Assembly (NCBI GenBank): GCA_943354745.1
Contig: CALRDB010000002.1
Location: 3,679-67,678 of the forward strand
Direction of reading: 5' to 3'
Origin: Candidatus Nomurabacteria bacterium
GTDB taxonomy: Bacteria > Patescibacteriota > Minisyncoccia > Phycocordibacterales > UBA10002
Length of the DNA: 64,000 nt
In this document: in pieces, positions 1 to 64,000 of the stretch
How the letters are laid out: the number at the start of each line of letters is the position of its first letter
Numbering within the stretch: position 1 is the stretch's first letter
The notes under the pieces: model-generated
Database searches by the model: none
Seen by the model: the letters and a program-made list of their open reading frames with translations, nothing else
What the model was told of the DNA's origin: nothing
Translations under genes and position numbers: made by a program

Positions 1-1
1 C

Positions 2-469
2 GACCTTCGAGGTAACCCGGGTGGGTACCTCGACGCCGCAGTCGAGATGGCAAGTTATTTTCTTCCCACAGGGAAAGTTATCGTCACTGAAAATTCAGGA
101 ACAGCCAGTAAGGGAAAAGTAGACCGAAGCCTTGGCTATAATCTATTTAATAAAAATCTCCGAATGGTCATCCTGGTCAATGGTGGCTCTGCTTCCGCAT
201 CGGAAATTCTTGCCGGAGCACTCCAGCAACATGGAGTTGCTCAGCTTGTCGGAACACAAACATTCGGTAAAGGATCGGTCCAACAACTGATTAAGGTAAC
301 TCCAGAAACATCACTCAAAGTAACCGTAGCGCGTTGGTTTACACCCAATGGCACCTCTATTTCTCTCAAAGGAATCACCCCTGATGTAGTGGTGAAGATG
401 ACACCAGAGGATATCGAGAAGAAACGCGACCCCCAACTAGAGAAAGCTATTGAACTACTCAACAAATAG
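2..469 (+). CDS. Carboxyl-terminal processing protease (S41 peptidase), 5'-truncated by window edge
   Basis: In-frame upstream extension DLRGNPGG (S41 motif) with no stop back to position 2; LVNGGSASASEILAGALQ signature. Confidence 0.8.
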   Translation, partial: DLRGNPGGYLDAAVEMASYFLPTGKVIVTENSGTASKGKVDRSLGYNLFNKNLRMVILVNGGSASASEILAGALQQHGVAQLVGTQTFGKGSVQQLIKVTPETSLKVTVARWFTPNGTSISLKGITPDVVVKMTPEDIEKKRDPQLEKAIELLNK

Positions 470-564
470 TCGACAACTAAACTACGAATGACAAAAAGAG
501 AAAGATGGGGTATCCTCTTAGGGTTATCAAGGTATCGGTTATTCAGCTATAAATTGTTGCTTCT

Positions 565-1008
565 ATGAAAATAGTGCTACTTAAAGATATTGCGGGTGTT
601 GGCCGAAGAAACGAAGTTAAGAACGTATCCGATGGATACGCGCTTAATATGCTTATCCCGAATAAACTTGCCGTCGTTGGAACACCATCAGCCATAGCCC
701 ATGCCGCACGACTAAAGGCAGAACAAGAAGGGGAGCGTAAATTGCAGGAAAATCTATTACTTAAGAATTTCTCCTCACTCGAAGGAGTGGAAATAGAGCT
801 CACCGAAAAAGCTAACGAGAAAGGACACTTGTTCGCCAGCGTTCATACCAGCACAATTGCCTCTGAGCTAAAAAAGCAAAAAGGCATCGATGTCCTTCCT
901 GATTTCTTGCACGTTGAAAAGCCTATTAAGGAAATCGGCGCTCATACGATTACCGTAAAGGCGCACGACAAGACAGGGACATTTTCTCTCGTGATAAAAG
1001 CGCTCTAA
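565..1008 (+). CDS. rplI: 50S ribosomal protein L9
   Basis: MKIVLLKDIAGVGRRNEVKNVSDGYALNMLIP, typical L9 N-terminal and overall length. Confidence 0.9.
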   Translation: MKIVLLKDIAGVGRRNEVKNVSDGYALNMLIPNKLAVVGTPSAIAHAARLKAEQEGERKLQENLLLKNFSSLEGVEIELTEKANEKGHLFASVHTSTIASELKKQKGIDVLPDFLHVEKPIKEIGAHTITVKAHDKTGTFSLVIKAL

Positions 1009-1063
1009 TAAGCCGAGTTACAGAAAAGCGCTTGACCCTGGGGCAAACCCCCAGCAGAACCGA

Positions 1064-1105
1064 AATTAAAAACTCCCCCTCAATAGAAACGAGGGGGAGT
1101 TTTTA
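1064..1105. terminator. Bidirectional rho-independent terminator between convergent rplI and rpmA
   Basis: aaaaactccccctcaatagaaacgagggggagtttttaatttt: GC stem flanked by A-run and T-run. Confidence 0.7.
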
Positions 1106-1115
1106 ATTTTATTTC

Positions 1116-1388
1116 TTATTGAACACTCACTTCTTTTCGCATCACCATACGCCCGTCATATTTGATCTTGCGTCGATTTTTGAAGGAGACAATACCGTCT
1201 TTATCGGCAAAGAGGGTGTGGTCCTTGCCCACTGAGACGTTCTTGCCGGGAAGAACCTTGGTGCCTCGCTGACGGATGATAATGTTTCCGGTCTTTGCTT
1301 TTTGACCAGCATGCAATTTAACCCCGAGGTAATGTGGGTTTGATCCTGTTAGGTTTTTTGCGGTCCCGCCGGCTTTTTTGTGTGCCAT
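1116..1388 (-). CDS. rpmA: 50S ribosomal protein L27
   Basis: [12 protein letters not shown]...GVKLHAGQ...IIRQRGTK, classic L27. Confidence 0.92.
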
Positions 1389-1496
1389 GGTAAGAAGAGG
1401 TAATTAGTAGACAGTATGTATATAAATAGAGGGAGAACGTGGCCTCGAATAAGCTTCGTCTACCTACTAAGTACCAGTTACTATATACTTAGTTGC

Positions 1497-1937
1497 ATGA
1501 ATATACCCGAAGTAAGGGAAAAAATCAAGTTGTTGCAGGACCGTCTTAACACTCGGGAACTATACACCGTTTTACTGATTTTAGTCGTTGGTTTTGGCTC
1601 TTTTGGACTTGGTAGACTTTCAACGATTCGGGAAGGGAAGCCGCCTGTCCTTGTTGAACAGGCAAATACTCCTATTCTTTCCACTCCGAATTCACCCGAA
1701 GGGAACACAGTGGTGGTAACACCCCCTTCTAAAAGTACAGGGCTAGCAGCAGTTCATTCTGCTACACCCGCCTCAGGTGGACAGCTTGTGGCCTCAAAGG
1801 GCGGAACAAAGTACTATTTCCCTTGGTGTGGTAGTGCTGCGCGCATTTCTGAAGCGAACAAAATCTGGTTCAATTCAGTGGAGGAAGCACGGAAGGCAGG
1901 GTATACACCAGCATCAAATTGCAAAGGACTGAAGTAG
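1497..1937 (+). CDS. Hypothetical membrane-anchored protein with Cys-containing C-terminal domain (YYFPWCG…CKG); start probably MNIPEV
   Basis: ORF 1416..1937; N-terminal TM segment after internal Met; no confident family assignment. Confidence 0.45.
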   Translation: MNIPEVREKIKLLQDRLNTRELYTVLLILVVGFGSFGLGRLSTIREGKPPVLVEQANTPILSTPNSPEGNTVVVTPPSKSTGLAAVHSATPASGGQLVASKGGTKYYFPWCGSAARISEANKIWFNSVEEARKAGYTPASNCKGLK

Positions 1938-1979
1938 TGGGTAGTTTGTAGTTGGTAGAAGAATCGGAGTTTTATTCGC

Positions 1980-2273
1980 ATGCGCAATTCGCTAAACATA
2001 TCTACAATGAAATATACAAGGGACATAGTGCTGACGGTATTGGGGTGGGCGTTTATCGTTATCGGAATCCTCGGCATCTTTTTGCCGTTCCTGCAGGGCA
2101 TTCTCTTTATTGTTATTGGTGTATATCTTCTTTCAATCGGTTCGCCGAAAGCCCATGCAAAATTACATGCGATGTATATCGCGTTCAAGATGCGCTTTCC
2201 CCGCGCCGCGTTTACACTGGTAAAAGTTGAAAAAAAGTGGGAGGATATGATTTCCCGTTGGCGTCGTCCATGA
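1980..2273 (+). CDS. PGPGW-domain small membrane protein
   Basis: GWAFIVIGILGIFLPFLQGILFIVIGVYLLS matches PGPGW (LPGPG-like) two-TM pattern. Confidence 0.5.
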   Translation: MRNSLNISTMKYTRDIVLTVLGWAFIVIGILGIFLPFLQGILFIVIGVYLLSIGSPKAHAKLHAMYIAFKMRFPRAAFTLVKVEKKWEDMISRWRRP

Positions 2274-2372
2274 AGGTTTGTTCTTCTTTCCCCTTTTCAA
2301 AGGGGAAGTACCGAGTCTGCGAGGGGTAGGGGTTTTGAAAAGGAATTCAGCACATATATCGTTAGGTAGCAT

Positions 2373-2446
2373 GTGCGTTTAGCTCAGTTGGTTAGAGCGT
2401 GCGATTCACATTCGCAAGGTCGCAGGTTCGATTCCTGCAACGCGCA
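2373..2446 (+). tRNA. tRNA-Val (anticodon CAC)
   Basis: Manual cloverleaf: acceptor GTGCGTT/AACGCGC, D-arm GCTCAGTTGGTTAGAGC, anticodon stem TGCGA/TCGCA with loop TTCACAT, T-arm GCAGGTTCGATTCCTGC, discriminator A; no encoded CCA. Confidence 0.85.
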
Positions 2447-2448
2447 TT

Positions 2449-3450
2449 ATGAGTTTCTGGGTTACACGTGTCTCTAAGTTTTTGGTACTCGCACTTGCGA
2501 TCCTTTTTGTTACTTGTACCGTGATGATTGCTTCTGAACATACCGTAACTATAGAGAAGGCGAGAACTCCAAAAGTGGTACAAAAATCAAATGAAATTAG
2601 AATGGTTTTCGTCGGAGATATCATGCTCTCCCGAAACATCGGGGAGACAATAGCGAAAAAGAAAGATCCGACGTTTTTCTTCGCCTCGACTACCGAGTTT
2701 CTAAAATCCGCCGACATTACCTTTGGAAATCTTGAAAACCCTGTCTCAACCAGAGGAATAAGATCGGGAAGTATCTATTCGTTCCGCGCAGACCCGCAAA
2801 CACTCCAAGGGCTCACATCAGCGGGTTTTAATGTCGTCTCTATCGCCAACAACCATATTTGGGACTATGGCAAACAAGCATTCAAGGATACTCTGTCGAA
2901 TCTATTGGAAAACGACATTGGTGCTGTTGGTGGGGGAGAGAACTACGCTGAAGCCCATACGCCTAAAATACTCGTGGTAGGGAAGACACGTATAGCATTT
3001 CTGGCCTATACCAACCTCATCTCTCCGAAGCTAGGGCTTGCAAGTTCCACTCCCGCAATTTCAAGATACGACGACACTATTCTTCAGACTGATATTACCG
3101 AAGCCAAAAAAGTGTCTGACTTTGTCGTGGTTTCCTTTCACTGGGGGGATGAATACCAAACCAAGCACAATCCCGAGCAGGAGAGGGTGGGGAAGTTCGT
3201 CATAGATGCGGGTGCGAATCTCGTCATCGGACACCATCCGCATGTCGTACAGGAGGTTGAGGAATATAACGGGGGATATATCGCCTACAGTCTCGGCAAT
3301 TTCATCTTCGACCAGAATTTTTCAAAGGACACGAAACACGGACTCGCGCTAGTCGTTACACTAAAGGACGACAAAATCATCTCCGTTGATAAAAAAGAAG
3401 TCTCTTTCGCTGATGGCTATCACCCTTATTTTGCCGAACATAATAAATAA
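2449..3450 (+). CDS. CapA/PgsA-family metallophosphatase (poly-gamma-glutamate capsule synthesis-like)
   Basis: VFVGDIMLSRNIG, GNLENPVS, SIANNHIWDYG, SFHWGDEYQ, GHHPHVVQ motifs; N-terminal TM anchor; ATG 2 nt after tRNA-Val. Confidence 0.8.
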   Translation: MSFWVTRVSKFLVLALAILFVTCTVMIASEHTVTIEKARTPKVVQKSNEIRMVFVGDIMLSRNIGETIAKKKDPTFFFASTTEFLKSADITFGNLENPVSTRGIRSGSIYSFRADPQTLQGLTSAGFNVVSIANNHIWDYGKQAFKDTLSNLLENDIGAVGGGENYAEAHTPKILVVGKTRIAFLAYTNLISPKLGLASSTPAISRYDDTILQTDITEAKKVSDFVVVSFHWGDEYQTKHNPEQERVGKFVIDAGANLVIGHHPHVVQEVEEYNGGYIAYSLGNFIFDQNFSKDTKHGLALVVTLKDDKIISVDKKEVSFADGYHPYFAEHNK

Positions 3451-3576
3451 GGATCTTCAAACCGCAGCCACTTATGGGATGCCACAGCAAGTCATTGACG
3501 AATTAATTCAAGAGAGTATTCTAATGTGTATAACTGCCAACCTCGTAAAGCCGTTAAGTAACGCAAACAAAAATAT

Positions 3577-3969
3577 ATGAAAAACGCTTTTGAAAGTTCG
3601 CCAGAAACAGTAGCGAGTGCTCAACCCGAAAATAGAGCCGAGGTTAGTGCCGCTGAATTAAAAGTAAAGTATCAACTGACGGACGAAACTTGTAATCTCC
3701 CCGAGGAATCGGAGGAAAGAGTTAGCAGAATCCTAGCGGAAAGAGAACGACTCGAACGTATCCATAGAGGTTTTACAAGAGAAATCCCGGAGATTCAAGT
3801 TGCTTTGAGGTTGCCGGAGGACGACCCTCATTTTAAAGGTATGAGAACCAGCCCGAATGCTTATAGGATGCGACTACAGGAGTGCCAAACCGCTCTTCCC
3901 CTCGTTTTTGATCGTATCAAGGAACTTGAATCAAGGAGTAAGAAAGTGCTTATTCCTTTCCAAGAATAG
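3577..3969 (+). CDS. Hypothetical protein (charged, coiled-coil-like)
   Basis: 130-aa ORF with no overlapping alternative; followed by terminator. Confidence 0.4.
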   Translation: MKNAFESSPETVASAQPENRAEVSAAELKVKYQLTDETCNLPEESEERVSRILAERERLERIHRGFTREIPEIQVALRLPEDDPHFKGMRTSPNAYRMRLQECQTALPLVFDRIKELESRSKKVLIPFQE

Positions 3970-3977
3970 GCCCTCCT

Positions 3978-4008
3978 ATAAAAGCCGCCATATGGCGGCT
4001 TTTACCTT
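3978..4008 (+). terminator. Rho-independent terminator
   Basis: aaagccgccatatggcggcttttacctttcttt: 10-bp stem plus T-rich tail. Confidence 0.7.
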
Positions 4009-4032
4009 TCTTTGCTAAAGTAGTTCACACTA

Positions 4033-4103
4033 CGGGATGTAGTATAACGGTAGTATCTACGATTCGGGTTCGTAGGGTCCGAGTTCAAATCTCGGCATCC
4101 CGA
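4033..4103 (+). tRNA. tRNA-Pro (anticodon CGG)
   Basis: Manual cloverleaf: acceptor CGGGATG/CATCCCG, anticodon stem TACGA/TCGTA with loop TTCGGGT (G37), T-arm CCGAGTTCAAATCTCGG, discriminator A. Confidence 0.8.
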
Positions 4104-4104
4104 C

Positions 4105-4704
4105 ATGATAATTGTCGACGTAGAATCAACCGGCGTAGATGCCAAACTAAACTCGCTCCTTTCGGTAGGGGCGCTGGATTTTGATAATCCCGAGAATCAG
4201 TTCTATATGGAATGCCGGGCGTTTGAGGGAGCGCACGTGGAAAAAGAAGCACTTGTGGTAGCAGGATTTAATGAAATCCAAATCCATGACCAAACAAAAA
4301 AAACGGACAGGGAAGTGGTGATCGCTTTTTTGGCATGGATGAAGACCTGCAAGGAATGGACCCTTGTGGGACAAAATCCATCATTTGACCGCGACTTCTT
4401 AGAAAAAACTGCCCACCGGTATCATATCGATTGGCCTCTCGCTCATAGGACGATTGATCTTCATTCGATTGCCTATTTTGAGCTTCTCAAAGCAGGGAAG
4501 GAGATTCCTCGCAAGAATAACCATACCGCCCTCAACCTCGATAGGATTCTAGAACAGGTAGGTCTACCCACTCGTACTAAAAGCCATAACGCACTCGATG
4601 ACTCAAAGCTCGAAGCAGAAGCATTTTCAAGATTACTTAATGGAAAGGGACTTTTGACCCAATATAGCCATTTCCCGATACCATCCAACGCAAAAAAGTC
4701 CTAG
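4105..4704 (+). CDS. DEDDh 3'-5' exonuclease (DnaQ/epsilon-like)
   Basis: MIIVDVESTG (Exo I), GQNPSFD (Exo II), HNALDDS (Exo III H-x4-D); ATG 1 nt after tRNA-Pro discriminator. Confidence 0.75.
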   Translation: MIIVDVESTGVDAKLNSLLSVGALDFDNPENQFYMECRAFEGAHVEKEALVVAGFNEIQIHDQTKKTDREVVIAFLAWMKTCKEWTLVGQNPSFDRDFLEKTAHRYHIDWPLAHRTIDLHSIAYFELLKAGKEIPRKNNHTALNLDRILEQVGLPTRTKSHNALDDSKLEAEAFSRLLNGKGLLTQYSHFPIPSNAKKS

Positions 4705-4732
4705 GACGGCTAAGAATATAGGTTTTAGAAAT

Positions 4733-4766
4733 ACAAAAATACGGCTCTATAGAGCCGTATTTTTGT
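4733..4766. terminator. Bidirectional terminator
   Basis: aaaaatacggctctatagagccgtatttttg. Confidence 0.7.
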
Positions 4767-4798
4767 ATTGACGTAGTCTTAAAAACGTGTGGAATTAT

Positions 4799-4827
4799 TG
4801 ACAGACTGGCTGAGGCGTGCTAGTATA
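4799..4827 (+). promoter_or_regulatory. Sigma70-like promoter (TTGACA-17bp-TAGTAT)
   Basis: ttgacagactggctgaggcgtgctagtat. Confidence 0.5.
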
Positions 4828-4979
4828 TAGAAGCAATCAGACGAGAGTCTGGTTGCTGTTTTTAATCACCGAGAACCTTGGAATTTTTCAAAGGTACTCA
4901 GATGAAATCTCCATTCGAACGGTCCAAGATTATCTTGGAGACGAGTGCGAGAAAAACGTAATACGAACTTTTAAAAAAT

Positions 4980-5444
4980 ATGATAGAACTTACTACTAGT
5001 TTTGTACTCCTACTTGGAAGCCTTTACGGCGGAGTATCGGCTACCGCCGAAACCCCTCCGAAAGGACCTGTACCCGTAGAGCAAGCTATGGCTAACCAGC
5101 CGGTTACGCTTGAATCGTACATCCGCGAGTATTTCAAGGATACGCCTATTATGGCGGAGATTGCAAAATGCGAGTCACGATTCAGACATCTCGGTAGGAA
5201 CGGCAAAGTGCTTCGCGGTGAACTAACCGTGGAAGATCTTGGTGTCATGCAGATCAACGAATTTTATCACGAGGATACTGCAAAGGTGCTTGGATTTGAC
5301 CTCCACACACTTGATGGGAACCTTGCGTATGCTAAATGGCTTTATGCAAAAGAAGGAACCGTTCCTTGGTACTCGTCTGCTAAGTGTTGGCAGAAATCAG
5401 ACACTATCGCCAAAACGGATATAAGGCTAGCAAAAATCAACTAA
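4980..5444 (+). CDS. Secreted lysozyme-like / lytic transglycosylase (SLT) domain protein
   Basis: Signal peptide; catalytic-like CES…GVMQIN…Y motifs of SLT family 1. Confidence 0.55.
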   Translation: MIELTTSFVLLLGSLYGGVSATAETPPKGPVPVEQAMANQPVTLESYIREYFKDTPIMAEIAKCESRFRHLGRNGKVLRGELTVEDLGVMQINEFYHEDTAKVLGFDLHTLDGNLAYAKWLYAKEGTVPWYSSAKCWQKSDTIAKTDIRLAKIN

Positions 5445-5445
5445 C

Positions 5446-5478
5446 TTCAAAAACTCCCCGAGTAATCGGGGAGTTTTT
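5446..5478. terminator. Bidirectional terminator
   Basis: aaaaactccccgagtaatcggggagtttttgtttg. Confidence 0.7.
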
Positions 5479-5484
5479 GTTTGC

Positions 5485-5718
5485 CTATGATTTGAGCTTT
5501 TTGAGCGGATGGAACTCTTTGTGAGTGCTTTCAGCATATTTATCTGAAGCATTCACGTACCGTGTTGTTGTTTGTAACGATTCATGCCCGAGGAGTATCT
5601 GGATAGCGGCAGGATTAGCGCCTTGTCCAGCAAGATAGGTAGCAAAGCCGTGGCGAAATGAATGCGCGGAGGTAGGAACAATGATACCAAGAAGCTCCTT
5701 ATACCGTTTAATTTTCAT
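5485..5718 (-). pseudogene. Tyrosine recombinase C-terminal fragment (catalytic HxxR…Y region only)
   Basis: AHSFRHGFATYL…LLGHESLQTTTRYV; lacks N-terminal core-binding domain; directly downstream of full-length xer gene. Confidence 0.6.
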
Positions 5719-5733
5719 CTGAAGGTAGTTGGT

Positions 5734-6681
5734 TTATAGTCCTTCTCCTCCATGGAATTTTTTATGAATGTCTCGTAAATGCTTTGACGTAACGTGCGTA
5801 TAGATTTGGGTGGTCGCGATATTGCGATGACCTAAAAACTCTTGCACAACACGCAGGTCAACCCCCTTGGTCATTAAATCAGTCGCGAATGAGTGTCTGA
5901 GTGTGTGTGGGGTCGCCAAAAAAGGGATTCCAGCCATCTTTGAGTACTTTTCGACGACAAGCTCTACACCACGGACCGAGAGACGGCGGGAGTCCTTTTT
6001 CGGACCTTTAAAATTGATAAAGAGGGCATTGTCACTGTCATCGCGACCTTTAATATATGCCTTGAGCCAATGTAAGGCTCGATCGGAGAAATAGACCGTT
6101 CGGGGATGTCCGCCTTTGCCTATGACGCCAAGTTCAAGGTCTTCCTTGTTTAACGAGCTTGCAAGCTGCTTTAGATCAAGCGCGACAAGCTCGGCAACGC
6201 GCAACCCCGTACTGAAAAGCACTTCAAGAATGGCACGGTCTCGCCGTCCCGCTGCTGTTTTGATGTCGGGTGCATCAAAAAACCTTCGAAGCTGCTCAAT
6301 ATCGAAAAACTTAATAAGGTGCTCCTTCCGGTTCTTTGGAAGCTTTATTTTCTCCGTGGGGACCGTCGGAATATTCTTCTCATGAAAAAACGCTACAAAC
6401 GACCGCAGGGCGATAAGGTACAGGCTCTGTGTCACCGGATGAAGGGTCGCGGAGGCCTTGCGGATCGCATTGGGGCGACGTGAAAGCCAAACGCGATATT
6501 TTGAAATATGCTCATCGTTAAGCTTATCGGGGGAAAGCTTTTCCAAATTATTTTCTTTGAGCCATGCGAAAAATTTTTGCACGAACCGCGAATAATTTTT
6601 CACCGTGTTTATCGAGAGTCCTTTCTCGACTTCTGAATACTCCAGAAAATCGTTCAAATATTGGGGGAGTGGTTTGTACAT
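5734..6681 (-). CDS. xerD: Site-specific tyrosine recombinase XerC/XerD family
   Basis: N-terminal SAM-like domain; HTLRHSFATDLMTKGVDLRVVQEFLGHRNIATTQIYTHV catalytic region; 315 aa. Confidence 0.8.
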   Translation of the reverse strand: MYKPLPQYLNDFLEYSEVEKGLSINTVKNYSRFVQKFFAWLKENNLEKLSPDKLNDEHISKYRVWLSRRPNAIRKASATLHPVTQSLYLIALRSFVAFFHEKNIPTVPTEKIKLPKNRKEHLIKFFDIEQLRRFFDAPDIKTAAGRRDRAILEVLFSTGLRVAELVALDLKQLASSLNKEDLELGVIGKGGHPRTVYFSDRALHWLKAYIKGRDDSDNALFINFKGPKKDSRRLSVRGVELVVEKYSKMAGIPFLATPHTLRHSFATDLMTKGVDLRVVQEFLGHRNIATTQIYTHVTSKHLRDIHKKFHGGEGL

Positions 6682-6809
6682 TTTGAGGTTCTTAAGAGTG
6701 TCTTATTTTGCCCTAGTAAATGTGGATTAACATATATTATACGAAGTACTGTCGCTTAGAGCAACGGGTGTTATCCACACCCGTTGCATCAGATCCCCTT
6801 CTGCTGTGT

Positions 6810-7112
6810 CTAGAGTAATCCGTTAATTTTATCCCAAATCCAAACTGCTGGCGCGACAATAAATGTATTCCAAAGTTCTACCGTCAAACCCCAGACGTAC
6901 ACTAAATTTTCGTGCACCGTCGGCGAGTCGATAATGTCTTTAAGGTTGTAACCGAAAAAACCGAGCACAATAAGTGCGATAACAATAAGCAGTATTAACT
7001 TGATAAACCCTCCCCTTCTATCGTGTGTGTTATTCATATCGTAATTATAAGTTAACCTCTTAATCATGCAAACTGTGTGGTCCGCGCCGTTGCCTCTCCC
7101 GCACTTTCGCAT
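6810..7112 (-). CDS. Small hypothetical membrane protein (true start possibly at 7037)
   Basis: One strong TM helix LILLIVIALIVLGFFGY; N-terminal part of ORF may be non-coding. Confidence 0.35.
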   Translation of the reverse strand: MRKCGRGNGADHTVCMIKRLTYNYDMNNTHDRRGGFIKLILLIVIALIVLGFFGYNLKDIIDSPTVHENLVYVWGLTVELWNTFIVAPAVWIWDKINGLL

Positions 7113-7115
7113 ATA

Positions 7116-8384
7116 TTATAAATATAAGAGGGGATTCAGATACGCTTTGAGGTCGGCAACGGGCATACGGTAATTTCCTTTACATACTGAACTTTTACGC
7201 TCCATGATCCGCATACCTTGTGTTGCATACACCGTTACATGTAAATGGGGTCCGGTTGAGTAGCCAGTATCACCACTGTAACCGATCACTTCACCGGTCG
7301 CCACACCTTGACCTTCGGTTACCTTAATCAAAGAGAAGTGGGCATAGAGAGTCGAGAGGCCGTTTTGGTGTTCTATGAGTACCCATTTGCCGTACGACGC
7401 TCCTGGACAGACCGTGTCAGTATCCCCTATCCCTTTTACTATCCCGCTCAGTGTAGCCTTAACCCTTGTTCCGACAGCAGCCTTAAAATCAACGCCGTTG
7501 TGACCTTTACCGTTATACGCTCCGCTTTTTGCAAAAGCAGTATCACCAAACTCCTGTGTAATCTTTATGACATCGAGTGGCCACAAAAGGACTCCTGAAC
7601 CGGATGGGGGAAGCCGGGAAGGGTCTATAGCGAAACGAAGCTCGGACTCAAAGGCAAGAAGTTCTTTTTCAAAAACATTTCGCTTTGCAACCTGTTGCGC
7701 TAATATCTTTCTATATTCGGTTTCCTTATTCTTCGTAGTCAAGAGGAGCTCACTTTTCGCCTTTTTGTTTTGAGCAAGCATCGCATTCTTATCACCCAAA
7801 TCAGCCCGAAGCGAAACCAATTTCTTCCGGTTCATCTCGGTTTCAGTTTGAACCTCCTCAAGGCCTGCCTTGAGTTCCTTGGTGCTGTTCATATCATCTC
7901 GAACATGCGCCTCAAAACGCTTCAAATCATCGACTTTTCCCCAGACCGTTGAAAGAGTTCCTCCCGAGAGCATAATTTCGATAAGCGTCCTTTTGTCCGC
8001 ATCAGCAAGATTTCGTATAGTTTGTGAAAGAGCATCTCGACTTATACCGATCTTCCCTTCCTTTTGGTGGATGTCTCGAGACAACTCTTCAAGACGCAGG
8101 TTAACGGCGGTGATTTTACTTGCTGTTAATTTAATTTCAGCAGAGAGCTTTTTTTGTTCAAGATCAATATACCGAATAGTACTTTGCAGTGTCTTTGTTT
8201 CTTTCCCTGTCGTTTCTATTTGTATCTGAAAATCTGCAATTTCTTTTTCGAGAATGGCAATGGCGGTATTTCTTTGAGTAATCTTAGTGCGAAGATCGGT
8301 AATGGTTTCACCATATACCGGGAAAAAAGGTACCAAAAAGAGGCACCCCACTATTCCAAGAATACTAAGCCTGCATCGGGACAT
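7116..8384 (-). CDS. M23 family peptidoglycan DD-metalloendopeptidase with N-terminal coiled coil (EnvC-like)
   Basis: GHNGVDF…HLHVTVY M23 motifs; long coiled-coil N-terminus; signal/TM. Confidence 0.8.
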   Translation of the reverse strand: MSRCRLSILGIVGCLFLVPFFPVYGETITDLRTKITQRNTAIAILEKEIADFQIQIETTGKETKTLQSTIRYIDLEQKKLSAEIKLTASKITAVNLRLEELSRDIHQKEGKIGISRDALSQTIRNLADADKRTLIEIMLSGGTLSTVWGKVDDLKRFEAHVRDDMNSTKELKAGLEEVQTETEMNRKKLVSLRADLGDKNAMLAQNKKAKSELLLTTKNKETEYRKILAQQVAKRNVFEKELLAFESELRFAIDPSRLPPSGSGVLLWPLDVIKITQEFGDTAFAKSGAYNGKGHNGVDFKAAVGTRVKATLSGIVKGIGDTDTVCPGASYGKWVLIEHQNGLSTLYAHFSLIKVTEGQGVATGEVIGYSGDTGYSTGPHLHVTVYATQGMRIMERKSSVCKGNYRMPVADLKAYLNPLLYL

Positions 8385-8388
8385 GCTT

Positions 8389-9750
8389 CTATTGTAGCAT
8401 GTCGATAGCGGCCAGAAGACGCCTTAAAGTCCGTTCTTTGCCCAGCATCGCTCCAAGGGTAAATGGATCGGGAGATTGCTCCTCCCCTGAAAGGGCTACA
8501 CGAGTCGGCCAAAGTACATCTCCCTTCCCTTTCGCCTCGGCGTAAGCAAATATTGCTTCCTTTACCCCGGGAATAGTGAACCTGTCAGATGGCAACTCTT
8601 CCAACACCGAAAGAACTTTTTCAAGATGCTCTTTGGGATCACTTTTCGCTTTTTTCCATTTCAGCATTTCGGTCGGATAGGTAGGGTCTTTGAGCAAATA
8701 GTCATACTCCCCAGCTTCAAGTTCGGTTTTAATATCACCGTACGTACTGATGCGATCCAACAACATCAGAGCAATTGCCTGGACCTGTGCCGCTGTCCGA
8801 TCCTTAGACAATATCTCAGGGAGGTGTGTAATAAGCCCTTCAACCCCGGCCTTTTTAAGGTATTCTTTATTTACTGAACGCATCTTCTCTTCGTTAAATA
8901 TCGCTCCTCCCTTTTGCACCTTGGTGAGGTCGAACACCTTGGTGAGTTCTTCCATGGAAAAAATCTCTTGATCCGTCCCGGAATTCCACCCTAAAAGGGT
9001 AAGATAATTGACTACCGCGGAAGCAATATAGCCACGCTCGCGATATTCCGAGACCGGAATAGCTCCGCGACGCTTGGACAGCTTAGTTCGATCAGGTGCG
9101 AGAATCAGCGGGAGATGCGCGTACAGAGGACGAGGAAAACCAAGTGCTTCCTGAATCAAAATTTGCCGTGGAGTATTCGAAATGCCGTCCTCACCGCGGA
9201 TAACGTGGGTGATCCCCATTTCGGCATCGTCTATGACGACGGCAAGATGATAGATGGGTTCGTCCATTGATTTGGCAATCACGAAATCGCCGAGCTCGGT
9301 CGTATCGAACGTAATGTCTCCGCGAATAAGATCCGTAAAGGTGAGCGACTTGTTGGGATTCTTAAAACGAATAACCTCAGCGCGTTTTACCCCCTCACTT
9401 TTTTTTGTTGATTGAAAATCTGCCGCAACCTCAACGGGAAGTTCACTCTCCTTTGAGACGTAGGCACGTCCTTGGTCTACCAGCTTTTTCAGGTAGTTTC
9501 TATAGATTTCACCACGCAGAGACTGTCTCCATACTTCCCCGTTATCGTAATCAAGACCAAGCCAGGTTAAACTTTCAATCACATCGGTCTCATACTCTTT
9601 CTTCGAGCGTTCCCTGTCAGTATCTTCAAGGCGGAAATAAAATGAACCGCCATTTTTCTTGGCAAACAAATAATTAAAGAGCGCAGTACGCGCATTACCG
9701 AGTTGTAGTTTGCCGGTCGGCGATGGCGGGAAACGAGTAATTATTTTCAT
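8389..9750 (-). CDS. gltX: Glutamyl-tRNA synthetase
   Basis: PSPTGKLQLGNARTALFNYLFAK (HIGH-class), KLSKRRG (KMSKS). Confidence 0.9.
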   Translation of the reverse strand: MKIITRFPPSPTGKLQLGNARTALFNYLFAKKNGGSFYFRLEDTDRERSKKEYETDVIESLTWLGLDYDNGEVWRQSLRGEIYRNYLKKLVDQGRAYVSKESELPVEVAADFQSTKKSEGVKRAEVIRFKNPNKSLTFTDLIRGDITFDTTELGDFVIAKSMDEPIYHLAVVIDDAEMGITHVIRGEDGISNTPRQILIQEALGFPRPLYAHLPLILAPDRTKLSKRRGAIPVSEYRERGYIASAVVNYLTLLGWNSGTDQEIFSMEELTKVFDLTKVQKGGAIFNEEKMRSVNKEYLKKAGVEGLITHLPEILSKDRTAAQVQAIALMLLDRISTYGDIKTELEAGEYDYLLKDPTYPTEMLKWKKAKSDPKEHLEKVLSVLEELPSDRFTIPGVKEAIFAYAEAKGKGDVLWPTRVALSGEEQSPDPFTLGAMLGKERTLRRLLAAIDMLQ

Positions 9751-9875
9751 ACTAAATCAGTATATAGGAATTAATTAAAAAGTCTTTCTTATTCGTAACC
9801 ATTCGTTGGACTCCAATTCGTCCCACTAGTGGAAAAATCAGAATTTCTCACTACGGGATAACTACTTTCGTATCG

Positions 9876-11000
9876 CTATTTTTCGTGCTTGAGTGCAATT
9901 TCCAAAATTTCGCGCGCGATTACCTCGGCAGCGTCGGTCTTTGCGAAATGAAGCGCATGCTCCGACATCTGCGTGACTCGCTCCTCGTTGCCGAGAACTC
10001 TCTGTATTTGGTCTTTAAGGATGTTGACCGTGAGGTTACTCTCTTCAAGGACGTCTGTCGCTCCAGTTTCCGCGTACGCATACGCGTTTTCGCGCTGATG
10101 GTTGCCGTTCGAATCGGTGATGGGAATAAGAATTGACGGCTTACCCCACATGGCTATCTCGAAGATAGTCGAGCCCGCCCTTGAAATAACCAGATTGGTC
10201 AGCTTCCCCGCCGAAGAAACTTGTGCAGTCGAAAGGTAGCCGAACGGATGATAACGATGCTTAAAAGTATTATCTTGCAAAAGAACCTTGGACCGTGCAA
10301 GCATATCGGCAAAATGCACTTCCCCTGTCTGGTGGATAACCTCGTACTTTTGCAGTAACTCCGGAAGCGCCTGCAGTATTGTTTCATTAAGCACAAGCGA
10401 GCCAAGCGACCCCCCAATAACAAATATAACCTTAGTGTCTGGTTCCAGTCCGAACCCTGCCCGATTCGCCAGTAACGGAGACAACAGTTCATGCCGGATA
10501 GGATTGCCCGTATATGCTACGCGCCCAGCAGGAAAGAAAGTTGCAGCCTGAGGAAAAGAAACCGCGATACGAGTAGCAAACTTCCCCGCCCAGAGATTGG
10601 TCCTCCCTGGTACCGTGTCAGACTCATGAATGATGACAGGGATTCTCCAAAACCGCGCAGCAAAAAGTGCAGGAAAACTTCCAAAACCTCCCTTACCCAC
10701 TACGACATCAGGAAACAAACGATACACAAGCACCAGAGCCTTGAGTACCCCAAAGATAGTTTTAACAACATCAAAAACATTCTTTATTGAAGCATAACGA
10801 CGAAGTTTACCTGCCAAGTTGGGAAGAAAAGTAATTTCGTTTTCAAACAATAAACTCGAGTTATACGCTTCGGGTGCCATGAAAAAAAGCTGCGGAGCAA
10901 TAAGCCGCTCCTTTTTTGCGATGAGTCGAACCTCTTCCGCGATTGCAATAATCGGATAGAAGTGTCCCCCTGATCCCCCGCCGGTGAATAATATTTTCAT
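9876..11000 (-). CDS. murG: UDP-N-acetylglucosamine--N-acetylmuramyl-(pentapeptide) pyrophosphoryl-undecaprenol N-acetylglucosamine transferase
   Basis: MKILFTGGGSGGHFYPIIAIAEE N-terminus and GT28 length. Confidence 0.88.
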   Translation of the reverse strand: MKILFTGGGSGGHFYPIIAIAEEVRLIAKKERLIAPQLFFMAPEAYNSSLLFENEITFLPNLAGKLRRYASIKNVFDVVKTIFGVLKALVLVYRLFPDVVVGKGGFGSFPALFAARFWRIPVIIHESDTVPGRTNLWAGKFATRIAVSFPQAATFFPAGRVAYTGNPIRHELLSPLLANRAGFGLEPDTKVIFVIGGSLGSLVLNETILQALPELLQKYEVIHQTGEVHFADMLARSKVLLQDNTFKHRYHPFGYLSTAQVSSAGKLTNLVISRAGSTIFEIAMWGKPSILIPITDSNGNHQRENAYAYAETGATDVLEESNLTVNILKDQIQRVLGNEERVTQMSEHALHFAKTDAAEVIAREILEIALKHEK

Positions 11001-11098
11001 ACTATACGAAAATACGAATTATACGAACATGCGAATTGCTGCGAATCCTATTCTCATTCGTAATCATTCGTAGGATTTCAATTCGTATTTTCGTATGT

Positions 11099-12190
11099 CT
11101 AGTTCTTCTGATAACGCGAGATATTAAGCAGTATGCCAGCCTCAAGAAGCGTAATCACCAAAGCTGTTCCGCCATGACTTACAAACGCCAGCGGAAGACC
11201 CGAAAGCGGAATGAGTGCTAACATTGACGCGATGTTCATAAACGCTGAAGCCCCTATGAGTATAACAATACCAATCGCAAGGAGTCCACTAAAAGTATCA
11301 GGGGAACGCGAAGCGATACGGAGCCCCCGAAGCAGAAGCGCGAGAAAAAGCATAATAAGAACGAAGCTTCCTATGAAACCGAATTCTTCCGCAGCTACGG
11401 CAAACACCGAATCCCCAATCGGTTCGGGAAGATATGAAAATTTTTGCACGCTTTGACCGAATCCTTTACCACTAAATCCACCAGAACCTATCGCGATAAG
11501 TGACTGCTGAACCTGATAGCCGGCTCCAAGCGGGTCTCCGGCAGGATTGAGAAAGGTTATAAATCGTTCTTTCAAATAAGGTCTGTACAAAACCAAACTT
11601 GAAAGACCAATGATTCCAATAAGCACAATTACACCGAAATGACGTAGACTGCCTCCAGCCACTAGAAATATCGCAAGGATTGCAAAGACCAGCACTGCGT
11701 AGGTATCAGTATCAGGTTGTAACAAGAGAAGGAATCCCGAAATACCAAAGAGAGCAAGCAGCGGAAGAAGACCGAAGGAAAACGTCTGAATTTTTTCCTT
11801 CGCTCCCGCGAAAAAGGCTGCCGCATACACAATAAACGAAATTTTCAAAAGCTCGGCAGGTTGGAATGAAAAGCCAAATACCCCAATCCAACGTCGGGCT
11901 CCACCATGCGACACGCCTATCCCTGGAATGAACACAAGAGCGGTAAAGACAATAGAGAAGAGAAGGAATGCAAGTGTATAACGTCGAAAATATTTATAGT
12001 GAAAGGTAGATACCAGATACGCGATCCCTCCTCCGAGAACCACCGCAATAAGTCGTGAGGTGGCAACATCCCCGAAGCGTGCCCCGTCCCGCGCCAAGAG
12101 GCCGATTGAGGCAGAGATGAATATCAAAAATCCTCCACCCACGAGCCCTGCTAAAATCCCTAGCAACCATTTGTCGACAGGCTTGTCCAT
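11099..12190 (-). CDS. ftsW: SEDS-family peptidoglycan glycosyltransferase FtsW/RodA
   Basis: Multi-TM; GFSGKGFGQS…YLPEPIGDSVFAVAAEEFGFIGS. Confidence 0.85.
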   Translation of the reverse strand: MDKPVDKWLLGILAGLVGGGFLIFISASIGLLARDGARFGDVATSRLIAVVLGGGIAYLVSTFHYKYFRRYTLAFLLFSIVFTALVFIPGIGVSHGGARRWIGVFGFSFQPAELLKISFIVYAAAFFAGAKEKIQTFSFGLLPLLALFGISGFLLLLQPDTDTYAVLVFAILAIFLVAGGSLRHFGVIVLIGIIGLSSLVLYRPYLKERFITFLNPAGDPLGAGYQVQQSLIAIGSGGFSGKGFGQSVQKFSYLPEPIGDSVFAVAAEEFGFIGSFVLIMLFLALLLRGLRIASRSPDTFSGLLAIGIVILIGASAFMNIASMLALIPLSGLPLAFVSHGGTALVITLLEAGILLNISRYQKN

Positions 12191-12193
12191 GAT

Positions 12194-13252
12194 TTAACTT
12201 ACGAGTGTAAGAATAACACCAAGAAGTGCCAACATGACGGAAAGGATCCAATAACGCATCGTAACTTTATACGACGGCCAACCAAGTGCTTCGAAGTGGT
12301 GATGGAGTGGAGAAATAATAAGCAATTTCCGTCCCAGAAATTTCTTATAAAATTTCTGTGCAATAACAGATGCACTTGTGACAAACAGAGGAAAGGCGAT
12401 AAGCAACAGAACAGAAATCCCCTCCCCTTCTCCCAGGGAATCTGTCATGAATGCGACGATTGAGATACAGAGCGTCAGTGCCATACTTCCGGTTTCCGAC
12501 ATATAGAACCGTGCAGGGGGGATGTTAAACCACAAGAAAGCCAAGATTCCTCCGAGCACTGCCGCACAAAATGCAGACAAATTTATTTGATTCTGAAAAA
12601 AAGCTATCGCTCCATATGCACCGAAGATGACTGCAAAAATACCACCAGCAAGACCGTCAATCCCATCAATAATTCCTCCAGAATACACGGCAAGCATCAC
12701 CAGAGTGAAAAGCGGAATAATGAGCCACCCAAGATAAAAGGGTCCCGTGAAGGGTAAGAAGACGGCTGAAACATCCAACTTGAAATGAAACCATATACCT
12801 GCAGAGATACCCACAATACATACAATCAAAAGCCGTTTGGTAAGTGATAATCCTCCAGCCCTATAACCTCCATTCCCGCGAATCTCAAGCAAATCATCAA
12901 TCCAGCCAATGCCGGCACCGATGAGAAGGGCGAGGAGCGGGATCCACGTTTGATCCCGACTAAGAAAATCAAGCTTGGAGAAAAGTGAGGTGGTAAAGAA
13001 AGCCCCCGCAGCATACACACCAAAGATGGCGAGAGCAGCTGAAAGCCAGATCACAATACCTCCCATACGAGGAGTACCGGTTTCTCTGGTTTGATGAAGC
13101 TGGTTGAAGAGTGGTGTCTCGCTACCCTTTCCCGGCCTCTTCTTCCACATCTTATGCGTATACAAATAGTGACTGAGCACAGGTGTTATGCCGATACCAA
13201 TCGTGAAGGCAAGAAGTGCAGGGATGAAGATTTTAATAAGATCGAGTAACAT
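12194..13252 (-). CDS. mraY: Phospho-N-acetylmuramoyl-pentapeptide transferase
   Basis: GIDGLAGG motif, polytopic membrane protein, adjacent to ftsW-murG. Confidence 0.88.
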   Translation of the reverse strand: MLLDLIKIFIPALLAFTIGIGITPVLSHYLYTHKMWKKRPGKGSETPLFNQLHQTRETGTPRMGGIVIWLSAALAIFGVYAAGAFFTTSLFSKLDFLSRDQTWIPLLALLIGAGIGWIDDLLEIRGNGGYRAGGLSLTKRLLIVCIVGISAGIWFHFKLDVSAVFLPFTGPFYLGWLIIPLFTLVMLAVYSGGIIDGIDGLAGGIFAVIFGAYGAIAFFQNQINLSAFCAAVLGGILAFLWFNIPPARFYMSETGSMALTLCISIVAFMTDSLGEGEGISVLLLIAFPLFVTSASVIAQKFYKKFLGRKLLIISPLHHHFEALGWPSYKVTMRYWILSVMLALLGVILTLVS

Positions 13253-13313
13253 GAAGTATCAAATTATGAATTTTGCATATCAGGCTTTTTGATTCTGCCG
13301 CACGTATTGCGCT

Positions 13314-13492
13314 GTCGTACCACAGGAGTACTAATTGTCTGCTAATTCGCTTCGCTCAAAGCATCCAATGTCGTACCACAGGAGTACTAATTGTCTGCTA
13401 ATTCGCTTCGCTCAAAGCATCCAATGTCGTACCACAGGAGTACTAATTGTCTGCTAATTCGCTTCGCTCAAAGCATCCAATGTCGCCCACAG
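13314..13492. repeat. Tandem repeat, 56-bp unit x 3.2 copies (unit gtcgtaccacaggagtactaattgtctgctaattcgcttcgctcaaagcatccaat)
   Basis: Perfect copies starting 13314, 13370, 13426 plus partial 13482; last copy encodes the final 9 codons and stop of the carboxypeptidase gene. Confidence 0.9.
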
Positions 13493-14422
13493 TAATTTCT
13501 CCACATCACTGTATCGTCCGTTCCGAGTGGAACCAAGTACTGAGATGATAACAGGATGATTGAAGCCGGCGTCAAACGCAATAACCAAATTCCCGCCAGA
13601 AAGGTCAGTGTAGCCTGTCTTCGAGGCAATAAGCAAGGGAAGAGTGTCAGTCTTTTTGTTGGTGTTCACCGCGGAGTATCTACCCCCATCTTCCGTACTT
13701 AAAACGAGCTCATTCAATCGTGTTTCTTCAAAAACTAAAGGGAACTGTTCGAGCGCATGAGCAAGCATCAACGTAGTTTCAGATGCGGAACTAAATGCTC
13801 CAGCGTGATCCTTATCAATATCCAAACCGTCCTCATTAAGAAAGTACGTAGAATGAAGTCCTAGCTCTTGCGCTTTCTCATTCATTTTCTGTATAAACAA
13901 CAAGCGATTTCCGTCGGCCGTTTGCGTGCTCGTCGCGATCACTCCTCCAATCGCTTCAGAAACAGCAACCGCTCCATCATTTGATGATTCGAGAAGGGTA
14001 AACTTAAGAAGGTCACGCAGCAGCCACCTATCCCCTACTTTAAATCCACTATCCCCTTCTTCTCTAATTGCTCGGGAACTAATGGGTATATATGTGGTAT
14101 CGGGAACAAGAGAGAGTGCGGTCACCGCAGTCATGAGTTTGGTAATTGAGGCAAGCGGTAACACCTCGAGCTCATTTTTACCAAAAAGAGTTTTCCTCGC
14201 CTTTACGTCGTACACCGATGCGGCCCGGCCCAAAAGTTCAAGCTCCACATAGGGATTTACCTTGGTAGGTTGCGTAGCCACCACAACCGAGGCTACCGAA
14301 GGTAACGCACTCTCCTGTGGATGCACAAAAAATAAAAGTGAACAAAGCGCCGCCGCCCAGAAAAAATATTCAGGTTTAACTTTTTCAAACAATTGTGTCG
14401 TTGGTTTATTCATTAGTTTCAT
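13454..14422 (-). CDS. D-alanyl-D-alanine carboxypeptidase (S11, PBP5/6-like)
   Basis: SITK (SxxK), SSND (SxN), KTGYT (KTG) motifs; likely start MKLMNK; upstream ORF extension overlaps scpB. Confidence 0.8.
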   Translation of the reverse strand: MKLMNKPTTQLFEKVKPEYFFWAAALCSLLFFVHPQESALPSVASVVVATQPTKVNPYVELELLGRAASVYDVKARKTLFGKNELEVLPLASITKLMTAVTALSLVPDTTYIPISSRAIREEGDSGFKVGDRWLLRDLLKFTLLESSNDGAVAVSEAIGGVIATSTQTADGNRLLFIQKMNEKAQELGLHSTYFLNEDGLDIDKDHAGAFSSASETTLMLAHALEQFPLVFEETRLNELVLSTEDGGRYSAVNTNKKTDTLPLLIASKTGYTDLSGGNLVIAFDAGFNHPVIISVLGSTRNGRYSDVEKLLWATLDALSEAN

Positions 14423-15002
14423 CAGATGAATCAAGGGTACTCTCTCCCATGTCGGTGACCGAAACCGTCTGTTTCTCCTGCTCGGTCTTAGCAACCTCAA
14501 GCTCTGCTCGAATGCTTTCGAGCAAAGGGAGATCTTCAACACTCGAAAGACCAAGAAGTGAAACGAGTTCAATGGTTGGGTGGTACAAAAATACTCGCTC
14601 ATCTGTTTCGCTCTGTTTGCGTTCCACAAGACCGCGAATAAGCAGACTTCGCAGTATTGCGGTTGAATTAACACCTCGAATGTACTCTATATCCCGTCGA
14701 CTAACCTTGCCTTTATACAGAACGATCGAAAGTGTTTCGAGTGCCGCTTTACCAAGTTCTGTGGAAAGTTCTTCCTTTCGAAGACGCTCAATAACTTCAT
14801 GCGTTGCAGAAGCTGTTGCAAGCGCTATTTCATCTTCGGTCTGTACCAGCGTAATACCTCTCCCTTCAAGCTTAAGCTTTAGCTCTTCCAAAGCTTTTTT
14901 TGCATCAACTGACGATACCTTGAGTGAGCGACAAAGCTCAGGAAGCGTCATCGGCTCCCCTTTCCAAAATAGTACCGCTTCAATTTGTTTGTCTAGTTCC
15001 AT
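14406..15002 (-). CDS. scpB: Segregation and condensation protein B
   Basis: MELDKQIEAVLFWKGEPMTLPEL… winged-helix ScpB pattern; adjacent to scpA. Confidence 0.8.
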   Translation of the reverse strand: MELDKQIEAVLFWKGEPMTLPELCRSLKVSSVDAKKALEELKLKLEGRGITLVQTEDEIALATASATHEVIERLRKEELSTELGKAALETLSIVLYKGKVSRRDIEYIRGVNSTAILRSLLIRGLVERKQSETDERVFLYHPTIELVSLLGLSSVEDLPLLESIRAELEVAKTEQEKQTVSVTDMGESTLDSSDETNE

Positions 15003-15091
15003 AACATTGGTAACGTATCCCTAATGACAAGATGACCGAGCTCCCAAAAATTGAATATAGTATACAGTCATTAGTTCTAGGTAAGTGCTAG

Positions 15092-15817
15092 CTAGTAGCG
15101 GGGGATCCCCACCTGCCCTGTCTCCATCACAATATCCCCAAGTGGCTTGTCCTGGTTAACGTAAATCAGTCCATCTTTGACGAGCTCTAGCAAAGCAAGA
15201 AAACCGACAATAACCGTAACTCGATCCCCTTTGTGTGCCCCCGAAAACTCATTGAAATTCATACGAAGCGCAGAGGTTATTCGACCTTTTAGGTTTTCAA
15301 TCATCTGTTCCAAACTAATTACTTTCTTGATAGCTACCTTTGAAAGAGCTTCTGTCTTTGGAATTGCCGACAACACAGAACGTATTGCACTTTGCATGAG
15401 CGAAAGAGATATTGACTTAGGGGGAGCGAATACGGGTACCACCTTCCGCTCGAGTGAACAAAAAAGAGGGTGCTCACCAAAGCGCTCTCTTACATGACGT
15501 GAAAGCTCACGGTATCGTTGCAAAAGTTTTAGCCGATTTTGTAAATCTTCAATATTTTCCTCCTCCTCACGAGAAAGGGAAAGTTGAGGCAGAAGGGCCT
15601 TTGACTTTATCAAAAGCAACGTGGAAGCAACGTAAGCAAATTGCGCACTTTCGGCAAGTGGAAAGTCGATAAAACTTTTCACATAATTAAGGAAGTCATC
15701 CGTTACTTTTGAAAGTGCTATGTCGCCAATATGAAGCTGTCTCCGTTCGATAAGTGTCAAAAGCAGATCCAAGGCTCCCTCAAATTTCTCCTGCTTTACA
15801 GTGAAGCTTTCCATCAC
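15092..15817 (-). CDS. scpA: Segregation and condensation protein A
   Basis: FEGALDLLLTLIERRQLHIGDIALSKVTDDFL typical ScpA N-terminus. Confidence 0.8.
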   Translation of the reverse strand: MMESFTVKQEKFEGALDLLLTLIERRQLHIGDIALSKVTDDFLNYVKSFIDFPLAESAQFAYVASTLLLIKSKALLPQLSLSREEEENIEDLQNRLKLLQRYRELSRHVRERFGEHPLFCSLERKVVPVFAPPKSISLSLMQSAIRSVLSAIPKTEALSKVAIKKVISLEQMIENLKGRITSALRMNFNEFSGAHKGDRVTVIVGFLALLELVKDGLIYVNQDKPLGDIVMETGQVGIPRY

Positions 15818-15850
15818 GTCACTATACCATTTTTATGGCTACACACCAAA

Positions 15851-16423
15851 CTATTCCTTCCATTCATAGTCAAGCTGACTGTAGACCCTACTGTTCTCAA
15901 AATGGTCATAGAGAAACGAGCCGTCGCGAAGGATACCGTCAAGTTTGAACCCGAGACGTTCGGGAATCGCCCCGCTCTTTGTATTGTTTGTACGACAATG
16001 GATCTCGATGCGGTGTAGCTTCAGTTCCTTAAAACCATACGAAACAAGCGCACGTACACAATCGGTCATGATTCCTCTACCTTCCTCAGCCTCAGAAAGC
16101 CAATAGCCGATTTCTGCCCGCCGAGACTTGCGATGTATCCCGTTAAATCCCATTGAGCCGATAAGTTTCTCACCTTCGTATACACCCAAATCGAGCGACT
16201 CTCCTTCCCTCGCCTTTTCCATGCGCTTCATGATATTTTCTCGTGATACCTCCGGTCCCGTTTGCGCATCCACCCAATCCAACCACTCGCGCAAATAGGC
16301 TCGGTTCTTGTCCACGAGCTTGTACAACGCTTCAGCCTCATCCGGCCGGATAAAGCGGAGCGTAATATTGTCCCGAACCCAAAGTGAAAAAGTATCGGTG
16401 TTCATATCGTCTTCCTCTGTCAT
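15851..16423 (-). CDS. GNAT family N-acetyltransferase (RimJ/RimL-like)
   Basis: GNAT core GYWLSEAEEGRGIMTDCVRALVSYGF…HRIEIHC. Confidence 0.7.
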   Translation of the reverse strand: MTEEDDMNTDTFSLWVRDNITLRFIRPDEAEALYKLVDKNRAYLREWLDWVDAQTGPEVSRENIMKRMEKAREGESLDLGVYEGEKLIGSMGFNGIHRKSRRAEIGYWLSEAEEGRGIMTDCVRALVSYGFKELKLHRIEIHCRTNNTKSGAIPERLGFKLDGILRDGSFLYDHFENSRVYSQLDYEWKE

Positions 16424-16463
16424 CCCCGTGACGTAGCAGTGGCGGAGTAGTCGTAGACTATAC

Positions 16464-16508
16464 GGGGATCCAGAATCAACTGGATTCCCGCCTCCGCGGG
16501 AATGACAA
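16464..16508 (-). repeat. Hairpin repeat family copy a (CTGTCATTCC-stem-loop-GGAATCCAG)
   Basis: rc: tgtcattcccgcggaggcgggaatccag, nested in a larger palindrome. Confidence 0.7.
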
Positions 16509-16513
16509 CAAAA

Positions 16514-17950
16514 CTATTTCTTATCCACTTTAATCCCAAGCTCCTTAAGCTGGTCCGGACGGGCATCTGACGGTGCGTCCATGACGGAGGTGTGGCCTCC
16601 TGCATCCATTGGGAACGCGATGACTTCACGGATGTTCGGCTCATTTGCGAGGAGCATTACAAGTCGGTCGAGGCCCGGAGCCATACCGGCATGCGGCGGC
16701 GCACCGTATTCGTACGCTTTGATGATGTGACCGAATCGTTCCTCGGTTTGCTCCGATGTAAGACCCATAAGCTCGAACACTTTTCGTTGTACTTTCGGGT
16801 CGGAAATACGTACACCACCCGACGCAAGTTCATAGCCGTTGCAGACAAGGTCGTACTGTTGGGCGCCGAGTCCATCGAGTTCGGGGCTACGCTTCCCCGC
16901 CGCTTCCTTGTTGATGTTCATGAGCTTCTCGACATGTTCCGGCCGCGGAGCGGAAAAAGGATTATGGGCGAATGTGTAGTGGCTATTGTTGTCATCCCAT
17001 TCCAAAAGTGGGAAATCAACGACCCATGCGAACGCCATGGTGTTCGGGTCTTTCTTTTCCTCTTCACTCCGCATGTCGAATTTATCAGCACCGAATTGCT
17101 TCATCGCTTCTTCATGTGTGAAGACAGGAAACGGCTTTCTAAGCACCGTCTTCCCCACCGATTCAGCCACGTGAATCATAAGTCCCTCAACAAGGTCGAG
17201 AACATCGCGTTGTTTTACAAACGCCATTTCAAGGTCTATCTGTGTGTGTTCGAACTGACGATCGCCGCGAAGGTCTTCGTCTCGCATCGCACGCGCGAGC
17301 TGGAAGTAACGCTCAAAGCCCGAAAGCATCAAAAGCTGTTTGTATTGCTGGGGAGCCTGTGGAAGCGCATAGAATTTTCCCGGCTGCATGCGTGAGGGCA
17401 CAAGAAAGTCGCGTGCGCCTTCGGGCGAGGTCTTGGTCAGCATCGGGGTCTCTATTTCGATGAAATCATTCTTGCCCATGTACTCGCGGATAAGGGAGGT
17501 CACCTTCGCACGCAGGCGAAGATTCTTTTGCAGGCGCGGTCGGCGAAGGTCGAGGTAGCGATACTTAAGTCGGGCCTCTTCCCCAATATCCATACCGTCA
17601 CTACGTACGTCAAAGTGCGGCGTTTCCGCCTGACTGATTACCTGTGCACTAAGCATCTCCAGCTCCACCTCCCCGTTCGGCTCGTTCTTGTTCACTAGTT
17701 TTTCGGGGCGCTTGTTCACTTTGCCGGAAACGGCAATAACCCACTCGGGACGAATGGTTCCCGCCAGCGCGTGCGCTTCGGCGTGGCTCGGGAGCGCTAT
17801 CATCTGGACTTTGCCACTCTCGTCACGAAGGTCAATGAAGATAAGTTTCCCGTGGTCGCGGCGAATGTCCACGAAACCCGCGACAGTTACTTCCTGTCCG
17901 ACCATTTCTTTGAGGCTTTTAATCATTGTCCTGTTTTCCGGTTGGCTCAT
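16514..17950 (-). CDS. aspS: Aspartyl-tRNA synthetase, short form lacking GAD insertion (likely non-discriminating)
   Basis: Class II motifs; QAPQQYKQLLMLSGFERYFQ, GAPPHAGMAPGLDRLVML; 478 aa. Confidence 0.85.
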   Translation of the reverse strand: MSQPENRTMIKSLKEMVGQEVTVAGFVDIRRDHGKLIFIDLRDESGKVQMIALPSHAEAHALAGTIRPEWVIAVSGKVNKRPEKLVNKNEPNGEVELEMLSAQVISQAETPHFDVRSDGMDIGEEARLKYRYLDLRRPRLQKNLRLRAKVTSLIREYMGKNDFIEIETPMLTKTSPEGARDFLVPSRMQPGKFYALPQAPQQYKQLLMLSGFERYFQLARAMRDEDLRGDRQFEHTQIDLEMAFVKQRDVLDLVEGLMIHVAESVGKTVLRKPFPVFTHEEAMKQFGADKFDMRSEEEKKDPNTMAFAWVVDFPLLEWDDNNSHYTFAHNPFSAPRPEHVEKLMNINKEAAGKRSPELDGLGAQQYDLVCNGYELASGGVRISDPKVQRKVFELMGLTSEQTEERFGHIIKAYEYGAPPHAGMAPGLDRLVMLLANEPNIREVIAFPMDAGGHTSVMDAPSDARPDQLKELGIKVDKK

Positions 17951-17952
17951 AC

Positions 17953-18300
17953 ACGCAAATTTATAAATAAAAAAGTCCTTACAAAATCACCCCAAAGGAT
18001 GGTTTTGTAAGGACGTTCTTACGAGCGTGGTGCCACCTTACTTTCCCTTCTGTCATTCCCATGAAAATGGGAATCCAGTCGGGCTTCTTCGTTAGCTATA
18101 GCGGGCTTTCCCGAAGGGTTCTACTGTGGGCGAGCAGCTGTCTTCAACTGCTTTAGCCCTTTTCTTCCCTTAGCCTGCCCCGACAAGTCTTCTTCGTCGG
18201 GACTCAGCCGTGTCATCGGCTTCAGTGCTTTCATATACTGTACCACGTGTGAGGAAAAAGAAAAGCCGGTCTTCCCCACCCAGGAGGAAGCCGGCCTTGG
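17953..18300 (-). promoter_or_regulatory. T-box riboswitch leader of aspS (antiterminator A1 GUAAGG/CCUUAC with 7-nt bulge UGGCACC; terminator 17968-18014); 5' boundary uncertain
   Basis: Minus-strand RNA: AAGGUGGCACCACG matches T-box AGGGUGGNACCGCG in 12 of 14 positions; UGGC complements tRNA-Asp GCCA end; 12-bp terminator GUCCUUACAAAA/UUUUGUAAGGAC + U6 immediately before AUG. Confidence 0.65.
18050..18080 (+). repeat. Hairpin repeat family copy b
   Basis: ctgtcattcccatgaaaatgggaatccagtc. Confidence 0.7.
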
Positions 18301-18568
18301 TTTAGGGTGCCAAACGGCAATCAGGTATGGACTACGCATAGAGCAAGGCCCTATAGGTTTTCCCATATCTTACAACCTATCAACCCTATGACGTCATGTC
18401 ATTTTTTCGCCGACTATGCCTCTCTTGCATGCGATGGCGAGGGAAGGTAGAGGTAGTACTTATCGCACCAGGCGAGTTCCCACTTTCCGTTCCCCAGATA
18501 GACGACAATCTATCATACTACCGACTTTAGGAATTTTTGCTAGTTGCCTTTCCGTCCACGCACCTTCT

Positions 18569-18871
18569 TTAATGACCTGTATTCAGTACCAGATGTGCAA
18601 ATGGCAGAAAATAATCCTGAAGCGATTTTTCATCCACTGAAAAATGATGTCTCTGTGACGGTAAATCTTCTACAACTTCCCGTAGCACATTAATTTCAGA
18701 GCGTTCTGCCGGCCGAAGCGGTAATTCAGAGAGAGCATCGAAGATTCCTCTTGCCCGTTTCATCGCCCCATCCGCGAGTGCCGTATCACCTTTTGCAAGG
18801 GCAGATTGGAGGCGAGAAACCTCGCTACCGAGGTTTGCTACATAAAAGGCACTTGTTCGCGCGGGTGTCAT
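18569..18871 (-). CDS. Hypothetical protein
   Basis: 100-aa ORF in operon-like arrangement with downstream ORF and trpS; overlaps next ORF by 4 nt. Confidence 0.45.
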   Translation of the reverse strand: MTPARTSAFYVANLGSEVSRLQSALAKGDTALADGAMKRARGIFDALSELPLRPAERSEINVLREVVEDLPSQRHHFSVDEKSLQDYFLPFAHLVLNTGH

Positions 18872-19212
18872 AGTATCCGTTTGTTAATAATCATTCTTAT
18901 TTTCTCCTGAAGCTCCGGACTTTCAACCAGCATACCCCTGTTGTTTTGGGCTGGACGGATATTGATGAGCGAAGTGAACTCAATCCACTCGGCACGAGGC
19001 CTGTTCAGATGAATGTTGAAACCCCAGACGGTATCCTGCTTTGAGCCATTCTCCGTTAGGCACATATTCGCGTCCATGTGATATTCGCCGCCGAGCGCCA
19101 GAATCTCTCGCTCAATATCAACTACGCCTTTTACCATATCACCGTACCACTCCCGAGCGAGTGTAGCCAGCTCCTCTCTCGAAATTGCCTCAGTTACGAT
19201 TTTAATCTCCAT
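18868..19212 (-). CDS. Hypothetical protein
   Basis: 114-aa ORF immediately downstream of trpS, 1-nt spacing. Confidence 0.45.
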   Translation of the reverse strand: MEIKIVTEAISREELATLAREWYGDMVKGVVDIEREILALGGEYHMDANMCLTENGSKQDTVWGFNIHLNRPRAEWIEFTSLINIRPAQNNRGMLVESPELQEKIRMIINKRIL

Positions 19213-20166
19213 CTAATATAGTTTAACTCCAACCTTCTCCCTCACCTCGTCCATTTTGGCCGAGGCTTTTTCCTTGGCGCGGATGCCGCCTTCCTTTAAG
19301 ACTTTGAGTACTGCGGCGGTATCGCCTGCGATAGTCTTTCGCTTCTCCCGAAGCGGGCGGATAAAGGTTTTGATGTCGTTAATAAGCGCCTCCTTGAGTG
19401 CTTTGTACTTCCCCTCGTGCTGTTTGTACAAGACGGTCAATTCTTCTTCGGAACGGAAAAGTTTGTGCATCTCGTACACATTCTTTGGAATGCCTCCGCT
19501 TGAATCGGTGACAATACTCATCACGCACTTTTCAATTTCGGCATCTTCGGCAAAGAGCGGAATAGTGTTGCCGTAGCTCTTGCTCATCTTGCGGCCGTCA
19601 ATACCGGGGACAACGGCAACGTTCGCCAAAATCTTCGGTTCAGGCAATTTAAAAGTTTCGCCGTAAATGCGATTGAATTTCTCGGCGGTGTCGCGGGTAA
19701 TCTCGACGTGCTGTTTTTGGTCAGCACCAACAGGCACTACATCAGTGTCATAGAGAAGGATATCCGCGACCATAAGCATCGGGTAGTTAAAGAGCCCAAC
19801 ACTTATCTCCTTGCTCAGATTCGCCTCCGCAGCTTTGTAGGCATGTGCTCTCTGGAGGTACGGCACTGTGGTTATTGTGTCGAATATCCATGCAAGCTCG
19901 GTGTGTTCAGAAACATCCGATTGTTTGAAGATAATGGATTTTTCTGGGTCTAGACCAATCGAAAGATAGTCAATGGCTAGGTCAATAATGTTTTGCTTCA
20001 TCACCTTCGCGTCCTGAATGGCGTTAAGTGCATGGTAATCCGCAAGCATGAAAAGGCAATCGTGAGTCTCCTGCATATCCACGAATTGTTTCATCGCGCC
20101 GAAAAAGTTGCCGATATGCGGCCTTCCCGACGGTTGTATTCCCGATAACAGTATCTTTTTTGACAT
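19213..20166 (-). CDS. trpS: Tryptophanyl-tRNA synthetase
   Basis: GIQPSGRPHIGNFFGA (HIGH), KMSKSYGN (KMSKS); 317 aa. Confidence 0.9.
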   Translation of the reverse strand: MSKKILLSGIQPSGRPHIGNFFGAMKQFVDMQETHDCLFMLADYHALNAIQDAKVMKQNIIDLAIDYLSIGLDPEKSIIFKQSDVSEHTELAWIFDTITTVPYLQRAHAYKAAEANLSKEISVGLFNYPMLMVADILLYDTDVVPVGADQKQHVEITRDTAEKFNRIYGETFKLPEPKILANVAVVPGIDGRKMSKSYGNTIPLFAEDAEIEKCVMSIVTDSSGGIPKNVYEMHKLFRSEEELTVLYKQHEGKYKALKEALINDIKTFIRPLREKRKTIAGDTAAVLKVLKEGGIRAKEKASAKMDEVREKVGVKLY

Positions 20167-20208
20167 GCTTGTAATACTACCAAAAACCGCACCTTTTTGG
20201 AACTGGCT

Positions 20209-20238
20209 CTGGATTCCTGCTTACACAGGAATGACAGG
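20209..20238 (-). repeat. Hairpin repeat family copy c
   Basis: rc: cctgtcattcctgtgtaagcaggaatccag; about 30 nt upstream of trpS start. Confidence 0.7.
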
Positions 20239-20381
20239 TATTAGAGATTAGGTGAATTAGAAATTAGACATTACTTTACAGTTTGACGGGAAGTTCAACA
20301 ATAAAGGTAGACTCTTTCCCTTCTCCTCCCGATTCGGCGAGGGAGGATACCTGTAGCCTCTACATAGTACCGTAGAGATCA

Positions 20382-20768
20382 CTAAGAAATGTTTTGTCTC
20401 GGGTAGCGCGTCCCTCGCAGCAAAAAGTTGTGTTCTATTTCTGAGAGCCCGAAAGCCTTTGTGAAATAGTTCAAAATAAAAGTCGTGTCCATCCCCACTT
20501 TGCAACTGTACACATCAGCAGTGAGAAAACGTCTCTCAGTAAACGTGTGAATACTGATATGACTTTCGGCAATCAGCACTACCCCACTCACTCCACCAGG
20601 ATCTTTGGCTCCATTTCCATCAAATACCACAAGTTGCGGTTCGGCAATTTTGTGCATACCGAGAAGCTCGGGAAGTTCATTGAGACATGAAAGAACAAGC
20701 TCCTTGTCACAGAGTCTCTTTTTATCACCGTTATATCCGTCAATTGTTAGATGTTCACCGAAATGCAT
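20382..20768 (-). CDS. speH: S-adenosylmethionine decarboxylase proenzyme (pyruvoyl-dependent, SpeH type)
   Basis: LIAESHISIHTFTE self-cleavage motif (ES|H). Confidence 0.8.
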   Translation of the reverse strand: MHFGEHLTIDGYNGDKKRLCDKELVLSCLNELPELLGMHKIAEPQLVVFDGNGAKDPGGVSGVVLIAESHISIHTFTERRFLTADVYSCKVGMDTTFILNYFTKAFGLSEIEHNFLLRGTRYPRQNIS

Positions 20769-20967
20769 ACGCTCTATAGCGACACCTATTAAAAACTATA
20801 CCGTAATGTAAAATCCCGCCTCCGGCACACCCTTCATCAAGGACGCACCGAAGGCGGGACTCCTCATAAATTAAAAAATCGGTTACCTAACGTAACCAAC
20901 TTATTTGGGAGGACTCGCCGCACTTGTGAACAATCTTTTGGAAGTATATGTGTAATCGTACACAGCG

Positions 20968-21594
20968 TCAACGCTTTTGTGTGGACAAACGTTCTCGTAA
21001 TTCAGGAAAGTGACGATACATCTTCTGATTAAAGTCGTCCATGTCAGTGAATAGCTCCGCGATAAAGCCTGTCTGCCTCGCAACCTTGATATTTTCATGC
21101 TCATCATCCCAAAAGAGTGTTTCTGGTGGATGTATACCTTTCGTCGTTTCTACGTAGTTCCAAAAGCTGGCATCTTCTTTTCGAGAGCCGACATGCGCCG
21201 ATGAAAACACGGCGTCAAAATACATACCGAGACCAAACTCATTGAGGATATAGTCGGTACGATATTTTTCATTATCCGTTGCCAGAAAGGTAGCAACACC
21301 ACTCGCCCGGAGTGTCTGTATGGTCGAAAGCATTTCCTCATTACGCAAACCTTCTTTACTAAACCAAAAATAAAGAAGCTCTTCGAGAGTGCCCTTCCAC
21401 CCCCAACTACGATAGTAGCGAGCGAGTTCAATCTTTAAATCTCGTTTGCCAATAGTACAATCTCGGAATACCTCATTGAAAAATGGCGCGGTAGTTTCCT
21501 TGGTAATACCGTAGTCGGCACACAATCGATCGGTGAACCGCTTATCGCGATTAATCACCACACCGTCTCCGTCAATAATAAGATTTTTAATCAT
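20968..21594 (-). CDS. HAD-superfamily hydrolase
   Basis: N-terminal IIDGDGVV (DxD motif I); overlaps MFS stop by 4 nt. Confidence 0.55.
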   Translation of the reverse strand: MIKNLIIDGDGVVINRDKRFTDRLCADYGITKETTAPFFNEVFRDCTIGKRDLKIELARYYRSWGWKGTLEELLYFWFSKEGLRNEEMLSTIQTLRASGVATFLATDNEKYRTDYILNEFGLGMYFDAVFSSAHVGSRKEDASFWNYVETTKGIHPPETLFWDDEHENIKVARQTGFIAELFTDMDDFNQKMYRHFPELRERLSTQKR

Positions 21595-22865
21595 GTTTTA
21601 TGTCGTGCGCGGTGCGGCTTCACTGGAATAAGAGAAAATGAGACGTGCTTCTTTCCATGCTTATGGACCACAAAACGGTAGAACATCCACACAAGCAAGA
21701 CAGGAATAGCACTTATGACAATGGTCCAGGTTGGCCCCACAAAGGTGTAAGCGAATCCTGCAAGTACCGGGCCGATGGCCCATCCAAGATCCTGAAAAAG
21801 CGTAATGACCCCCGCAATCGTACCATCGTTGTCGTGTTCACGATCGAGTGAGTGTAGCCAGGACCAAAGTGAAATGCTGGCCATTTCGTCTCCCGATGTT
21901 GCAAGAAACCCAAAAAGTAAAAAGAGCCAACCGAAGTCAAAGCCAAGGAGTATACCGGATACCGCGAATAAAAGCAGACCGAAAAAGACAAGAGCTCGCT
22001 TATCACTTCTATCGGCAAGATGTCCAAAAAGGAACCCGAGCAGTACAATCGAAAAGTCGAAGATACCCAAACCAAGACTGAGTAGTCCCGCATTCGCCTG
22101 ATGAGCGATCACGAGCGGTACGACAAACCAAATAGCACCGTAGAAAATACAACCGACGAAAGAGACGAGGAGTAACATACCACTCGCTGGGTTAAGGCGT
22201 TTAAGCGCTCTAAGTGTCGTGTGAAGAAAATGGCGACGAATAAAATAATGGTGCGAAGATACTTTCTTCTCCTTGTGAACTGAAACATAATCTTCCGGAC
22301 TAAAAAAAAGAAAAAACAACGAGACGAGGAGAAGTACGAAGATGACAGATCCCATAATTTCAGGTTTTTGTGTCAGTACCAAAGGAAGCGCAATGCTTGC
22401 AAGTACCACACCGATTGACCCCGCTACATCTCGAACTGAAATGAACTTACCCGCTATGTCCTTAGGAGCATGCGAAAGTACATACGCGTCAACGCCTGGT
22501 CCAAAGAAAAGCCAGCCAAAAATACTAAAGAGTAGACTAAGAAGATAGGTTATCCTCGTAAGCCCGAATGTAAGCGTAATCGCGGCAAACAAAAAGAGAA
22601 GAGTGGTTATCTTCAAAAATCTGCGATAACCAAAGCGGTCGAGAAGATGTCCCGCTGGAACATCGAGAAGAAGCTGCACAAAGGAGCAACTTCCCATCAG
22701 GAGACCGACGACCCACAAAGGAAAAAATTGCTCACCGAGAGGTGAGATAAGGGAGTAATGCAAACTCCCTCCGAATTTAAACAACAACAAGAAAAACCAA
22801 AATGGCAAAAAGCTTAGAAGAGCGTTTGCGAGTGAGCGAGTGTTTGCTGTTGAAGTGGAAGACAT
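21591..22865 (-). CDS. MFS transporter
   Basis: 12 predicted TM helices; start taken at MSSTSTANT since upstream ORF extension overlaps tRNA-Arg. Confidence 0.7.
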   Translation of the reverse strand: MSSTSTANTRSLANALLSFLPFWFFLLLFKFGGSLHYSLISPLGEQFFPLWVVGLLMGSCSFVQLLLDVPAGHLLDRFGYRRFLKITTLLFLFAAITLTFGLTRITYLLSLLFSIFGWLFFGPGVDAYVLSHAPKDIAGKFISVRDVAGSIGVVLASIALPLVLTQKPEIMGSVIFVLLLVSLFFLFFSPEDYVSVHKEKKVSSHHYFIRRHFLHTTLRALKRLNPASGMLLLVSFVGCIFYGAIWFVVPLVIAHQANAGLLSLGLGIFDFSIVLLGFLFGHLADRSDKRALVFFGLLLFAVSGILLGFDFGWLFLLFGFLATSGDEMASISLWSWLHSLDREHDNDGTIAGVITLFQDLGWAIGPVLAGFAYTFVGPTWTIVISAIPVLLVWMFYRFVVHKHGKKHVSFSLIPVKPHRARHKT

Positions 22866-22879
22866 GATGGGCTTATGAA

Positions 22880-22954
22880 TGGTGCTCCTAGCTGGAATCG
22901 AACCAGCATCATCTCCTTCGGAGGGAGATATCCTATCCATTGAACGACAGGAGC
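22880..22954 (-). tRNA. tRNA-Arg (anticodon CCG), CCA encoded
   Basis: rc gives GCTCCTG-TC-GTTCAATGGATAGGAT-A-TCTCC/CTCCGAA/GGAGA-TGAT-GCTGGTTCGATTCCAGC-TAGGAGC-A-CCA. Confidence 0.8.
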
Positions 22955-23097
22955 GTCAGGCACCTGCCCGACACGCTTCGCTGTCGATGCGGGCGGGAGT
23001 CGGGCAGGTATCCATTGAACGACAAGTGCGCACGACTATCTTATCTCCTCAGTCGGGAAATGGGAACCTCTTTTAGTTCCGTTGTCCGACTTGCCTT

Positions 23098-23388
23098 TTG
23101 ACTCATTTTCTTCTATCTTTTGCGTGGGCAGCAAATTTAGTAGAAATTATGAACGAAGATCAACTAATTATGCACGTGGAGGGAACCATCGTATTCTCTT
23201 CTGAGGGGTATACGAACCAGGCAAGGGCGGAACAACAAGGGAACCGAGAGGAGCCGGGAAAACCTTCACCTCTTCATAATACAAACAGCAATCAGGCTCT
23301 TTTTGCGGCGAACAAGCCTGCAAGGGAGTGGAGGCAGAGAAAACTCAATGAGGATAGACGCCGAGTACGGGGACTTGAAATTCGATAA
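23098..23388 (+). CDS. Hypothetical small protein (weak)
   Basis: Only ORF between tRNA-Arg and terminator; low complexity. Confidence 0.25.
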   Translation: MTHFLLSFAWAANLVEIMNEDQLIMHVEGTIVFSSEGYTNQARAEQQGNREEPGKPSPLHNTNSNQALFAANKPAREWRQRKLNEDRRRVRGLEIR

Positions 23389-23412
23389 CATATAAACATA
23401 TAAAAGAGACGA

Positions 23413-23452
23413 CAAATGCAAAAAGCGACCACCGGTGGTGGTCGCTCTTTTT
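23413..23452. terminator. Bidirectional rho-independent terminator
   Basis: aaaagcgaccaccggtggtggtcgctcttttttatctttt. Confidence 0.75.
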
Positions 23453-23494
23453 TATCTTTTCATCGTCTACATTCTACTTACTACTCGCTTCGCG

Positions 23495-24589
23495 CTATAT
23501 CCCCTGCTTCTTTAACTCTTCAACAAGCTTCTTTACGTCTTTCGAGAGCTTGCTTGGAAGGTCAATGACAATTTTAATAAGTAAGTCACCACGACGGTTC
23601 CTGTCGATGGGCACTCCTTTCCCTTTGAGGCGAAGCATCTCACCCGGTTTAATACCCTCGGGAATCTTAACCGTCACATTACCATCGAGAGTGGGAATAG
23701 TGTATTCATCACCGAGTAACGCGCTTGAAAGTTTAATCTGCAAATCCATAAGGAGATTACTTCCTTCTCTTTGGAAGAGAGCGTGCTTTTGTACATGTAC
23801 CTTCACATAGAGATCTCCTGCAACGCCTCCTTGTATTGCCTCACCTGCTCCCCCGAGACGGATAACTTCTCCATCTTCTATACCCACCGGCACCTTAACG
23901 ACAATCTCCTCCTGTTTTCGATTAACTCCAGCACCGTGACAGGTGCCACACTTCTCGGAAGGTACTTGGCCCCGTCCCAAACAATCATCGCAGGTCTTGG
24001 TGGTCTGGACAGCTCCGAAAATAGAACGACGACTTTCACGAATTTTGCCCTTACCATTGCAAGTTTTACAGGTCTCCAGCTTCGCGCCCGGCTTTGCTCC
24101 GCTTCCTTTACAGATATCACAGCTACTCGTCTTATTTAACAGCATGCGGCGTTCAACACCGAAGATAGACTCGGAGAATGAAAGCTCAATATCGACGGAA
24201 ATATCACGTCCGCGTCTCGCGCGCTCTCGTTGACCACCGAAGAAGTCACTGAAAATATCACCGAGGTCAAATTCAAATCCATTCGCGTTCCCGCTGAAAC
24301 CTTGCCCTGAAGCAAAGTTACTGAAATCGAATCCTTCAAAGCCTTCATGTCCGGCTCCAGCACCATTACTCGCGCCCCCGGAAAATACTCGGCCATAGGC
24401 ATCATACTCCGCGCGCTTTTTCTCGTCCGAAAGCACGCTGTACGCCTCGTTCACTTCTTTAAACTTCGCCTCATCACCACCTTTCTTATCGGGGTGGAAT
24501 TTATGCGCCATCGTACGAAACGCCTTTTTAATATCGTCTTGCGAGGCTGCTTTTTGGATACCGAGAAGGTCGTAGTAATTTTTTGACAT
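23495..24589 (-). CDS. dnaJ: Chaperone DnaJ (Hsp40)
   Basis: J-domain YYDLLGI…HPDK; four CxxCxGxG zinc-finger repeats. Confidence 0.9.
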   Translation of the reverse strand: MSKNYYDLLGIQKAASQDDIKKAFRTMAHKFHPDKKGGDEAKFKEVNEAYSVLSDEKKRAEYDAYGRVFSGGASNGAGAGHEGFEGFDFSNFASGQGFSGNANGFEFDLGDIFSDFFGGQRERARRGRDISVDIELSFSESIFGVERRMLLNKTSSCDICKGSGAKPGAKLETCKTCNGKGKIRESRRSIFGAVQTTKTCDDCLGRGQVPSEKCGTCHGAGVNRKQEEIVVKVPVGIEDGEVIRLGGAGEAIQGGVAGDLYVKVHVQKHALFQREGSNLLMDLQIKLSSALLGDEYTIPTLDGNVTVKIPEGIKPGEMLRLKGKGVPIDRNRRGDLLIKIVIDLPSKLSKDVKKLVEELKKQGI

Positions 24590-24813
24590 AGCTATACGAA
24601 AATACGAATTACACGAATCAACGAATGGCTACGAATAAGAATCGAAAATAAGTATATATCAAGAAGCTTCTACGCTAGATTGACAGAGTATACATTATGT
24701 TCTACTGTTTTGTCCAGCCGGTTTAGAAATCAACAAAAAAATGGCCGGGTAAGAGGATGGCACCAAATGAACAATTATAAATGTAACAAGGGGTGTCTTT
24801 TTTTATGCAAAAA

Positions 24814-25515
24814 TTACTGTATTATATACACCACATCCTTCCGTTCCACGATGACCTTCCAACCGCTACGCTTCGCGTGAGCGTAGAGCTTCGCGTTCGG
24901 ATTAAAGCACATCGGCTCGTCCACCAGTTCAAGGAACGGAATATCGCTCTCGGTATCCCCTACTCCGATTGAACCTTTAAGCGAAAGCTTCTCTTTCGCA
25001 ACCGCATGTTGAACCACAGCAGCTTTATTGAGCATAAAGGTCTCCTCGGTGATTTTGCCGGTGAATCGCTCTGTGGGTCCCGTCTCATACATAAGACCGT
25101 AGACCTTATCGAAACCAAGACGTTTGCAGAAATGATCCAGAACGCCTTTCGGTGAATGCGAAACCGCAAGCAAAAAATAATCCTTCTTTTTAAGATCCTT
25201 AATAAGGTCACGGGTGTAGCGATAGACACGGTCCTTCTGTTCAGCTACTACCTCTTCAGCAACGCGACTAAAATCGGCGTATGCGACACCCTTAATGTTC
25301 TGCATGAACACTTTGATAATCGCATGGATATATGCGTCATACTCACCTTTCCGGTCAAGCCATGCCAGTCTTTGCCGTGCAAAGTCCTGCGCCTTTTGCT
25401 TGCTAAAGATTCCCTCTTCAATGAGGCGGTCAACAATTTGGATAAGAAGACTTGAGCGGAAAATAGTTCCGTCGATATCGAAGATAGCTACCTTTTGCAT
25501 ATAAATAGTATACAC
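24814..25515 (-). CDS. HAD-IB family hydrolase (phosphoserine-phosphatase-like)
   Basis: VAIFDIDGTIF motif I; GVGDTESDIPFL motif III. Confidence 0.65.
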   Translation of the reverse strand: MYTIYMQKVAIFDIDGTIFRSSLLIQIVDRLIEEGIFSKQKAQDFARQRLAWLDRKGEYDAYIHAIIKVFMQNIKGVAYADFSRVAEEVVAEQKDRVYRYTRDLIKDLKKKDYFLLAVSHSPKGVLDHFCKRLGFDKVYGLMYETGPTERFTGKITEETFMLNKAAVVQHAVAKEKLSLKGSIGVGDTESDIPFLELVDEPMCFNPNAKLYAHAKRSGWKVIVERKDVVYIIQ

Positions 25516-25568
25516 CAGAGAGGACTAGCGTAACTTAAGTAAATGTGTTACCGTTTTACTAGAACCTT

Positions 25569-26054
25569 ATGAAAAAAATCTTCCCTGAGTACCCGAATCT
25601 ACTCCTCTACGCCAGTCAAAGCTGGAACCTCGGATTAGCAGCAGAAAGACTACAGGCACGTTGCAGAACGATCAGCACCTTTTCAGATACAGCGCTCGCT
25701 TCAAAGTTCATTACATCATATGGAAGTGAAATTGACTGTGTGATTCTCATTGTGCCGGCGAAAGAGATTATGAAGACTCCTTTTGGCATTTTGGCGATTA
25801 CATCGAAACCCATGGCGAAATTAGTCGCTGCCATTACCAAGAAATCGATCTTCTCAGCGATAATCAATCCCATTACATTCTGGGAGGTGTTTGATCATAC
25901 CCATCTCTCCGCAACTAAGATTGCGTTTAATCAAATGGATCGAGCCGTTGGTCCATGGCCGTCAAAAGAGAGACTGTACATGGACCTCGATTGGTCAGCC
26001 GTCTTTTCCATAGTGCAAGGTTTCATGCATGAGCGTGGCGATCACACACCGTGA
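25569..26054 (+). CDS. Hypothetical protein
   Basis: 161-aa ORF, no family recognised. Confidence 0.35.
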   Translation: MKKIFPEYPNLLLYASQSWNLGLAAERLQARCRTISTFSDTALASKFITSYGSEIDCVILIVPAKEIMKTPFGILAITSKPMAKLVAAITKKSIFSAIINPITFWEVFDHTHLSATKIAFNQMDRAVGPWPSKERLYMDLDWSAVFSIVQGFMHERGDHTP

Positions 26055-26115
26055 AAGTACCCTGAACGAATTCACAAAACGCCGATCCAATCTTGGAGCG
26101 GCATTTTTTATGCTA

Positions 26116-27171
26116 TTACATCTTAATAACTTTTTCCCAAGGAAGACCTTTTTTCCCAAAATGACCATAGGCGGCAGTCTGCAAATACCACGGTTTCCTG
26201 AGGTCAAGACGTTCGATAATCGCAAGTGGCCGAAAGTCAAAATGTTTCTTCACCAATGGCGCAAGACTCTTCCCTTTCTCGTCAATCGCGTGAACCATAA
26301 GCGGATCAATGTGGCCGATAGCATACGCGACAGAAACGAGACAATCTTTCGCGTATCCGTTTGCAACCAAATTTTTCGCCACAAACCGACACATGTAAGC
26401 AGCAGAGCGGTCGACTTTGGTGAGATCTTTTCCTGAGAATGCTCCTCCTCCATGACAGATAAGTCCGCCGTAGGTATCCACCATGATTTTGCGGCCAGTG
26501 AGTCCAGCATCTGCTTCGAATCCTCCCTGTACAAAACTCCCAGTTGGATTGACAAGGACCTCGATTCCTTGAAGCGACCCTATAATCGGAGCAATGATTT
26601 TCTTCGTAACGACATCGGTCACCTCGTCGTGCCCGACACTCTTGTCGTGCTGAGTAGAGACAAGCGCTGTGGCAATCTTGTTATCAAGAATGGTGATTTG
26701 GGTCTTACCATCGGGCTTGAGCCATTTTATTTCCTTTTTCTCTCGCGCCTCCTGAAGTCTTCGAGCCATCTTGTGTACTAACACAACACCCTTCGGTAAA
26801 AATTCGGGCGTTTCCGTCGTGGCAAAGCCGTACATAATACCTTGGTCGCCCGCACCTCCTGTGTTAACTCCTTGTGCGATATCAGGTGACTGCTCCACGA
26901 TAAAAACCTGGATATCTAACGGTTTGGTATAGCCAATACTTCTATACACCTGTGCAGCGATTTTCTTGTAATCCACCTTTGCTTTAGTAGTAACTTCTCC
27001 GCCGAGTACGAGATGTCCGTGGCTTCCAAACGTTTCTACGGCAACTCGACTCATAGGATCCTGCCTCATGCATTCGTCTAAAATCGCGTCTGAAATTTGG
27101 TCACAGACCTTATCTGGATGGCCATTGGTAACACTCTCTACGGTGTACGTCTTACGATCATGTATATGCAT
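26116..27171 (-). CDS. metK: S-adenosylmethionine synthetase
   Basis: GHPDKVCDQISDAILD, GGAGDQGIMYGFA motifs. Confidence 0.9.
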   Translation of the reverse strand: MHIHDRKTYTVESVTNGHPDKVCDQISDAILDECMRQDPMSRVAVETFGSHGHLVLGGEVTTKAKVDYKKIAAQVYRSIGYTKPLDIQVFIVEQSPDIAQGVNTGGAGDQGIMYGFATTETPEFLPKGVVLVHKMARRLQEAREKKEIKWLKPDGKTQITILDNKIATALVSTQHDKSVGHDEVTDVVTKKIIAPIIGSLQGIEVLVNPTGSFVQGGFEADAGLTGRKIMVDTYGGLICHGGGAFSGKDLTKVDRSAAYMCRFVAKNLVANGYAKDCLVSVAYAIGHIDPLMVHAIDEKGKSLAPLVKKHFDFRPLAIIERLDLRKPWYLQTAAYGHFGKKGLPWEKVIKM

Positions 27172-27256
27172 CGATTTGAAATTAATTTTTAATTTTCTAA
27201 TTTTTTAATTTCTAAATAATTTCCCGATGTCTTTTGTTTAAAAACTGGAAATTGGT

Positions 27257-27400
27257 TATTAAAAATTAAAATCCTTCCGTCCAGGAAGAATTTGACATTG
27301 TATCTTCCCTCGCGGGCTAGATGGAGCACCGCGTTCTCACAAAACCGGTTGCCGGAGGATCCTTGAGCTAGTACTCTCCCCTCTCTCTTGATATATATTC
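27257..27400 (-). promoter_or_regulatory. SAM-I (S-box) riboswitch with intrinsic terminator in metK leader
   Basis: Minus-strand RNA AUCAAGAGAGAGGGGAGAGUACUAGCUCAAGGAUCCUCCGGCAACC…GGUGCUCCAUCUAGCCCGCGAGGGAAGAUA matches SAM-I conserved blocks (AUCAAGAGAGG, GGCAACC, GGUGC..A); hairpin CUUCCUGGACGGAAG followed by U-rich tract. Confidence 0.6.
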
Positions 27401-27489
27401 AGTTGTGACTACATAGTATCTAACTTACGAAAAACATGCAAAGTTACACGACAACTATCTATAGTAGAACTTAGGCACTCGGTCTCTTT

Positions 27490-27519
27490 CTGTCATCCTC
27501 GCGGATGCGGGGATCCAGT
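27490..27519 (+). repeat. Hairpin repeat family copy d (variant CATCC arm)
   Basis: ctgtcatcctcgcggatgcggggatccagtg. Confidence 0.6.
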
Positions 27520-27537
27520 GTTGAGTTATTTTTTAAG

Positions 27538-27568
27538 GACTGGATTCCACTTTAGAGTGGAATGACAC
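27538..27568 (-). repeat. Hairpin repeat family copy e
   Basis: rc: gtgtcattccactctaaagtggaatccagtc. Confidence 0.7.
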
Positions 27569-27591
27569 CGATTGCGTAAATCCTACATATA

Positions 27592-28182
27592 TTACACCTC
27601 TATCGTTACGGCTCCTTCACGAAGTACCTGTGGCGCTCCACTAAGAAGCGACACCAGCGTGGAAGGTTTCCCCACATACGCTCGCTTTGCCCCGATATAC
27701 ATATCAACATGTGTCCCAAAATAAGACTTAGCTTCCTTAATGGTTCTTGCCGGCGTCTTTCCTTCGAAGTTCGCACTCGGCGCTACCAGTGGACCGGTCT
27801 CCTTGAGCAAAGCCTGGAGGCGGGAGGAGCGCGGAAGCCTGAACGCGAGTGAACCGGTATTACGATGCAAATACGAAAACTTTTTTGCTTTGCAAGGAAA
27901 GACAACACTTACTTTCCCTGGCCAAACCTTCTTCAGAAATTTCTCCTGTACCAGCGTGACTTTGCATCCAAATACACGGAGGTCCGTAATGTCACTGATC
28001 AGCACAATAAATGGTTTCTGTGCCGTCTCCCGCCGGAACGCGTATAGGCGCTCGACCGCTTTGCGGTTGAGCGCCTTAGCCACGATTCCATAGATAGTAT
28101 CGGTAGGAATAACCGCGAGACCTCCTCGACTGAGAAGTGAGCTAAGATGAGTTGAAAACATAGATGTCCTTATTATATACAA
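27592..28182 (-). CDS. tsaC: L-threonylcarbamoyladenylate synthase (YrdC/Sua5 family)
   Basis: VIPTDTIYGIVAKA…KPFIVLISD YrdC motifs. Confidence 0.75.
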   Translation of the reverse strand: MYIIRTSMFSTHLSSLLSRGGLAVIPTDTIYGIVAKALNRKAVERLYAFRRETAQKPFIVLISDITDLRVFGCKVTLVQEKFLKKVWPGKVSVVFPCKAKKFSYLHRNTGSLAFRLPRSSRLQALLKETGPLVAPSANFEGKTPARTIKEAKSYFGTHVDMYIGAKRAYVGKPSTLVSLLSGAPQVLREGAVTIEV

Positions 28183-28239
28183 AAATACGAACGCGGGGTT
28201 CGTACTTTCGTATCGGTTTTGGGAGTTCGTATTGTTTGA

Positions 28240-28815
28240 TTATTTTGCCGTAAACGCTCCCGCTACTCCTTCTACAACGATATCTTCACGGTAGTTAAAA
28301 GCCGGTGTGCCAATATCTTTATACAAGACTACTTTGTATGTCCCAGCAGTAACTGTAGGTCGGAGGAGTTCAATGGTTACCTTCTGACCATTACCGACGA
28401 ATACCTTTTGTGCCCCGAGGATATTACCAAGCTTGCCATCTTTCTCTTCACGAACGGCAGCCCACAAAATATCTGCAGCATCCAAATTTGCGATTTCCAC
28501 ACGATCACCCGCAACCTGATCCACTACATGAAGATTGGTTACCGAAACGGTGCTCGTAGCAGTAGTACCAGCAGAAGAAACATCTGAGACCCCCTTAACT
28601 TTATTTGCTACTTCCTTAACCTTAGGTGTCTCGGCTTTCTTATCACCGGTAGCCTCCTTCACGGTAGCGGCCAAAGTGTCGTTAGTAGGAAGAGCGTTTC
28701 CACCTCGGCGATCTTGCCAAAATACCCCCGCGGCAAAACCAACAAGAAGTCCGATAATTAAAGCGGTGATAACCTTCGCGGAAGCACTGTTTGTCGCCGG
28801 CTCGATAGTTTCCAT
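28240..28815 (-). CDS. Hypothetical membrane-anchored secreted protein
   Basis: N-terminal TM helix, Thr/Ser-rich linker, C-terminal beta-rich domain. Confidence 0.4.
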   Translation of the reverse strand: METIEPATNSASAKVITALIIGLLVGFAAGVFWQDRRGGNALPTNDTLAATVKEATGDKKAETPKVKEVANKVKGVSDVSSAGTTATSTVSVTNLHVVDQVAGDRVEIANLDAADILWAAVREEKDGKLGNILGAQKVFVGNGQKVTIELLRPTVTAGTYKVVLYKDIGTPAFNYREDIVVEGVAGAFTAK

Positions 28816-28921
28816 AGAGAAAATCAGTTATGAATAAATATTAAGAATTATGGCTGTATTGTATTCAGATTGTCTCTATTGGAAATCTTGATTTAATTGA
28901 TATATATGTTATAAGTAACTT

Positions 28922-29668
28922 ATGGTTTTGCGCACTCGTTTTAAAAAAGACATTGTCTGTGAGTTTATTCCTCCCCCTCGCCCCTCACAAAAGGTGATTA
29001 TTTTCTGTAAGGGAATGCCTGGGTTACCCAGATGCCCAGAAGTGTTGGACTTCTGGTCCAAAAAAGGATACTGGGTATTTTTCCCCCGTTATCGTGGCAC
29101 CTGGGAAAGCGACGGCGAGTTTTTGAGGGAATCTCCCGAAAAGGACATTCTTGATGTCATCGACGAACTTCCAAAAGGATTTACCGATCTCTGGTCCGGT
29201 AAACGCTACACACTACCGACTACAAACTCCAAACTGTATATCTTCGGCGGTAGTTTCGGCGGGCCGGCTGCGATTCTTTGTTCGCGCGATCCACGTGTGA
29301 CGAAAGCGGTAGCTTTTGCCCCTGTCATTGACTGGGAAGCGCCGTCAGAGGAAGAGCCCATGGATAAACTCGGCGCATTTATTCCGAAAGGTTTTGGAAA
29401 TGGATATCGATTCTCGAAAAAGAATTGGGACCGACTCAGCCACAACAAGTTTTACAGTCCACTCAAAGAGTCCGATACAATAGACGGCAAAAAACTTCTC
29501 ATCTTCCACGCAAAGGATGACGAATCGTGCCACTATCCCGCGACCAAAACATTCGCCGAGAAAACCGGCGCACAGCTCATCACCCTCCGTACCGGTCGTC
29601 ATTTCGGTTTCTCAAAATCCATTGAGCCGAGGTTCTATAAGGAAATCAAAAAATTCCTTAACCACTGA
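28922..29668 (+). CDS. Alpha/beta hydrolase
   Basis: GGSFGG nucleophile elbow, Asp/His downstream (FHAKDDESCHY). Confidence 0.6.
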   Translation: MVLRTRFKKDIVCEFIPPPRPSQKVIIFCKGMPGLPRCPEVLDFWSKKGYWVFFPRYRGTWESDGEFLRESPEKDILDVIDELPKGFTDLWSGKRYTLPTTNSKLYIFGGSFGGPAAILCSRDPRVTKAVAFAPVIDWEAPSEEEPMDKLGAFIPKGFGNGYRFSKKNWDRLSHNKFYSPLKESDTIDGKKLLIFHAKDDESCHYPATKTFAEKTGAQLITLRTGRHFGFSKSIEPRFYKEIKKFLNH

Positions 29669-29829
29669 ATTTAGCTTTTATTTACGGCCGTAAATAAAAG
29701 CTGAGTTAGTAAAATGAAGCCACCAGACCCTCATATGAGTCTGAAGGTTGAGCCTTGCTTGTTTTTACAGAGACATTGTTTCAAGAGCGAGTATTTCGTC
29801 CGCCAGTTTTTTAAACTCCATCTTTGCAA

Positions 29830-30126
29830 CTAGTTCGCGTCCTGTTGTGATTTTGTAATACTGTTCCTCGAAAATTGCCTAAGCTCCACTGCCTGTGCTC
29901 GAAGTTCAACTGCCTTAGCATCATCAATATCATCCAAAATCTTCGCGGCTTCGCGAAGGGAGTCAACAACTTTGTCGACCACTATACCGTGCGATTCATT
30001 TTGGACCGGCCGACCATCGTCAAAGATACGACTCAAAACATGCCTGATGTTTTCCTTACCATTTTCAAGTACTTCGTGTGCCTTTTGATACGGAGGTTTT
30101 GGCGTCTCCCATTTTGTTTCGTTCAT
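29830..30126 (-). CDS. Hypothetical protein
   Basis: 98-aa acidic ORF. Confidence 0.35.
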   Translation of the reverse strand: MNETKWETPKPPYQKAHEVLENGKENIRHVLSRIFDDGRPVQNESHGIVVDKVVDSLREAAKILDDIDDAKAVELRAQAVELRQFSRNSITKSQQDAN

Positions 30127-30172
30127 AAAAGTAGAAATAATCTTCTAGTAATCTGTAAATAAAACTATAGCG

Positions 30173-31033
30173 TTATTTGAGTCCCTCCGCATCTTCAACC
30201 TTATACTCCCCTATCCGTGTACGACGAAGTCCTGCGAGCGTGGCGGGAACGCCGAGTCGCCGACCGAATTCTTCGGCGAGAGAGCGGATGTAGGTGCCGC
30301 TTGTAACGTCGAAGCGGGCAGAAATAATGGGGAGGCTTATTCCTCCTTTGTTAAAGGAGGTGCCTCCGTCTTCGGAGGCGGAGGATTTTAACCACCCCTC
30401 AATCCCCTCCTTCAGAACTTCTCCGCCTCGCAGACTCGGCACCTCCTCTGGGAGAAGAGGAGGTGGGAGGGGAGGAAATCCCTCACCTTTCGGGTCCCCT
30501 CCCTTTTTCAAAGGGAGAATCTTAAGTCCAAGAAACTCCACAGAAGTTATCTCCATCGTCTTTATCGGTGTATCTACGACTTCCCCACGCCTCGCTTTTT
30601 TGTAGAGCGCTTCTCCACCCCGTTTGATAGCGGAATACGCCGGAACCGGAAGCTCAAGCTTTCCTATCATTGTCTGCAGTATCTTTTCCATTTCTTCGTT
30701 TGAGATTTTAGAAATTGAATCATTATTTGAAAATTGAGAATTGGAAATTGGTAATTCTTCAAGAATCTTCCCCGTTATATCTCCCGTATCCGTTTTTACT
30801 CCGAGTAGTATTTCCGCTTCGTATGCTTTATCCAGCTTCAAAAACTCGTGCAGTTTTTTGGTTCCGTCGCCAACTCCGATAATCATGAGTCCTGTCGCCA
30901 TCGGGTCCAGCGTTCCCGCGTGCCCCATTTTGCGTATATTCAGCTTCTTCCGCAGTATACGGATACAGTCAAAGGAAGTAATGCCTTTAGGTTTATCAAC
31001 AAGTAGTATATTTTGAGGTAGAATAGTAACCAT
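30173..31033 (-). CDS. truB: tRNA pseudouridine(55) synthase with Pro/Gly-rich internal insertion
   Basis: LLVDKPKGITSFD…GHAGTLDPMATGLMIIGVG catalytic motif. Confidence 0.85.
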   Translation of the reverse strand: MVTILPQNILLVDKPKGITSFDCIRILRKKLNIRKMGHAGTLDPMATGLMIIGVGDGTKKLHEFLKLDKAYEAEILLGVKTDTGDITGKILEELPISNSQFSNNDSISKISNEEMEKILQTMIGKLELPVPAYSAIKRGGEALYKKARRGEVVDTPIKTMEITSVEFLGLKILPLKKGGDPKGEGFPPLPPPLLPEEVPSLRGGEVLKEGIEGWLKSSASEDGGTSFNKGGISLPIISARFDVTSGTYIRSLAEEFGRRLGVPATLAGLRRTRIGEYKVEDAEGLK

Positions 31034-31144
31034 ATCAGCTATTTAAATATCGAATACTAAATCTCGAATATCGAAAAATACTCAATATTTTAATAGTGAA
31101 TATTTAAGATTTTTTAGAAATTAGATATTAGATATTTCATTACT

Positions 31145-31399
31145 ATGTCTCACATTAGTCGCGACGAGTTTCGGAAAGCGCTTTATAAACTGCGAACAAG
31201 CGGTTCGTTCTCCAATCAGGAAATAGACGAGGTTGAAAACGTCTTTTATGGCAGTCTACATGAGAGTGGATTTTCCGCAGGCATCAGCCCCGAGGAGCTC
31301 CAAAAAGGAATTCACTATCTGAAACACCACCCGGAAAATCACCATCTTTCTCCCGATGAAATTAAGAAACTAGAGGAAGTGCTGACACACTATCTGTAA
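31145..31399 (+). CDS. Hypothetical protein
   Basis: 84-aa ORF. Confidence 0.35.
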   Translation: MSHISRDEFRKALYKLRTSGSFSNQEIDEVENVFYGSLHESGFSAGISPEELQKGIHYLKHHPENHHLSPDEIKKLEEVLTHYL

Positions 31400-31438
31400 A
31401 ACACTGAAAAGGCACGGACGGAAAACATTGAACTGAAC

Positions 31439-31846
31439 CTAAATATCACGAGTTCCGACTCGTTCCGTGTTGGTTTCGCTCTGCTTCTGTTCCGTGCCTT
31501 TCCTAAGTGTCCGTACTGCTCGGACCGCCTTTTTGAGATGACGGACAGCGAAAAAGCCTACCACACCGAGGACCAGAAGTAAGAATTTAGTTTTTAATTT
31601 TGTACCGGTGATAGCGGCAACAGAAAACTGAAGCATATTCGAGCCCGTAGAGGCTGCACCGAAATTAGAAAGCACATCACGCACTGACACAAAGACCGTA
31701 ACAAAAAATACGGTAATCACAAAGATGACACAATCAAACGCCAACGGAGCAAGATTCCTCAGCATGTACAAAAGATACACACGGCGCATAATGCGCTGTC
31801 TCAGTGTACGTCGTGTTTCTGTTTGGGTAATAAAATCGTCTTGCAT
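31439..31846 (-). CDS. Putative membrane anti-sigma factor
   Basis: Single TM protein encoded immediately downstream of ECF sigma gene, 4-nt spacing. Confidence 0.45.
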   Translation of the reverse strand: MQDDFITQTETRRTLRQRIMRRVYLLYMLRNLAPLAFDCVIFVITVFFVTVFVSVRDVLSNFGAASTGSNMLQFSVAAITGTKLKTKFLLLVLGVVGFFAVRHLKKAVRAVRTLRKGTEQKQSETNTERVGTRDI

Positions 31847-31850
31847 GTAC

Positions 31851-32462
31851 TTAATGACTTAACGGGCTCCGCGCTTTCCGTTTCTCGATTAATTCTTTCA
31901 GTTCTTGCTTTGCCCGATGCACTCTCGCACGTACGGCTCCTTCTGAAATACCGAGAATCCGCGCAACATCAGCATGAGGCTTCCCTTCTATAAAGTGTAA
32001 GCGCATTGGTTCGGCAAGGCCTTCTGAAAGTTCCTTAAGAAGTGATTCAACTTCATCACGGTTAAGCTCCTGCTCGCGACGCTCACCAGCTCCACGATCG
32101 GCTACAAGCTCCTGAAACTCAGGATCGAGATCTGCGAGAAAATTCCCATCTCCCTTAGCTTTCTTATACGCGGTAAAGCAGGTGTTAACAAGAATGCGGT
32201 AACCCCATGACTTGAAACCAGCCCCGGGCTGAGGTTCAAATCTTCGCGCGTTTTTGTAAATTTTTACGAAGGCATCTTGAACAGCATCTTGTGCCGCTTC
32301 TTTGGTGCCTAGGATGTAATACGCCTTACGCAAAAAAGCTTCCTCGTACCGTTCGAGTAGTTTTTCAAACAGATATGGTTTATCGAATGAACGCTTAAGT
32401 AGCTCTTCATCGGACAAACCAGTTATGATGTCCTTCTTTGCGTTAGGTTCTTCCAAAAGCAT
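31851..32462 (-). CDS. ECF-type RNA polymerase sigma factor (sigma-70 regions 2 and 4)
   Basis: Region 2 FVKIYKNARRF…WGYRILVN; region 4 HTH ADVARILGISEGAVRARVHRAKQEL. Confidence 0.8.
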   Translation of the reverse strand: MLLEEPNAKKDIITGLSDEELLKRSFDKPYLFEKLLERYEEAFLRKAYYILGTKEAAQDAVQDAFVKIYKNARRFEPQPGAGFKSWGYRILVNTCFTAYKKAKGDGNFLADLDPEFQELVADRGAGERREQELNRDEVESLLKELSEGLAEPMRLHFIEGKPHADVARILGISEGAVRARVHRAKQELKELIEKRKARSPLSH

Positions 32463-32753
32463 ACAGGGGTTTGATTACCTTATCGCAAATAGTACTCACC
32501 TTTCCTCTCCTCTGCAACTGAGTGAAGGACTCTGATGTTACACTCGCGTCGTTGAATATAGATATTGAAATATATTTTGAAGAAACGAAACTGTCCGTAG
32601 TTTACGAAAACCGCTCTCTTAACGTACACCTAAAAGAATAGATGTCCACACCTTACTCTTTCTCTCGTACGTAGAGCGTGCGATAATTAGCAGAACTACC
32701 TGCGCTCTTTGCAGGAAAAGGTCGAAGATCATTTCATCTAAATATTTACATAC

Positions 32754-32930
32754 ATGCGAAACAATTCCTCCTCGAACGGATTTCGACATCTCACCCCCAT
32801 CCTCATTGTCCTGCTCGCACTCCTCTTTCTGCTTGAAGCTATGAATTTACTCACACACGCGGTCGTCGCGGTCGTGTGGCCGATACTGTTCGGACTCATT
32901 GGTCTCGTCAAGCTCGAAGAAGCTAAGTAA
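32754..32930 (+). CDS. Small hydrophobic protein, 58 aa (not in ORF track, <60 aa)
   Basis: ATG…TAA ORF encoding MRNNSSSNGFRHLTPILIVLLALLFLLEAMNLLTHAVVAVVWPILFGLIGLVKLEEAK, followed by strong terminator. Confidence 0.35.
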   Translation: MRNNSSSNGFRHLTPILIVLLALLFLLEAMNLLTHAVVAVVWPILFGLIGLVKLEEAK

Positions 32931-32946
32931 CGCTAAACGAACGCAA

Positions 32947-32982
32947 AGAAAAACCCCGCCATGGCGGGGTTTTTCTTTTTCG
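32947..32982 (+). terminator. Rho-independent terminator
   Basis: aaaaaccccgccatggcggggtttttcttttt. Confidence 0.8.
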
Positions 32983-33089
32983 ATACCTTCTACAAAAATC
33001 ATTTGTCCACAAAGACAGTAGCTTTGTTCTGTCAGTTGATAGACGTAAGGAGATTCGTATATTCGTACCCCATTCGTAATTCGTAGTGA

Positions 33090-33428
33090 CTAGAAACTTC
33101 GGCGATCTCCACCTCTCTCACTGCCTCCACTGCCTCGATCGTTGCCACCACCACGACTGTCGAATCGTCGGGGAGGGCGGTCTGCCATCGGGCGAGCCTC
33201 GTTAACACGAAGCTTCCTTCCGTCCAAGTCTTTGTCGTTCCACATCTCGATGGCCTTGGCCGAGTCGGCCTCTTCCATCTCAACGAAGCCGAAGCCGCGT
33301 GAGCGACCACTCATCCTATCGGTGAGTACGGTTGCAGAAACAACCGCTCCAGACTGGGCAAAAGCGTCACGCAAGCTGTCGTTCGTTGTGTTGTACGACA
33401 AGTTGCCGACGTAAAGTTTTGTTGCCAT
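33090..33428 (-). CDS. RRM-domain RNA-binding protein with Gly/Arg-rich tail
   Basis: RNP2 LYVGNL, RNP1 RGFGFVEM; start at MATKLYVGNLS. Confidence 0.8.
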   Translation of the reverse strand: MATKLYVGNLSYNTTNDSLRDAFAQSGAVVSATVLTDRMSGRSRGFGFVEMEEADSAKAIEMWNDKDLDGRKLRVNEARPMADRPPRRFDSRGGGNDRGSGGSERGGDRRSF

Positions 33429-33634
33429 GTATTGAGAAAAACTATCCTTATAACTGTCTCCGACCTCGATCACCGCATCCGCACCGAGCGGATGAAAGAC
33501 CCTTCCTCAATACGGCTGCTTACGCTTCCTATACTTGAGAAAAAAGACAAATTCAAGATAGCACGATTAAAAAGAGGACGCAACGTGTATACCCTCACAC
33601 TAACTTCTTGAAGAAGTTCGTGTAGGGGTATAGT

Positions 33635-34015
33635 ATGAAAGCTGAAAAGTTGAACCTCAGAAACAGAAAGATTCTTATGAAAAATCCCTCGGCGTCTCAG
33701 ACGGAAAACTGGCTGGGTGCAATCTTCTTCCCCGTTCTTTTCGGTATTTTCACCTTTGGCGCTACGTTCATTCCATTCATCGGCGCCGTTGTTGTGATGA
33801 TACTGGTCTTTGGAGCAGGTTTTTTTATCACATGGTGCGACGCACCTACCGCGTGCCGGATACTTATCGGGGTAGGTTCCGCGACCGGATTTTTCTTGCC
33901 ATTACTGTTCAGACACGCTTCATTTGAGGCATGTATGTGGAACCTTATCCTTTTCGGGACAGTGGTCATTCTTGGTCTTATCCTCGGACAGAGAACTTCC
34001 TCAAGGCGGACATAA
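33635..34015 (+). CDS. Hypothetical membrane protein
   Basis: 3-4 TM helices; followed by terminator 34043-34075. Confidence 0.4.
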   Translation: MKAEKLNLRNRKILMKNPSASQTENWLGAIFFPVLFGIFTFGATFIPFIGAVVVMILVFGAGFFITWCDAPTACRILIGVGSATGFFLPLLFRHASFEACMWNLILFGTVVILGLILGQRTSSRRT

Positions 34016-34119
34016 TCACACCCTGTGTGTTTTCCAAAGTTTTACGACTCTCGTTTCGGGAGTCGTTCTTTTTTTACAACGTGTCTTGTGGAAACATCTA
34101 GACTTGTTAGAATACCCGT

Positions 34120-35430
34120 ATGTCAGAAGTAAAGAAAAGACTCTCAACCGAACCGTATAAAGGCGTGCGGGATTTCTATCCCGACGACTTTGCGGTGGAG
34201 AAATATATTTTCAGTGTCTGGAGTGATACCTGTCGGAAATTCGGCTATGAAGAATACACCGCTTCTATCCTTGAACCGGCGGAGCTCTACCGCGGGAAGA
34301 CCAGCGACGAAATTGTAAACGACCAGACCTATACCTTTACCGACCGAGGAGAACGTGAAGTTACCCTCCGCCCCGAGATGACCCCCACCGTAGCCAGACT
34401 CATTGCGGCGAAACGCAAGACGCTCTACTTCCCTGTCCGCTGGTTTTCTCTTCCGAATCTGTTCCGTTATGAGCGTCCTCAGCGTGGGCGCCTGCGTGAG
34501 CACTATCAGTTGAACGCCGATATTTTCGGCGTCGCCGGCATAGACGCAGAGACGGAAATAGTTTCGCTCGCCTATGAAATAATGCGTTCATTCGGCGTCG
34601 CTGACGGGAACTTTGAAATCCGTATTAACAGCCGGAAGGTGATGAACTACATCATAGAGCACCTCCTTGGTCAGACGGGTGAGGAAGGCAAAAAAACGGC
34701 ACAGCTCATTGACCGACGCGCGAAGATGGAGAAAGAAGTGTTTGAAAAGGCGCTCAGTGAACATCTGAAGGAAAAAGATACACTTCTTCTGACGCTTCTC
34801 AATTCCAAAAACTTTGAAGAATTCGTATCGCATCTCCCGAAAGTGCCTTCGCTTGAAGAAGCGCTTAAGGAAATTGACTCACTCAAAGCGTCACTTGAAG
34901 CACTGGGTATCATGAATGTTGTTTTTGACCAGACGCTGATGCGCGGATTTGATTACTACAGTGGTATCGTGTTTGAAGTATTTGATAAGAATCCGGCAAA
35001 TCCCCGCTCGCTGTTCGGAGGTGGCCGCTACGATAACCTGCTGGACCTGTTCGGCGTGGAGAAAGTACCGACCGTCGGATTCGGTATGGGTGATGTGACA
35101 ATCCACGACGTTTTGGAAACCTACGACCTGCTTCCGAAAAAGTTCCCTCCACCCGCAGACATCTATCTCTCCGCGTTTGACGCGAATTTCAAGGGTTACG
35201 TAAACGATATCGCGCAGAATCTCCGCCGAGCGGGAGTCCGTGTTGTCGTAGACTACGGAGCCGGCAAGGCGGGCACGAAAGTTGCAAATGCCGACCGCGC
35301 CAGAGTTCCCTTCTTCGCTCTTATCGGTGAAGCAGAAAAAGCTTCGGGACACATCAAGGTGAAAAATTTGGAGACCGGCAAAGAAGCTTTGCTTACGGAG
35401 GACAAAATTGCCGAATATATAAAAAGTTGA
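34120..35430 (+). CDS. hisS: Histidyl-tRNA synthetase
   Basis: KGVRDFYPDD, class II motifs, GGGRYDNL. Confidence 0.9.
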   Translation: MSEVKKRLSTEPYKGVRDFYPDDFAVEKYIFSVWSDTCRKFGYEEYTASILEPAELYRGKTSDEIVNDQTYTFTDRGEREVTLRPEMTPTVARLIAAKRKTLYFPVRWFSLPNLFRYERPQRGRLREHYQLNADIFGVAGIDAETEIVSLAYEIMRSFGVADGNFEIRINSRKVMNYIIEHLLGQTGEEGKKTAQLIDRRAKMEKEVFEKALSEHLKEKDTLLLTLLNSKNFEEFVSHLPKVPSLEEALKEIDSLKASLEALGIMNVVFDQTLMRGFDYYSGIVFEVFDKNPANPRSLFGGGRYDNLLDLFGVEKVPTVGFGMGDVTIHDVLETYDLLPKKFPPPADIYLSAFDANFKGYVNDIAQNLRRAGVRVVVDYGAGKAGTKVANADRARVPFFALIGEAEKASGHIKVKNLETGKEALLTEDKIAEYIKS

Positions 35431-35540
35431 TACGAATGCAACGAATTATCATGCGAATGCTACTAATCCACGAATCCCGACTCTCTTCATTCGCATATTC
35501 GAAGCATTCGTGCATTAATTTGTAGCATTCGTATCATGCT

Positions 35541-36116
35541 ATGAGAAAAGTCACCTTCGACATCGAAACCACCAATTTCTTCACCGACACCGGTTCCAAC
35601 GACCCGGCGTCTTTGACTATCGCGTGTGTATGCACGCACGATTCGGAAACGGACAAATATACAAGCTACTTTGAAGAGGATCTCCCTAAACTCTGGCCCA
35701 TTCTGGAAAAGGCCGATGTCCTCATTGGCTATAATTCAGACCACTTTGATATCCCGCTTTTGAATAAATACTACCCCGGAGACCTCACCAAAATTAAAAG
35801 TCTTGACCTAATGAAAGAGATCCAGAAAGTACTTGGCCGGCGTATCAAATTAGATTCCATCGCATCCGCGACCATTGGAGACCATAAAATTGCGCACGGT
35901 TCGATGGCTAACATTTGGTGGCGCCAAGGAGAAAAACAGAAGGTTGTGGAATACTGCCTCGATGATGTGAGGATTACCAAAGCGATTCACGATTACGCAC
36001 TCAAACATGGAAAAGTAAAATACCCAGATGGAAAAGTGATTAAGGAATTAGTTCTCGAAACGTCAAATTGGGAAATCAAGAATGAAACTGTTTTAACGCA
36101 TACGTTACCGTTCTAG
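35541..36116 (+). CDS. DEDD-family 3'-5' exonuclease (second copy)
   Basis: MRKVTFDIETTN (Exo I), GYNSDHFDIPLL (Exo II), YCLDDVRITKAIHDY (Exo III). Confidence 0.65.
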   Translation: MRKVTFDIETTNFFTDTGSNDPASLTIACVCTHDSETDKYTSYFEEDLPKLWPILEKADVLIGYNSDHFDIPLLNKYYPGDLTKIKSLDLMKEIQKVLGRRIKLDSIASATIGDHKIAHGSMANIWWRQGEKQKVVEYCLDDVRITKAIHDYALKHGKVKYPDGKVIKELVLETSNWEIKNETVLTHTLPF

Positions 36117-36163
36117 CGTACTCTCTACACTTCTATTTACTAATAATTTGTTATACTTCGTCC

Positions 36164-36979
36164 ATGGAAACATCAAAAAACAATCCACTCACGCTCCCGA
36201 TGGCAATTGTCATCGCAGGTCTTCTTATCGCCGGTGCGATTTTTGTTCGCGGAAATGAGACTTCCCCTTCAAAAGCCGTTGAAAAAGGCCGAGTAGCAGT
36301 ACAATCTCCGCCAGTACTTGGAGCTCTTACCCTTAACCCTGTCGACGAGACGAGAGATCATATCAGAGGAAACCCTGGTGCTGATATCGTATTCGTAGAG
36401 TTCTCAGATACGGAATGTCCATTCTGTAAGCGTTTCCACGCGACGATGCAACAAGTGATTAACGAGTACGGCAAATCAGGCAAAGTTGCCTGGGTCTATC
36501 GACAATTCCCTATCGTCCAGCTTCACTCGAGAGCTCCAAAAGAATCGGAGGCTATGGAGTGCGCCGCGGAAGTTGGTGGAAATGCTAAATTCTGGGAATA
36601 TGCGGACAGACTCTTCGCAGTTACGAATTCAAACAATAGTTTGGATCCTGGGGTACTTCCGCAGATCGCAACCGAAGTGGGGCTAAACAAAACTTCGTTT
36701 ACAGACTGTCTCTCAAGCGGAAGAACGCAGGCAAGAATCAAAGTTGACCAGGAAGATGGCAGGAGAGCCGGTATTAATGGAACACCGCACAGTATTCTGG
36801 TTCTCAAGAACCCAATATCAGAAAAGGGCAGAAAGGCGATTCTGGACCTTATGGAACAATACCGAGATCCAGAGGGAAACCTTCCGGTTGAATTCTCGCT
36901 TGATGGGCTCCGCGTTAGCCTCAATGGAGCGCTTCCATTCCCCATCATCAAGACCACCATTGAAGCAATTCTCAAATAG
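36164..36979 (+). CDS. DsbA-like thiol:disulfide oxidoreductase, membrane-anchored
   Basis: Thioredoxin-fold CPFC active site (FSDTECPFCKRFH); N-terminal TM. Confidence 0.75.
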   Translation: METSKNNPLTLPMAIVIAGLLIAGAIFVRGNETSPSKAVEKGRVAVQSPPVLGALTLNPVDETRDHIRGNPGADIVFVEFSDTECPFCKRFHATMQQVINEYGKSGKVAWVYRQFPIVQLHSRAPKESEAMECAAEVGGNAKFWEYADRLFAVTNSNNSLDPGVLPQIATEVGLNKTSFTDCLSSGRTQARIKVDQEDGRRAGINGTPHSILVLKNPISEKGRKAILDLMEQYRDPEGNLPVEFSLDGLRVSLNGALPFPIIKTTIEAILK

Positions 36980-37079
36980 ATTTAGGAAATAAGATTTACG
37001 ACATATGAAAAAGCCCGTTCTCGTGTGAGTGCGGGCTTTTTAGCATGAAAAATCGCCGATGTTTTCTTCTTACTACTCC

Positions 37080-40016
37080 CTATGTACTACTTACTCTCTT
37101 GAGCTTGCACCACTCGCACTCAGCTTCATCGCAAAACTCGGTCATAATCCGGCCTGACCAGACTGAATCAATAAGCGACTGGATATCTTTCTTGAGCGTC
37201 TCAATATCAACATCGGTGATAGGAAGTGAGACGATACCGCACTTCCCTTTCTTATCGGGAATGACGAACACAAGAGATGGAACAATTTCCTTACCTTTAT
37301 ACTTCGGATCTCCGTGGAGAAGGTATTTGTAAAATGTGAGCTGTCTAAAATAACTACCATCGGAGGACTTAGTCTCTCCTTTAATCGCAGCAACCGTCAT
37401 TACCTCCTTAGTCTTATAGTCAAAGACGCGCACCGTATCTTCTATAACAAGAACCGCGTCGAGCTTGCCGTGAACGGGAATGGTCACAGCGTTCCCTTCA
37501 TACGTCCCCGAAAACTGTCCTTCACTCCAGCTTTCGGTGACCGCCTTCACTACTCCGAAATGGTTCTGCAGCTCGCGCGCGATTACGTTCGCCTCTTCAA
37601 ACAATTCCTTCTTCACCGCTTCTTTTTCGAAAATGGGAAGTAGTGAACGGCTAAGGTACGAAGAAACAGAATCTTTAAAAACATGTTCAATGTGTTCGAC
37701 GCTTCGGTCGGTATCCGCCCAGATATACGCAAACGCTTCGTGTACTGCAGTTCCTTTCTCCGCACTCGCTGCAGGAGCCTGAGGAATCTTGAGAATACTT
37801 TGATACACGAAAGAGCTTGGACACGTAAGAAAGTGGTTCAATGCGGTCACCGACAGTCCTTTTTCTAGCAAAATTGTTTTCGCAAGATCAACTATTTTTT
37901 CTCCTTTTCTATTTCGTACGTTCGTCTCTTGTTCGTAGTTCGTAGCAAGGGAAGGTGTCTCTACGATCGGCATGGGGGCAGAAATACGCTGTACACATTT
38001 TGGATCAAGCTCATCGATAAACCGTAATGGGGTTTCCACTTTCCCACCCGCTATTTCCTCTGGAACAAGGAGTACCGCATGTTTCTTTGCGCGAGTCAAG
38101 GCGACATAGAAGAGCCTCCGTGCGTCACGGGTTGCGTCTTCGTCATCTTTCGCTTTCTCTGGGAGTACGAAATACACGCCTCGTGCTCGGCCCATCCACG
38201 AACTTTCGGTCACAAAGGGGATAAAGACGTACTCAAACTCAAGTCCTTTGCTTCCATGAGCCGTCATTGCCCTCACCTGTAGCTCAGGAGAACCAACACT
38301 CACCTTCACGCTCCTCTCTTCCGCTGAGGCCTTATACGAGCGAAGCTTCCGAAGAAGTTCTTGGGTGTCCTGAATATCACCCTCTCGTATAAGATATTCA
38401 GCAAGTTCTGTAATACCGCGCCACACTTCCATAGCGGAAGGATCCCTGATGGCGAGTTTTACGAATCCCGATATTTCAGCTGCGAACATGATATAGGCAA
38501 GAGCTCCATCGCTCGACAGTTTATTTTGAAGATGACGAAGTGCGGGAATCTTTTCCACAACTCCTTGCCTACCGCTCCGCAATGCTCGAATACACTCTAC
38601 ACCTCCCTCAAACGGAAGATCCCAGAGTCCCACAGCGATAGTCTTCGCAAGCGCCTCAACGTTTGTCGTGTCCGATAGATATTCGATAAGGGTGAAAAAA
38701 AGATTTCCGATGGGGTGATTAAAGATGTTTACTTTCCGCTCAGAAGAAACAGGAACGTGCTTTGACTCTAAAAAACGAATCACTCGTTCAAGGTCGCGAT
38801 TTGTCTTGGTAATGATCGCCACCGTACTCCCGCTCTCTTGTGCAAGAATCTTCTGAATCTCTTGTGCAAGATATTCGAGCGTGGCGGATTCCTTCCCTCC
38901 AACAAGATCAATAGGCCGGACGGCTTCACTCCCCGACGCAGACAGCCGTATACGGAGATGTGTATTTTCTCCGTCTTCATAGTTATGTTCGATCATGGAA
39001 AATGCCCCATCGAGTAGATGTTGGTGTGATCGATAATTTTTCTCGAGTGCAATAATCTTCATATCCTTCCATGCATTTTTGAATGTACGGAAGTTTTCAA
39101 CCGATGCCCCCTGAAAGCGGTAGATCGCCTGTTTTTCATCTCCAACAACGAAGAGGTTTGGTGATGTAAAGAAATCAGCCAAAAGACGAATGAGCAGGTT
39201 CTGCGAATCGTTGGTGTCTTGATGTTCATCTACAAGCAGATAGAGAAACTTTTCCTGCAAAAGACGAAGGAGAAGCGTGTCTTTTTGAAGCGTGGTTAAT
39301 AGTTCTATAATGAGGTCGTCAAAGTCGATACGCCGTTCTTCCCTCTTTCGTTGTTCATATCCCGCATACACATCAGCAAACAACACTGTCCGTTCACACT
39401 TCTCGATCTGTTTTTCCGCATCTGCTTTTAGTTTCCCTTTCGTAGCGCCACGGGTTGACATAGATTCCGGATCAGCCTTGATGTGCTTGATCTGTTCTTT
39501 CGCAAACACGCGAATCATATCGGGTGAAAGTGCTTCGCGTTTGGCGTCGCTTATCGCACCAAGTATTTTCTGCACGTAAAAATCAGGATTACCAAAAGGA
39601 CGAAGTGATGAAAACGATTCATCCTTTAAAATTGAACGAATAAGACTTTCAGCATCGATATCGGTCATCTGTGTCGTTCTGTCCAATTGCGTGAAATGGT
39701 CTTTGTGCTCCGCGATAACAGACGCCGCAAATCCATGGAAAGTATGTAAATGCACTTCATCAGCACGCGACCCCATGAGTGCGCGAAGTTTCTGGCGCAT
39801 CGCCTTCACTCCCGCTTCGGTAAAGGTGATAGCCAAAATGCCCGATGGGGGCGTATCGGTCTTACGGAGAATCTGCGCGATACGAAGCGTCAGTACTGTC
39901 GTCTTCCCTGTCCCCGGCCCCGCTATGACCATGACAGGGCCGTCGATAGTATCGACAGCCTCCCTTTGTTTCGAGTTCAACTGCTTGTACTGAGCATTAA
40001 ATACATCTTCGGACAT
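37080..40016 (-). CDS. UvrD/PcrA/AddA-type ATP-dependent helicase fused to C-terminal PD-(D/E)xK nuclease with 4-Cys cluster
   Basis: Walker A AGPGTGKT; UvrD motifs; C-terminal HGKLDAVLVIEDTVRVFDYKT and CDEAECEWC; ORF-track start is GTG, ATG at MSEDVF. Confidence 0.8.
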   Translation of the reverse strand: MSEDVFNAQYKQLNSKQREAVDTIDGPVMVIAGPGTGKTTVLTLRIAQILRKTDTPPSGILAITFTEAGVKAMRQKLRALMGSRADEVHLHTFHGFAASVIAEHKDHFTQLDRTTQMTDIDAESLIRSILKDESFSSLRPFGNPDFYVQKILGAISDAKREALSPDMIRVFAKEQIKHIKADPESMSTRGATKGKLKADAEKQIEKCERTVLFADVYAGYEQRKREERRIDFDDLIIELLTTLQKDTLLLRLLQEKFLYLLVDEHQDTNDSQNLLIRLLADFFTSPNLFVVGDEKQAIYRFQGASVENFRTFKNAWKDMKIIALEKNYRSHQHLLDGAFSMIEHNYEDGENTHLRIRLSASGSEAVRPIDLVGGKESATLEYLAQEIQKILAQESGSTVAIITKTNRDLERVIRFLESKHVPVSSERKVNIFNHPIGNLFFTLIEYLSDTTNVEALAKTIAVGLWDLPFEGGVECIRALRSGRQGVVEKIPALRHLQNKLSSDGALAYIMFAAEISGFVKLAIRDPSAMEVWRGITELAEYLIREGDIQDTQELLRKLRSYKASAEERSVKVSVGSPELQVRAMTAHGSKGLEFEYVFIPFVTESSWMGRARGVYFVLPEKAKDDEDATRDARRLFYVALTRAKKHAVLLVPEEIAGGKVETPLRFIDELDPKCVQRISAPMPIVETPSLATNYEQETNVRNRKGEKIVDLAKTILLEKGLSVTALNHFLTCPSSFVYQSILKIPQAPAASAEKGTAVHEAFAYIWADTDRSVEHIEHVFKDSVSSYLSRSLLPIFEKEAVKKELFEEANVIARELQNHFGVVKAVTESWSEGQFSGTYEGNAVTIPVHGKLDAVLVIEDTVRVFDYKTKEVMTVAAIKGETKSSDGSYFRQLTFYKYLLHGDPKYKGKEIVPSLVFVIPDKKGKCGIVSLPITDVDIETLKKDIQSLIDSVWSGRIMTEFCDEAECEWCKLKRVSST

Positions 40017-40115
40017 GCACGTAGTATAGCAAATGCGAAAAAACCGGCTCTTCACCGGTTTTTTCTTATTCCGTGTCAGTTCCGCGTTGGCTTCGTTCTG
40101 TCTCGTTCCGTGATT

Positions 40116-41315
40116 TTAATAGCCCTGCAACTTTTTCGACTTCTTATGCTGGCGGATTTTTTCGTGAGCTTTCGCTTCGATTTGGCGGATACGTTCGCGA
40201 GTCACGCCGAATTTTTGTCCCACTTCTTCGAGTGTGTGCGTGACACCGTCGAGGAGGCCATGCCGAAGCTCTAGAATCTTTCGCTCTTTTTCTGAAAGGT
40301 CGCCGAGAATTTCCTTCACTTGGTCTCCGAGGATACGGCGGGACGATTCCTGGTCGGGAGAAAGTATCTTGTCATCATGTAAAAAGTCTCCGAGTGTTGA
40401 CTTGCCGTCGTCGCCCTCATCGCCGACTGGCGATTCCAGCGAAACGGTATCTTGGTCAATTTTTTCAATCTGGTACACCTTGTCCGTCTCAATACCCATC
40501 TCGATACCGATTTCTTCCGGAAGCGGGTCGCGGCCGAGATCTTGTGAAAGTCGTCTCACGACTTGCTTGTACTTAGCGATAGTCTCCACCATATGGACCG
40601 GCACGCGAATAGTGCGGGATTGATCGGCGAGTGCGCGAGTAATCGCTTGGCGGATCCACCACGTAGCATACGTTGAAAATTTATACCCCTTGGTCCAGTC
40701 GAATTTGTCGACAGCCTTAAAGAGACCTAAGTTCCCTTCTTGAATGAGATCGAGGAGTGTGAGGTCAGGCGAGCGTCCCACGTATTTTTTAGCAATCGAA
40801 ACAACCAAACGGAGGTTCGCTCGAGCAAGAAGATTTTTGGCTTCCATGTCTCCCGCCTGAATGCGCTTCGCGAGCTCTTTTTCGTCTTTGGCGTTGATGA
40901 GGGGGTATTGTCCGATTTCCTTGAGGTACATCTGAATCGAATCATAGGATCCTTCACTACTCTTGCCGAGGTAGACATTTTTCTTTCCATGCGGTTCCGC
41001 GACTTCTTTCTCAAGCATTCCACCACCTTCGAGTACGTCAATACCCGCTGTTTGGAATTTGGAGTAAAGTTCATCGAGGAACATGATGTCCTCTTCGATG
41101 GTAGGAAATTCTTTCAAAATGTCGTTATAGGTGATGAACCCGCGATTCTTACCCTTTGCGACAAGACGATCAGCACGTATATCACGCTCCTTACCTTTAG
41201 CCATTTTCTCGACAGGTTTTGATGCAACCTTACTCTTTATAGGCTTCTTTTTTGGAGCAACCTTTGCTTTAATGGCTTTTTTCTTCTTTTTGAGGTCTTT
41301 TTTCGCTTTTGACAT
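40116..41315 (-). CDS. rpoD: RNA polymerase sigma factor RpoD (sigma-70)
   Basis: Region 2 [17 protein letters not shown]…[10 protein letters not shown]; region 4; ORF-track start is TTG at 41387, ATG at 41315. Confidence 0.88.
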
Positions 41316-41387
41316 AGTGGCGATAGTATATCTTAAATAGCGGTAACTGCAACCGTCCGAACATACGAAGAAAAGAGTGGGTTCCAA

Positions 41388-42010
41388 AGAACCTGGGGCT
41401 GCTTAAAAAATGTAAGAAAAAAGCGACTTGAGATGCTACCCAAGTCGCTCGACACAATGCGGTACACTACTCGACCCGACCCAACTCCGCAAAACCATGA
41501 GTGACTAAACCGCAATCGCCAAACGCTCGCGAACGAGCGTTTGGCCCCAAGCAAAGGACGTGATACCGCACCGGACACCACTCAACACGACCGCGGATTG
41601 ACATAATTGCCATGCCTCCGTAAACGAAAGCACGGCCCCGTACCGTAGAACTCAGTGCAGAACAACTGGACACGAAGCCCGAGCCCACCATGCTGTGCCA
41701 TACCTAAATGTGTCAGCCGATTCGAAAATCGACTGACACCCGAACGCTACAAATGAACAGAGGACAAAACAAGACCCTGCAAAACAATACGGCAATCGCA
41801 CTCCAACCGAAGTCGGAGTGCTCCAAGCTGTAACGCTCCGGACCCTGCAACACTTGACGATACCGGACATGACCGCAGAATACACCACCGAAATAAACGG
41901 GAGGTGAAATCCACCTCCCGTTCCCAGACAGGACACAAACGTACAATGCATAACCCTACTGAACCTTACCGAACTGGACCGAAATATTCCGCACCTGCTT
42001 CCAAGTTTGG
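41388..42010. other. CA-skewed hairpin-dense noncoding block A
   Basis: + strand about 63% A+C; perfect hairpins e.g. ccaaacgctcgcgaacgagcgtttgg, cgggaggtgaaatccacctcccg, gtgtcagccgattcgaaaatcgactgacac; ORF track shows only short overlapping two-strand ORFs. Confidence 0.7.
41415..41450 (-). terminator. Rho-independent terminator (minus-strand sense) immediately upstream of rpoD
   Basis: + strand gaaaaaagcgacttgagatgctacccaagtcgc; minus strand gives 8-bp stem followed by U6. Confidence 0.6.
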
Positions 42011-42017
42011 ACCCGGA

Positions 42018-42659
42018 CTATTCACCTGCATATCCTTTCGGTTGCTCCGTCCACTGCCAGCTCACTGCCTCGAACTTCCCGTACGCGCCCCGTTGCTCGG
42101 CCGAGAAGAGACCTATCCCGATATCGCGCCCCGCACTGCCGACGAGCCTCTGGATAATCTTCTCATTAAGCGGCGCCGAGAATGAGATGAGCGCCTCACA
42201 TGACCAGTCGTCAAACTGGGGGCAACGAACGATGCCCATCTCGCGTGAGTTCGGCCTCGCGTGACGATTGCGGGAGTACACACTCCAACCGGAAGTGCTC
42301 GAGAGTATGAGATATCCTCCGATGATGCAGTATTGACTCACCTGATCCACGAAGTGGCCACTATGCCTATCCTGATACGGCCATGCCGCCATGCGAACCG
42401 CGTGCTTCAGCCACCTGCCTGGCACCGCGATACACCCACTGCGAGTGTCGCGGACAAGCAAGTCAGCTAAAGGTTGCTTTGAGATCTTGATGATCTGTTC
42501 ACGCCTGGTATGGTCCGTTATCGGATGCATAAGAAGCGGTGTGACTCCCCGTAGGTGAACGAGGAGGTATTTCTTTGATATCGGTGCCGGTAGCTTCATA
42601 ACGGAGCTCCGAACCGCGTTGGGAACTGGCATTTCTGCCATAACTGTTTTTGTGTTCAT
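42018..42659 (-). CDS. Hypothetical protein (orphan ORF embedded in noncoding island)
   Basis: 213-aa ORF with normal base composition flanked by CA-skewed DNA; no recognised domain. Confidence 0.45.
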   Translation of the reverse strand: MNTKTVMAEMPVPNAVRSSVMKLPAPISKKYLLVHLRGVTPLLMHPITDHTRREQIIKISKQPLADLLVRDTRSGCIAVPGRWLKHAVRMAAWPYQDRHSGHFVDQVSQYCIIGGYLILSSTSGWSVYSRNRHARPNSREMGIVRCPQFDDWSCEALISFSAPLNEKIIQRLVGSAGRDIGIGLFSAEQRGAYGKFEAVSWQWTEQPKGYAGE

Positions 42660-43639
42660 AAATCAATGATCTGTCCAAAACCAACATGCAGAATAACACG
42701 TTTATATAAATACGTCAACTTTCGTATAAAAAGGCGCCATCCGAAGCCGGACAGCGCCATATGATCCAAACACCGGCGAGCATTGCAACGCGATACTATT
42801 CAGAACGCTAACTAACACAAGAGCAATTTCCCGCTCCGATGTAGCATCGGAGCGGGACCCGCAACAGAAGTAACCGCACTCCGGAATACCTTGCGATACA
42901 GAGCCTAGCCCCGCCGGACCGAAATTGCCACCCGTCTTCGAAAAAACGGGTGGCCACGGACCGTACCCGGTTCTACCCGACAGGACATTAGAGTACACAA
43001 CAAGAACCAACACCACCAGAATTTCCTGCCAGCCGTAACCGGCTGACAGGACCCGGACGCTACTCGAGAGTTCAGGACAGGACCTGACTGGACAGAAACG
43101 CGCGTAACCGTAATTCCAGGCCTCTGCGTGCAGAGACCTGGTCCGTGCAAAACAGCGGAATGCACTGGCGGACAGAACAGTATCGAACCGAACCGTACTA
43201 TAGGCTAACAGGAACTTAATTCCCCAAACTCCCTCATCGAGAGTTTGGGTCCGAGCTTCACGGGACATTGCGACACGATGCGACTGCTAGACGCATCTTT
43301 CCAGAAATTCCTATCCTCCCGAGAGAGGTAGGATCCGAACAAAAAAATCTTCTGACGCACAAGACCAGACCTGACTGTAACTGAGACGGCACAAACGCAA
43401 CTGTCGAGTCCTTGTAGTAAGGACTCGACCCTGACCATGCACAACTCCACAACGCCAGACCGAACGGGACAGGGACTAAGCATACTTTTGCGCAATTTCC
43501 TGTCCGTTCTAACGAATGAACAGGACCCACACTCAACCTCACCCAACAGAACATTTGAGAGCGACGACGCAGAATACCTTACCATAGTGAACAGTTACGC
43601 CGAAGCGTACCTGCTGTTTTTCAATGCTCAAATGCTAAC

Positions 43640-43702
43640 TGCAAAGTAACACGAAAATCTATTTTAGGCAAGAAAAAGGCGTCCCGAACGAATCGAGACG
43701 CC
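43640..43702 (-). promoter_or_regulatory. Terminator (43672-43702) plus conserved 20-nt motif TGCAAAGTAACACGAAAAT (43640-43658), module copy 1
   Basis: Minus strand: GGCGUCUCGAUUCGUUCGGGACGCC-UUUUUCUU followed by UAGAUUUUCGUGUUACUUUGCA. Confidence 0.55.
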
Positions 43703-45276
43703 AGCCATAAAGAAGACAAGCCCTGGGCACGGTGCGGAACAATACCTCACCGAGCATAACCTTAATTTGAGTGCTCCGACACATCGAAGCACTCACCCTA
43801 CCGCGGACTTGCATACGAGAAGAAACCCAACCTTGCTAGTGAGTACCGAACCCAAAAGAACCACTGTGTGCGACACCGTATCTACCGATGCCTGGCAAGG
43901 CAGGCATCGGTCCTACACCCTACCGCTCTCTACCCCATGGTACCTAACACCACTGAACACTACATCATCGAAACGAAGTCTGAACGCCGATTGAGAATCG
44001 GCGTTCACCCGTACCGAACCATACCTTGCAACAATCCACAGAACTGAAACGCGCAGCAGATGACAGGACCGAAATTTGTCGTCCCGATTTGTTCATCGGG
44101 ACGACATCCGTACTCTGCGACACCGGTCATTACCTGACAGGTGCACACGCTACGTTACAGGACCATAATGTGCTATCTCGATGAAGCATCGAGATAGCAT
44201 CCGCACCACTATTGGCCGGACAATAAGATACTCTGCAACACCCGAGAATTGAGATCCATAATTTCACCGTCCCAATAGTACATCGGGACGGTGACCCAAC
44301 AAAACCATACCTGACAGGACACCGCGATACTGCAGAACACAGGAGAGGACACTGACTTACCGTAACTTCCCAGACCCTCGCAAGCGAAGGTCTGGGACCC
44401 AACCATACCGGATAACGCCGGACAACGCGCCACTCTACTACACCTGAACGCAATCGCCCATCCCGATCTTAATCGGAATGGGCTCCGAGAAAAACCGTAC
44501 CGTAGAATACACTGCCTTAACACACGAAACGGTGACATACGGAACCGCATTATTCTGCTTCAACCGAAGTCAAAGCAGAACCCACACCGGACATGAATTC
44601 ACCGTACAACACCCTACCCCACTTAAGATGACAAGAGAGCGATAGGTCGCCCTGACCGAAACCAGAGCAACCCCCTACAGAACAGCGCATCGCCACAGGA
44701 TTGCACGCGCTACATAACCAAGCCGGAGCGCAAAGGCTGTCCCGATCGAAATCGGGACGGTCCCGAAGCAAACGGCACGTTTGCGCACACTTGATTACAG
44801 AACTTGAATGCAACATGCTGAACTGAGGCACTGCGTATATACCGCTCCGACCGAAGTCGAAGCGGCTTCGCACGCTACGCTACCGTGCGGGACACAAACA
44901 GACGTTACACCACTCTACGTAACCGCGATACATCACGCGCTCACTGAGCGCGTGATGCCCCCCGCCGCACCAAGCGACACTAAACCCCGACGGACAGAGG
45001 CTATCCTGAACGTGCCACAACTGTCATGCACCGTGAGATGCATGACATCAGCGACAAGCATTACCAGGCCTGACAGAGACACGCCTTGCAGTACGTTTCC
45101 TAGCCTGACCTAATCCTGCGAAACCAGAATTTACCACCCCGACCAGAGTCGGGGTGGTACCCGAGGAAAGCATTAGCTGACCTGACATAAAGACGGAAAG
45201 CCCCACCTATGCTTACTGGGCCGAACGCTACCAAATTTAACTCATTTTCAGTTGACAATGAGCTACTAACGAATTT

Positions 45277-45356
45277 CAAAGTAACACGAAAATAGAGATA
45301 ACGCAAGATTCGCAATCCTGCAAGAAAAAAGGCGTTTTGAGAAAACTCAAGACGCC
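45277..45356 (-). promoter_or_regulatory. Terminator (45325-45356) plus conserved motif CAAAGTAACACGAAAAT (45277-45293), module copy 2; terminates helicase gene
   Basis: Minus strand: GGCGUCUUGAGUUUUCUCAAAACGCC-UUUUUUCUU then …CUAUUUUCGUGUUACUUUG. Confidence 0.55.
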
Positions 45357-45378
45357 GTCGATTGACCTGCAATGGAGA

Positions 45379-47214
45379 TTACTTTCCAAACATCCGCTTC
45401 ACCTCCGCTACCGCCTCGGCGAAGCTTTTGCCACCGTCGTAGTATTGGCGAAGCCCTTCAGAGAGCCGTGGCCAAACGATCTTCCGAAACTGCTGTGAGA
45501 TAAATATGATAGCCCCTTTATCCTTCGGACTCCGAATGTTCCGCCCCATGTGCTGAAGTGACTTGATCCCCACGCGCCATTGTTCAAGTTTGAAATGAGT
45601 GCTTTCACCCCACTTCCTCACCTCGAACACACTTGCTGGATCATCCGGCCTGCTGTATCCAGGACGAAGATCGAAGATGACCGGCGCGAGGCCGTCAGGA
45701 AGATCGAGCCCTTGCCCGAAGTTCGTTTCCGTACCGACCAGAGTCATACCGAGACCATCTTTGAACTCCTGCGCGGCAGTCCGAGCCATTCGTTCACCGC
45801 CATAGCTCACAGTGTCGAGACCCAGATTCGTCGAGTGAACCAAGAATTGATCACGCTCATCGTTTGAGACGACAATGACCAGACTCCGAATCCCCATGTC
45901 CGCCCACTCCTTGCACGCCTTGACCATGCTCTTGAGCGCTTTCTTCAGATCATCGGGCTTCCGGTTCTTCGTTGAGAGGTCCGGCGTATCGGACGGCATG
46001 AAGATCTTGGCGTTCTGTGGAGGAAAGCTTGACGGAAGCGAGAGAAACTCTCCTTCTTCCATTCCGGTTTCCCAACCGAACGTGTCTTTATCCCCGACAG
46101 TAGCCGAGAAGGCCGCGTACTCTTCGCCCAGTATTGAGCGGATGATAGGCGCCACTGTGTGTGCCTTAATCACCAGCTTATGCTGAACGCGCTTACCCTC
46201 CGCGAGTTCCTGCTGATGAAAGGCGTAGCTGTAGTTCATCCTTTTCCGTTTCAACGTGTCGAGCGAATACTCGAACGAGTGAATGTACCGGCGGATATCC
46301 CGCACCAGCACCTCCACTTGGCGAAGTGTTAGGGCCTCTTCCACTTCATCGACGGCCCCTTCACCTATTGCTTTGATGAGCTTATCTCCCAGCCTCGCCG
46401 GATTAATCGCTTCAAGCAGACCCATGAGCTCGAGGATTTCTCCATCCTCAATGATGGTCGGCTTCCACGCAGCCTTCTTCTTAACGATGTCAATCATGCG
46501 TTTCTGAAACTTCGCGAGAAGATCCGTCTCATCGACCTCAAGTCTCTCGAGTAGTTTGACGGCTCGACCGAGGTGATAGTCACTAATCTCGTAAGAGAGC
46601 GTGCGACGAACCACGTCGCCCATTAGGTGCGCTTCGTCAATGACGAGCACCTTCGGCTTCTCCCACCGCTTCGTGAAAAGCTGAGAGAAGAGATAATACG
46701 CAAAGGTGCAGAGCACGATTGGCGCGTTCATAGCCTTGTGGGTGAAGTGATAGTACTGACAGCGCTCCGCGTCCTTCTCGTGCGTCTCCCCCGTTTTGAG
46801 GTTGACGCGATGCGGACAGTTCCGCAGGAAAGAGCAGGCGATTTCATCCGCGCGATATTGAACATCTTCCGGCTTGGTCTCAAGCGAGAATCGTTCATCC
46901 GCGTTGTCCTCGTAGTAGTAGCACGGGAAATCATGTTTACCCACCACGATGGCGAGGTCGAGATATTCCCGATAAATCTGCTGGAGGATGGTCTTGTTCG
47001 GCGTGATGAGAAACAGCGGTTTCTTGCCCGCGTTTGCCGCGGCCTTCAGAATGGCATACTCGACGGCAGTCTTGCCGTGGCCGGTCGGCATCTCAATGAT
47101 GGACTTCGGATGCTGTGCCCAGAATTCGAGAACCTGCCGCTGTTGCGGGCGCATAACGCTGTGCTTCTCTGACGGAAATGCCGAACAGAGTTCGGCAAAG
47201 GTTTGTCTGCTCAT
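45379..47214 (-). CDS. DinG/XPD (Rad3)-family ATP-dependent DNA helicase with Fe-S domain
   Basis: Walker A EMPTGHGKT, DEAH box VIDEAHLM, four Cys between motifs I and II; ORF-track start TTG at 47256, ATG at 47214. Confidence 0.75.
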   Translation of the reverse strand: MSRQTFAELCSAFPSEKHSVMRPQQRQVLEFWAQHPKSIIEMPTGHGKTAVEYAILKAAANAGKKPLFLITPNKTILQQIYREYLDLAIVVGKHDFPCYYYEDNADERFSLETKPEDVQYRADEIACSFLRNCPHRVNLKTGETHEKDAERCQYYHFTHKAMNAPIVLCTFAYYLFSQLFTKRWEKPKVLVIDEAHLMGDVVRRTLSYEISDYHLGRAVKLLERLEVDETDLLAKFQKRMIDIVKKKAAWKPTIIEDGEILELMGLLEAINPARLGDKLIKAIGEGAVDEVEEALTLRQVEVLVRDIRRYIHSFEYSLDTLKRKRMNYSYAFHQQELAEGKRVQHKLVIKAHTVAPIIRSILGEEYAAFSATVGDKDTFGWETGMEEGEFLSLPSSFPPQNAKIFMPSDTPDLSTKNRKPDDLKKALKSMVKACKEWADMGIRSLVIVVSNDERDQFLVHSTNLGLDTVSYGGERMARTAAQEFKDGLGMTLVGTETNFGQGLDLPDGLAPVIFDLRPGYSRPDDPASVFEVRKWGESTHFKLEQWRVGIKSLQHMGRNIRSPKDKGAIIFISQQFRKIVWPRLSEGLRQYYDGGKSFAEAVAEVKRMFGK

Positions 47215-47356
47215 AATCAGTCTTCGGATGTTTGATGTTTGGTGTTCCCTTGTCAAAATCCACTCCCGAAGGAGTGAACTGGAGTCTTAGCCCCGTGCTA
47301 ATCCTCGACGCACACTAACAGGATTTCTCGTCTACGTCAAGGTTTGGTTACGGGTC

Positions 47357-47385
47357 TGTCATTCCCTTGGAAAAGGGAATTCAGT
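47357..47385 (+). repeat. Hairpin repeat family copy f
   Basis: ctgtcattcccttggaaaagggaattcagtg. Confidence 0.65.
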
Positions 47386-48380
47386 GCTGTAGTCCAAATA
47401 TAAAAAGCGCCTCGACGAATCGAGACGCTTATTCCTGACCCAACAAAAGAGCACCTCACATTGGATGAGAATACCCGAACTGACAATACCCGACCGAGAA
47501 GGACCAAAATTGAAGCGTTCCCGAAAACGAGAACGCTTCCCCGCACAGGACACTACCTGACTGCACTGAAACCAACCACTCCGAAATTGAAGCGTCCCGA
47601 CGAATCGAGACGCCTCATCCGGACTCGAGCATTCACAAACGAACAGGACGGAACCTGACTGAACGACGCCGCATGCCACCTCAATCGGCATTCCGCTTTA
47701 GAAACGGAATACCCCCGTACCTTACCTTTGAAATGAGAGGCAAAATTCGAGCATCCCGACTAATTCTCGGGATGCTCGCCTGACAAAGGTGTACCATGAT
47801 TGAGCGAGCCGGCGAAAACCGACTCGCTCCCGAACAGAACTCTACGTCACGCCTCCGAAACAAACGACTGCCTACGGGGCGATACAAAACAGGTGCATAC
47901 GAAGACTTGCCGTAATTGCCGAACACCTTCGAAAAGGCGCTCGGCTCCACACCGAACCTGTTCTCGCAGGACACTACAACAGAAATGTTGGCTTGAGCTA
48001 ACTCATGCAAGCCACACGGCACATCTGATGACCTCAACTGAGCGAGCCGGCCGAAACCGACTCACCCCCGAACGTAAACAGACAGCTCTGCACGGGACAA
48101 TAGCGCACCCAACCTAAACCGACACCACCTGACCATAATTACCAAGCTCCTACGAACAAGAGCTTGGTTCCCGAGCGTACCAAGAAGCGCGAAACAGAAC
48201 AGTTGACTGCGAAACATGACTTTAGAGAACCACAATTGTCGAATCCGTGCTCGCACGGATTCGACCCGAGGAATGACTCAAACAAACATACTGGACTGAA
48301 CGGAACTTTACACTTGTGTGCCCCAAAATAGGTGACCGCAATCACTGCGACAACGAATTGTCGAAGTACGAAATACCGAG

Positions 48381-48432
48381 TGCAAAGTAACACAGAAATA
48401 TAAAAACGGCAAGTCTCGTGAAAGACCTGCCG
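48381..48432 (-). promoter_or_regulatory. Terminator (48403-48432) plus conserved motif TGCAAAGTAACACAGAAAT (48381-48399), module copy 3
   Basis: Minus strand: GGCAGGUCUUUCACGAGACUUGCC-GUUUUUAUAUUUCUGUGUUACUUUGCA. Confidence 0.55.
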
Positions 48433-49135
48433 TATGACTACATTACCTGACCTTACCCTACCCAACCGTACCTTGCCTCAAAGAACAAGACCTAACCGTG
48501 CCACATTCTCCCGCCCCTCTTGCGAATGGCGGGACCCGTGCCATAATCGACCTTACTGAACCTTACCTAAGAGGAACCGGCGGAAGAATCCTCTGCCGAA
48601 ACTTGACGAGCACTTTCGGAAAAGTGCTCGTCCCATGCTGCAGTTCAGATTACTACGCGTCACCTGACCGCGCGAGACGCTACGTTACCGCACTGTAGCG
48701 AGCCGATTGTTATCGGCCCGCTCCCGAACAAAACCCGACACCACGTTAGCCCGCAGAACTGAACCAAGCTTGAGCGTATTAGTGGACAGCTCCGCTAGGA
48801 GCTGTCCAACCGATACCTTTTCATAACGCACTGAACAGTGGATTACAAAACGGGACACTGCACCACCGGACCGTAATCAGTATCCCGACTTTCAGCGGGA
48901 TACTCCGGTACCGAACAGGACAGGGCCATACTTAGGAACACTCAAAATGAGCACACCTGACTTGACCGTACCGCAATTGCCAAACTTCTGCGAACAGAGG
49001 TTTGGCTCCACACAGCGCCTGTGTTCACAGGACTACAGGGTACAAAACCTGACGATTGAGTACGACAGGATACGAGACCGAAATGGTCGGCGGAAATGCT
49101 TTTCCGCCGACACCGACAACAGACTGAACTCTGTC

Positions 49136-49167
49136 AAAAAAAAGCGGAGGTACCGAAGCACCTCCAC
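49136..49167 (-). terminator. Strong rho-independent terminator (minus sense) after hypothetical gene
   Basis: Minus strand GCGGAGGUGCUUCGGUACCUCCGC followed by U8. Confidence 0.7.
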
Positions 49168-49188
49168 ATGACTGTCACTTCTTCGTCG

Positions 49189-50010
49189 TTACTCGGTAGC
49201 TACCGGAGCCGGACTGAGTCCCGCCACGCGTTTTTCGAGAACCTTACTCGACATTCGGCCGTTGTCCTCCGTCTTCGGAGCATGCTTCTCAGCCTGGCCG
49301 ACGTACTTGATTTCAATGTCGTCATTGATCGGTTCGATCTTGATTACTTCGAACTTCGAAACACGAAACTGTCCGTAGGAACCGGGCTTGTTTGGGGCCG
49401 AACCGCGCCAGTCGCCGAGACCGGATTTTTCGCCGGCCTTCTGCCAGAGCTGGAGCACGGTGTCGTCAGAGAAGTCAGGGTCCTTGAAGGTGAACTCAAT
49501 CTCGCACGCCCACTTCGGAATTAAAGGGCGGACCGTACGATTGGACCCCTTGGTCTGTTGGTTGACGGTACGACCCGCGTGAACTTCCCACGGAGTGTTC
49601 GCTTTCGCCTCCTCCTCCCCCATCGGCAACGCCTCGGTCGCAACTTCCCCGTTCGCATCGAGCCCCTTGAAGGCATAGAAGCGTTTGGTGAAGGTCACGA
49701 TGCTGGGGATTTCGGTTCCGCCACCTGACTTGGTGATGGCCGACGTGCGCTTCCCTTTCTTGACGGAGATGTGCTTCCCGCCGTTACAGAGGGTGGCCAT
49801 GAGGTTGTCCATTGGCCAGCCCATTTCACCGTTCGGTCCGCGATAGAGCTTGGCCTGAGCAACCACAACATCTTGGATGTCGCCGCGCTTGGGCGTTGCC
49901 GCTTTTTTGCCGCCGATCTCTTCAAGTGTACCGAGAAGCATGGGGTTTTGGATTGCTGCGGTTACTGAATCCAGTAACATCCGCACTGTCTTCTGCTGTC
50001 TTTCTGCCAT
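49189..50010 (-). CDS. Hypothetical protein (273 aa)
   Basis: Long ORF with balanced composition directly downstream of dnaG; no recognised family. Confidence 0.5.
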   Translation of the reverse strand: MAERQQKTVRMLLDSVTAAIQNPMLLGTLEEIGGKKAATPKRGDIQDVVVAQAKLYRGPNGEMGWPMDNLMATLCNGGKHISVKKGKRTSAITKSGGGTEIPSIVTFTKRFYAFKGLDANGEVATEALPMGEEEAKANTPWEVHAGRTVNQQTKGSNRTVRPLIPKWACEIEFTFKDPDFSDDTVLQLWQKAGEKSGLGDWRGSAPNKPGSYGQFRVSKFEVIKIEPINDDIEIKYVGQAEKHAPKTEDNGRMSSKVLEKRVAGLSPAPVATE

Positions 50011-50116
50011 AATTACCCTTACTTAATGCACCGAATCGCCGAAGCGAGCCGGTTTTGTTATGTAGTTGTCGAAGAGCTATAGATTCGGGCCGAAAAGCCT
50101 TGTCTGTAAGCCCTTG

Positions 50117-50137
50117 TTCACAGTGTGTGAACAGTGC
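50117..50137. promoter_or_regulatory. Palindromic candidate operator TGTTCACA-gtg-TGTGAACA upstream of the 273-aa hypothetical gene
   Basis: Perfect 8-bp inverted repeat with 3-nt spacer about 110 nt upstream of start codon. Confidence 0.3.
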
Positions 50138-50227
50138 CAAAAGCACACGCGATTAGCTCGACCAAACTAACAGAGATACGAAATTTTGTCAATAGTACGT
50201 AGTAAAGCAGGGTACCGTGTAAACGAG

Positions 50228-51982
50228 TTAAGAAGTCGTAGTAAACCGGTGGGATTTGAGGGCTCCCAATTTTTGGGTGAGTTCTTTACACTTTGCCAGC
50301 AGGGCTTGCGTCTCTTCTTTATTCCCGTCGTGCTCTGATTTGGCCAGTGTGTCCATTGTCTCAGAAAGAAGCATCGTAATATGCTCTTGTTCCAAATGAC
50401 GAAGAAGCTCCTCTTCCTCACTTACACCGGGCGAGGTATCCCCGTAGAGCGCTTCGGCTTCAAGCAAGAGAACATCAGCAAGTGCTTTATAGTGCTCTAC
50501 TTTTTTATCGAATACCTCCTTTTCAAAGATGCGGAGAAGTGCAGTCTGTAACCGCTCGAACAACAACGTATTCTTCTGCGACTCCGAAAGAAGATAAATA
50601 CTAAACACCCTCCGTTCAAGTGTATTCGAACGAACCGGTGCGGTAGCTTTACGTAATTCAGGTATTTCTTTTTCTCCAGCGACAGCCGGTACTTTTTTAA
50701 ACGCCTCCCAGAGCGCATCTTCCCGAAGACCGCTTTTCTCGGCGATTACTTTTATAAAATGGGATTGCTCAACAGGAGAAGTGAGAAGGCGGAGAAGCGG
50801 AAGTAGCGTCTTCTCAATCGCGAGCGCACGTTCCCTTCCCTCCTTGGAAGCATTGATAAGGTTAAGAAGAAGAAAATCAATAACGTGCTTTGATTCTGTT
50901 ACCGCCCTGTCCCATTCCTTTGGCTCCTTCAAAATAAGTTCAGCGGGATCTTTGCCTCCCCCGATCGCAATAACCTTCACATTCATACCAAGGGCGAGCG
51001 CCAGTTTTATCGCACGCTCGCTTGCTCGCACACCCGCACTATCCGCATCAAACGAAAGCAAGAGATTTTCGGACAGTCTTTTCAGACGCACAAGTTGTTG
51101 TTCGGTGAGTGCTGTCCCCGAAGATGCGACAGCATTCTCATGACCAGCTTGATGCACCATAAGAAGGTCCACTTGTCCTTCAACCAGTATCGCCGCGTCC
51201 TTTTGTCGTATCACGAGTTTCGCGCGGTCAAATCCATACAGGACTTCGGACTTATTGAAGAGCACGGTCTCGGGGCTGTTGATATATTTGCCTGTCTTTC
51301 CATCATCAAGTCTGGGGAGAATACGTCCTGAAAATGCGATAACTCGTCCCGCACTATCCCGAATCGGAAACATAATCCTCCCCCGGAAAGTATCATAGTA
51401 TTTCTTAGGACCTGACCCTGTGTGCCCTACAGAATCGGTTTGGTTGGCAATTTTAATCAAGCCGACCTTTCCCATTTCTTCCGGTGTAAATTTTTCCCGA
51501 GTGAGATAGTCGAATAGTTGCCTCCACTCCGCGGGGGCAAATCCTACTCGCCAGTCTTGTAGCGTTTTTTGGGTGAGACCTCTTCCGTCTATGTACACCT
51601 TCGCTTCAGCTGTAGCCCGCAATGTTTCTTCATAAAATCTCGTCGCTTTTTCGAGACAGAGATACAACCGTGCGTATTCGCTCTGTACCTTTGGATCAAG
51701 CTTAGTCAGGGTGACTCCCGCACGTTGCGCGAGCACCCGTAAAGCACCAATAAAGTCGAGTCCTTCAAACTCCTGCACGAACGTGAAAATATCCCCCTTT
51801 GCCTGACACCCGAAACAGTAATAGGAGTTGCGAGCAGGCGAGACAAAGAACGACGGCGACTTCTCATTGTGGAATGGGCATTTAGCCTTATAGGAAGTTC
51901 CTGCACGCTCAAGCTTTAGGTACGATCCAACCACATCGGCGATACCTAATCTTTCTTTAATTTGTTCAACCGGAGTGGACAT
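50228..51982 (-). CDS. dnaG: DNA primase
   Basis: Zinc-ribbon CPFHNEKSPSF…CFGC; TOPRIM domain; 584 aa. Confidence 0.9.
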   Translation of the reverse strand: MSTPVEQIKERLGIADVVGSYLKLERAGTSYKAKCPFHNEKSPSFFVSPARNSYYCFGCQAKGDIFTFVQEFEGLDFIGALRVLAQRAGVTLTKLDPKVQSEYARLYLCLEKATRFYEETLRATAEAKVYIDGRGLTQKTLQDWRVGFAPAEWRQLFDYLTREKFTPEEMGKVGLIKIANQTDSVGHTGSGPKKYYDTFRGRIMFPIRDSAGRVIAFSGRILPRLDDGKTGKYINSPETVLFNKSEVLYGFDRAKLVIRQKDAAILVEGQVDLLMVHQAGHENAVASSGTALTEQQLVRLKRLSENLLLSFDADSAGVRASERAIKLALALGMNVKVIAIGGGKDPAELILKEPKEWDRAVTESKHVIDFLLLNLINASKEGRERALAIEKTLLPLLRLLTSPVEQSHFIKVIAEKSGLREDALWEAFKKVPAVAGEKEIPELRKATAPVRSNTLERRVFSIYLLSESQKNTLLFERLQTALLRIFEKEVFDKKVEHYKALADVLLLEAEALYGDTSPGVSEEEELLRHLEQEHITMLLSETMDTLAKSEHDGNKEETQALLAKCKELTQKLGALKSHRFTTTS

Positions 51983-52072
51983 ATAGTGAGATTAACGACC
52001 TGTGGATAGCCTTGATTTTTTCTCAATTTTGGGTGTATAATGCACTTGATCGTAAGATCGCAGATTTTAGAG

Positions 52073-52867
52073 CTAAGGGGCCCCAGAAATGGGGTCCTTT
52101 GTGCTTTTTAGGGCCTCTTTTGAGCTTTCTTCGCCGTTCCAGCAGATAAAATCCCGCAGTTCAAAGATGTCGAAAATAAACAGACCTTCCTTCACCAAGG
52201 CGTTCAGCTCGCGGGAAACTCTGCCGGCTGTAGCGAATAATACAACCTTTTTACCGTTTACAAGTAGGCTTTTTATCGGGTCGGCAAAGTCGCTATCCCC
52301 GCTCCACAAAACAAACGTGTCGACATTATCCCGCAGGTCATCTATCCGCATATCCGTGCCTATCTCAACGTCAAAATTGCATTTCCTGTCCTCTATGGAG
52401 TAAATACCTTGTGCATTCATCTCCTTGAACTTATTGTTGAGAAACTCAACTGTTTCGATACTGTACTTCCTGAGCAGAGATTTCCTCATGAATTTCTTCA
52501 ACAAATCCGGCGACTGCAAAGAAATACTTGAGACGTCGATTGGCAACTTCATTATCTTTACCGACTTAGTTCGTATTTCGTATTTGCATCGCTCTAACTT
52601 TTTTATTTCTTCTCGGGAGTGGGGGTCGCCGACTAGCTCTCCTTGATACCATTTTATGGAACCCACACTCTCAAAAGATTTGAGAAACTGCTTCAAACGA
52701 TTTGGACTGACATGCCATTTTAATTTTTCCGACCAAGGACGGACATTGGCAAAATCAATATAGGTGTTCGTTTTGCCAACGAAAAGGCCATCCACCTTCT
52801 GCACCGTAGGCATACGGTCCTCTCTCTTTGCCAGCTCTTCAATTCTTTGGGTCTTGGGCGTGAACAT
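52073..52867 (-). CDS. NYN/LabA-like domain protein (predicted RNase)
   Basis: C-terminal LWSGDSDF signature of NYN domain. Confidence 0.6.
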   Translation of the reverse strand: MFTPKTQRIEELAKREDRMPTVQKVDGLFVGKTNTYIDFANVRPWSEKLKWHVSPNRLKQFLKSFESVGSIKWYQGELVGDPHSREEIKKLERCKYEIRTKSVKIMKLPIDVSSISLQSPDLLKKFMRKSLLRKYSIETVEFLNNKFKEMNAQGIYSIEDRKCNFDVEIGTDMRIDDLRDNVDTFVLWSGDSDFADPIKSLLVNGKKVVLFATAGRVSRELNALVKEGLFIFDIFELRDFICWNGEESSKEALKSTKDPISGAP

Positions 52868-52871
52868 GCTT

Positions 52872-53084
52872 TTAGCTTACTTTTTGGTAGCGGTAGTTAT
52901 ATCGAATAGAGTCATTGAGGAATTGCCCATGCGAGGATGAGCCGAGAAATTGCTGATACAGATGGACAGGAACATCAAAATACTGGTACACATCACCTGA
53001 CGTGAACTCCACCTCTAAAATTGCCGACGATGCGTCGTAGCCGATTGAACTGATATTTGAGGATGATACGGGTGTGCGGTACAT
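52872..53084 (-). CDS. KTSC domain protein
   Basis: ISSIGYDASSAILEVEFTSGDVYQYFDVPVHLYQQFLGSSSHGQFLNDSIRYNYRY matches KTSC pattern; start at MYRTPV. Confidence 0.6.
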   Translation of the reverse strand: MYRTPVSSSNISSIGYDASSAILEVEFTSGDVYQYFDVPVHLYQQFLGSSSHGQFLNDSIRYNYRYQKVS

Positions 53085-53085
53085 A

Positions 53086-53301
53086 TTACTTTTCTGTGAA
53101 GAGAACCATCTCGTTGGTATCAACGAAATGGCTGTGGATAACTTCGCCACTATTCTCACAGGCTGTTTTAGCCTTATTTAAGGCCGTCAAAAAGTTACGA
53201 TAGTCAGTATATTCCAGAACCTTGGCAAGCTCCCGCGATGACCAGTATTCCTTGCCATCGTTATCTACCTTTTTGATTGTCTCAAATATATTTTCTTTCA
53301 T
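53086..53301 (-). pseudogene. Bro-N/DinD-like N-terminal domain only (truncated, 71 aa)
   Basis: GKEYWSSRELAKVLEYTDYRNFLTALNKAKTACENSG resembles N-terminus of DinD/Bro-N antirepressor-like proteins; ends abruptly; overlaps KTSC ORF in another frame. Confidence 0.45.
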
Positions 53302-53315
53302 GCTTTTGTGAATAC

Positions 53316-54122
53316 CTACGATTTCATTGCAACCAATACCTGCACCTGCACCTTTTCACGGAATATACCACTTGGTTCACAGTTCAAGAGCTTCTGCTTC
53401 AGTTCTTCCTCAAACGCTTCTATCCTATCACCAAACATTTCTCGACGCGCGAAAGAGGTAGAATAGAGATACCCGATAGCCTGCTCAAGCGACCACACTA
53501 TCTCATAGTCATGTATCCATTCATCATATCCTCCGAATGGTGACTCTTCGAGGAGTTCCTCCCAATCTTTCCACTTCTCGAGAAAAGAGCCGTTTCTTCG
53601 CTCTTCTCCTAGATACTTTTGAATGACCTCTTTGCGCACTTTCTTCCACTCTTCTTTGTTGTTTGTCCAACCGGAGGTTGGATTCTGAATAAGTGCCACA
53701 CCTCCTTGAGCCTCAGATACCCCATAGATTTCTTTCAGTACCTCTGCCCCATCCCTCCAATGAAGCGACGCTCCCGCTGTCGCCAATCGAAATGTCCCCA
53801 TCTGTTCGCTGATATCCTCTGCCTTTCCCGTAATCCAGCGTACATTTTTTACGTTGCGCTTCTGTGCTTCTTTTTTTGCCTCCATGATCATATCCGGCTC
53901 GATATCGAGACCTACAATTTCCTCAAAATCTTTCGCGAGCGGAAGCAGAATCTGTCCGGTTCCGCAACCAAGGTCAAGAAGTTTCCCTTTTCCATTCAAT
54001 TGGAAATACTTCCGAAGATAGGCGAACATCTCCTCTGGATACCATGGTCGGTACCTGGCGTAATACGAAGATGCTCCATGGAACAGCTTACGTTGGTCAC
54101 CTCCTTTTGGAAAAATACTCAC
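53316..54122 (-). CDS. Class I SAM-dependent methyltransferase
   Basis: LLDLGCGTGQ (motif I), GLDIEPDMI (motif II). Confidence 0.75.
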   Translation of the reverse strand: MSIFPKGGDQRKLFHGASSYYARYRPWYPEEMFAYLRKYFQLNGKGKLLDLGCGTGQILLPLAKDFEEIVGLDIEPDMIMEAKKEAQKRNVKNVRWITGKAEDISEQMGTFRLATAGASLHWRDGAEVLKEIYGVSEAQGGVALIQNPTSGWTNNKEEWKKVRKEVIQKYLGEERRNGSFLEKWKDWEELLEESPFGGYDEWIHDYEIVWSLEQAIGYLYSTSFARREMFGDRIEAFEEELKQKLLNCEPSGIFREKVQVQVLVAMKS

Positions 54123-54214
54123 AACCTATAACATATCACCAAATGACCCATAACAGAATAACCCAAAACCAGTAAGGTTTTGGGTTATTCAGTCATTCGG
54201 TTATAAGTGATGAG

Positions 54215-57200
54215 TTATTCAGTTGATTCTTCGAACGCAGGCTCGGGGTAGAGTTCTTTCTGTAACTTCTCGATCATAGCTGCTTTCGGGCCTCCCTTGA
54301 ATCCGGTTCCTGCAGGGATAAGGCGACCGATAATGACGTTCTCCATAAGACCTCGGAGTGTGTCTTTGCTACCTCGGACCGCCGAGTTGATGAGTACTCG
54401 TGTGGTGTGTTGGAAGGATGCGGCGGAAAGGAAGCTGCGACGAGAAAGAGAGACTTCCGAAATACCCATAACGAGTGAGTCTGCCTTTGCTTCTTCCCCT
54501 CCTTGCTCCTTGGCAAGATCATTTTCACGAGAGAGCGTGAGTGGGTCAACAACATCTCCGACAGAAAGCGTCGTACCTCCTTGATCCTTCACCTTTCGGC
54601 GGAAGAACATCTGACGAACAATAGTTTCAATGTGTTTTCGTGCCACAGTTTCTCCTTGCAAGTCGTAAGGCTTGGTGACTTCAGTGATGATGTATTCCTG
54701 CGCTCGTTCACGTCCGCCGTATTTGAAGAGCTCGTCGATATCAGCCGCACCGTCGGTAAGCAAGTCGCCTTTCTTCACTCGGTCTCCAACCTTTACGAAT
54801 GGGATACGGTTGTAGCTGGTGACATACTCTGATTCGCTCTTCTTCTTGGTGGTCTTAGACTTATCGGCGATGTCAGGAAGTACCGAGATAACTTTTTCTT
54901 TTCCAAGATCTTTGATGTCGATAACCGTACCGTCAACTCGGGCAACTACAGCCGGACTTTTCGGAGCACGCTTCTCAAAGAGTTCCTCAACTCGAGGAAG
55001 ACCCTGTGTGATATCGCCACCGAGAGATGAGACACCTCCCGTATGGAAGGTACGCATTGTAAGCTGAGTTCCTGGTTCACCGATGGCCTGTGCGGCAACC
55101 GTTCCGACAGCCTCACCTAATCCAACCACTTCGTGTTTACCAAGATCAAGTCCGTAGCATTTCTGACAAATACCCGAAATGCTCTTACAGGTAAGCGGTG
55201 ATCGCACCAGTACTTCCTTCACTCCCGACTCCTGTACTTGGAGTCCATCGAGTTTCGAGAGCAGGTCCCCTTTCTTGAAGAGTACCTTGTCGTCATCGAT
55301 AATGTCAGCTGCCATGAATCGTCCACGAATATTCTTACCAAGCTGCGTATCTGCACCAGAACCAGTACTCCGGGCAATCTTGATGCCATCTTTAGTGCCA
55401 CAGTCCTCTTCGGTCACCATCACATCTTGGGCGACAACGAAAAGCTTTCTCGTAAGATACCCTGCTTTCGCGGTGTTAAGCGCGGTGTCAGTAAGACCTT
55501 TGCGCGAACCGTGCGTCGTGATGAAGTACTCAATCGGAGTAAGACCTTCCTTCATACAGGACAAGATTGGAAATTCGATTGTCTCACCAGCGGTATTTTG
55601 GATGAGACCCTTCATACCGGCCATTTGCGTAATTTGAGAGAACGAACCTCGAGCACCGGAATACACCATGTCGTACAGTGAACCATTCTTGTCGAGTGAA
55701 TCGGGAATCAGTTTTTCCACCTCACTTTTAGCGGCATGCCAGATTTCAATATTCTTTCGAAGGCGTTCATCTTCCGAGAGAAGACCATTACGCCATTGTT
55801 CAAATGCCAATTCAGACTTTACCTTGGCTCGATCAATAACTTCTGACTTGCCTGGAGGAACCTTCACATCATCAATACCCCACGTAATACCGGAGTAGGT
55901 AGCATATTTGAACCCGAACGCCTTAATGCGGTCCATAATGGTAGGAATCTCAGCGATACCGTAGCGGTTGATGAGGTCGTCAATCAGAGCCGACATACTT
56001 TTTCGCTCCATTTCTTTGTTGATGTACGCGTAATCGTTTGGAAGTACGCTGTTGAACAAGAGTCGTCCTACCGTTGTCTCAAACACTTTACCGTCAAATG
56101 CTTTATATTTTTCCTGTTCGGTGGCGAGCACTTTGATCTTCGCCCGGAAGTCGACAACATCGAAATCCCACGCCGTAATCGCGTTGTTCGGTCTCGCAAA
56201 CATTTTGCCTTCACCTTTTGCTCCGGGGAATACTTTGGTCATCCACCAGCAACCGAGCACGATATCGAGCATTTTTCCGGACACAATAGGATCACCTGAA
56301 CCTGGCTTCAAAATGTTCTTGTGAGCAGCCATGATTTCACTGGCCTCCATCTGTGCTTCCTCTGAGAGCGGTACGTGTACGGCCATCTGGTCTCCGTCGA
56401 AGTCCGCATTAAAGGCGGTACACACGAGCGGGTGGACGTGGATAGCGTTTCCTTCAATAAGTACGGGCTGGAAGGCCTGAATACCTAGACGGTGAAGGGT
56501 GGGTGCGCGGTTAAGCAGTACATATTTATTTTTGATGACATCTTCAAGAATCGCCCAGACTTCGGGAACTCCTTCTTCGATAAGACGTCCCGCGCCACGA
56601 ATATTAAAGGCGAGCTCTTTCTGAAGAAGTTTACAAATTACGAACGGCCGGAACAATTCAAGCGCCATGTGTTTCGGAAGACCACACTGGTGGAGCTTTA
56701 GTTCAGGACCAACCACAATAACAGAACGACCTGAGTAGTCGACTCGTTTACCGAGAAGGTTTTGGCGGAAGAGTCCTCGCTTGCCCTTCAAGTTGTCAGA
56801 AAGAGATTTAAGCGGACGTCGTTGTGACGCCGTAAGCGCGCCTGCGGCACCGGCACCATGGCGGATAGAATTGTCGATGAGTGAGTCGACAGCCTCTTGA
56901 AGAATACGTTTCTCGTTGCGCAAAATAACATCAGGAGCACTGATCTCCTTCAATTTGCGAAGACGGTTATTCCGATTAATCACGCGTCGATACAGGTCAT
57001 TGACGTCTGAGGTCGCATAGCGCCCACCATCGAGCGGAACCATCGGTCGTAGCGCGGGAGGAATAACGGGGATACTCGTAAGGAACATCCACTCAGGGCG
57101 GATCTTCGCGGAAATCATAGAACGAACAAGAGAAAGTCGTTTGTTCATGCGATCGCGTTCGACAGAACTTACCTTGTCGATTTGTTCCTCAAGTGATTTT

Positions 57201-57901
57201 CGGAGGACATCCAGATCAAGTACAAGGAGGAGGTTATAGATTGCTTCTGCACCAACACCGGCTTCGAAAAGTGTACCGTATTTAAGTGAGAATGAATGAT
57301 ACTGCACTTCATCAAGCACCGCACCTTTAACGATACCCTCGATTTCGCGCTTAGTGGAAAGATACCGCTCCTTGAGAGCTTCACGATCCTTTTCAGTCGA
57401 AAGTGCTTTAACTTTCGAACGGTACTCACCTTCGAGTTCACGGAGCAAGCGGGCACATTCAGTCGGCTCTACCTTCGTGATAAGGTATCCGGCAAAATAA
57501 ATAACCTTTTCAAGTTCTCCACTCGACATACCAAGGAGGAGTCCGAGGCGTGATGGCATACTCCTAAGGAACCAGATATGGGACACGGGCGAAGAGAGGT
57601 CGATATGACCCATGCGCTCACGGCGAACAATGGAGCGAGTGAGTTCTACACCACATTTTTCGCATACAATTCCCTTATAACGAACACCACGATATTTTCC
57701 GCAATAACATTCGTAGTCACGATCGGGACCGAAGATACGTTCATCAAAGAGACCGTTCTTCTCACTTCGCTGTGTACGGTAGTTAATTGTCTCGGACTTC
57801 GTAATTTCGCCGAAAGACCACTCCTTAATATCATTTGGAGACGCGAGCTTAAGGAATACTGAATCGAAGTCGTTTATATTTGAGATGGTTTTTGATTTCA
57901 T
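54215..57901 (-). CDS. rpoC: DNA-directed RNA polymerase subunit beta'
   Basis: Zinc-binding [22 protein letters not shown]; NADFDGD catalytic motif; 1228 aa. Confidence 0.95.
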
Positions 57902-57938
57902 AGCAATACGAATTACAAATCTTTACGAATATACGAAG

Positions 57939-60900
57939 TTAACGGCTTCGTTCTCGTTTGCGCTCGTAAGTGCTCGACCGCTTTGCGGGAATTTCTTCCC
58001 CCGTCTCCCCTTCCTTCTTAAGTTCAACGTCAAGTGCCAATCCGCGAAGTGTGTTAAGCAACACACTAAATGATGCGGGTGCATTCATCTGAGAAATACG
58101 TTCACCCTTCACGATAGCGTCGAAAGCGGCAGAACGACCTAAGATGTCGTCTGATTTAATGGTGAGCATTTCGCGAAGTGTGTACGCGGCACCATGACCG
58201 AGAAGTGCCCAGACCTCCATTTCACCGAAGCGTTGTCCTCCACCTTGTGCCTTTCCTCCGAGCGGCTGCTGCGTGATGAGTGAGTACGGTCCGATCGAAC
58301 GCATGTGAATCTTGTCTTCAACCATGTGATGGAGCTTCATGATATACATGTAGCCCACGGCGATATCCTGACTGAATTTATCACCACTTCGTCCATCAAA
58401 GAGTTTCATCTTTCCGTTTGAGTTGATGCCCGCTTTGACCAGCTCTTCTTTAATTTCTGTGTCGGTAGCTCCGGCGAAAGGTGGAACGATAGCCTGATAC
58501 CCAAGTGTACTGGCGGCAAGTCCGAGGTGAAGCTCCAGAATTTGTCCGAGGTTCATACGAGAAGGAACACCAAGGGGCGTAAGGATCATGTCCACAGGAC
58601 GTCCATCGGCCATATAGGGCATATCTTCCTCGGGAAGAACTTTCGAAACAACACCTTTATTACCGTGTCGTCCGGCAAATTTATCACCCACTGAGGCGGC
58701 ACGAAGTTCTGCCACTTCTATATGGATGCGTTTGATGATGCCCGATTCAAGCTTATCGCCCTTCTCGCGAGAAAATACTTTCACACCAATGATGCGTCCG
58801 CGCTTTCCGTTCTCCATGCGCTTTGAGGTATCTTTCACGTCACGCGCTTTCTCACCGAAAAGTGAACGGAGGAGTCGCTCTTCTGGGGTAAGTTGGGTCT
58901 CTCCTTTCGGGGTAATTTTACCAACAAGGATATCGCCGGGACGCACTTCAGCGCCGATGCGGACCACACCGTCTTCATCGAGATTTTTTAATTTGCTTTC
59001 ACCGACGTTCGGGATGTCATGTGTCGTGATCTCCGGTCCGAGCTTTGTGTCTCGCACATTTACAACGAATTCTTCGATATGAATACTGGTGAACCGGCTA
59101 TCTTTTACGAGACGCTCGGAAATAATGATAGCGTCTTCATAGTTAGAACCAGACCATGACATGAATGCGATGAGGATGTTTTGACCAAGTGCCATCTGAC
59201 CTCGGTCACTTGAGGAGGTATCAGAAAGTACATCACCACGTTTCACTTCCTGTCCGAGTGAGGCCGTTGGTCGTTGATGGAACGAGGTGAAGCCATTGGT
59301 TCGTGAGAAGTTGACGAGTGGATACTCCTTCTCCTTTCCTTTCGTGCTCTTGAGTACGATGCGTCGTGCGTCAATGTGACTAATGACACCGTCTTCTTCC
59401 GCGATAATAAGCCGTCCTGTATCACGAGCCGCGGTCTCTTCGATACCTGTCGCGACAAGAGGAGCTTCAGGAGTAAGACAGGGAGTTGCTTGTTTTTGCA
59501 TATTCGAACCCATGAGCGCTCGGTTTGCGTCGTCATGGTTAAGAAACGGGATCATAGAGGTGGCAACCGAAAACGCTTGGTTGGTGGCGACATCGATATA
59601 GTCGACTTCCTCACGAGCAATGAGTTCAGGCTTACCATTGAGACGCACTTCAACTTCCTCGACAAGAATAGTTCCGTCGGTGTCATATTTCGTCGCAGCG
59701 TGCGCAATCTTGAAATTTTCTTCCTCAAGTGCGTTGAGGTACTGCACTTCTTTGGTGATCTTGCCATTCTTTACTTTCGCATACGGCGTTTCGATCATAC
59801 CGAAGCTGTTGAGCCGTGCGTAGGTGGACAAGCGTAAAATAAGACCGATGTTCGGACCTTCTGGTGTGTGGATAGGACAGAGTCGGCCGTAGTGAGACGG
59901 GTGAACGTCACGCACTTCGAAACCAGCACGTTCACGCGTAAGACCACCCGGACCAAGAGCCGAAAGGGTCCGAAGATGTTCAAGTTCGGAGAGAATGTTC
60001 TCCTGTTGCATGAACTGAGAGAGTTGGTTCGTAGTGAAGAATTCTTTAATACGAGCTTGCAGAGGCTTTGGTGAAATGAAGTTCACAGGAAGTGTGACAT
60101 CCGATTCCACGGTAGACATGCGGTCCTGCACGTTACGCTTGATTTGTGCCATACCGACACGAATCTTTTGCTGGAAGAGCTCACCGACAAAACGAACACG
60201 ACGAGAACCGAGGTGATCGATATCATCTTCTGCTGCGTCTGACGTATTGTTGAGCAAAATAACTTTGGAAACAATCGCCACGAGGTCCTCGAGCGAAATC
60301 GTGCGACGGTCCATCTCTTTTTCATCCATCGCCTTTCCGAAACGCTTGTTGAAACGGAATCGGCCTACCTTTGAAAGGTCATAGCGTTCAGGATCAAAGA
60401 TAGAATTGATGAACTCTTTGGCATTTTCAACACTACCGATCTCCCCGTCTCGAAGACGTTTGTGAATTTCAATGTAGGCCTCATCGGTGGTCTTGGCGTG
60501 GTCTTTGGCGATCGTTGCTTTGATATGAGGTTCAGCTTGGGGAAGCGTGGAAAACAGACTAAGCATATGTTTCTCATCTTTGGCTCCACGAATACGAAGG
60601 AGTGACGTGACCGCAAACTTTCGCTTTCGGTCGATACGCACATACAGAGCGCCGTCAACGTCAGTTTCAATTTCTATCCAGGCGCCTCGAGCTGGGATAA
60701 TCTTTGCTCCAAAATATTTCCTTCCCTTCACTTCTTCAGCAGTGAAGAATACACCGAACGAACGCGCGAGCTGCGGCACGATAACACGCTCAATACCCGA
60801 AATCACAAACGTACCGTGACTGGTCATAAGTGGAAAGTCCGCCATAAAGAGTTCTTGCTCCTTCACGGACCCCACAATTTTGTTTTTGAGTCGGACGGTT

Positions 60901-61187
60901 ACTTTTAGCGGCGCTTCATAGGAGAGCTTATTTTGCTTCGCGTAAAATTCATCAAACTTGGGTTCAGAAAGCTTGAAACCAGTAAAATCAAGTTCGAACT
61001 TTTTGCCAGAGTAGTCCTTAATAGAAGAGAACTCGGAAAAGACCTCTCGGAGCCCGTTTTCGAGCAACCACTTAAACGAATCAACCTGAGGCTCCACGAG
61101 ATTAGGGAGTGTCGTGAGCGGAGTCTTATATGCACCGAAGTACTTTTTCGGCCATGCCTGCAAATTAGACTCTTTCTGTGTGCTCAT
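57939..61187 (-). CDS. rpoB: DNA-directed RNA polymerase subunit beta
   Basis: Full-length conserved beta subunit (1082 aa, lacks lineage insertions). Confidence 0.95.
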   Translation of the reverse strand: MSTQKESNLQAWPKKYFGAYKTPLTTLPNLVEPQVDSFKWLLENGLREVFSEFSSIKDYSGKKFELDFTGFKLSEPKFDEFYAKQNKLSYEAPLKVTVRLKNKIVGSVKEQELFMADFPLMTSHGTFVISGIERVIVPQLARSFGVFFTAEEVKGRKYFGAKIIPARGAWIEIETDVDGALYVRIDRKRKFAVTSLLRIRGAKDEKHMLSLFSTLPQAEPHIKATIAKDHAKTTDEAYIEIHKRLRDGEIGSVENAKEFINSIFDPERYDLSKVGRFRFNKRFGKAMDEKEMDRRTISLEDLVAIVSKVILLNNTSDAAEDDIDHLGSRRVRFVGELFQQKIRVGMAQIKRNVQDRMSTVESDVTLPVNFISPKPLQARIKEFFTTNQLSQFMQQENILSELEHLRTLSALGPGGLTRERAGFEVRDVHPSHYGRLCPIHTPEGPNIGLILRLSTYARLNSFGMIETPYAKVKNGKITKEVQYLNALEEENFKIAHAATKYDTDGTILVEEVEVRLNGKPELIAREEVDYIDVATNQAFSVATSMIPFLNHDDANRALMGSNMQKQATPCLTPEAPLVATGIEETAARDTGRLIIAEEDGVISHIDARRIVLKSTKGKEKEYPLVNFSRTNGFTSFHQRPTASLGQEVKRGDVLSDTSSSDRGQMALGQNILIAFMSWSGSNYEDAIIISERLVKDSRFTSIHIEEFVVNVRDTKLGPEITTHDIPNVGESKLKNLDEDGVVRIGAEVRPGDILVGKITPKGETQLTPEERLLRSLFGEKARDVKDTSKRMENGKRGRIIGVKVFSREKGDKLESGIIKRIHIEVAELRAASVGDKFAGRHGNKGVVSKVLPEEDMPYMADGRPVDMILTPLGVPSRMNLGQILELHLGLAASTLGYQAIVPPFAGATDTEIKEELVKAGINSNGKMKLFDGRSGDKFSQDIAVGYMYIMKLHHMVEDKIHMRSIGPYSLITQQPLGGKAQGGGQRFGEMEVWALLGHGAAYTLREMLTIKSDDILGRSAAFDAIVKGERISQMNAPASFSVLLNTLRGLALDVELKKEGETGEEIPAKRSSTYERKRERSR

Positions 61188-61236
61188 AGTTAGTTAGCGT
61201 ATTAAAAACTAGTAATTCAGACTCCTCTTCACATAT

Positions 61237-61266
61237 GCAAACGAAAAAGGCCCCTTATCTTGTTGG
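61237..61266. terminator. Bidirectional terminator upstream of rpoB
   Basis: aaaaaggccccttatcttgttgggtctttttt. Confidence 0.5.
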
Positions 61267-61648
61267 GTCTTTTTTGGTTGCAAAATAGTATGATTATGTG
61301 GTGCTTAGCAAGATATATAGGACAGGCCTTATATAAAGCTCCCCGCTTTATACAAGATCCTTGGCTCGGAAATGAAAACACAAAGCCATTTTCACTTCTC
61401 TCACCCCACGTCGCTTATAATGCTTGCCCGCAGGGACGGAACTCACTCTTTCCGCAGGTGCCAAGGAGTCTAGCTTAACCCTCCTTTTTTGTCAATAGCT
61501 TCGTTATACACAGGTGGCGGTTTTTGCTTTCGCTCTCACCATACTCGCTGAAATACGCGGAGTACGAACATCCAGACACCTTAAGTGTGCCTCGTGTTAC
61601 AATGTCGTTGTCTTTCATTCTCATATTCGTACTAATTCGTAAGTTCGT

Positions 61649-62821
61649 ATGATAAAAAAACTCTTTGGCGTTGAGAAAAACATTTTCTTCATGGGGTTGG
61701 TCTCCTTCTTCAACGACTTCTCCAATGAAATGATTGTTTCCGTCTTCCCTGCTTTCTTCAGCTCGGTACTAAAATCAGGAGCCGCTAGCCTAGGGCTTAT
61801 CGAGGGTATTGCCGATGGCTTTGCAAACGTTACGAAAATCTTTTCGGGACACCTGGCCGACAAATTACAAAAGAGAAAACTACTTGCTCTCATCGGCTAC
61901 ATGCTCTCAGTAGCGACAAGACCATTCTATTTGGCTTCTTCGGTTGCTGGACATGTCCTTGGCATTAGAGTTGTCGACCGTATCGGAAAAGGTATACGTG
62001 AAGCACCTCGTGATGCCCTACTCTCTCTTTCTACTACGACCGAAACCATGGGGCGTTCGTTTGGTTTCCACCGAGCCATGGATTCTCTCGGTGCCATACT
62101 CGGCCCTTTGGCCGCCTTTTTTATTCTTGAGGCGTTTCCTGGCGCGTTTAATCGAGTCTTTCTCACTGCCTTTTTTGTCGGTCTACTTGCTCTCTTTACA
62201 TTCATCTTCATTCGGGAAATACACGTCATACACAAACACGGAGGAAACGTCCACCTGCGACTCAACGCGCACACGAAAGAGTTTAAGCGTCTTCTTGGAA
62301 TCATCTTTATCCTTTCCCTCGCCAACCTTCCCATCGCTCTGCTCTTACTGAGGACTCAAGACTTAGGACTAAAGCCTAATTTTATTCCCCTCTTCTACCT
62401 CTTCTTTAGTGTTTCTTATACCACCTTTTCGGTTAAAGCCGGACAACTCTCCGATAGAGTTGGTGACAAACCGGTCATTCTCGGTGGATATCTCCTTATC
62501 GCGCTCGGATACGTTTTCATGATTTACGACCACACTCTCGTCGCCCTAGCGGTTGGCTTTATGACCTTTGGAATGGGAAGTGCTTTCACTGACGGTACAC
62601 AGCGATCGTTTGCCGCGAGACTTACGGCCCCTGAAGAACGCGGAAGTGCTTATGGCCTCCTTAACGCCGCAATTGGGCTTGGACTTCTCTGTTCAGGTAT
62701 CGGCGGAGGTCTCCTGTGGGAGATGTTTGGAGCCACCACGGCACTGACGGTTTCGCTTTCTCTCATTCTCGTCTCACTCATTGCGTTTGGCCTCATTGAC
62801 GGCAAACACACCGACCACTAA
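61649..62821 (+). CDS. MFS transporter
   Basis: 12 TM helices; GxxxDRxGxR-like loop DRIGKGIREAPRDAL. Confidence 0.75.
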   Translation: MIKKLFGVEKNIFFMGLVSFFNDFSNEMIVSVFPAFFSSVLKSGAASLGLIEGIADGFANVTKIFSGHLADKLQKRKLLALIGYMLSVATRPFYLASSVAGHVLGIRVVDRIGKGIREAPRDALLSLSTTTETMGRSFGFHRAMDSLGAILGPLAAFFILEAFPGAFNRVFLTAFFVGLLALFTFIFIREIHVIHKHGGNVHLRLNAHTKEFKRLLGIIFILSLANLPIALLLLRTQDLGLKPNFIPLFYLFFSVSYTTFSVKAGQLSDRVGDKPVILGGYLLIALGYVFMIYDHTLVALAVGFMTFGMGSAFTDGTQRSFAARLTAPEERGSAYGLLNAAIGLGLLCSGIGGGLLWEMFGATTALTVSLSLILVSLIAFGLIDGKHTDH

Positions 62822-62826
62822 GACTA

Positions 62827-63510
62827 CTACTTCTGACGTAGTTTCCACTCGTTTATTTTCGCCTGATGGCCGGAGAGAAGAATTTTGGGGACGCGGAGTT
62901 TTTTGCCTTTGTATTCAAAAGTTTCAGGACGGGTGTAGACATCGGGGCTAGCAATACGGCTTTCCTCGAGAGAATTAAAATCTCCGAGCACACCCTTCAC
63001 CTGTCGTGCGATAACGTCAATCATAAGCATCGCTGGGAGTTCCCCACCGGTTAGTACGAACGGACCGACCGATATTTCTTCCACTTTGAATGCTTTCTTC
63101 ACGCGCGCATCTATTCCCTCATACCGCCCGCAAATGATGACGATGTCTTTATGTTTCGCGTACTTCACCCCACTCTCGTTGGTGAACTGTTTCCCGCTCG
63201 GACTGAGCCAGACAAGAGGAACTTTTAGATTAAAACTTTTAGCTTTTAGCTTTTTCGACATTCCAACATTCTTGAGAATGTTGGAATATGCTTTTTCGAT
63301 GGCGCGGATAACGGGTTCGGCTTGAATGACCATGCCAGGGCCACCACCATACGGTGCGCGGTCAATGCGTTTGTGCTTATCCTCGGTGAAATCCCGTGGA
63401 TTATAAAACTTCACCTGTATCTTTTTATCCTCAATGGCACGCTTCAAAATAGACTCCCCGAGGTAGGAGTCGAACGCGTGTGGAAACAGAGTTATGATGT
63501 GAAAAGTCAT
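62827..63510 (-). CDS. trmD: tRNA (guanine37-N1)-methyltransferase
   Basis: MTFHIITLFPHAFDSYL…DRAPYGGGPGMV SPOUT/TrmD motifs; start at MTFHII. Confidence 0.88.
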   Translation of the reverse strand: MTFHIITLFPHAFDSYLGESILKRAIEDKKIQVKFYNPRDFTEDKHKRIDRAPYGGGPGMVIQAEPVIRAIEKAYSNILKNVGMSKKLKAKSFNLKVPLVWLSPSGKQFTNESGVKYAKHKDIVIICGRYEGIDARVKKAFKVEEISVGPFVLTGGELPAMLMIDVIARQVKGVLGDFNSLEESRIASPDVYTRPETFEYKGKKLRVPKILLSGHQAKINEWKLRQK

Positions 63511-63609
63511 TTTAATAGTTAGCAGCAAGTAGATAGTAGTTAGTAGAAAGAAAAAGCGCAAGAAAAAATTTGAGCCACCTGGGAAGATGGCTCACAGCAG
63601 ACAGTGGAG

Positions 63610-63915
63610 TTACTTGAGTTGTTTCTGGTAGCGGTTCCCTTTGACGAGTTTGTACCCTAACCTTTCGTAGAACCCTCTGGCTTCTCGACTACTGTTGAGG
63701 CAAACCTGCGAGTATAGTAACTTGATGGCGAGTGCTTCAACTTCATTCATTAGAGCTCGCCCTATACCCTGTGACTTAAGACAGTCTTTGACGCGGACAA
63801 ACCCGACTTCTCCATTCCATGGCCATGTCGGTTTGATTCCGGGAGAGAGACTGACTGTGCCAATTATGGCGTCGCGTTTATCCCGCGCTACCAACATCCT
63901 TCCTCCACACTTCAC
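63610..63915 (-). CDS. GNAT family acetyltransferase (possibly longer at N-terminus)
   Basis: GNAT motif A QGIGRALMNEV and motif B GFYERLGY. Confidence 0.55.
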   Translation of the reverse strand: MKCGGRMLVARDKRDAIIGTVSLSPGIKPTWPWNGEVGFVRVKDCLKSQGIGRALMNEVEALAIKLLYSQVCLNSSREARGFYERLGYKLVKGNRYQKQLK

Positions 63916-64000
63916 AAAAAGCGGGAATGTTCGGGATTCGAAGCACCCGAACCGCTCCCACCCTTTGAATAACTCTTGGATGCTCGTTTCGTCAGATTTG

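What the first reader, a model, noticed from the sequence alone, without database searches (positions are those of the whole stretch)
42018..43640. Orphan 213-aa ORF sits inside a hairpin-rich transcript with a ~1-kb structured leader
The terminator+motif module at 43640-43702 suggests a minus-strand transcript that traverses ~1 kb of GU-rich hairpins before reaching ORF 42659-42018. It then continues through ~550 nt more hairpins to the terminator at 41415-41450 just upstream of rpoD. The ORF has normal composition and no recognisable domain. This is either a heavily riboregulated gene or cargo of the inserted element.
Basis: inference. Interest (0 to 1): 0.55.

Follow-up and report, generated by a model that had tools for sequence, protein, structure and literature searches.

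The report
VIPR RNA-guided system, not a leader
The "orphan" gene and its hairpin-rich surroundings are a VIPR system, a CRISPR-like RNA-guided DNA-recognition system first described in 2026, here in an unusual form with two guide-binding proteins, a helicase and about 47 guide RNAs, inserted into the chromosome of a tiny uncultured bacterium.

Summary
The 213-aa ORF is real. It belongs to the Vipr family of minimal RAMP (Cas7-like) proteins. A family profile matches the solved SUSP1 Vipr protein at E=1.5e-21, and the AlphaFold model (pLDDT 91.5) resembles Csm3/Cas7.

The GU-rich "hairpins" are not a leader. They are five arrays of about 47 vrRNA units. Each unit is a 12-bp hairpin, then A-AUU, then about 13 pentamers of (G)GY-NN. 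G and Y are conserved and NN is fully variable. Period-5 z-scores are 8-16.

A terminator and a conserved promoter module lie between the upstream 0.9-kb array and the ORF, so the "1-kb leader" is predicted to be a separate transcript. The ~600-nt downstream array appears co-transcribed with the ORF.

The 8.8-kb island also holds a second, canonical Vipr paralog (273 aa) and a DinG-like helicase. It is inserted between dnaG and rpoD of a Candidatus Taylorbacteria genome; relatives have the empty site. Four distinct related loci in other Patescibacteria share the cassette.

ORF213 lacks the three GGY-contact residues that the 273-aa paralog keeps. This suggests a specialised role at unit boundaries (inference). 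No targets were found.

It is a known kind (2026 preprints) in a probably new variant.

The parts
41388..50227 (-). Whole inserted island (VIPR locus) between dnaG (50228-51982) and rpoD (40116-41315/41387)
   Evidence: GC is 52-57% against 45-48% in the flanks. Candidatus Taylorbacteria relatives have dnaG directly followed by rpoD, with a gap of 110-346 nt.
49189..50010 (-). vipr paralog A (273 aa; 263 aa if it starts at M11). Canonical Vipr with thumb 'VRP' and G-loop 'GLGDWR'
   Evidence: hhalign of its family (A5) against the ORF213 family (A4) gives prob 99.9%, E=3.4e-37. Profile A5 hits the SUSP1 Vipr protein 36pp_D at E=1.6e-6 across the GDWRP loop. Orthologues are found in L001, L007 and L009.
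48406..49143 (-). vrRNA array A (~7-8 units), ending in terminator 48433-48406. Its own promoter was not identified; terminator 49167-49144 lies upstream
   Evidence: Period-5 G signal z=11.8; unit parse; terminators.
48371..48413 (-). Promoter module TTGCCG-17-(TG)TACTTT for array B
   Evidence: Member of the four-copy direct-repeat family D4; read on the minus strand.
47402..48370 (-). vrRNA array B (~9-10 units), ending in terminator 47433-47402
   Evidence: Period-5 z=9.0; unit parse; terminator.
45379..47256 (-). DinG-like SF2 helicase (vap). Likely start is ATG 47214, giving 611 aa. Walker A TGHGKT, DEAH box, four invariant Cys (FeS-type). Promoter-like TTGACG-17-TAGTGT at ~47338-47310
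   Evidence: PADLOC typeIV_DinG PDLC01439 E=1.1e-41 over 36-614. Pfam ResIII, DEAD, DEAD_2 and Helicase_C_2. 56% identity to the L001 helicase, and 40-43% to those of the other Patescibacteria loci L006-L009. Gene callers give 611 aa.
45265..45307 (-). Promoter module TTGCGT-17-(TG)TACTTT for array C, just after the DinG terminator 45356-45331
   Evidence: D4 family; hairpin plus U-run; sequence.
43678..45264 (-). vrRNA array C (~16 units), ending in terminator 43702-43678
   Evidence: Period-5 z=15.0; unit parse; terminator.
43630..43672 (-).
   Evidence: D4 family reference copy; sequence.
42733..43629 (-). vrRNA array D (~9 units). This is the supposed '1-kb leader'. It ends in terminator 42758-42733
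   Evidence: Period-5 z=11.0 and no period-3 signal; unit parse; terminator; folding z=-7.6.
42677..42719 (-). Promoter of ORF213: TTGACG-17-(TG)TATTCT
   Evidence: Promoter scan hit 42718-42690; D4 family member; same arrangement in L001.
42018..42659 (-). ORF213, a divergent Vipr paralog B. Probable true start is ATG 42599 (M21, 193 aa) with GGAG 7 nt upstream
   Evidence: Family profile against PDB 36pp_D 'SUSP1 Vipr protein' gives E=1.5e-21 over the full length. AF2 pLDDT 91.5. Foldseek to Csm3, type VII Cas7 and Cmr4 at E~3e-8. 38% identity to P0002. Thumb reads 'RCP' and G-loop reads 'GIGLFS' instead of 'RP' and 'G[DS][FWY]RP'. The family consensus starts at residue ~29, and a 193-aa gene call exists.
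41421..42017 (-). vrRNA array E (~6 units), starting at the ORF213 stop codon and ending in terminator 41450-41421. Apparently co-transcribed with ORF213
   Evidence: Period-5 z=7.9; unit parse; no promoter or terminator between the stop codon and 41450.

Best explanation
The region is a VIPR (Viral Interference Programmable Repeat) locus, an RNA-guided DNA-recognition system related to CRISPR class 1 effectors but without CRISPR arrays or adaptation genes.

Shown here:
- Two Vipr-family RAMP proteins (ORF273 and ORF213) and a DinG-like helicase lie on one strand.
- They are separated by five arrays totalling about 47 units.
- Each unit is a 12-bp, tetraloop hairpin of variable sequence, then A, then a U-rich first slot (AUU), then about 13 pentamers. 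In each pentamer position 2 is G (73%), position 3 is a pyrimidine (93%), and positions 4-5 are unconstrained (entropy ~2 bits). The tract ends in GG directly before the next hairpin.
- Arrays are bounded by conserved promoter modules and intrinsic terminators.

Inferred from the published SUSP1 VIPR work:
- The arrays are transcribed and cut or trimmed into ~95-100-nt vrRNAs.
- The canonical paralog ORF273 keeps the thumb Arg and the G-loop Asp-Trp-Arg that hold the GGY bases. It polymerises one protomer per pentamer, flips out GGY and presents the NN dinucleotides.
- The NN dinucleotides pair with double-stranded DNA, skipping every third target base. That gives about 26 specified bases over about 39 bp.
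- The DinG-like helicase acts as the accessory (vap) effector on the bound target, as DinG does in type IV-A CRISPR.

My own inference concerns ORF213. It has lost all three of those GGY-contact residues in every orthologue. I propose it is a specialised subunit that recognises the non-GGY unit boundary (hairpin plus AUU). It would cap or nucleate the filament, or help process the array, in the manner of Cas5 or Cas6.

The island is horizontally acquired and sits in a Candidatus Taylorbacteria chromosome, so it probably serves host defence against phages or other mobile elements.
For: Protein family: the profile of ORF213+P0002 finds 417 cluster representatives. The 86-sequence profile hits PDB 36pp_D 'SUSP1 Vipr protein' at E=1.5e-21 over residues 1-192 of 202. 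AF2 gives pLDDT 91.5. Foldseek top hits are Csm3, type VII Cas7 and Cmr4. ORF273 and ORF213 families align by hhalign at prob 99.9%.

vrRNA code: period-5 G power has z=7.9-15.0 in all five noncoding stretches and about 0 in the ORFs. The register is fixed to the hairpin 3' end for 13 repeats. The same grammar appears in L001 and, as NGYNN, in L007, L008 and L009.

Hairpins: 43 observed against 1.3 expected. All 12 stem pairs covary among 25 aligned units.

Transcription signals.

Cassette conservation: the same gene order with different flanks occurs in L001, L007 and L009; L006 and L008 were fetched through the helicase only.

Insertion: empty sites in relatives.

Helicase: PADLOC type IV DinG model at E=1e-41.

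Residue logic: SUSP1 H17, R138, D177, W178 and R179 contact GGY, and D177A or R138A abolish silencing (paper 10.64898/2026.04.26.720927). ORF273 keeps R, D, W and R. The ORF213 clade has C/A, L, F and S/H/T at those positions, while 61 of 86 family members keep both arginines.

VIPR definition, vrRNA architecture and the helicase- and nuclease-bearing types: paper 10.64898/2026.04.26.720920. No self-target in the window.
Against: No expression or processing data exist for this organism, so promoters, terminators, unit boundaries and mature vrRNA ends are predictions.

The first G of 'GGY' is only 42% G here, and many slots are degenerate. Some units may therefore be non-functional.

No natural target was found. 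Four guides with exact 18-base cores gave no IMG/VR hit. Guides searched with 14-, 16- and 20-base cores gave only chance-level extensions. That search was shallow: 8 of ~47 guides, exact cores only.

The 1-nt-skip rule was established for type II VIPR and may differ here. The AF2 model of ORF273 was poor (pLDDT 50.9), so its fold rests on profile comparison only. The proposed role of ORF213 at the unit boundary is untested. I could not see the paper's figures or data tables to assign a VIPR type.
Confidence: 0.88

Rival explanations
1. One reading: one long minus-strand mRNA in which a ~1-kb structured GU-rich leader riboregulates translation or termination of the 213-aa gene.
For: The stretch is upstream, on the same strand, and highly structured. 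Terminator read-through cannot be excluded from sequence alone.
Against: A terminator at 42758-42733 and a promoter at 42718-42690 lie between the stretch and the ORF, and the arrangement is conserved in L001. The same kind of sequence also lies downstream of the ORF and around the other two genes. The 5-nt periodic code has free NN positions. Rfam finds no cis-regulatory family.
Confidence: 0.04
2. A degenerate or novel type IV CRISPR-Cas system: DinG plus two Cas7/Cas5-like RAMPs, with CRISPR arrays whose repeats have diverged to structure-only hairpins and whose 'spacers' are the tracts between them.
For: The helicase matches the PADLOC 'CAS-IV-A associated' DinG model best (E=1e-41). The RAMP fold is closest to Cas7. 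The layout of hairpin, short conserved motif and ~65-nt variable tract resembles repeat hairpin, 5' handle and spacer.
Against: No repeat family with near-identical copies exists. The tracts are not free sequence but a strict period-5 G-Y scaffold, which acquired spacers would not have. There is no Cas1, Cas2, Csf1 or Cas6, and no PADLOC or NCBIfam Cas hit for either RAMP. NCBIfam cas_csf4 scores 24.9 bits against a cut-off of 400. The RAMPs match Vipr by sequence.
Confidence: 0.05
3. The GU-rich stretches are decayed or non-functional repeat DNA (or structural DNA hairpins), and the ORF is an unrelated hitch-hiking gene.
For: Many pentamer slots are degenerate. No targets were found. Both strands fold well.
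Against: The grammar is conserved across loci whose proteins are only 38-56% identical: hairpin geometry, U-rich first slot, G-Y register and free NN. The hairpin stems covary. All three ORFs are intact, and promoter and terminator modules are conserved. The G-Y periodicity is strand-specific and on the coding strand.
Confidence: 0.03

Closest known systems
VIPR systems, type II (Escherichia phage SUSP1, Pseudomonas fulva prophage); bioRxiv 10.64898/2026.04.26.720920 and 10.64898/2026.04.26.720927; PDB 36pp
   Same: A small single-RRM RAMP protein with G-loop and thumb. Guide RNAs of ~100 nt built from 9-16 pentamers with conserved GGY and hypervariable NN. Guides are encoded in the intergenic DNA flanking vipr, both upstream and in arrays downstream. 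There is no CRISPR array or adaptation module, and an accessory DNA-acting gene is present.
   Different: Here there are two Vipr paralogs, not one. The accessory gene is a 611-625-aa DinG-like helicase rather than a small DNA-binding protein. There are about 47 guide units in five arrays, against 4 in SUSP1. Units are delimited by a sequence-variable 12-bp hairpin plus AUU instead of an invariant pseudoknotted 3' tail. The first G of GGY is relaxed. The locus is in a Patescibacteria chromosome, not a phage.
VIPR types III-V (said to encode nucleases or helicases; types III and V said to be enriched in defence islands)
   Same: Cellular location, an enzymatic accessory gene, and 'related consensus' repeats (NNNGG, YNNNG or NNNNG), as described in the text of the discovery preprint.
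   Different: I could not see the figures or data tables, so I cannot say whether a DinG plus two-Vipr cassette with hairpin-delimited arrays is one of these types. The paper counts 670 Vipr proteins in 667 systems and calls loci 'typically two genes'. This suggests two-Vipr systems are rare or absent in its set.
Type IV-A CRISPR-Cas (Csf1-Csf2-Csf3-Cas6/Csf5 plus DinG/Csf4)
   Same: A RAMP filament on a guide RNA coupled to a DinG-family helicase. The helicase is most similar to a type IV-A-associated DinG model. From background knowledge, interference there is non-nucleolytic and DinG-dependent.
   Different: No CRISPR array, Cas6 or Csf1. The RAMPs are Vipr-type with a single RRM. The guide is a gapped pentamer code rather than a contiguous spacer.
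Class 1 backbone and cap division of labour (Cas7 with Cas5, or Cas6 at the repeat hairpin)
   Same: There are two paralogous RAMPs. One keeps the repeat-reading residues. The other is altered exactly at those residues, and the RNA has a distinct hairpin-plus-handle element at each unit boundary.
   Different: The functional split is inferred only from residue substitutions and RNA grammar. ORF213 is not a sequence or profile match to the Cas5 or Cas6 families, and its fold matches are Cas7-like.

Membership tests
VIPR system | Vipr protein: a minimal RAMP (single RRM core, glycine-rich loop, thumb) homologous to characterised Vipr | tested here: met
   Profile A4 against PDB 36pp_D SUSP1 Vipr gives E=1.5e-21 over the full length. 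AF2 pLDDT 91.5 with a beta-alpha-beta core. Foldseek Cas7/Csm3 hits at prob 1.0. ORF273 is also a member.
VIPR system | vrRNAs: tandem pentamer repeats (>=4, typically 9-16) with conserved GGY (or a related consensus) alternating with hypervariable NN, in intergenic DNA flanking vipr | tested here: met
   Period-5 z=8-15 in the window. There are 11-18 pentamers per unit. Position 2 is G at 0.73, position 3 is Y at 0.93, and positions 4-5 have entropy 1.99 and 1.97 bits. Position 1 is G at only 0.42, which is the 'related consensus'.
VIPR system | A structurally conserved element capping the variable tract (3' tail, or pseudoknot in type II) | tested here: inconclusive
   Each unit boundary has a conserved-geometry 12-bp hairpin with tetraloop, then A-AUU. 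Its sequence is variable, no pseudoknot was sought, and whether it is a 5' or 3' element of the mature RNA is unknown.
VIPR system | No CRISPR array and no adaptation genes; a minimal locus with an accessory (vap) gene acting on DNA | tested here: met
   There are no near-identical repeat families. The island has only three credible ORFs. The accessory gene is a DinG-like helicase.
VIPR system | Conservation of GGY-contact residues (SUSP1 H17, R138, D177, W178, R179) | tested here: inconclusive
   ORF273 keeps R, D, W and R, with N at the H17 column, which is a common family alternative. ORF213 keeps the His (H45) but has C, L, F and S at the other four positions. The feature is met for the locus but not for ORF213 itself.
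VIPR system | vrRNAs are expressed, co-purify with Vipr, and direct dsDNA binding by the 1-nt-skip rule | not testable with these tools
   This needs sRNA-seq, pull-down and binding assays.
VIPR system | Natural targets in phages or MGEs under the 1-nt-skip rule; no self-targets | tested here: inconclusive
   No self-target in the window: the best NN match is 0.58-0.81, the same as under wrong skip rules. Eight guides searched in IMG/VR or metagenomes with exact cores gave none or chance-level extension.
CRISPR-Cas type IV-A | CRISPR array of near-identical direct repeats with unique spacers | tested here: not met
   The repeat finder found only loose families at 60-85% identity. The hairpin stems all differ.
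CRISPR-Cas type IV-A | Csf1, Csf2(Cas7), Csf3(Cas5) and Cas6/Csf5 proteins | tested here: not met
   Neither RAMP gave a PADLOC or NCBIfam hit.
CRISPR-Cas type IV-A | DinG/Csf4 helicase | tested here: inconclusive
   PADLOC 'typeIV_DinG, CAS-IV-A associated' hits at E=1.1e-41 over the full length. NCBIfam cas_csf4 scores only 24.9 bits against a cut-off of 400.
Cis-regulatory structured leader (riboswitch, attenuator) | Continuous transcript from leader into ORF; a known leader family or a single regulatory terminator/antiterminator | tested here: not met
   A terminator plus promoter lies between them. No Rfam match at the gathering threshold or at E<=1.

The most novel reading that the evidence does not exclude
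This Patescibacteria cassette is a VIPR lineage in which the ancestral RAMP has duplicated and specialised. ORF273 would be a Cas7-like backbone that reads GGY. ORF213 would be a Cas5/Cas6-like subunit that reads the hairpin-AUU unit boundary. The pair has become coupled to a DinG helicase and to long hairpin-punctuated guide arrays. That would make it a living intermediate between single-protein VIPR and class 1 (type IV-like) CRISPR effector complexes, not covered by the seven published VIPR types.
Probability: 0.25. Interest if true: 0.8.

Novelty: new variant of a known kind. Interest (0 to 1): 0.6.

Why it matters
VIPR was reported only in 2026 preprints. It is proposed there as the ancestor of CRISPR RAMP effectors and as a very small programmable DNA-binding platform.

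This locus shows the system in an ultra-small-genome, uncultured bacterium (Candidatus Taylorbacteria), where about 14% of a 64-kb window is devoted to it. It carries roughly ten times more guides than the phage prototype.

Its architecture is two diverged Vipr paralogs, a type IV-like DinG helicase, and structure-only 'repeat' hairpins. The VIPR authors postulate RAMP duplication and specialisation, and coupling to enzymatic effectors, on the path to class 1 CRISPR. This locus shows both.

It gives a concrete, testable case for how a filament-forming RAMP acquires a cap or processing partner, and for how guide arrays can be punctuated without identical repeats.

There is also a practical point. 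Public MAG annotations call spurious genes inside these arrays and leave both RAMPs as 'hypothetical'.

Tried and rejected
- Pfam, NCBIfam and PADLOC scans of ORF213, ORF273 and 86 family members found no family.
- A single-sequence phmmer of ORF213 against the PDB found nothing. Only the family profile reached SUSP1 Vipr.
- Rfam at the gathering threshold and at E<=1 over the island found no riboswitch, hammerhead or other family. The two weak sRNA hits are far below their cut-offs. These arrays are therefore not the hammerhead-interspersed kind.
[quoted passage not shown] Four IMG/VR scans with exact 18-base cores gave 0 hits. One 14-base core gave >119 hits, of which the best full-guide match was 22/28, which is chance. 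Two 16-base cores gave 3 and 25 hits with chance-level extensions. One 20-base core in the metagenome collection gave 2 hits with chance-level extensions.
- A search for the helicase in IMG/VR viral contigs found none, though the method has limited sensitivity.
- AF2 of ORF273 with a 4-sequence alignment gave pLDDT 50.9, which is unusable, so no fold search was done.
- Cluster look-up for names or taxonomy returned no names. Taxonomy was obtained from RpoB homologues instead.
- Same-species contigs L003-L005 are 99.99-100% identical to the window, so they give no information on strain-level guide turnover.
- I considered integron attC sites, REP/BIME elements and protein-sponge RNAs. I rejected them once the period-5 code and the Vipr homology were found.
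Full report
OBSERVATION. The ORF at 42018-42659 (-) exists. It lies in an 8.8-kb stretch (41388-50227) whose GC content is 52-57%, against 45-48% in the flanks. All credible genes in this stretch are on the minus strand:
- ORF273 (49189-50010).
- A 611-625-aa helicase (45379-47214/47256).
- ORF213.

Between and after them lie about 5 kb of non-coding sequence that is G+U-rich on the minus strand (AT skew up to +0.41). Hairpins are far above chance. There are 43 perfect stems of >=10 bp in 4,969 nt, against 1.3+-1.3 in dinucleotide shuffles, 17 on the opposite strand and 1 in 7,590 nt of coding DNA. Modal spacing is 90-103 nt. The 898-nt stretch upstream of the ORF folds with z=-7.6. The physical observation therefore holds.

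TRANSCRIPT ARCHITECTURE. The '1-kb leader' does not hold.
- Directly upstream of ORF213 is an 11-bp, 8-GC hairpin followed by UUUUU (42758-42733). Next comes TTGACG-17-(TG)TATTCT (42718-42690).
- This promoter belongs to a four-copy module family (42677, 43630, 45265, 48371). On the minus strand the modules read TTGNNN-17-TG-TACTTT/TATTCT, and each sits just after a terminator.
- The 38%-identical homologue in locus L001 has the same terminator-then-promoter arrangement (9043-9071, then TTGACG-17-TATTAT at 9090-9118, before the ORF at 9161).
- By sequence signals the upstream stretch (43629-42733) is therefore its own transcription unit.
- Downstream, no terminator or promoter separates the stop codon from the 41450-41421 terminator.
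- All of this is prediction. Read-through cannot be excluded without RNA data.

THE PROTEIN.
- Word-indexed search found only the protein itself and one 38%-identical protein. That protein sits in a syntenic cassette with different flanking genes: a 331-aa ORF, a 613-aa helicase and a 185-aa ORF.
- An exhaustive profile search found 417 cluster representatives at E<=1e-3, mostly 175-250 aa.
- None of 86 aligned members hits Pfam.
- The profile hits one solved structure, 36pp_D 'SUSP1 Vipr protein', at E=1.5e-21 over essentially its full length.
- The AlphaFold2 model is confident (pLDDT 91.5). Foldseek places it with Csm3, type VII Cas7 and Cmr4 (E~3e-8, prob 1.0).
- Two 2026 preprints define this family. 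Vipr is a minimal RAMP that polymerises on vrRNAs made of 9-16 YNNGG pentamers. It sequesters each GGY and presents NN for pairing to dsDNA, skipping every third target base.

THE RNA. The non-coding stretches carry exactly this signature.
- Local Fourier power of G at period 5 has z=7.9-15.0 in all five stretches. It is absent from the ORFs, which show period 3.
- I anchored 48 non-terminator hairpins at their 3' ends. The downstream consensus is A-A-U-U-N-Y-G-G-U. After that, G recurs at +7, +12 ... +67 with U one base later, giving 13 repeats in fixed register.
- Parsed as pentamers, position 1 is G 0.42 / U 0.33. Position 2 is G 0.73. Position 3 is pyrimidine 0.93. Positions 4-5 have entropy 1.99 and 1.97 bits.
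- The first slot after each hairpin is AUU rather than GGU (27, 27 and 33 of 36 units). Each tract ends in GG immediately before the next hairpin (G invariant in alignment A6).
- The hairpins share geometry (mostly 12 bp plus a tetraloop) but not sequence. In 25 aligned units every one of the 12 pairs shows compensatory changes. These units were selected as hairpins, so the 94% pairing is partly by construction.
- I count about 47 units: arrays A ~7-8, B ~9-10, C ~16, D ~9 and E ~6.
- Rfam finds no hammerhead or other family.

SECOND RAMP AND HELICASE.
- The ORF273 family aligns with the ORF213 family at hhalign prob 99.9%, E=3.4e-37. Its profile hits SUSP1 Vipr across the G-loop (E=1.6e-6).
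- The structure paper names H17, R138 (thumb), D177, W178 and R179 (G-loop) as the GGY contacts. D177A and R138A abolish function.
- ORF273 and its orthologues keep 'VRP...W' and 'GLGDWR'.
- ORF213 and all its orthologues have 'RCP' (or 'AP' in the L007/L009-type RAMP-B relatives) and 'GIGLF[S/H/T]'. That is C/A, L, F and S/H/T at those four positions.
- By contrast, 61 of 86 family members keep both arginines.
- ORF273 is therefore the canonical GGY reader, and ORF213 is a paralog altered exactly at the RNA-reading residues.
- The RNA has a distinct non-GGY element (hairpin plus AUU) once per unit. My inference is that ORF213 recognises this boundary as a cap, nucleator or processing factor. 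This is not tested.
- The helicase has Walker A, DEAH and four invariant cysteines, and Pfam ResIII, DEAD_2 and Helicase_C_2 domains. It matches a PADLOC 'type IV-A associated DinG' model over its full length (E=1.1e-41). It does not reach the NCBIfam Csf4 cut-off.

DISTRIBUTION AND MOBILITY.
- The helicase recovered four more loci: three Candidatus Saccharibacteria MAG contigs and one contig recorded only as an uncultured bacterium.
- Of these, L007 and L009 show the order RAMP-A, helicase, RAMP-B.
- L007, L008 and L009 carry the same RNA grammar with a relaxed NGYNN pentamer. L001 also has it, with UUC as the first slot.
- Flanking genes differ in every locus examined.
- RpoB places the window in Candidatus Taylorbacteria (90-92% identity).
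- In relatives, dnaG is followed directly by rpoD with a gap of 110-346 nt. BLAST shows collinear dnaG and rpoD with the island missing. The island is therefore an insertion into the dnaG-rpoD pair.
- No relative of the helicase was found in IMG/VR.
- No phage or integrase genes are in the island.

TARGETS.
- Under the published 1-nt-skip rule no guide matches the window itself better than under wrong skip rules.
- Eight guides were searched remotely with exact cores and gave nothing above chance.
- This is a shallow test and leaves function and targets open.

ORF START. The family consensus begins near residue 29 of the 213-aa reading. AF2 shows no structure before residue 29. ATG 42599 (M21) has GGAG 7 nt upstream, and a 193-aa gene call exists. 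The real protein is probably 193 aa.

COMPARISON AND NOVELTY.
- The locus meets the defining sequence-level features of VIPR: a Vipr protein, a GGY/NN pentamer code flanking vipr, no CRISPR array, and a DNA-acting accessory gene.
- It fails those of type IV CRISPR-Cas except for the helicase resemblance.
- The preprint text mentions helicase- or nuclease-bearing types III-V and relaxed repeat consensuses. [quoted passage not shown]
- I could not see its figures or data tables. I therefore cannot say whether the two-Vipr, DinG, hairpin-delimited architecture already has a type number.
- I class it as a new variant of a known kind. It may be simply a new member.

Noticed in passing
window 42702-43268 (188 aa), 43205-43585 (126 aa); L001 8618-8914 and 9849-10091: ORFs inside the vrRNA arrays are called as genes in public MAG annotations, for example the 188-aa gene in L003-L005. 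They lie in sequence with period-5, not period-3, structure and have no Pfam hit, so they are almost certainly spurious.
   Followed up: partly
L003 and L005 contig ends, corresponding to window ~43916-43923: Two independent assemblies of the same population break inside array C. This suggests the quasi-repetitive guide arrays fragment metagenome assemblies and could cause VIPR loci to be under-reported.
   Followed up: no
L007 2588-3214 and 5824-6237: In a Saccharibacteria cassette, DUF3800 genes (Pfam E=2e-20 and 4e-7) occupy both intergenic positions, between RAMP-A and the helicase and between the helicase and RAMP-B. They sit among the guide units. Whether DUF3800 is a further accessory gene or a secondary insertion is unknown.
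   Followed up: partly
window 27297-27397 (-): A SAM riboswitch just reaches the Rfam gathering score (45.0 against 44.4 bits). It lies directly upstream of metK (26116-27171, S-AdoMet synthetase domains). This is an ordinary arrangement.
   Followed up: yes
window 47402-47620 and 43678-43702: The terminator hairpins of arrays B and C and an internal unit hairpin share nearly the same stem sequence, GGCGTCTCGATTCG.. (families D19 and D20). This is unlike the otherwise all-different unit hairpins. It may reflect a recent duplication of an array end.
   Followed up: no
L129 21094-22722 versus window 40055-40116: Relatives carry a LexA/S24-N6_N4 methyltransferase fusion gene and a 189-200-aa ORF between rpoD and the UvrD/PD-(D/E)XK helicase gene. 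These are absent from the window. The neighbourhood of the dnaG-rpoD pair seems to be a hot spot for insertions.
   Followed up: no
window 11001-13000 and 22001-23000: Other stretches have strong plus-strand A>T skew (0.26-0.30). They coincide with long minus-strand ORFs (11099-13252, 21591-22940), not with non-coding arrays. They are probably U-rich membrane-protein genes, but this was not checked for period-5 signal.
   Followed up: no

What the first reader, a model, noticed from the sequence alone, without database searches (positions are those of the whole stretch)
43640..45356. Candidate ~1.6-kb structured noncoding transcription unit bounded by a terminator/motif module at each end
Read on the minus strand, the helicase gene ends at 45379. 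Next comes a rho-independent terminator (45325-45356), then the conserved sequence CUAUUUUCGUGUUACUUUG (45277-45293). There follows 1.6 kb with no ORF but continuous hairpins, then another terminator (43672-43702) directly followed by the same conserved 20-mer (43640-43658). This looks like promoter-proximal motif → long GU-rich structured RNA → terminator, i.e. a dedicated large ncRNA gene.
Basis: inference. Interest (0 to 1): 0.8.

Follow-up and report, generated by a model that had tools for sequence, protein, structure and literature searches.

The report
VIPR guide-RNA array, not one RNA
The 1.6-kb "structured RNA gene" is one of five tandem arrays, about 49 units of ~95 nt in all, that look like guide RNAs (vrRNAs) of a VIPR system, a CRISPR-like RNA-guided DNA-recognition system first described in 2026; here it sits in a bacterial chromosome with two RAMP proteins and a helicase.

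Summary
On the minus strand, 45277-43672 is a promoter-to-terminator unit with no credible ORF. It is G+U-rich and holds 16 strong hairpins.

It is not one large structured RNA. It is a tandem array of ~95-nt modules: AAUU, then 11-18 pentamers NN(G/U)GY, then a 12-bp hairpin whose sequence differs in every copy. Four more such arrays lie at 49135-47405 and 43642-41415, about 49 units in total.

The flanking unannotated ORFs (49189-50010 and 42018-42599) belong to the Vipr RAMP family. A family profile hits PDB 36pp "SUSP1 Vipr protein" at E 9e-17, and the ORF-B model matches Cas7 folds. The helicase between them is an XPD/DinG-type enzyme with four invariant cysteines.

This matches VIPR systems (bioRxiv 10.64898/2026.04.26.720920). 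In those, Vipr polymerises on GGY/NN pentamer repeats and the variable NN bases read double-stranded DNA with a 1-nt skip.

Features I could not find in the accessible text of the papers:
- two diverged Vipr paralogs conserved together in five lineages
- a relaxed YNNNG repeat
- hairpin tails of variable sequence
- a cellular home in candidate-phyla-radiation-like genomes

No target was found. Verdict: a new member of a recently described kind.

The parts
50164..50192 (-). Promoter-like site for vipr-A (TTGACA-N14-TGT-TAGTTT)
   Evidence: one of only 6 matches to TTG-N17-TGTTANTNT in the 64 kb (0.12 expected by chance). The pattern was derived from these sites.
49189..50010 (-). vipr-A (ORF-A, 273 aa): Vipr-family RAMP with a canonical G-loop GLGDWR and thumb RTVRP
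   Evidence: No Pfam, NCBIfam or PADLOC match; matches phrog_4652. The family profile hits PDB 36pp_D 'SUSP1 Vipr protein' at E 8.8e-17. Key residues are aligned. An exhaustive HMM search finds 1223 relatives.
49136..49167 (-). Intrinsic terminator after vipr-A
   Evidence: 10-bp stem followed by U8.
48406..49135 (-). vrRNA array a (~8 units). The last hairpin, 48433-48406, doubles as a terminator.
   Evidence: Covariance-model hits, hairpins, 5-nt periodicity.
48384..48412 (-). Promoter-like site for array b. Its -35 hexamer TTGCCG is the 3' arm of the preceding terminator.
   Evidence: The same terminator/promoter module is conserved in L002, L003 and L007.
47405..48383 (-). vrRNA array b (leader hairpin plus ~10 units; terminator hairpin 47430-47405)
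47312..47340 (-). Promoter-like site for the helicase gene
45379..47214 (-). Accessory XPD/DinG-family SF2 helicase (the probable vap gene). It has a PTGHGKT Walker A motif, a DEAH box and four invariant Cys residues, a putative 4Fe-4S site.
   Evidence: Pfam ResIII, DEAD, Helicase_C_2 and DEAD_2. PADLOC typeIV_DinG profile PDLC01439 at E 1e-41 over the full length. NCBIfam Csf4 scores only 24.9 bits against a cut-off of 400. The best PDB match is XPD at E 1e-6. The Cys residues are conserved in 4 lineages.
45325..45356 (-).
   Evidence: Sequence: 11-pair stem with one mismatch, then U6.
45278..45306 (-). Promoter-like site for array c (TTGCGT-N14-TGT-TACTTT).
43672..45277 (-). vrRNA array c, which is the finding. 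It has a leader hairpin at 45265-45238 and then 16 units. Each unit is (A)AUU, 11-18 NN(G/U)GY pentamers and a ~12-bp hairpin. The last hairpin, 43702-43678, plus a U-run forms the terminator.
43643..43671 (-). Promoter-like site for array d (TTGCCT-N14-TGT-TACTTT).
42728..43642 (-). vrRNA array d (~9 units; terminator hairpin 42758-42733). The mechanical ORFs 42702-43268 and 43205-43585 lie inside it and are judged spurious.
   Evidence: Neither ORF has a Pfam match. The region shows 5-nt periodicity.
42690..42718 (-). Promoter-like site for vipr-B and array e (TTGACG-17-TATTCT, with an upstream TG)
42018..42599 (-). vipr-B (ORF-B, ~193 aa from Met21): a second, diverged Vipr/RAMP paralog. 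Its G-loop reads GIGLFS in place of GxGD(W/F)R. The thumb R-P and the beta-1 His are kept.
   Evidence: BLASTP against ORF-A gives E 2e-4. The family profile hits SUSP1 Vipr at E 0.005 as its best hit. The AlphaFold model has pLDDT 88. Foldseek matches Cas7, Csm3, type VII Cas7 and type IV-A3 Cas7 at E 2e-8, probability 1.0. Residues are aligned and the G-loop census is.
41415..42017 (-). vrRNA array e (6 units). No terminator separates it from vipr-B, so it is probably co-transcribed. The terminator hairpin is at 41450-41421.

Best explanation
The region is a tandem array of VIPR guide RNAs (vrRNAs). It is one of five arrays in a ~9-kb chromosomal VIPR locus inserted between dnaG and rpoD.

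Shown by the sequence:
- Each array lies on the minus strand, and arrays b, c and d each have a promoter-like site of their own. Array a has none and probably depends on read-through from vipr-A; array e follows vipr-B with no terminator between them and is probably co-transcribed from its promoter.
- Each array ends at an intrinsic terminator.
- Each array consists of ~95-nt units: an (A)AUU handle, 11-18 pentamers NN(G/U)GY, and a ~12-bp stem-loop tail.

- Protomers of the canonical paralog Vipr-A polymerise along each pentamer tract, one protomer per repeat.
- They flip out the conserved G-Y bases and present the variable bases.
- The variable bases read a double-stranded DNA target through gapped pairing.
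- The bound filament blocks transcription and/or recruits the XPD/DinG-type helicase as an effector.

My own inference:
- The hairpin plus AAUU marks the unit boundary, as a processing site or a filament stop.
- Vipr-B, which has lost the nearly universal G-loop D-(W/F)-R residues, is a specialised subunit that caps the filament, binds the tail or processes the RNA.
For: Protein side:
- The ORF-A family profile hits PDB 36pp 'SUSP1 Vipr protein' at E 8.8e-17 as its only hit. The ORF-B family profile hits the same entry at E 0.005.
- The ORF-B model (pLDDT 88) matches Cas7-type RAMPs at E 2e-8.
- The thumb R-P, a Trp and the G-loop glycines are invariant across SUSP1 Vipr, ORF-A and ORF-B.

RNA side:
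- Autocorrelation of G-Y is 0.17-0.31 at lags 5, 10 and 15, in the arrays only. In the whole 64 kb, periodic segments coincide exactly with the arrays.
- Pentamer logo: positions 1-2 variable (all 16 dinucleotides are used), position 3 is G 40% / U 33%, position 4 is G 74%, position 5 is Y 87%.
- Most linker lengths fall in a series 5 nt apart (58, 63/64, 68/69, 73, 88).
- There are 27 runs of at least 5 YNNNG repeats, all on the minus strand inside the arrays.
- The covariance-model search finds 45 full-length tail hits, all on the minus strand and all inside the arrays. All 12 stem pairs covary, with 4-6 pair types each.

Context:
- The order vipr-A, array, [helicase, array], vipr-B, array is conserved in five lineages set in different genomic neighbourhoods.

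Literature:
- vrRNAs are ~100 nt, made of 9-16 YNNGG repeats plus a structured 3' tail. Variant repeats NNNGG, YNNNG and NNNNG exist, and some VIPR types carry helicases (10.64898/2026.04.26.720920).
- The filament and gapped-triplex mechanism comes from 10.64898/2026.04.26.720927.
Against: - There are no expression or processing data for this locus.
- No DNA target was found under the NNx rule or other rules. Searched: the window and the fetched loci, six IMG/VR scans (with as the extension check) and one metagenome scan.
- The strict YNNGG criterion of at least 4 tandem repeats is met at only 3 places. The first G of GGY is only 40% G, so the decoding rule may differ from the SUSP1 rule.
- Single-sequence similarity of ORF-A to SUSP1 Vipr is weak (E 0.03). 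The ORF-A structure model is poor (pLDDT 51).
- The tails vary in sequence, whereas the SUSP1-clade tail is described as invariable.
Confidence: 0.88

Rival explanations
1. A single large (~1.6 kb) structured non-coding RNA, in the manner of OLE, GOLLD or ROOL, acts as one folded molecule.
For: There is a dedicated promoter and terminator, no ORF, a G+U-rich strand and many stable hairpins.
Against: - The unit is strictly modular: 16 repeats of ~95 nt with the same local architecture. The only recurrent structure is the local 12-bp hairpin.
- Four further arrays of different lengths (0.6-1.0 kb) use the same module.
- There is no Rfam match even at E<=10.
- The linkers are pentamer tracts of the kind bound by the adjacent Vipr-family proteins.
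Confidence: 0.04
2. A degenerate or atypical CRISPR array of a type IV-like CRISPR-Cas system. The hairpins would be the repeats and the linkers the spacers, served by a DinG helicase and Cas7-like proteins.
For: The helicase's best PADLOC match is a typeIV_DinG profile (E 1e-41). ORF-B folds like Cas7, including type IV-A3 Cas7. Hairpins are regularly spaced.
Against: - The 'repeats' share no sequence: Tandem Repeats Finder finds nothing and every stem differs.
- The 'spacers' are ~65 nt, compositionally biased (61% G+U) and 5-nt periodic, so they cannot be captured foreign DNA.
- No Cas-family match was found for any of the ten ORFs scanned around the locus; other ORFs in the window were not scanned.
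- NCBIfam Csf4 scores 24.9 bits against a cut-off of 400.
Confidence: 0.03
3. The arrays are transcribed and bound by Vipr proteins, but they do not guide DNA recognition. They could be a protein-sequestering or scaffold RNA, or a decoy for phage-encoded VIPR proteins, rather than a set of guides.
For: No target was found. The first G of GGY is degenerate. The number of units is very large for a VIPR locus. The tails differ from the described type.
Against: The variable positions use all 16 dinucleotides with no copy alike, as expected for information-bearing guides. The target searches had low power: exact matches only, for 4 of ~49 vrRNAs. A DNA helicase is conserved in the locus.
Confidence: 0.05

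Closest known systems
VIPR systems (Viral Interference Programmable Repeat), type II exemplars from phage SUSP1 and P. fulva prophage; bioRxiv 10.64898/2026.04.26.720920 and 10.64898/2026.04.26.720927
   Same: - A small RAMP protein (Vipr) with thumb R-P and a glycine-rich loop.
- ~100-nt RNAs built of tandem pentamers, with conserved G-Y and hypervariable NN, ending in a structured 3' tail.
- RNAs arrayed in the intergenic DNA that flanks vipr.
- No CRISPR repeats and no adaptation genes.
   Different: - The repeat here is the relaxed NN(G/U)GY (YNNNG-type), not strict YNNGG.
- The tail is a simple 12-bp hairpin whose sequence differs in every unit, followed by AAUU. The SUSP1-clade tail is an invariable pseudoknotted sequence.
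- There are ~49 units in five arrays, against about 4.
- There are two diverged Vipr paralogs.
- The accessory gene is a helicase rather than a DNA-binding Vap1.
- The locus is chromosomal, in genomes related to the candidate phyla radiation, and this subtype is absent from IMG/VR.
Helicase- or nuclease-associated VIPR types III-V (same preprint)
   Same: An accessory enzyme gene, occurrence in cellular genomes, and alternative repeat consensus sequences are all reported for the non-type-II systems.
   Different: I could not see Fig. 5A or data S4, so the type is not assigned. The text says types III and V are the only types with nucleases, which by elimination makes type IV the likely helicase type (inference). 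The text gives 670 Vipr proteins for 667 systems, so two-Vipr loci are at most rare.
Type IV-A CRISPR-Cas (Csf2/Cas7 filament plus CasDinG/Csf4)
   Same: A Cas7-like RAMP backbone on a guide RNA is combined with a DinG-family helicase, and the system works by interference without cleavage. The helicase's best PADLOC hit is a typeIV_DinG profile, and the ORF-B fold matches type IV-A3 Cas7.
   Different: There is no CRISPR array, and no Cas6/Csf5, Csf1 or Csf3 match among the ORFs scanned. The helicase fails the NCBIfam Csf4 cut-off. It keeps four conserved Cys residues typical of FeS-containing XPD/DinG helicases, whereas CasDinG is reported to have only a vestigial FeS domain (from memory, not checked here).
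TIGR-Tas systems (PMC12045711)
   Same: Tandem arrays of short guide RNAs that are not CRISPR, found in phages and parasitic bacteria; guide information is split into segments.
   Different: TIGR units are 36 nt with conserved repeats and are bound by a Nop-domain Tas protein. Here there is no Nop domain, the units are ~95 nt, and the proteins are RAMPs.

Membership tests
VIPR system | A Vipr protein (minimal RAMP with RRM core, thumb and G-loop) is encoded in the locus | tested here: met
   The ORF-A family profile hits SUSP1 Vipr (PDB 36pp) at E 8.8e-17. The ORF-B family profile hits it at E 0.005. The ORF-B model matches Cas7 folds at E 2e-8. Thumb R-P, a Trp and the G-loop Gly residues are invariant.
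VIPR system | The RNA is composed of tandem pentanucleotide repeats with a conserved GGY (or related consensus) alternating with hypervariable NN, 9-16 or more repeats per RNA | tested here: met
   5-nt periodicity is confined to the arrays. Logo: NN variable, then G/U, G 74%, Y 87%; 11-18 pentamers per unit. The variant YNNNG consensus is met (27 runs of at least 5 repeats). Strict YNNGG with at least 4 repeats is met at only 3 sites. The paper lists YNNNG as an accepted variant.
VIPR system | The repeat tract is capped by a 3' tail of conserved secondary structure, giving units of ~100 nt | tested here: met
   The covariance model finds 45 stem-loop tails about 95 nt apart. There are 43 hairpins of at least 10 bp, against 0.1-0.3 per array in shuffles. 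All 12 pairs covary. The alignment for one search was chosen from perfect 12-bp hairpins, so the 100% pairing is partly by construction.
VIPR system | The locus lacks CRISPR repeats and adaptation genes, and vipr is flanked by long non-coding regions | tested here: met
   Tandem Repeats Finder finds no direct-repeat array. No Cas1 or Cas2 match among the ten ORFs scanned around the locus. About 5.3 kb of the ~9-kb locus is non-coding.
VIPR system | vrRNAs are expressed as discrete small RNAs that co-purify with Vipr | not testable with these tools
   Only promoter-like and terminator-like sites can be shown.
VIPR system | The variable NN positions match natural DNA targets under the 1-nt-skip rule | tested here: inconclusive
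   Nothing above background in the window or loci under 7 rules. Four 20-base NNx patterns gave 0 hits in IMG/VR. One 16-base pattern gave 25 hits, the number expected by chance, and none extended. One metagenome scan gave 0 hits. One NNNx pattern gave 0 hits. Power was low: exact matches only, 4 of ~49 guides.
VIPR system | An accessory vap gene with a predicted DNA-related function | tested here: met
   An XPD/DinG-type helicase lies between the two vipr genes in 4 of 5 lineages.
Type IV CRISPR-Cas | A CRISPR array of near-identical direct repeats with unique spacers | tested here: not met
   No direct repeats. The stems differ in every copy. The linkers are periodic and compositionally biased.
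Type IV CRISPR-Cas | A Csf4/CasDinG helicase by curated model | tested here: not met
   NCBIfam TIGR03117 cas_csf4 scores 24.9 bits against a cut-off of 400, although PADLOC profile PDLC01439 (typeIV_DinG) matches at E 1e-41.
Known large bacterial ncRNAs in Rfam (OLE, GOLLD, ROOL, raiA, HEARO and others), and hammerhead-interspersed VIPR arrays | A match to a curated covariance model | tested here: not met
   No Rfam family at gathering score anywhere in the locus. None at E<=10 in 41200-45500.

The most novel reading that the evidence does not exclude
This may be a domesticated, chromosomal, three-gene VIPR in which the RAMP has duplicated and divided its labour.

- Vipr-A keeps the canonical D-W-R G-loop and would form the guide-presenting filament.
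- Vipr-B has lost the otherwise almost universal G-loop Asp and Arg (it reads LFS). It would cap the filament, or recognise or process the hairpin-AAUU boundary, in the manner of Cas5 or Cas6.
- An FeS XPD/DinG-type helicase would serve as the effector.

That would make it a living intermediate between single-protein VIPR and multi-subunit class 1 effectors, especially the DinG-linked type IV. It would use a relaxed NNN-G-Y code that may read three bases per repeat.
Probability: 0.25. Interest if true: 0.8.

Novelty: new member of a known kind. Interest (0 to 1): 0.5.

Why it matters
VIPR was described only in 2026, and it is proposed as the ancestor of the CRISPR RAMP effectors. This locus is a large, cleanly delimited natural example.

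- It has about 49 putative guides in five arrays, and six promoter-like sites share one locus-specific motif.
- It sits in a cellular genome, probably of the candidate phyla radiation, rather than in a phage.
- It combines features relevant to the proposed VIPR-to-CRISPR path: two diverged RAMP paralogs that always occur together, and a DinG/XPD-type helicase.
- Its relaxed repeat (only G-Y fixed) and its hairpin tails of variable sequence offer a natural test of how the code and the unit boundaries are read.

For annotation, it shows that long 'hairpin-rich non-coding' regions next to small unannotated proteins can be recognised by 5-nt G-Y periodicity.

Tried and rejected
- Rfam at gathering score over the whole window and at E<=10 over 41200-45500: nothing in the locus.
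- Tandem Repeats Finder: no array, because the units are too divergent.
- Pfam, NCBIfam and PADLOC for the two small ORFs: nothing. Only phrog_4652, of unknown function, matched.
- Word-indexed protein searches found very few relatives. The exhaustive HMM search was needed.
- The ORF-A structure model was poor (pLDDT 51) and was not used for fold search.
- A protein-coding reading of the internal ORFs (188, 126 and 101-113 aa) was rejected: no family match, and 5-nt rather than 3-nt periodicity.
- A CRISPR reading was rejected (see the rival explanations).
- A DNA-level palindrome (REP-like) reading was rejected. Many stem pairs are G.U, so only 17 of the 43 hairpins survive on the other strand. 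The flanking motifs and pentamers are also strand-specific.
- Target searches found nothing: seven pairing rules against the window and loci, six IMG/VR pattern scans and one metagenome scan.
- The VIPR type (I-VII) could not be assigned. Only figure legends are held, not the figures or data tables.
- The organism name could not be obtained. The closest named relatives are Candidatus Taylorbacteria genomes assembled from metagenomes.
Full report
OBSERVATION

On the minus strand the helicase ORF ends at 45379. An intrinsic terminator follows at 45356-45325. Its stem is GGCGTCTTGAG / CTCAAAACGCC with one mismatch, followed by U6.

The 17-nt sequence AUUUUCGUGUUACUUUG lies at 45293-45277 and recurs exactly at 43658-43642. 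The second copy sits just after another terminator, a hairpin at 43702-43678 with a U-run to 43672.

Between the two lie 1.6 kb with no credible ORF. The 101-113-aa mechanical ORFs have no Pfam match. The region is 61% G+U. It holds 15 hairpins of at least 10 contiguous pairs, against a mean of 0.29 and a maximum of 2 in dinucleotide-preserving shuffles.

The hairpins are spaced about 95 nt apart and share a local frame:
- a GG(G/A) just before a ~12-bp stem
- a loop that is usually a tetraloop, often UUCG
- (A)AUUnnGGU just after the stem

The stems themselves differ in every copy. On an ungapped alignment of 24 units, all 12 stem pairs show double changes, with 4-6 pair types per position. 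The covariation score is 1.35 against 0.27 in shuffles and about 0.2 for slid partners. One caveat applies: those units were chosen for having perfect stems, so the 100% pairing is partly by construction. The unbiased evidence is the shuffle test.

Folded as plus-strand RNA, only 17 of the 43 hairpins survive, because many pairs are G.U. A covariance model of the tail with its flanks (R1), run without filters, finds 45 full-length hits at E<0.05 in 41300-49300. All are on the minus strand and all lie in the arrays. The plus strand gives only weak, stem-only hits.

The structure extends far beyond the finding:
- array a: 49135-48406
- array b: 48383-47405
- array c: 45277-43672 (the finding, 16 units)
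- array d: 43642-42728
- array e: 42017-41415

That is about 49 units in total.

THE LINKERS ARE PENTAMER TRACTS

G-Y autocorrelation is 0.17-0.31 at lags 5, 10 and 15 in the arrays. Neighbouring coding sequences show only lag-3 signal. A sliding scan of the whole 64 kb finds 5-nt-periodic segments only at 49200-47401, 45400-42601 and 42200-41201.

Most linker lengths fall in a series 5 nt apart: 58, 63/64, 68/69, 73, 88. In register from the hairpin, the pentamer composition is:
- positions 1-2: variable, with all 16 dinucleotides used
- position 3: G 40% / U 33%
- position 4: G 74%
- position 5: Y 87%

The first pentamer after AAUU is NNGGY in 92% of units. The last pentamer is NNGG followed by a purine. 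There are 11-18 pentamers per unit.

Runs of at least 5 YNNNG repeats number 27. All are on the minus strand inside the arrays. Strict YNNGG with at least 4 repeats occurs only 3 times.

THE PROTEINS

Two unannotated ORFs bracket the arrays: ORF-A (49189-50010, 273 aa) and ORF-B (42018-42599, about 193 aa). Neither has a Pfam, NCBIfam or PADLOC match. Both hit phrog_4652, and they resemble each other in the C-terminal part (E 2e-4).

An exhaustive profile search shows that ORF-A belongs to a large family: 1223 clusters at E<=1e-3. A profile of 73 members hits a single PDB entry, 36pp 'SUSP1 Vipr protein', at E 8.8e-17 over nearly the full length. The ORF-B family profile hits the same entry as its top hit, at E 0.005.

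The ORF-B AlphaFold model (pLDDT 88, pTM 0.84) matches Cas7-type RAMPs at Foldseek E 2e-8 and below, probability 1.0. The matches include Csm3, type VII Cas7 and type IV-A3 Cas7.

THE LITERATURE

Two 2026 preprints describe VIPR systems: 10.64898/2026.04.26.720920 and 10.64898/2026.04.26.720927.
- Vipr is a minimal RAMP.
- vrRNAs are ~100 nt and consist of 9-16 (up to 30) YNNGG repeats plus a structured 3' tail.
- Vipr protomers polymerise one per repeat and sequester GGY. G1 is bound by H17 and D177, G2 by R138 and W178, and Y3 by R179.
- The NN bases pair with double-stranded DNA, skipping every third base.
- There are seven types. They include variant repeats (NNNGG, YNNNG, NNNNG), staggered and ribozyme-interspersed arrays, and accessory helicases or nucleases.

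The window's locus fits this description point by point.

KEY RESIDUES

The thumb R-P and a Trp are invariant in SUSP1 Vipr, ORF-A and ORF-B.
- ORF-A keeps the G-loop D-W-R but has Asn in place of H17. That fits the relaxed first G of its repeats (inference).
- ORF-B keeps the His, but its G-loop reads L-F-S. Among 162 family members, the Arg at the third position is almost universal and L-F-S occurs only in the ORF-B clade.

THE HELICASE

The helicase at 45379-47214 is an XPD/DinG-family SF2 enzyme. Its best PADLOC match is a typeIV_DinG profile at E 1e-41. It fails the NCBIfam Csf4 model, scoring 24.9 bits against a cut-off of 400. Four Cys residues between the Walker A and DEAH motifs are invariant in four lineages, which suggests a 4Fe-4S domain.

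TRANSCRIPTION UNITS

The pattern TTG-N17-TGTTANTNT has exactly six matches in the 64 kb, against 0.12 expected by chance. All six are on the minus strand, at the heads of vipr-A, array b, the helicase, array c, array d and vipr-B. The pattern was derived from these sites, so what is informative is its absence elsewhere.

Arrays a to e each end in an intrinsic terminator. Array e follows vipr-B with no terminator between them. A compound module, in which the 3' arm of the terminator (CTTGCCG) serves as the -35 of the next promoter, is conserved in three other lineages.

COMPARATIVE CONTEXT

The order vipr-A, array, [helicase, array], vipr-B, array recurs in several places:
- L002/L036, a 189-kb JGI contig
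- L007
- L037 (GCA_030649255.1)
- Candidatus Taylorbacteria contigs L003-L006, L008 and L035, which lack the helicase

The neighbours differ each time. Here the locus splits the usual dnaG-rpoD pair. These loci also have 5-nt-periodic, hairpin-rich flanks, with AUUnnnGGU after the hairpins. The subtype was not found in IMG/VR. It is rare in the GTDB representative genomes (2 loci) and in JGI metagenomes (2 loci).

TARGETS

Target searches found nothing beyond chance. Power was low: exact matches only, and 4 of ~49 guides tested.

CONCLUSION

The finding is a real non-coding transcription unit, but it is an array of 16 putative VIPR guide RNAs rather than one large ncRNA.

Shown here:
- the sequence architecture
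- strand specificity
- periodicity
- covarying tails
- Vipr/RAMP homology
- conserved synteny

Inferred by homology:
- filament assembly on the pentamers
- gapped DNA reading
- the helicase acting as effector

My own inferences:
- processing or filament stop at the hairpin-AAUU boundary
- a specialised capping or processing role for Vipr-B
- a possibly altered NNN-G-Y code

Noticed in passing
window 42690-50192, minus strand (six sites): A promoter-like motif, TTG-N17-TGTTANTNT, occurs only at the six transcription-unit heads of the VIPR locus and nowhere else in the 64 kb. This suggests locus-specific, coordinated transcription. The pattern was derived from these sites.
   Followed up: partly
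window 48406-48433/48384-48412; L002 11598-11623, 12391-12418, 12614-12642, ~15560-15590 (TTGCCG at 15581); L003 6985-7013; L007 5829-5854: A compound terminator/promoter module is conserved in sequence across lineages whose proteins are only ~45% identical. The stem is ...CGGCAAG...CTTGCCG followed by a U-run. Its 3' arm supplies the -35 hexamer TTGCCG of the next promoter.
   Followed up: partly
L001 (GCA_943350625.1 contig CALRAK010000009.1): A public assembly of the same organism breaks about 800 bp after vipr-A, inside the first array. The arrays probably fragment short-read assemblies and so hide such loci.
   Followed up: no
window 50228-51982 (dnaG) and 40116-41387 (rpoD): The ~9-kb VIPR locus sits between dnaG and rpoD, which are normally adjacent. 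In the other lineages the same locus has unrelated neighbours (M29 peptidase, ProRS, MOSC, RF-2). It therefore behaves as a movable island, although no integrase is adjacent here. L003 has a serine recombinase about 3.5 kb upstream.
   Followed up: partly
window 42702-43268 and 43205-43585, minus strand: Mechanical ORFs of 188 and 126 aa lie entirely inside array d. They have no family match and 5-nt periodicity. They are likely to be mis-called as genes by annotation pipelines; short 'genes' of 58-98 aa are called inside the arrays of L002, L003, L007 and L037.
   Followed up: yes
window 27297-27397, minus strand: A SAM riboswitch (RF00162, 45 bits, just above its gathering score) lies upstream of the ORF at 26116-27171.
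   Followed up: no
window 47675-47839, minus strand: Three tail hairpins lie unusually close together, with linkers of only 23 and 34 nt (4-6 pentamers). These may be truncated or decaying vrRNA units.
   Followed up: no
window 37080-40055, minus strand: A UvrD-type helicase fused to a PD-(D/E)XK nuclease (AddA-like, 991 aa) lies directly downstream of rpoD. It is probably unrelated to the VIPR locus.
   Followed up: no

Follow-up and report, generated by a model that had tools for sequence, protein, structure and literature searches.

The window, i.e. the whole 64,000-nucleotide stretch of DNA analysed here, carries a chromosomal locus of a Patescibacteria genome between dnaG and rpoD. The minus-strand order is promoter, vipr1, terminator, array A, terminator, P3, array B, terminator, followed by promoter, DinG-type helicase gene, terminator, P2, array C, terminator, P1, array D, terminator, P0, vipr2, array E, and terminator (Table 1). 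On its sequence features, this is a locus of VIPR (Viral Interference Programmable Repeat), an RNA-guided system akin to CRISPR that was described recently (bioRxiv 10.64898/2026.04.26.720920, 10.64898/2026.04.26.720927). The preliminary description of this DNA spoke of an island and did not recognise its nature.

Table 1. Features of the VIPR locus in minus-strand order (window coordinates; L004, L006, and L008 are related genomes)
Feature	Coordinates	Strand	Remarks
Predicted vipr1 promoter	50164..50192	-	TTGACA-N14-TGT-TAGTTT; orthologs L004 3853, L008 3675
vipr1, Vipr-family RAMP protein	49189..50010	-	273 aa (263 aa in public call)
vipr1 terminator	49167-49144	-	precedes array A
vrRNA array A	48434..49140	-	about 8 units
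Array A last hairpin + U-tract, predicted terminator	48406..48433	-	-18.6 kcal/mol; overlaps P3 -35 box
P3, core = motif copy 3 (48381..48399)	48412-48384 (full promoter)	-	TTGCCG-N14-TGT-TACTTT; predicted for array B
vrRNA array B	47431..48370	-	about 10 hairpin-capped pentamer-repeat units; predicted transcription from P3
Array B last hairpin + U-tract ("fourth terminator")	47405..47430	-	-16.6 kcal/mol
Predicted helicase-gene promoter	47312..47340	-	TTGACG-N14-TGT-TAGTGT
DinG/XPD(Rad3)-type helicase	45379..47214	-	611 aa; DinG/XPD domains; four invariant cysteines
Helicase-gene predicted intrinsic terminator	45325..45350	-	-14.1 kcal/mol; before P2
P2, core = motif copy 2 (45275..45293)	45306-45278 (full promoter)	-	TTGCGT-N14-TGT-TACTTT; predicted for array C; L004 ortholog at 7906-7934
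vrRNA array C	43703..45265	-	16 units; predicted transcription from P2
Array C last hairpin + U-tract, predicted intrinsic terminator	43678..43702	-	-18.8 kcal/mol; before P1
P1, core = motif copy 1 (43640..43658)	43671-43643 (full promoter)	-	TTGCCT-N14-TGT-TACTTT; predicted for array D
vrRNA array D	42759..43630	-	about 9 units; predicted transcription from P1
Array D last hairpin + U-tract, predicted terminator	42733..42758	-	before P0
P0, degenerate motif relative	42690..42718	-	TTGACG-N14-TGT-TATTCT; ahead of vipr2 and array E; orthologs L004 9090, L006 13368, L008 9434
vipr2, paralogous Vipr-family protein	42018..42659	-	213-aa ORF (204 aa in public call); G-loop diverged to GIGLFS
vrRNA array E	41451..42015	-	6 units; directly 3′ of vipr2, no terminator between
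Array E last hairpin + U-tract	41421..41450	-	locus end, ahead of rpoD

The five arrays together hold about 47-49 units of ~95 nt. Each unit consists of AAU and 12-13 pentamers of the form Y-N-N-(G/U)-G and is capped by a tetraloop hairpin of 12-13 bp, and the last hairpin of each array, with its U-tract, doubles as a predicted terminator. The predicted array transcript begins with a short leader hairpin, followed by 6-16 such units. It was found that 47 hairpins recur at ~95-nt spacing (485 Watson-Crick and 54 G-U stem pairs) and that, when G-U pairs are allowed, the minus strand yields more hairpins than the plus strand. Position 1 of the pentamer is Y in 92% and never G (0%), positions 2 and 3 are close to uniform, position 4 is G in 45% and U in 30%, and position 5 is G in 74%. 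The pentamer register scores 994 as against 679 +/- 10 in shuffles, and the arrays, unlike the helicase coding sequence, show peaks of GG autocorrelation at lags of 5, 10, 15, and 20. All 18 strict pentamer runs in the window are on the minus strand, from 41450 to 48935. Units of this composition match VIPR vrRNAs, and the 188-aa ORF publicly annotated in array D is probably spurious. The DNA around the motif discussed below had been called otherwise non-repetitive, but this is mistaken: the region consists of cryptic repeats, with a periodicity of 5 nt and hairpin-capped units.

The Vipr family profile matches PDB 36pp ("SUSP1 Vipr protein") with E = 1.1e-15, and phrog_4652 was matched by 63 of the 63 sampled relatives. 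The G-loop GLGDWR and the VRP thumb arginine of Vipr1 align with D177/W178/R179 and R138 of SUSP1 Vipr. A Foldseek search with a model led to the Cas7/Csm3/Cmr4 RAMPs; for Vipr2, the AF2 model has a low confidence (pLDDT 53). The helicase gene is a putative vipr-accessory (vap) gene. Is this arrangement common in Patescibacteria? Among the species representatives, a Vipr homolog lies within 4 kb at 68 of 72 helicase loci. The in-register pentamer runs at these loci number 273 on the helicase strand and 7 antisense, and they cluster close to the helicase on its upstream and downstream sides. The vipr-array-helicase cassette is a recurrent feature of Patescibacteria. Inside the window, no target was found for any guide, and a search of viral or metagenome collections with 8 guides gave none.

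The preliminary description had pointed to three near-identical copies of a motif, and this was borne out. At up to 3 mismatches, the 19-base motif has exactly three matches in the window, at 43640-43658 (TGCAAAGTAACACGAAAAT), 45275-45293 (TTCAAAGTAACACGAAAAT), and 48381-48399 (TGCAAAGTAACACAGAAAT), against a shuffle mean of 0.04, with three copies reached in 0 of 100 shuffles. The first and third copies lie where they had been placed, while the second starts 2 nt before the 45277 given earlier. The count of three does not hold in a fuzzy search, which adds a related fourth copy on the minus strand at 27454-27437 (TTGTCGTGTAACTTTGCA), upstream of a SAM riboswitch. A degenerate relative lies at 42718-42690. 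The copy at 27454 is open to another reading, in which TTGCA can serve in the -35 element of TTGCAT-17-TACTAT, a better promoter. The flanks of the motif copies are also related, in a repeat family (D5) with 70-72% identity over 43 nt that includes the degenerate relative. It was also revealed that a hairpin and U-tract precede each copy in the minus sense, as had been described: the three stable hairpins range from -14.1 to -18.8 kcal/mol, each with a run of at least 5 U. The fourth terminator proposed earlier is real and has a TTTTTATATTT tail in common with the 48406 terminator, but the motif is absent there.

Read on the minus strand, each copy comprises the end of a spacer, an extended -10 (TGT TACTTT), and GCA, and all three align as TTGCNN (-35) - 14 nt - TGT - TACTTT - GCA with a 17-nt spacer. 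The hexamer TACTTT agrees with TATAAT at only 3 of 6 positions, although it retains the key A (position 2) and the T at position 6 and is preceded by the TG. A search for the strict pattern TTGNNN-N14-TGTTANNNT gave six matches in 64 kb (shuffle mean 0.47, maximum 4). All six sites (50192, 48412, 47340, 45306, 43671, and 42718) are on the minus strand within the VIPR locus, and each heads a transcription unit, either a gene or an array. Against the promoter reading, a relaxed promoter pattern showed no significant window-wide enrichment (24 matches; shuffle mean 14.5, maximum 24). At the orthologous junctions of L004, L006, and L008, whose helicases are only 54-58% identical, the -35 box and TGnTAnnnT are kept while the spacer sequence drifts. 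Promoters of the same geometry lie in these genomes before vipr1, before vipr2, after the helicase terminator, and inside arrays. The -35/-10 alignment of the three copies, the six strict sites, and the geometry kept in three genomes support, at the level of sequence, a promoter that delimits transcript units among the options first raised. The motif is most likely the conserved core of three paralogous sigma-70-type extended -10 promoters, each of which would restart transcription after an intrinsic terminator inside the VIPR locus. The RNA polymerase holoenzyme would bind at TTGCNN and TGT-TACTTT, and transcription would start ~7 nt downstream, within or directly after GCA. The near-identity of the copies may result from common descent via duplication of an array module, and possibly from co-regulation too.

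Might the motif act in RNA instead, as a 5′ leader, processing, or assembly signal of the array transcript (an RNase site or a nucleation site of the Vipr filament), with no DNA promoter? It stands at the start of each array with a small leader hairpin next, and TTTTCG and GCA, both outside the -35 and -10 boxes, are conserved among the three copies. However, the promoter geometry puts most of the motif upstream of the predicted start, hence not in the RNA, and since the motif lies past the U-tract of a strong terminator, it could be transcribed only by read-through. Pentamer periodicity is absent from the motif, 0 of ~45 internal unit junctions carry it, and the relatives conserve only the -35 and TGnTAnnnT positions. 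A signal in RNA is improbable, and the processing site first suggested is likewise not favoured by a motif that follows the U-tract, lies outside the pentamer/hairpin units, and is absent from the internal junctions. Read-through is also invoked if the copies are passive, functionless relics of segmental duplication of array modules, with the arrays read through from the vipr1 and helicase promoters. The related flanks (family D5) agree with this, as does array A, for which no recognisable promoter was found after the vipr1 terminator. Since array A apparently lacks its own promoter, read-through must be possible somewhere in the locus. The hairpin and U-run before each copy nevertheless speak against relics, as does the exact -35/-10 geometry in all copies and at orthologous sites despite the divergence of the helicase, and functionless copies are highly improbable.

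Compatible with the promoter reading is a superimposed operator, at which a regulator binding the conserved TTTTCGTGTTAC would switch the three guide arrays together. The spacer segment TTTTCG/TTTCTG is conserved among P1-P3 beyond the needs of polymerase binding, a TTTCGT element is also present in the vipr1 promoter spacer and near the SAM-riboswitch promoter, and the strict promoter form is confined to the VIPR locus. On the other hand, the motif has no dyad symmetry, the cassette has no regulator gene, the spacers are not conserved in relatives, and recent duplication (family D5) explains the similarity equally well; such an operator is conceivable but unlikely. Finally, the motif would be a CRISPR leader promoter if the locus were a degenerate type IV CRISPR-Cas (CasDinG and RAMPs) or a TIGR-Tas stem-loop array. 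The best PADLOC match of the helicase is indeed typeIV_DinG (PDLC01439; E = 1e-41, full length), the small proteins have a RAMP-like fold as modelled, and TIGR stem-loop arrays with variable palindromes are known from CPR bacteria. This identity, extremely unlikely in my estimation, is largely refuted by the lack of identical direct repeats, of Csf/Cas matches for the two small proteins in PADLOC, NCBIfam, or Pfam, and of a Nop-domain protein, as well as by the sequence match of these proteins to Vipr. Moreover, the "spacers" are pentamer repeats of biased composition, and the hairpins have tetraloops and enclose no dual spacers.

By extension from the published VIPR work, the array units would serve as vrRNAs on which Vipr protomers polymerise, one per pentamer, sequestering the GGY bases. 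The NN dinucleotides would be presented to read double-stranded DNA with a 1-nt skip, and the helicase would be the accessory effector. The motif itself would be an ordinary promoter element; the locus is of note as a new representative of a class described only very recently.

The reference system in the preprint text is that of Escherichia phage SUSP1 (type II), with a Vipr RAMP protein, vrRNA, and a vap gene. As in SUSP1-type VIPR, there is a single-RRM RAMP protein of ~200-270 aa in which the D-W-R of the G-loop and the thumb arginine are retained (Vipr1), RNAs of ~100 nt (predicted here) in which 9-16 Y-N-N-G-G pentamers precede a structured 3′ tail, long intergenic arrays on the flanks of a vipr gene, and an accessory gene predicted here to act on DNA. 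In contrast, the published loci are viral or proviral rather than chromosomal, and SUSP1 has four vrRNAs, not dozens of units in five arrays. The tail is here a plain tetraloop hairpin of variable sequence instead of a conserved pseudoknot. Pentamer position 4 is degenerate in comparison with the reference, and thus the rule of a 1-nt skip, as published for VIPR, may not apply here. Two Vipr paralogs are present, one without the GGY-reading G-loop residues; the accessory gene encodes a DinG/XPD helicase in place of a DNA-binding protein; and the arrays are split into operons by composite terminator-promoter junctions. According to the available preprint text, VIPR types III-V encode predicted nucleases or helicases, with nucleases only in III and V, so by elimination a helicase-linked type exists. 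The present locus probably belongs to it by this elimination; for the type in question, the text specifies neither the family of the helicase nor the taxonomy of the hosts nor how the arrays are built.

Like type IV-A CRISPR-Cas (Csf1-3, Cas6/Csf5, CasDinG), the locus has RAMP proteins adjoining a DinG-family helicase and no adaptation module, but it has neither an identical-repeat CRISPR array nor Csf1/Csf2/Csf3/Cas6 signatures, and its guides use a pentamer code instead of a contiguous spacer. TIGR-Tas (PMC12045711; bioRxiv 10.64898/2026.09.09.750476) shares tandem units with variable but consistently palindromic stems, and both occur in Patescibacteria; for want of sequence conservation, both escape repeat finders. 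A TIGR unit, however, has within its stem-loop two spacers of 8-12 nt, flanked by box C/D, and depends on a Tas protein with a Nop domain. In the present locus, the stems end in tetraloops, a pentamer tract forms the guide part, and a RAMP takes the place of Tas. The predicted promoters resemble sigma-70 extended -10 (TGn) promoters in their TTGNNN -35, 17-nt spacer, and TGnTAnnnT, and CRISPR-array leader promoters in their position immediately upstream of a guide-RNA array. In contrast to both, a single locus here has several of them, and each is joined directly to the terminator before it. In P3, as well as in related genomes, the 3′ arm of the terminator provides the -35 box and the U-tract provides the spacer, a composite module also present in L006 and L008.

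Each of the three copies of the 19-nt repeat, read on the minus strand of the locus, has a terminator on one side and the first unit of an array on the other. With up to three mismatches allowed, the motif occurs three times in the window, against a mean of 0.04 in shuffled sequences, and none of 100 shuffles reached three copies. Thus, the recurrence proposed in the preliminary description was borne out, as was the placement of every copy just downstream of an intrinsic terminator in the minus sense: a stable hairpin (-14 to -19 kcal/mol, z-scores from -3.5 to -6.7) and a U-tract precede each of them. The additional terminator that had been noted as a fourth case is also real and has the TTTTTATATTT tail in common with the terminator before P3, but the motif itself is absent there. 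The surrounding DNA had been described as otherwise non-repetitive; it was revealed that the flanks are hairpin-capped arrays of pentamers in one register. The coordinates are collected in the table.

Features of the locus and related sites in the window (the strict pattern is the extended -10 promoter pattern described in the text)
Feature	Position	Strand	Remarks
Genes between rpoC and dnaG	52073-54122	minus	3186-5142 in contig L001
dnaG	50228-51982		bounds the locus
Strict-pattern site	50192	minus	heads the 273-aa gene
vipr1	49189-50010	minus	273 aa
Terminator of vipr1	49167-49144	minus	strong, U8
Array A	49140-48434	minus	non-coding stretch; 48434-49167 with terminator
Terminator before P3	48433-48406	minus	
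P3 (strict-pattern site)	48412	minus	TTGCCG-N14-TGT-TACTTT; -35 and extended -10 alignment; heads array B
Motif copy	48381-48399	minus	core of P3
Array B	48370-47431	minus	non-coding stretch
Fourth terminator	47430-47405	minus	
Strict-pattern site	47340	minus	heads the helicase gene
Helicase gene	45379-47214	minus	611 aa
Terminator before P2	45350-45325	minus	
P2 (strict-pattern site)	45306	minus	TTGCGT-N14-TGT-TACTTT; -35 and extended -10 alignment; heads array C
Motif copy	45275-45293	minus	core of P2
Array C	45265-43703	minus	non-coding stretch
Terminator before P1	43702-43678	minus	
P1 (strict-pattern site)	43671	minus	TTGCCT-N14-TGT-TACTTT; -35 and extended -10 alignment; heads array D
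Motif copy	43640-43658	minus	core of P1
Array D	43630-42759	minus	non-coding stretch
Public gene call, 188 aa	42702-43268	minus	13947-14513 in L001
P0 (strict-pattern site)	42718	minus	heads the 213-aa gene
vipr2	42018-42659	minus	213 aa
Array E	42015-41451	minus	non-coding stretch
rpoD	40116-41387		bounds the locus
Motif-like copy	27454-27437	minus	upstream of SAM riboswitch and metK
SAM riboswitch	27297-27454	minus	RF00162
metK	26116-27171		

The three minus-strand copies were aligned as CTTGCC TAAAATAGATTTTCG TGT TACTTT GCA, CTTGCG TTATCTCTATTTTCG TGT TACTTT GAA, and CTTGCC GTTTTTATATTTCTG TGT TACTTT GCA. The shared elements are a TTGNNN -35 box, a 17-nt spacer with TGT at its end, and a TAnnnT -10 box, which correspond to an extended -10 promoter of the sigma-70 type. 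The strict pattern TTGNNN-N14-TGTTANNNT was found six times in the 64-kb window (shuffle mean 0.47, maximum 4), and all six sites lie on the minus strand. In the case of P3, the 3′ arm of the preceding terminator supplies the -35 box, and its U-tract is the spacer. The same promoter elements are present at the orthologous places in three related genomes (L004, L006, and L008), whose helicases are 54-58% identical: the first small gene is preceded by TTGACA...TG(T/C)TAG and the second by TTGACG...TG(T/C)TAT, and CTTGCC(C/G), a T-rich segment and TGnTAnnnT follow terminators within the arrays. The boxes and their spacing are kept across the relatives while the spacer sequence drifts, as would be expected of a promoter and not of an RNA signal. 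Among the roles suggested earlier, the promoter interpretation is supported in silico by the -35/extended -10 geometry, the position, and the conservation in these genomes. Judged by its sequence, the motif itself is an ordinary promoter. Transcription would start approximately 7 nt past TACTTT, and the near-identity of the three promoters may be due to duplication of the array modules.

Other ways of reading these sites were considered. If TTGCA of the motif is taken as a -35 box, a -10 box is absent in P1 and P2. A Bacteroidota-type -33/-7 promoter (TTG...TAnnTTTG) was dropped, because the host is a member of the Patescibacteria and the extended -10 geometry fits all six promoters of the locus. 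A motif-like copy, TTGTCGTGTAACTTTGCA, lies far from the arrays, upstream of a SAM riboswitch (45 bits in Rfam) and metK. There, a better promoter, TTGCAT-17-TACTAT, can be drawn with this TTGCA in its -35 box, and the copy is ambiguous; it may be a coincidence or part of a tandem promoter. In array A, -35 and -10 boxes could not be recognised after the strong vipr1 terminator, and read-through and an atypical promoter are both possibilities for its transcription. In L006, at least six composite modules were seen inside the arrays (8872-9917 and 12513-12863, plus strand), each with a T-run between a hairpin that ends in ...CTTGCCG and a TGnTAnnTT element. Thus, many guide RNAs there seem to be separate transcription units, in contrast to the multi-unit operons of the window.

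What do these promoters transcribe? The locus is bounded by dnaG and rpoD and contains five non-coding stretches of approximately 4.7 kb in total. In these stretches, 47 hairpins of 10-14 bp are set approximately 95 nt apart, mostly with tetraloops and often with UUCG. Hairpins are strongly enriched at 41-49 kb of the window, and the minus strand forms more of them when G-U pairs are allowed. The stems comprise 485 Watson-Crick and 54 G-U pairs, and their sequences vary from unit to unit while the pairing is kept, although the set was selected as hairpins, so that the 100% pairing arises by construction and is not independent evidence. The terminal hairpins of the arrays fold at -14 to -21 kcal/mol. 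An array-final hairpin is followed by U's in place of AAU and thus doubles as a terminator. After each promoter, a small leader hairpin precedes the first pentamer tract.

The linkers between the hairpins start with AAU and continue as pentamers in one register. In total, 473 pentamers were counted in 37 linkers, most often 12-13 to a unit. The first position is a pyrimidine in 92% and G in 0% of them, positions 2-3 are near-uniform, position 4 is G in 45% and U in 30%, and position 5 is G in 74%. The register score was 994 versus 679 ± 10 in shuffled linkers. The arrays show GG autocorrelation peaks at lags of 5, 10, 15, and 20, and the helicase coding sequence does not. The window has 18 strict runs (at least six Y...G pentamers), all of them in the segment 41450-48935 of the minus strand. 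Rfam searches of 41.3-49.3 kb, at gathering thresholds and at E ≤ 1, gave no matches beyond chance and no family for the region. The array DNA (41400-49150) has a strong strand asymmetry with a G+T-rich sense strand; the plus-strand AT skew rises to +0.30 and the GC skew falls to -0.19. A similar AT skew at 11-13 kb and at 22 kb is unrelated; it is due to genes for membrane proteins (FtsW, a family 4 glycosyltransferase, and MFS). A public call of a 188-aa gene lies wholly within array D. This and similar ORFs in the arrays are probably spurious, because the G+U-rich sense strand is poor in stop codons.

These units resemble the guide RNAs of VIPR (Viral Interference Programmable Repeat), a system first described in 2026, for the most part in phages. 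According to the two preprints, VIPR consists of a minimal RAMP protein, Vipr, an accessory vap gene, and vrRNAs of approximately 100 nt with 9-16 YNNGG pentamers and a structured 3′ tail; each pentamer is bound by one Vipr protomer with GGY sequestered, and double-stranded DNA is recognised through the NN dinucleotides, skipping 1 nt (bioRxiv 10.64898/2026.04.26.720920,.720927). The preprints distinguish seven types, with the pentamer variants YNNNG and NNNGG and with varying array architectures. A vrRNA gene was defined here as at least four (typically 9-16) tandem YNNGG, or YNNNG/NNNGG, in intergenic DNA flanking vipr, and such genes are present at the locus.

The locus also contains a minimal single-RRM RAMP protein. 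The 273-aa protein (Vipr1) and the 213-aa protein (Vipr2) are mutual paralogs, and neither has a match in Pfam, NCBIfam, or PADLOC. Word-based searches gave only four and two clusters of homologs, and an exhaustive profile search of the family gave 3642 cluster representatives. All 63 sampled members match phrog_4652, and the profile built from them matches one solved structure, 36pp (chain 36pp_D, "SUSP1 Vipr protein" of an Escherichia phage; E = 1.1e-15, residues 1-193 of 202). The Vipr1 clade of the window by itself matches SUSP1 Vipr with E = 0.0012 over a segment with the thumb and the G-loop, where VRP and GLGDWRG of Vipr1 align to YRP and GVGDWRP. In the structural preprint, thumb R138 and G-loop D177/W178/R179 of SUSP1 Vipr are reported to read the GGY bases (bioRxiv 10.64898/2026.04.26.720920,.720927). 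The GGY-reading residues are present in Vipr1 but not in Vipr2, whose G-loop is GIGLFS. In Vipr2 and its orthologs, GIGLF(S/T) replaces the G(L/V)GDWR of Vipr1 and SUSP1 Vipr, and thus the residues reported to read G1 and Y3 are lost. Vipr2 may be a specialised cap-like subunit. An AF2 model of Vipr2, built from a six-sequence alignment, has a low confidence (pLDDT 53); a Foldseek search with this model still gave only Cas7-type RAMPs, such as type VII Cas7, Csm3, and Cmr4, as its top matches.

The 611-aa protein between the arrays has DEAD_2, Helicase_C_2, and ResIII domains and four invariant cysteines like the Fe-S helicases of the XPD/DinG type. Its linkage to vipr suggests that this DinG/XPD-type helicase would be the accessory vap product with a DNA-directed function. 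Between rpoC and dnaG lie genes for a methyltransferase, small Bro-N-like and KTSC-domain ORFs, and a NYN-domain protein, a putative RNase.

The best match of the helicase in the defence library is PADLOC typeIV_DinG (PDLC01439; E = 1e-41, full length), and it was assessed whether the locus is a type IV CRISPR-Cas system. The helicase is the sole match to the type IV model there. Csf1, Csf2 (Cas7), Csf3 (Cas5), and Cas6/Csf5 were not found, and the small proteins have no PADLOC, NCBIfam, or Pfam match. Direct repeats also fail: the only families that the repeat search gave are 60-85% identical, and none is a set of regular identical repeats. TIGR-Tas also has stem-loop arrays, which occur in CPR bacteria too (PMC12045711; bioRxiv 10.64898/2026.09.09.750476). 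Dual spacers of 8-12 nt flanked by box C/D and enclosed by a stem were not seen; the stems of the locus close loops of 3-6 nt, and the segment between hairpins is a pentamer tract of 60-65 nt. A Nop domain is absent from the three locus proteins and the 63 family members. Sponge RNAs, REP/BIME elements, integron attC sites, and C/D or H/ACA sRNA arrays were dropped as explanations of the hairpin units on the basis of the pentamer code and the Vipr match. I conclude that this CPR bacterium has on its chromosome a VIPR locus that is large and well organised.

Is this organisation common in related bacteria? The window belongs to a MAG of the Patescibacteria, GCA_964851075.1. Homologs of the helicase are annotated as Patescibacteria, Paceibacterota, or Parcubacteria, and relatives both near and far have the cassette vipr - array - helicase - array next to different housekeeping genes. 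A scan of species-representative genomes with the helicase as a single protein gave no loci, and an alignment-based scan gave 72 helicase loci in many Patescibacteria lineages. A Vipr homolog lies within 4 kb in 68 of the 72, and ten have two paralogs. These loci have 273 strict pentamer runs on the helicase strand versus 7 on the other one, and the runs cluster immediately before and after the helicase. Eight loci (L015, L017, L028, L043, L047, L064, L068, and L080) with the same helicase, mostly with vipr, carry GTDB titles of Woesearchaeota, Aenigmatarchaeota, or Gammaproteobacteria; they are likely to be mislabelled or misbinned Patescibacteria contigs.

Targets were sought with gapped patterns skipping 1 nt. 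Within the window, the best matches were approximately 65%, the same as for the controls, and the locus likewise gave no match above the control level. Exact 20-22-base patterns of eight guides gave no matches in six scans of viral and two of metagenome contigs; the power of these public-collection scans is low, because exact matches were required and only 8 of approximately 49 guides were covered. Contigs L002 and L003 match the window at 100% identity and are thus uninformative on guide turnover.

Taken together, the locus illustrates the layout of a large cellular VIPR: about 50 units in five arrays, fused terminator-promoter junctions that split the arrays into operons, two Vipr paralogs, and a helicase of the DinG type. 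It is set among core information-processing genes in a reduced Patescibacteria genome, and the cassette is found in most sampled lineages of the phylum. The arrays would be multi-guide operons cut into vrRNAs of approximately 95 nt; Vipr1 would polymerise on the pentamers, and the helicase may act on the bound target. The promoter motif is a concrete handle for array cloning and expression, and the pentamer/hairpin grammar is a route to annotating arrays missed by standard tools. Public annotation places probably spurious ORFs in the arrays, and the helicase is called "type IV CRISPR DinG" by an HMM for defence systems. In CPR genomes, this match may lead to wrong assignments of type IV CRISPR, or it may mirror a genuine evolutionary connection. 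The class was reported only a few months ago, and as an instance of it the locus is of moderate to high interest.

Nucleases or helicases occur in VIPR types III-V (bioRxiv 10.64898/2026.04.26.720920,.720927). The locus probably belongs to a helicase-linked type; the assignment is only probable because the available preprint text names neither the helicase family nor the host taxa for that type. In a rather unlikely scenario, the Patescibacteria have kept the DinG-linked cassette by vertical descent, as a chromosomal VIPR lineage that spans the phylum and in which the RAMP was duplicated and Vipr2 (GIGLFS) gave up GGY reading to become a cap/tail-binding subunit. If true, the cassette would be a surviving link from VIPR with a single RAMP to the class 1 effectors that couple several RAMPs to DinG, type IV CRISPR-Cas among them. 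Under this scenario, some 50 guides from several dedicated operons could serve host-symbiont or gene-regulatory roles beyond phage defence alone. As for the structured 3′ tail, a hairpin of 10-14 bp follows every tract at the locus, and this tail is a simple hairpin, while that of SUSP1 is a pseudoknot.
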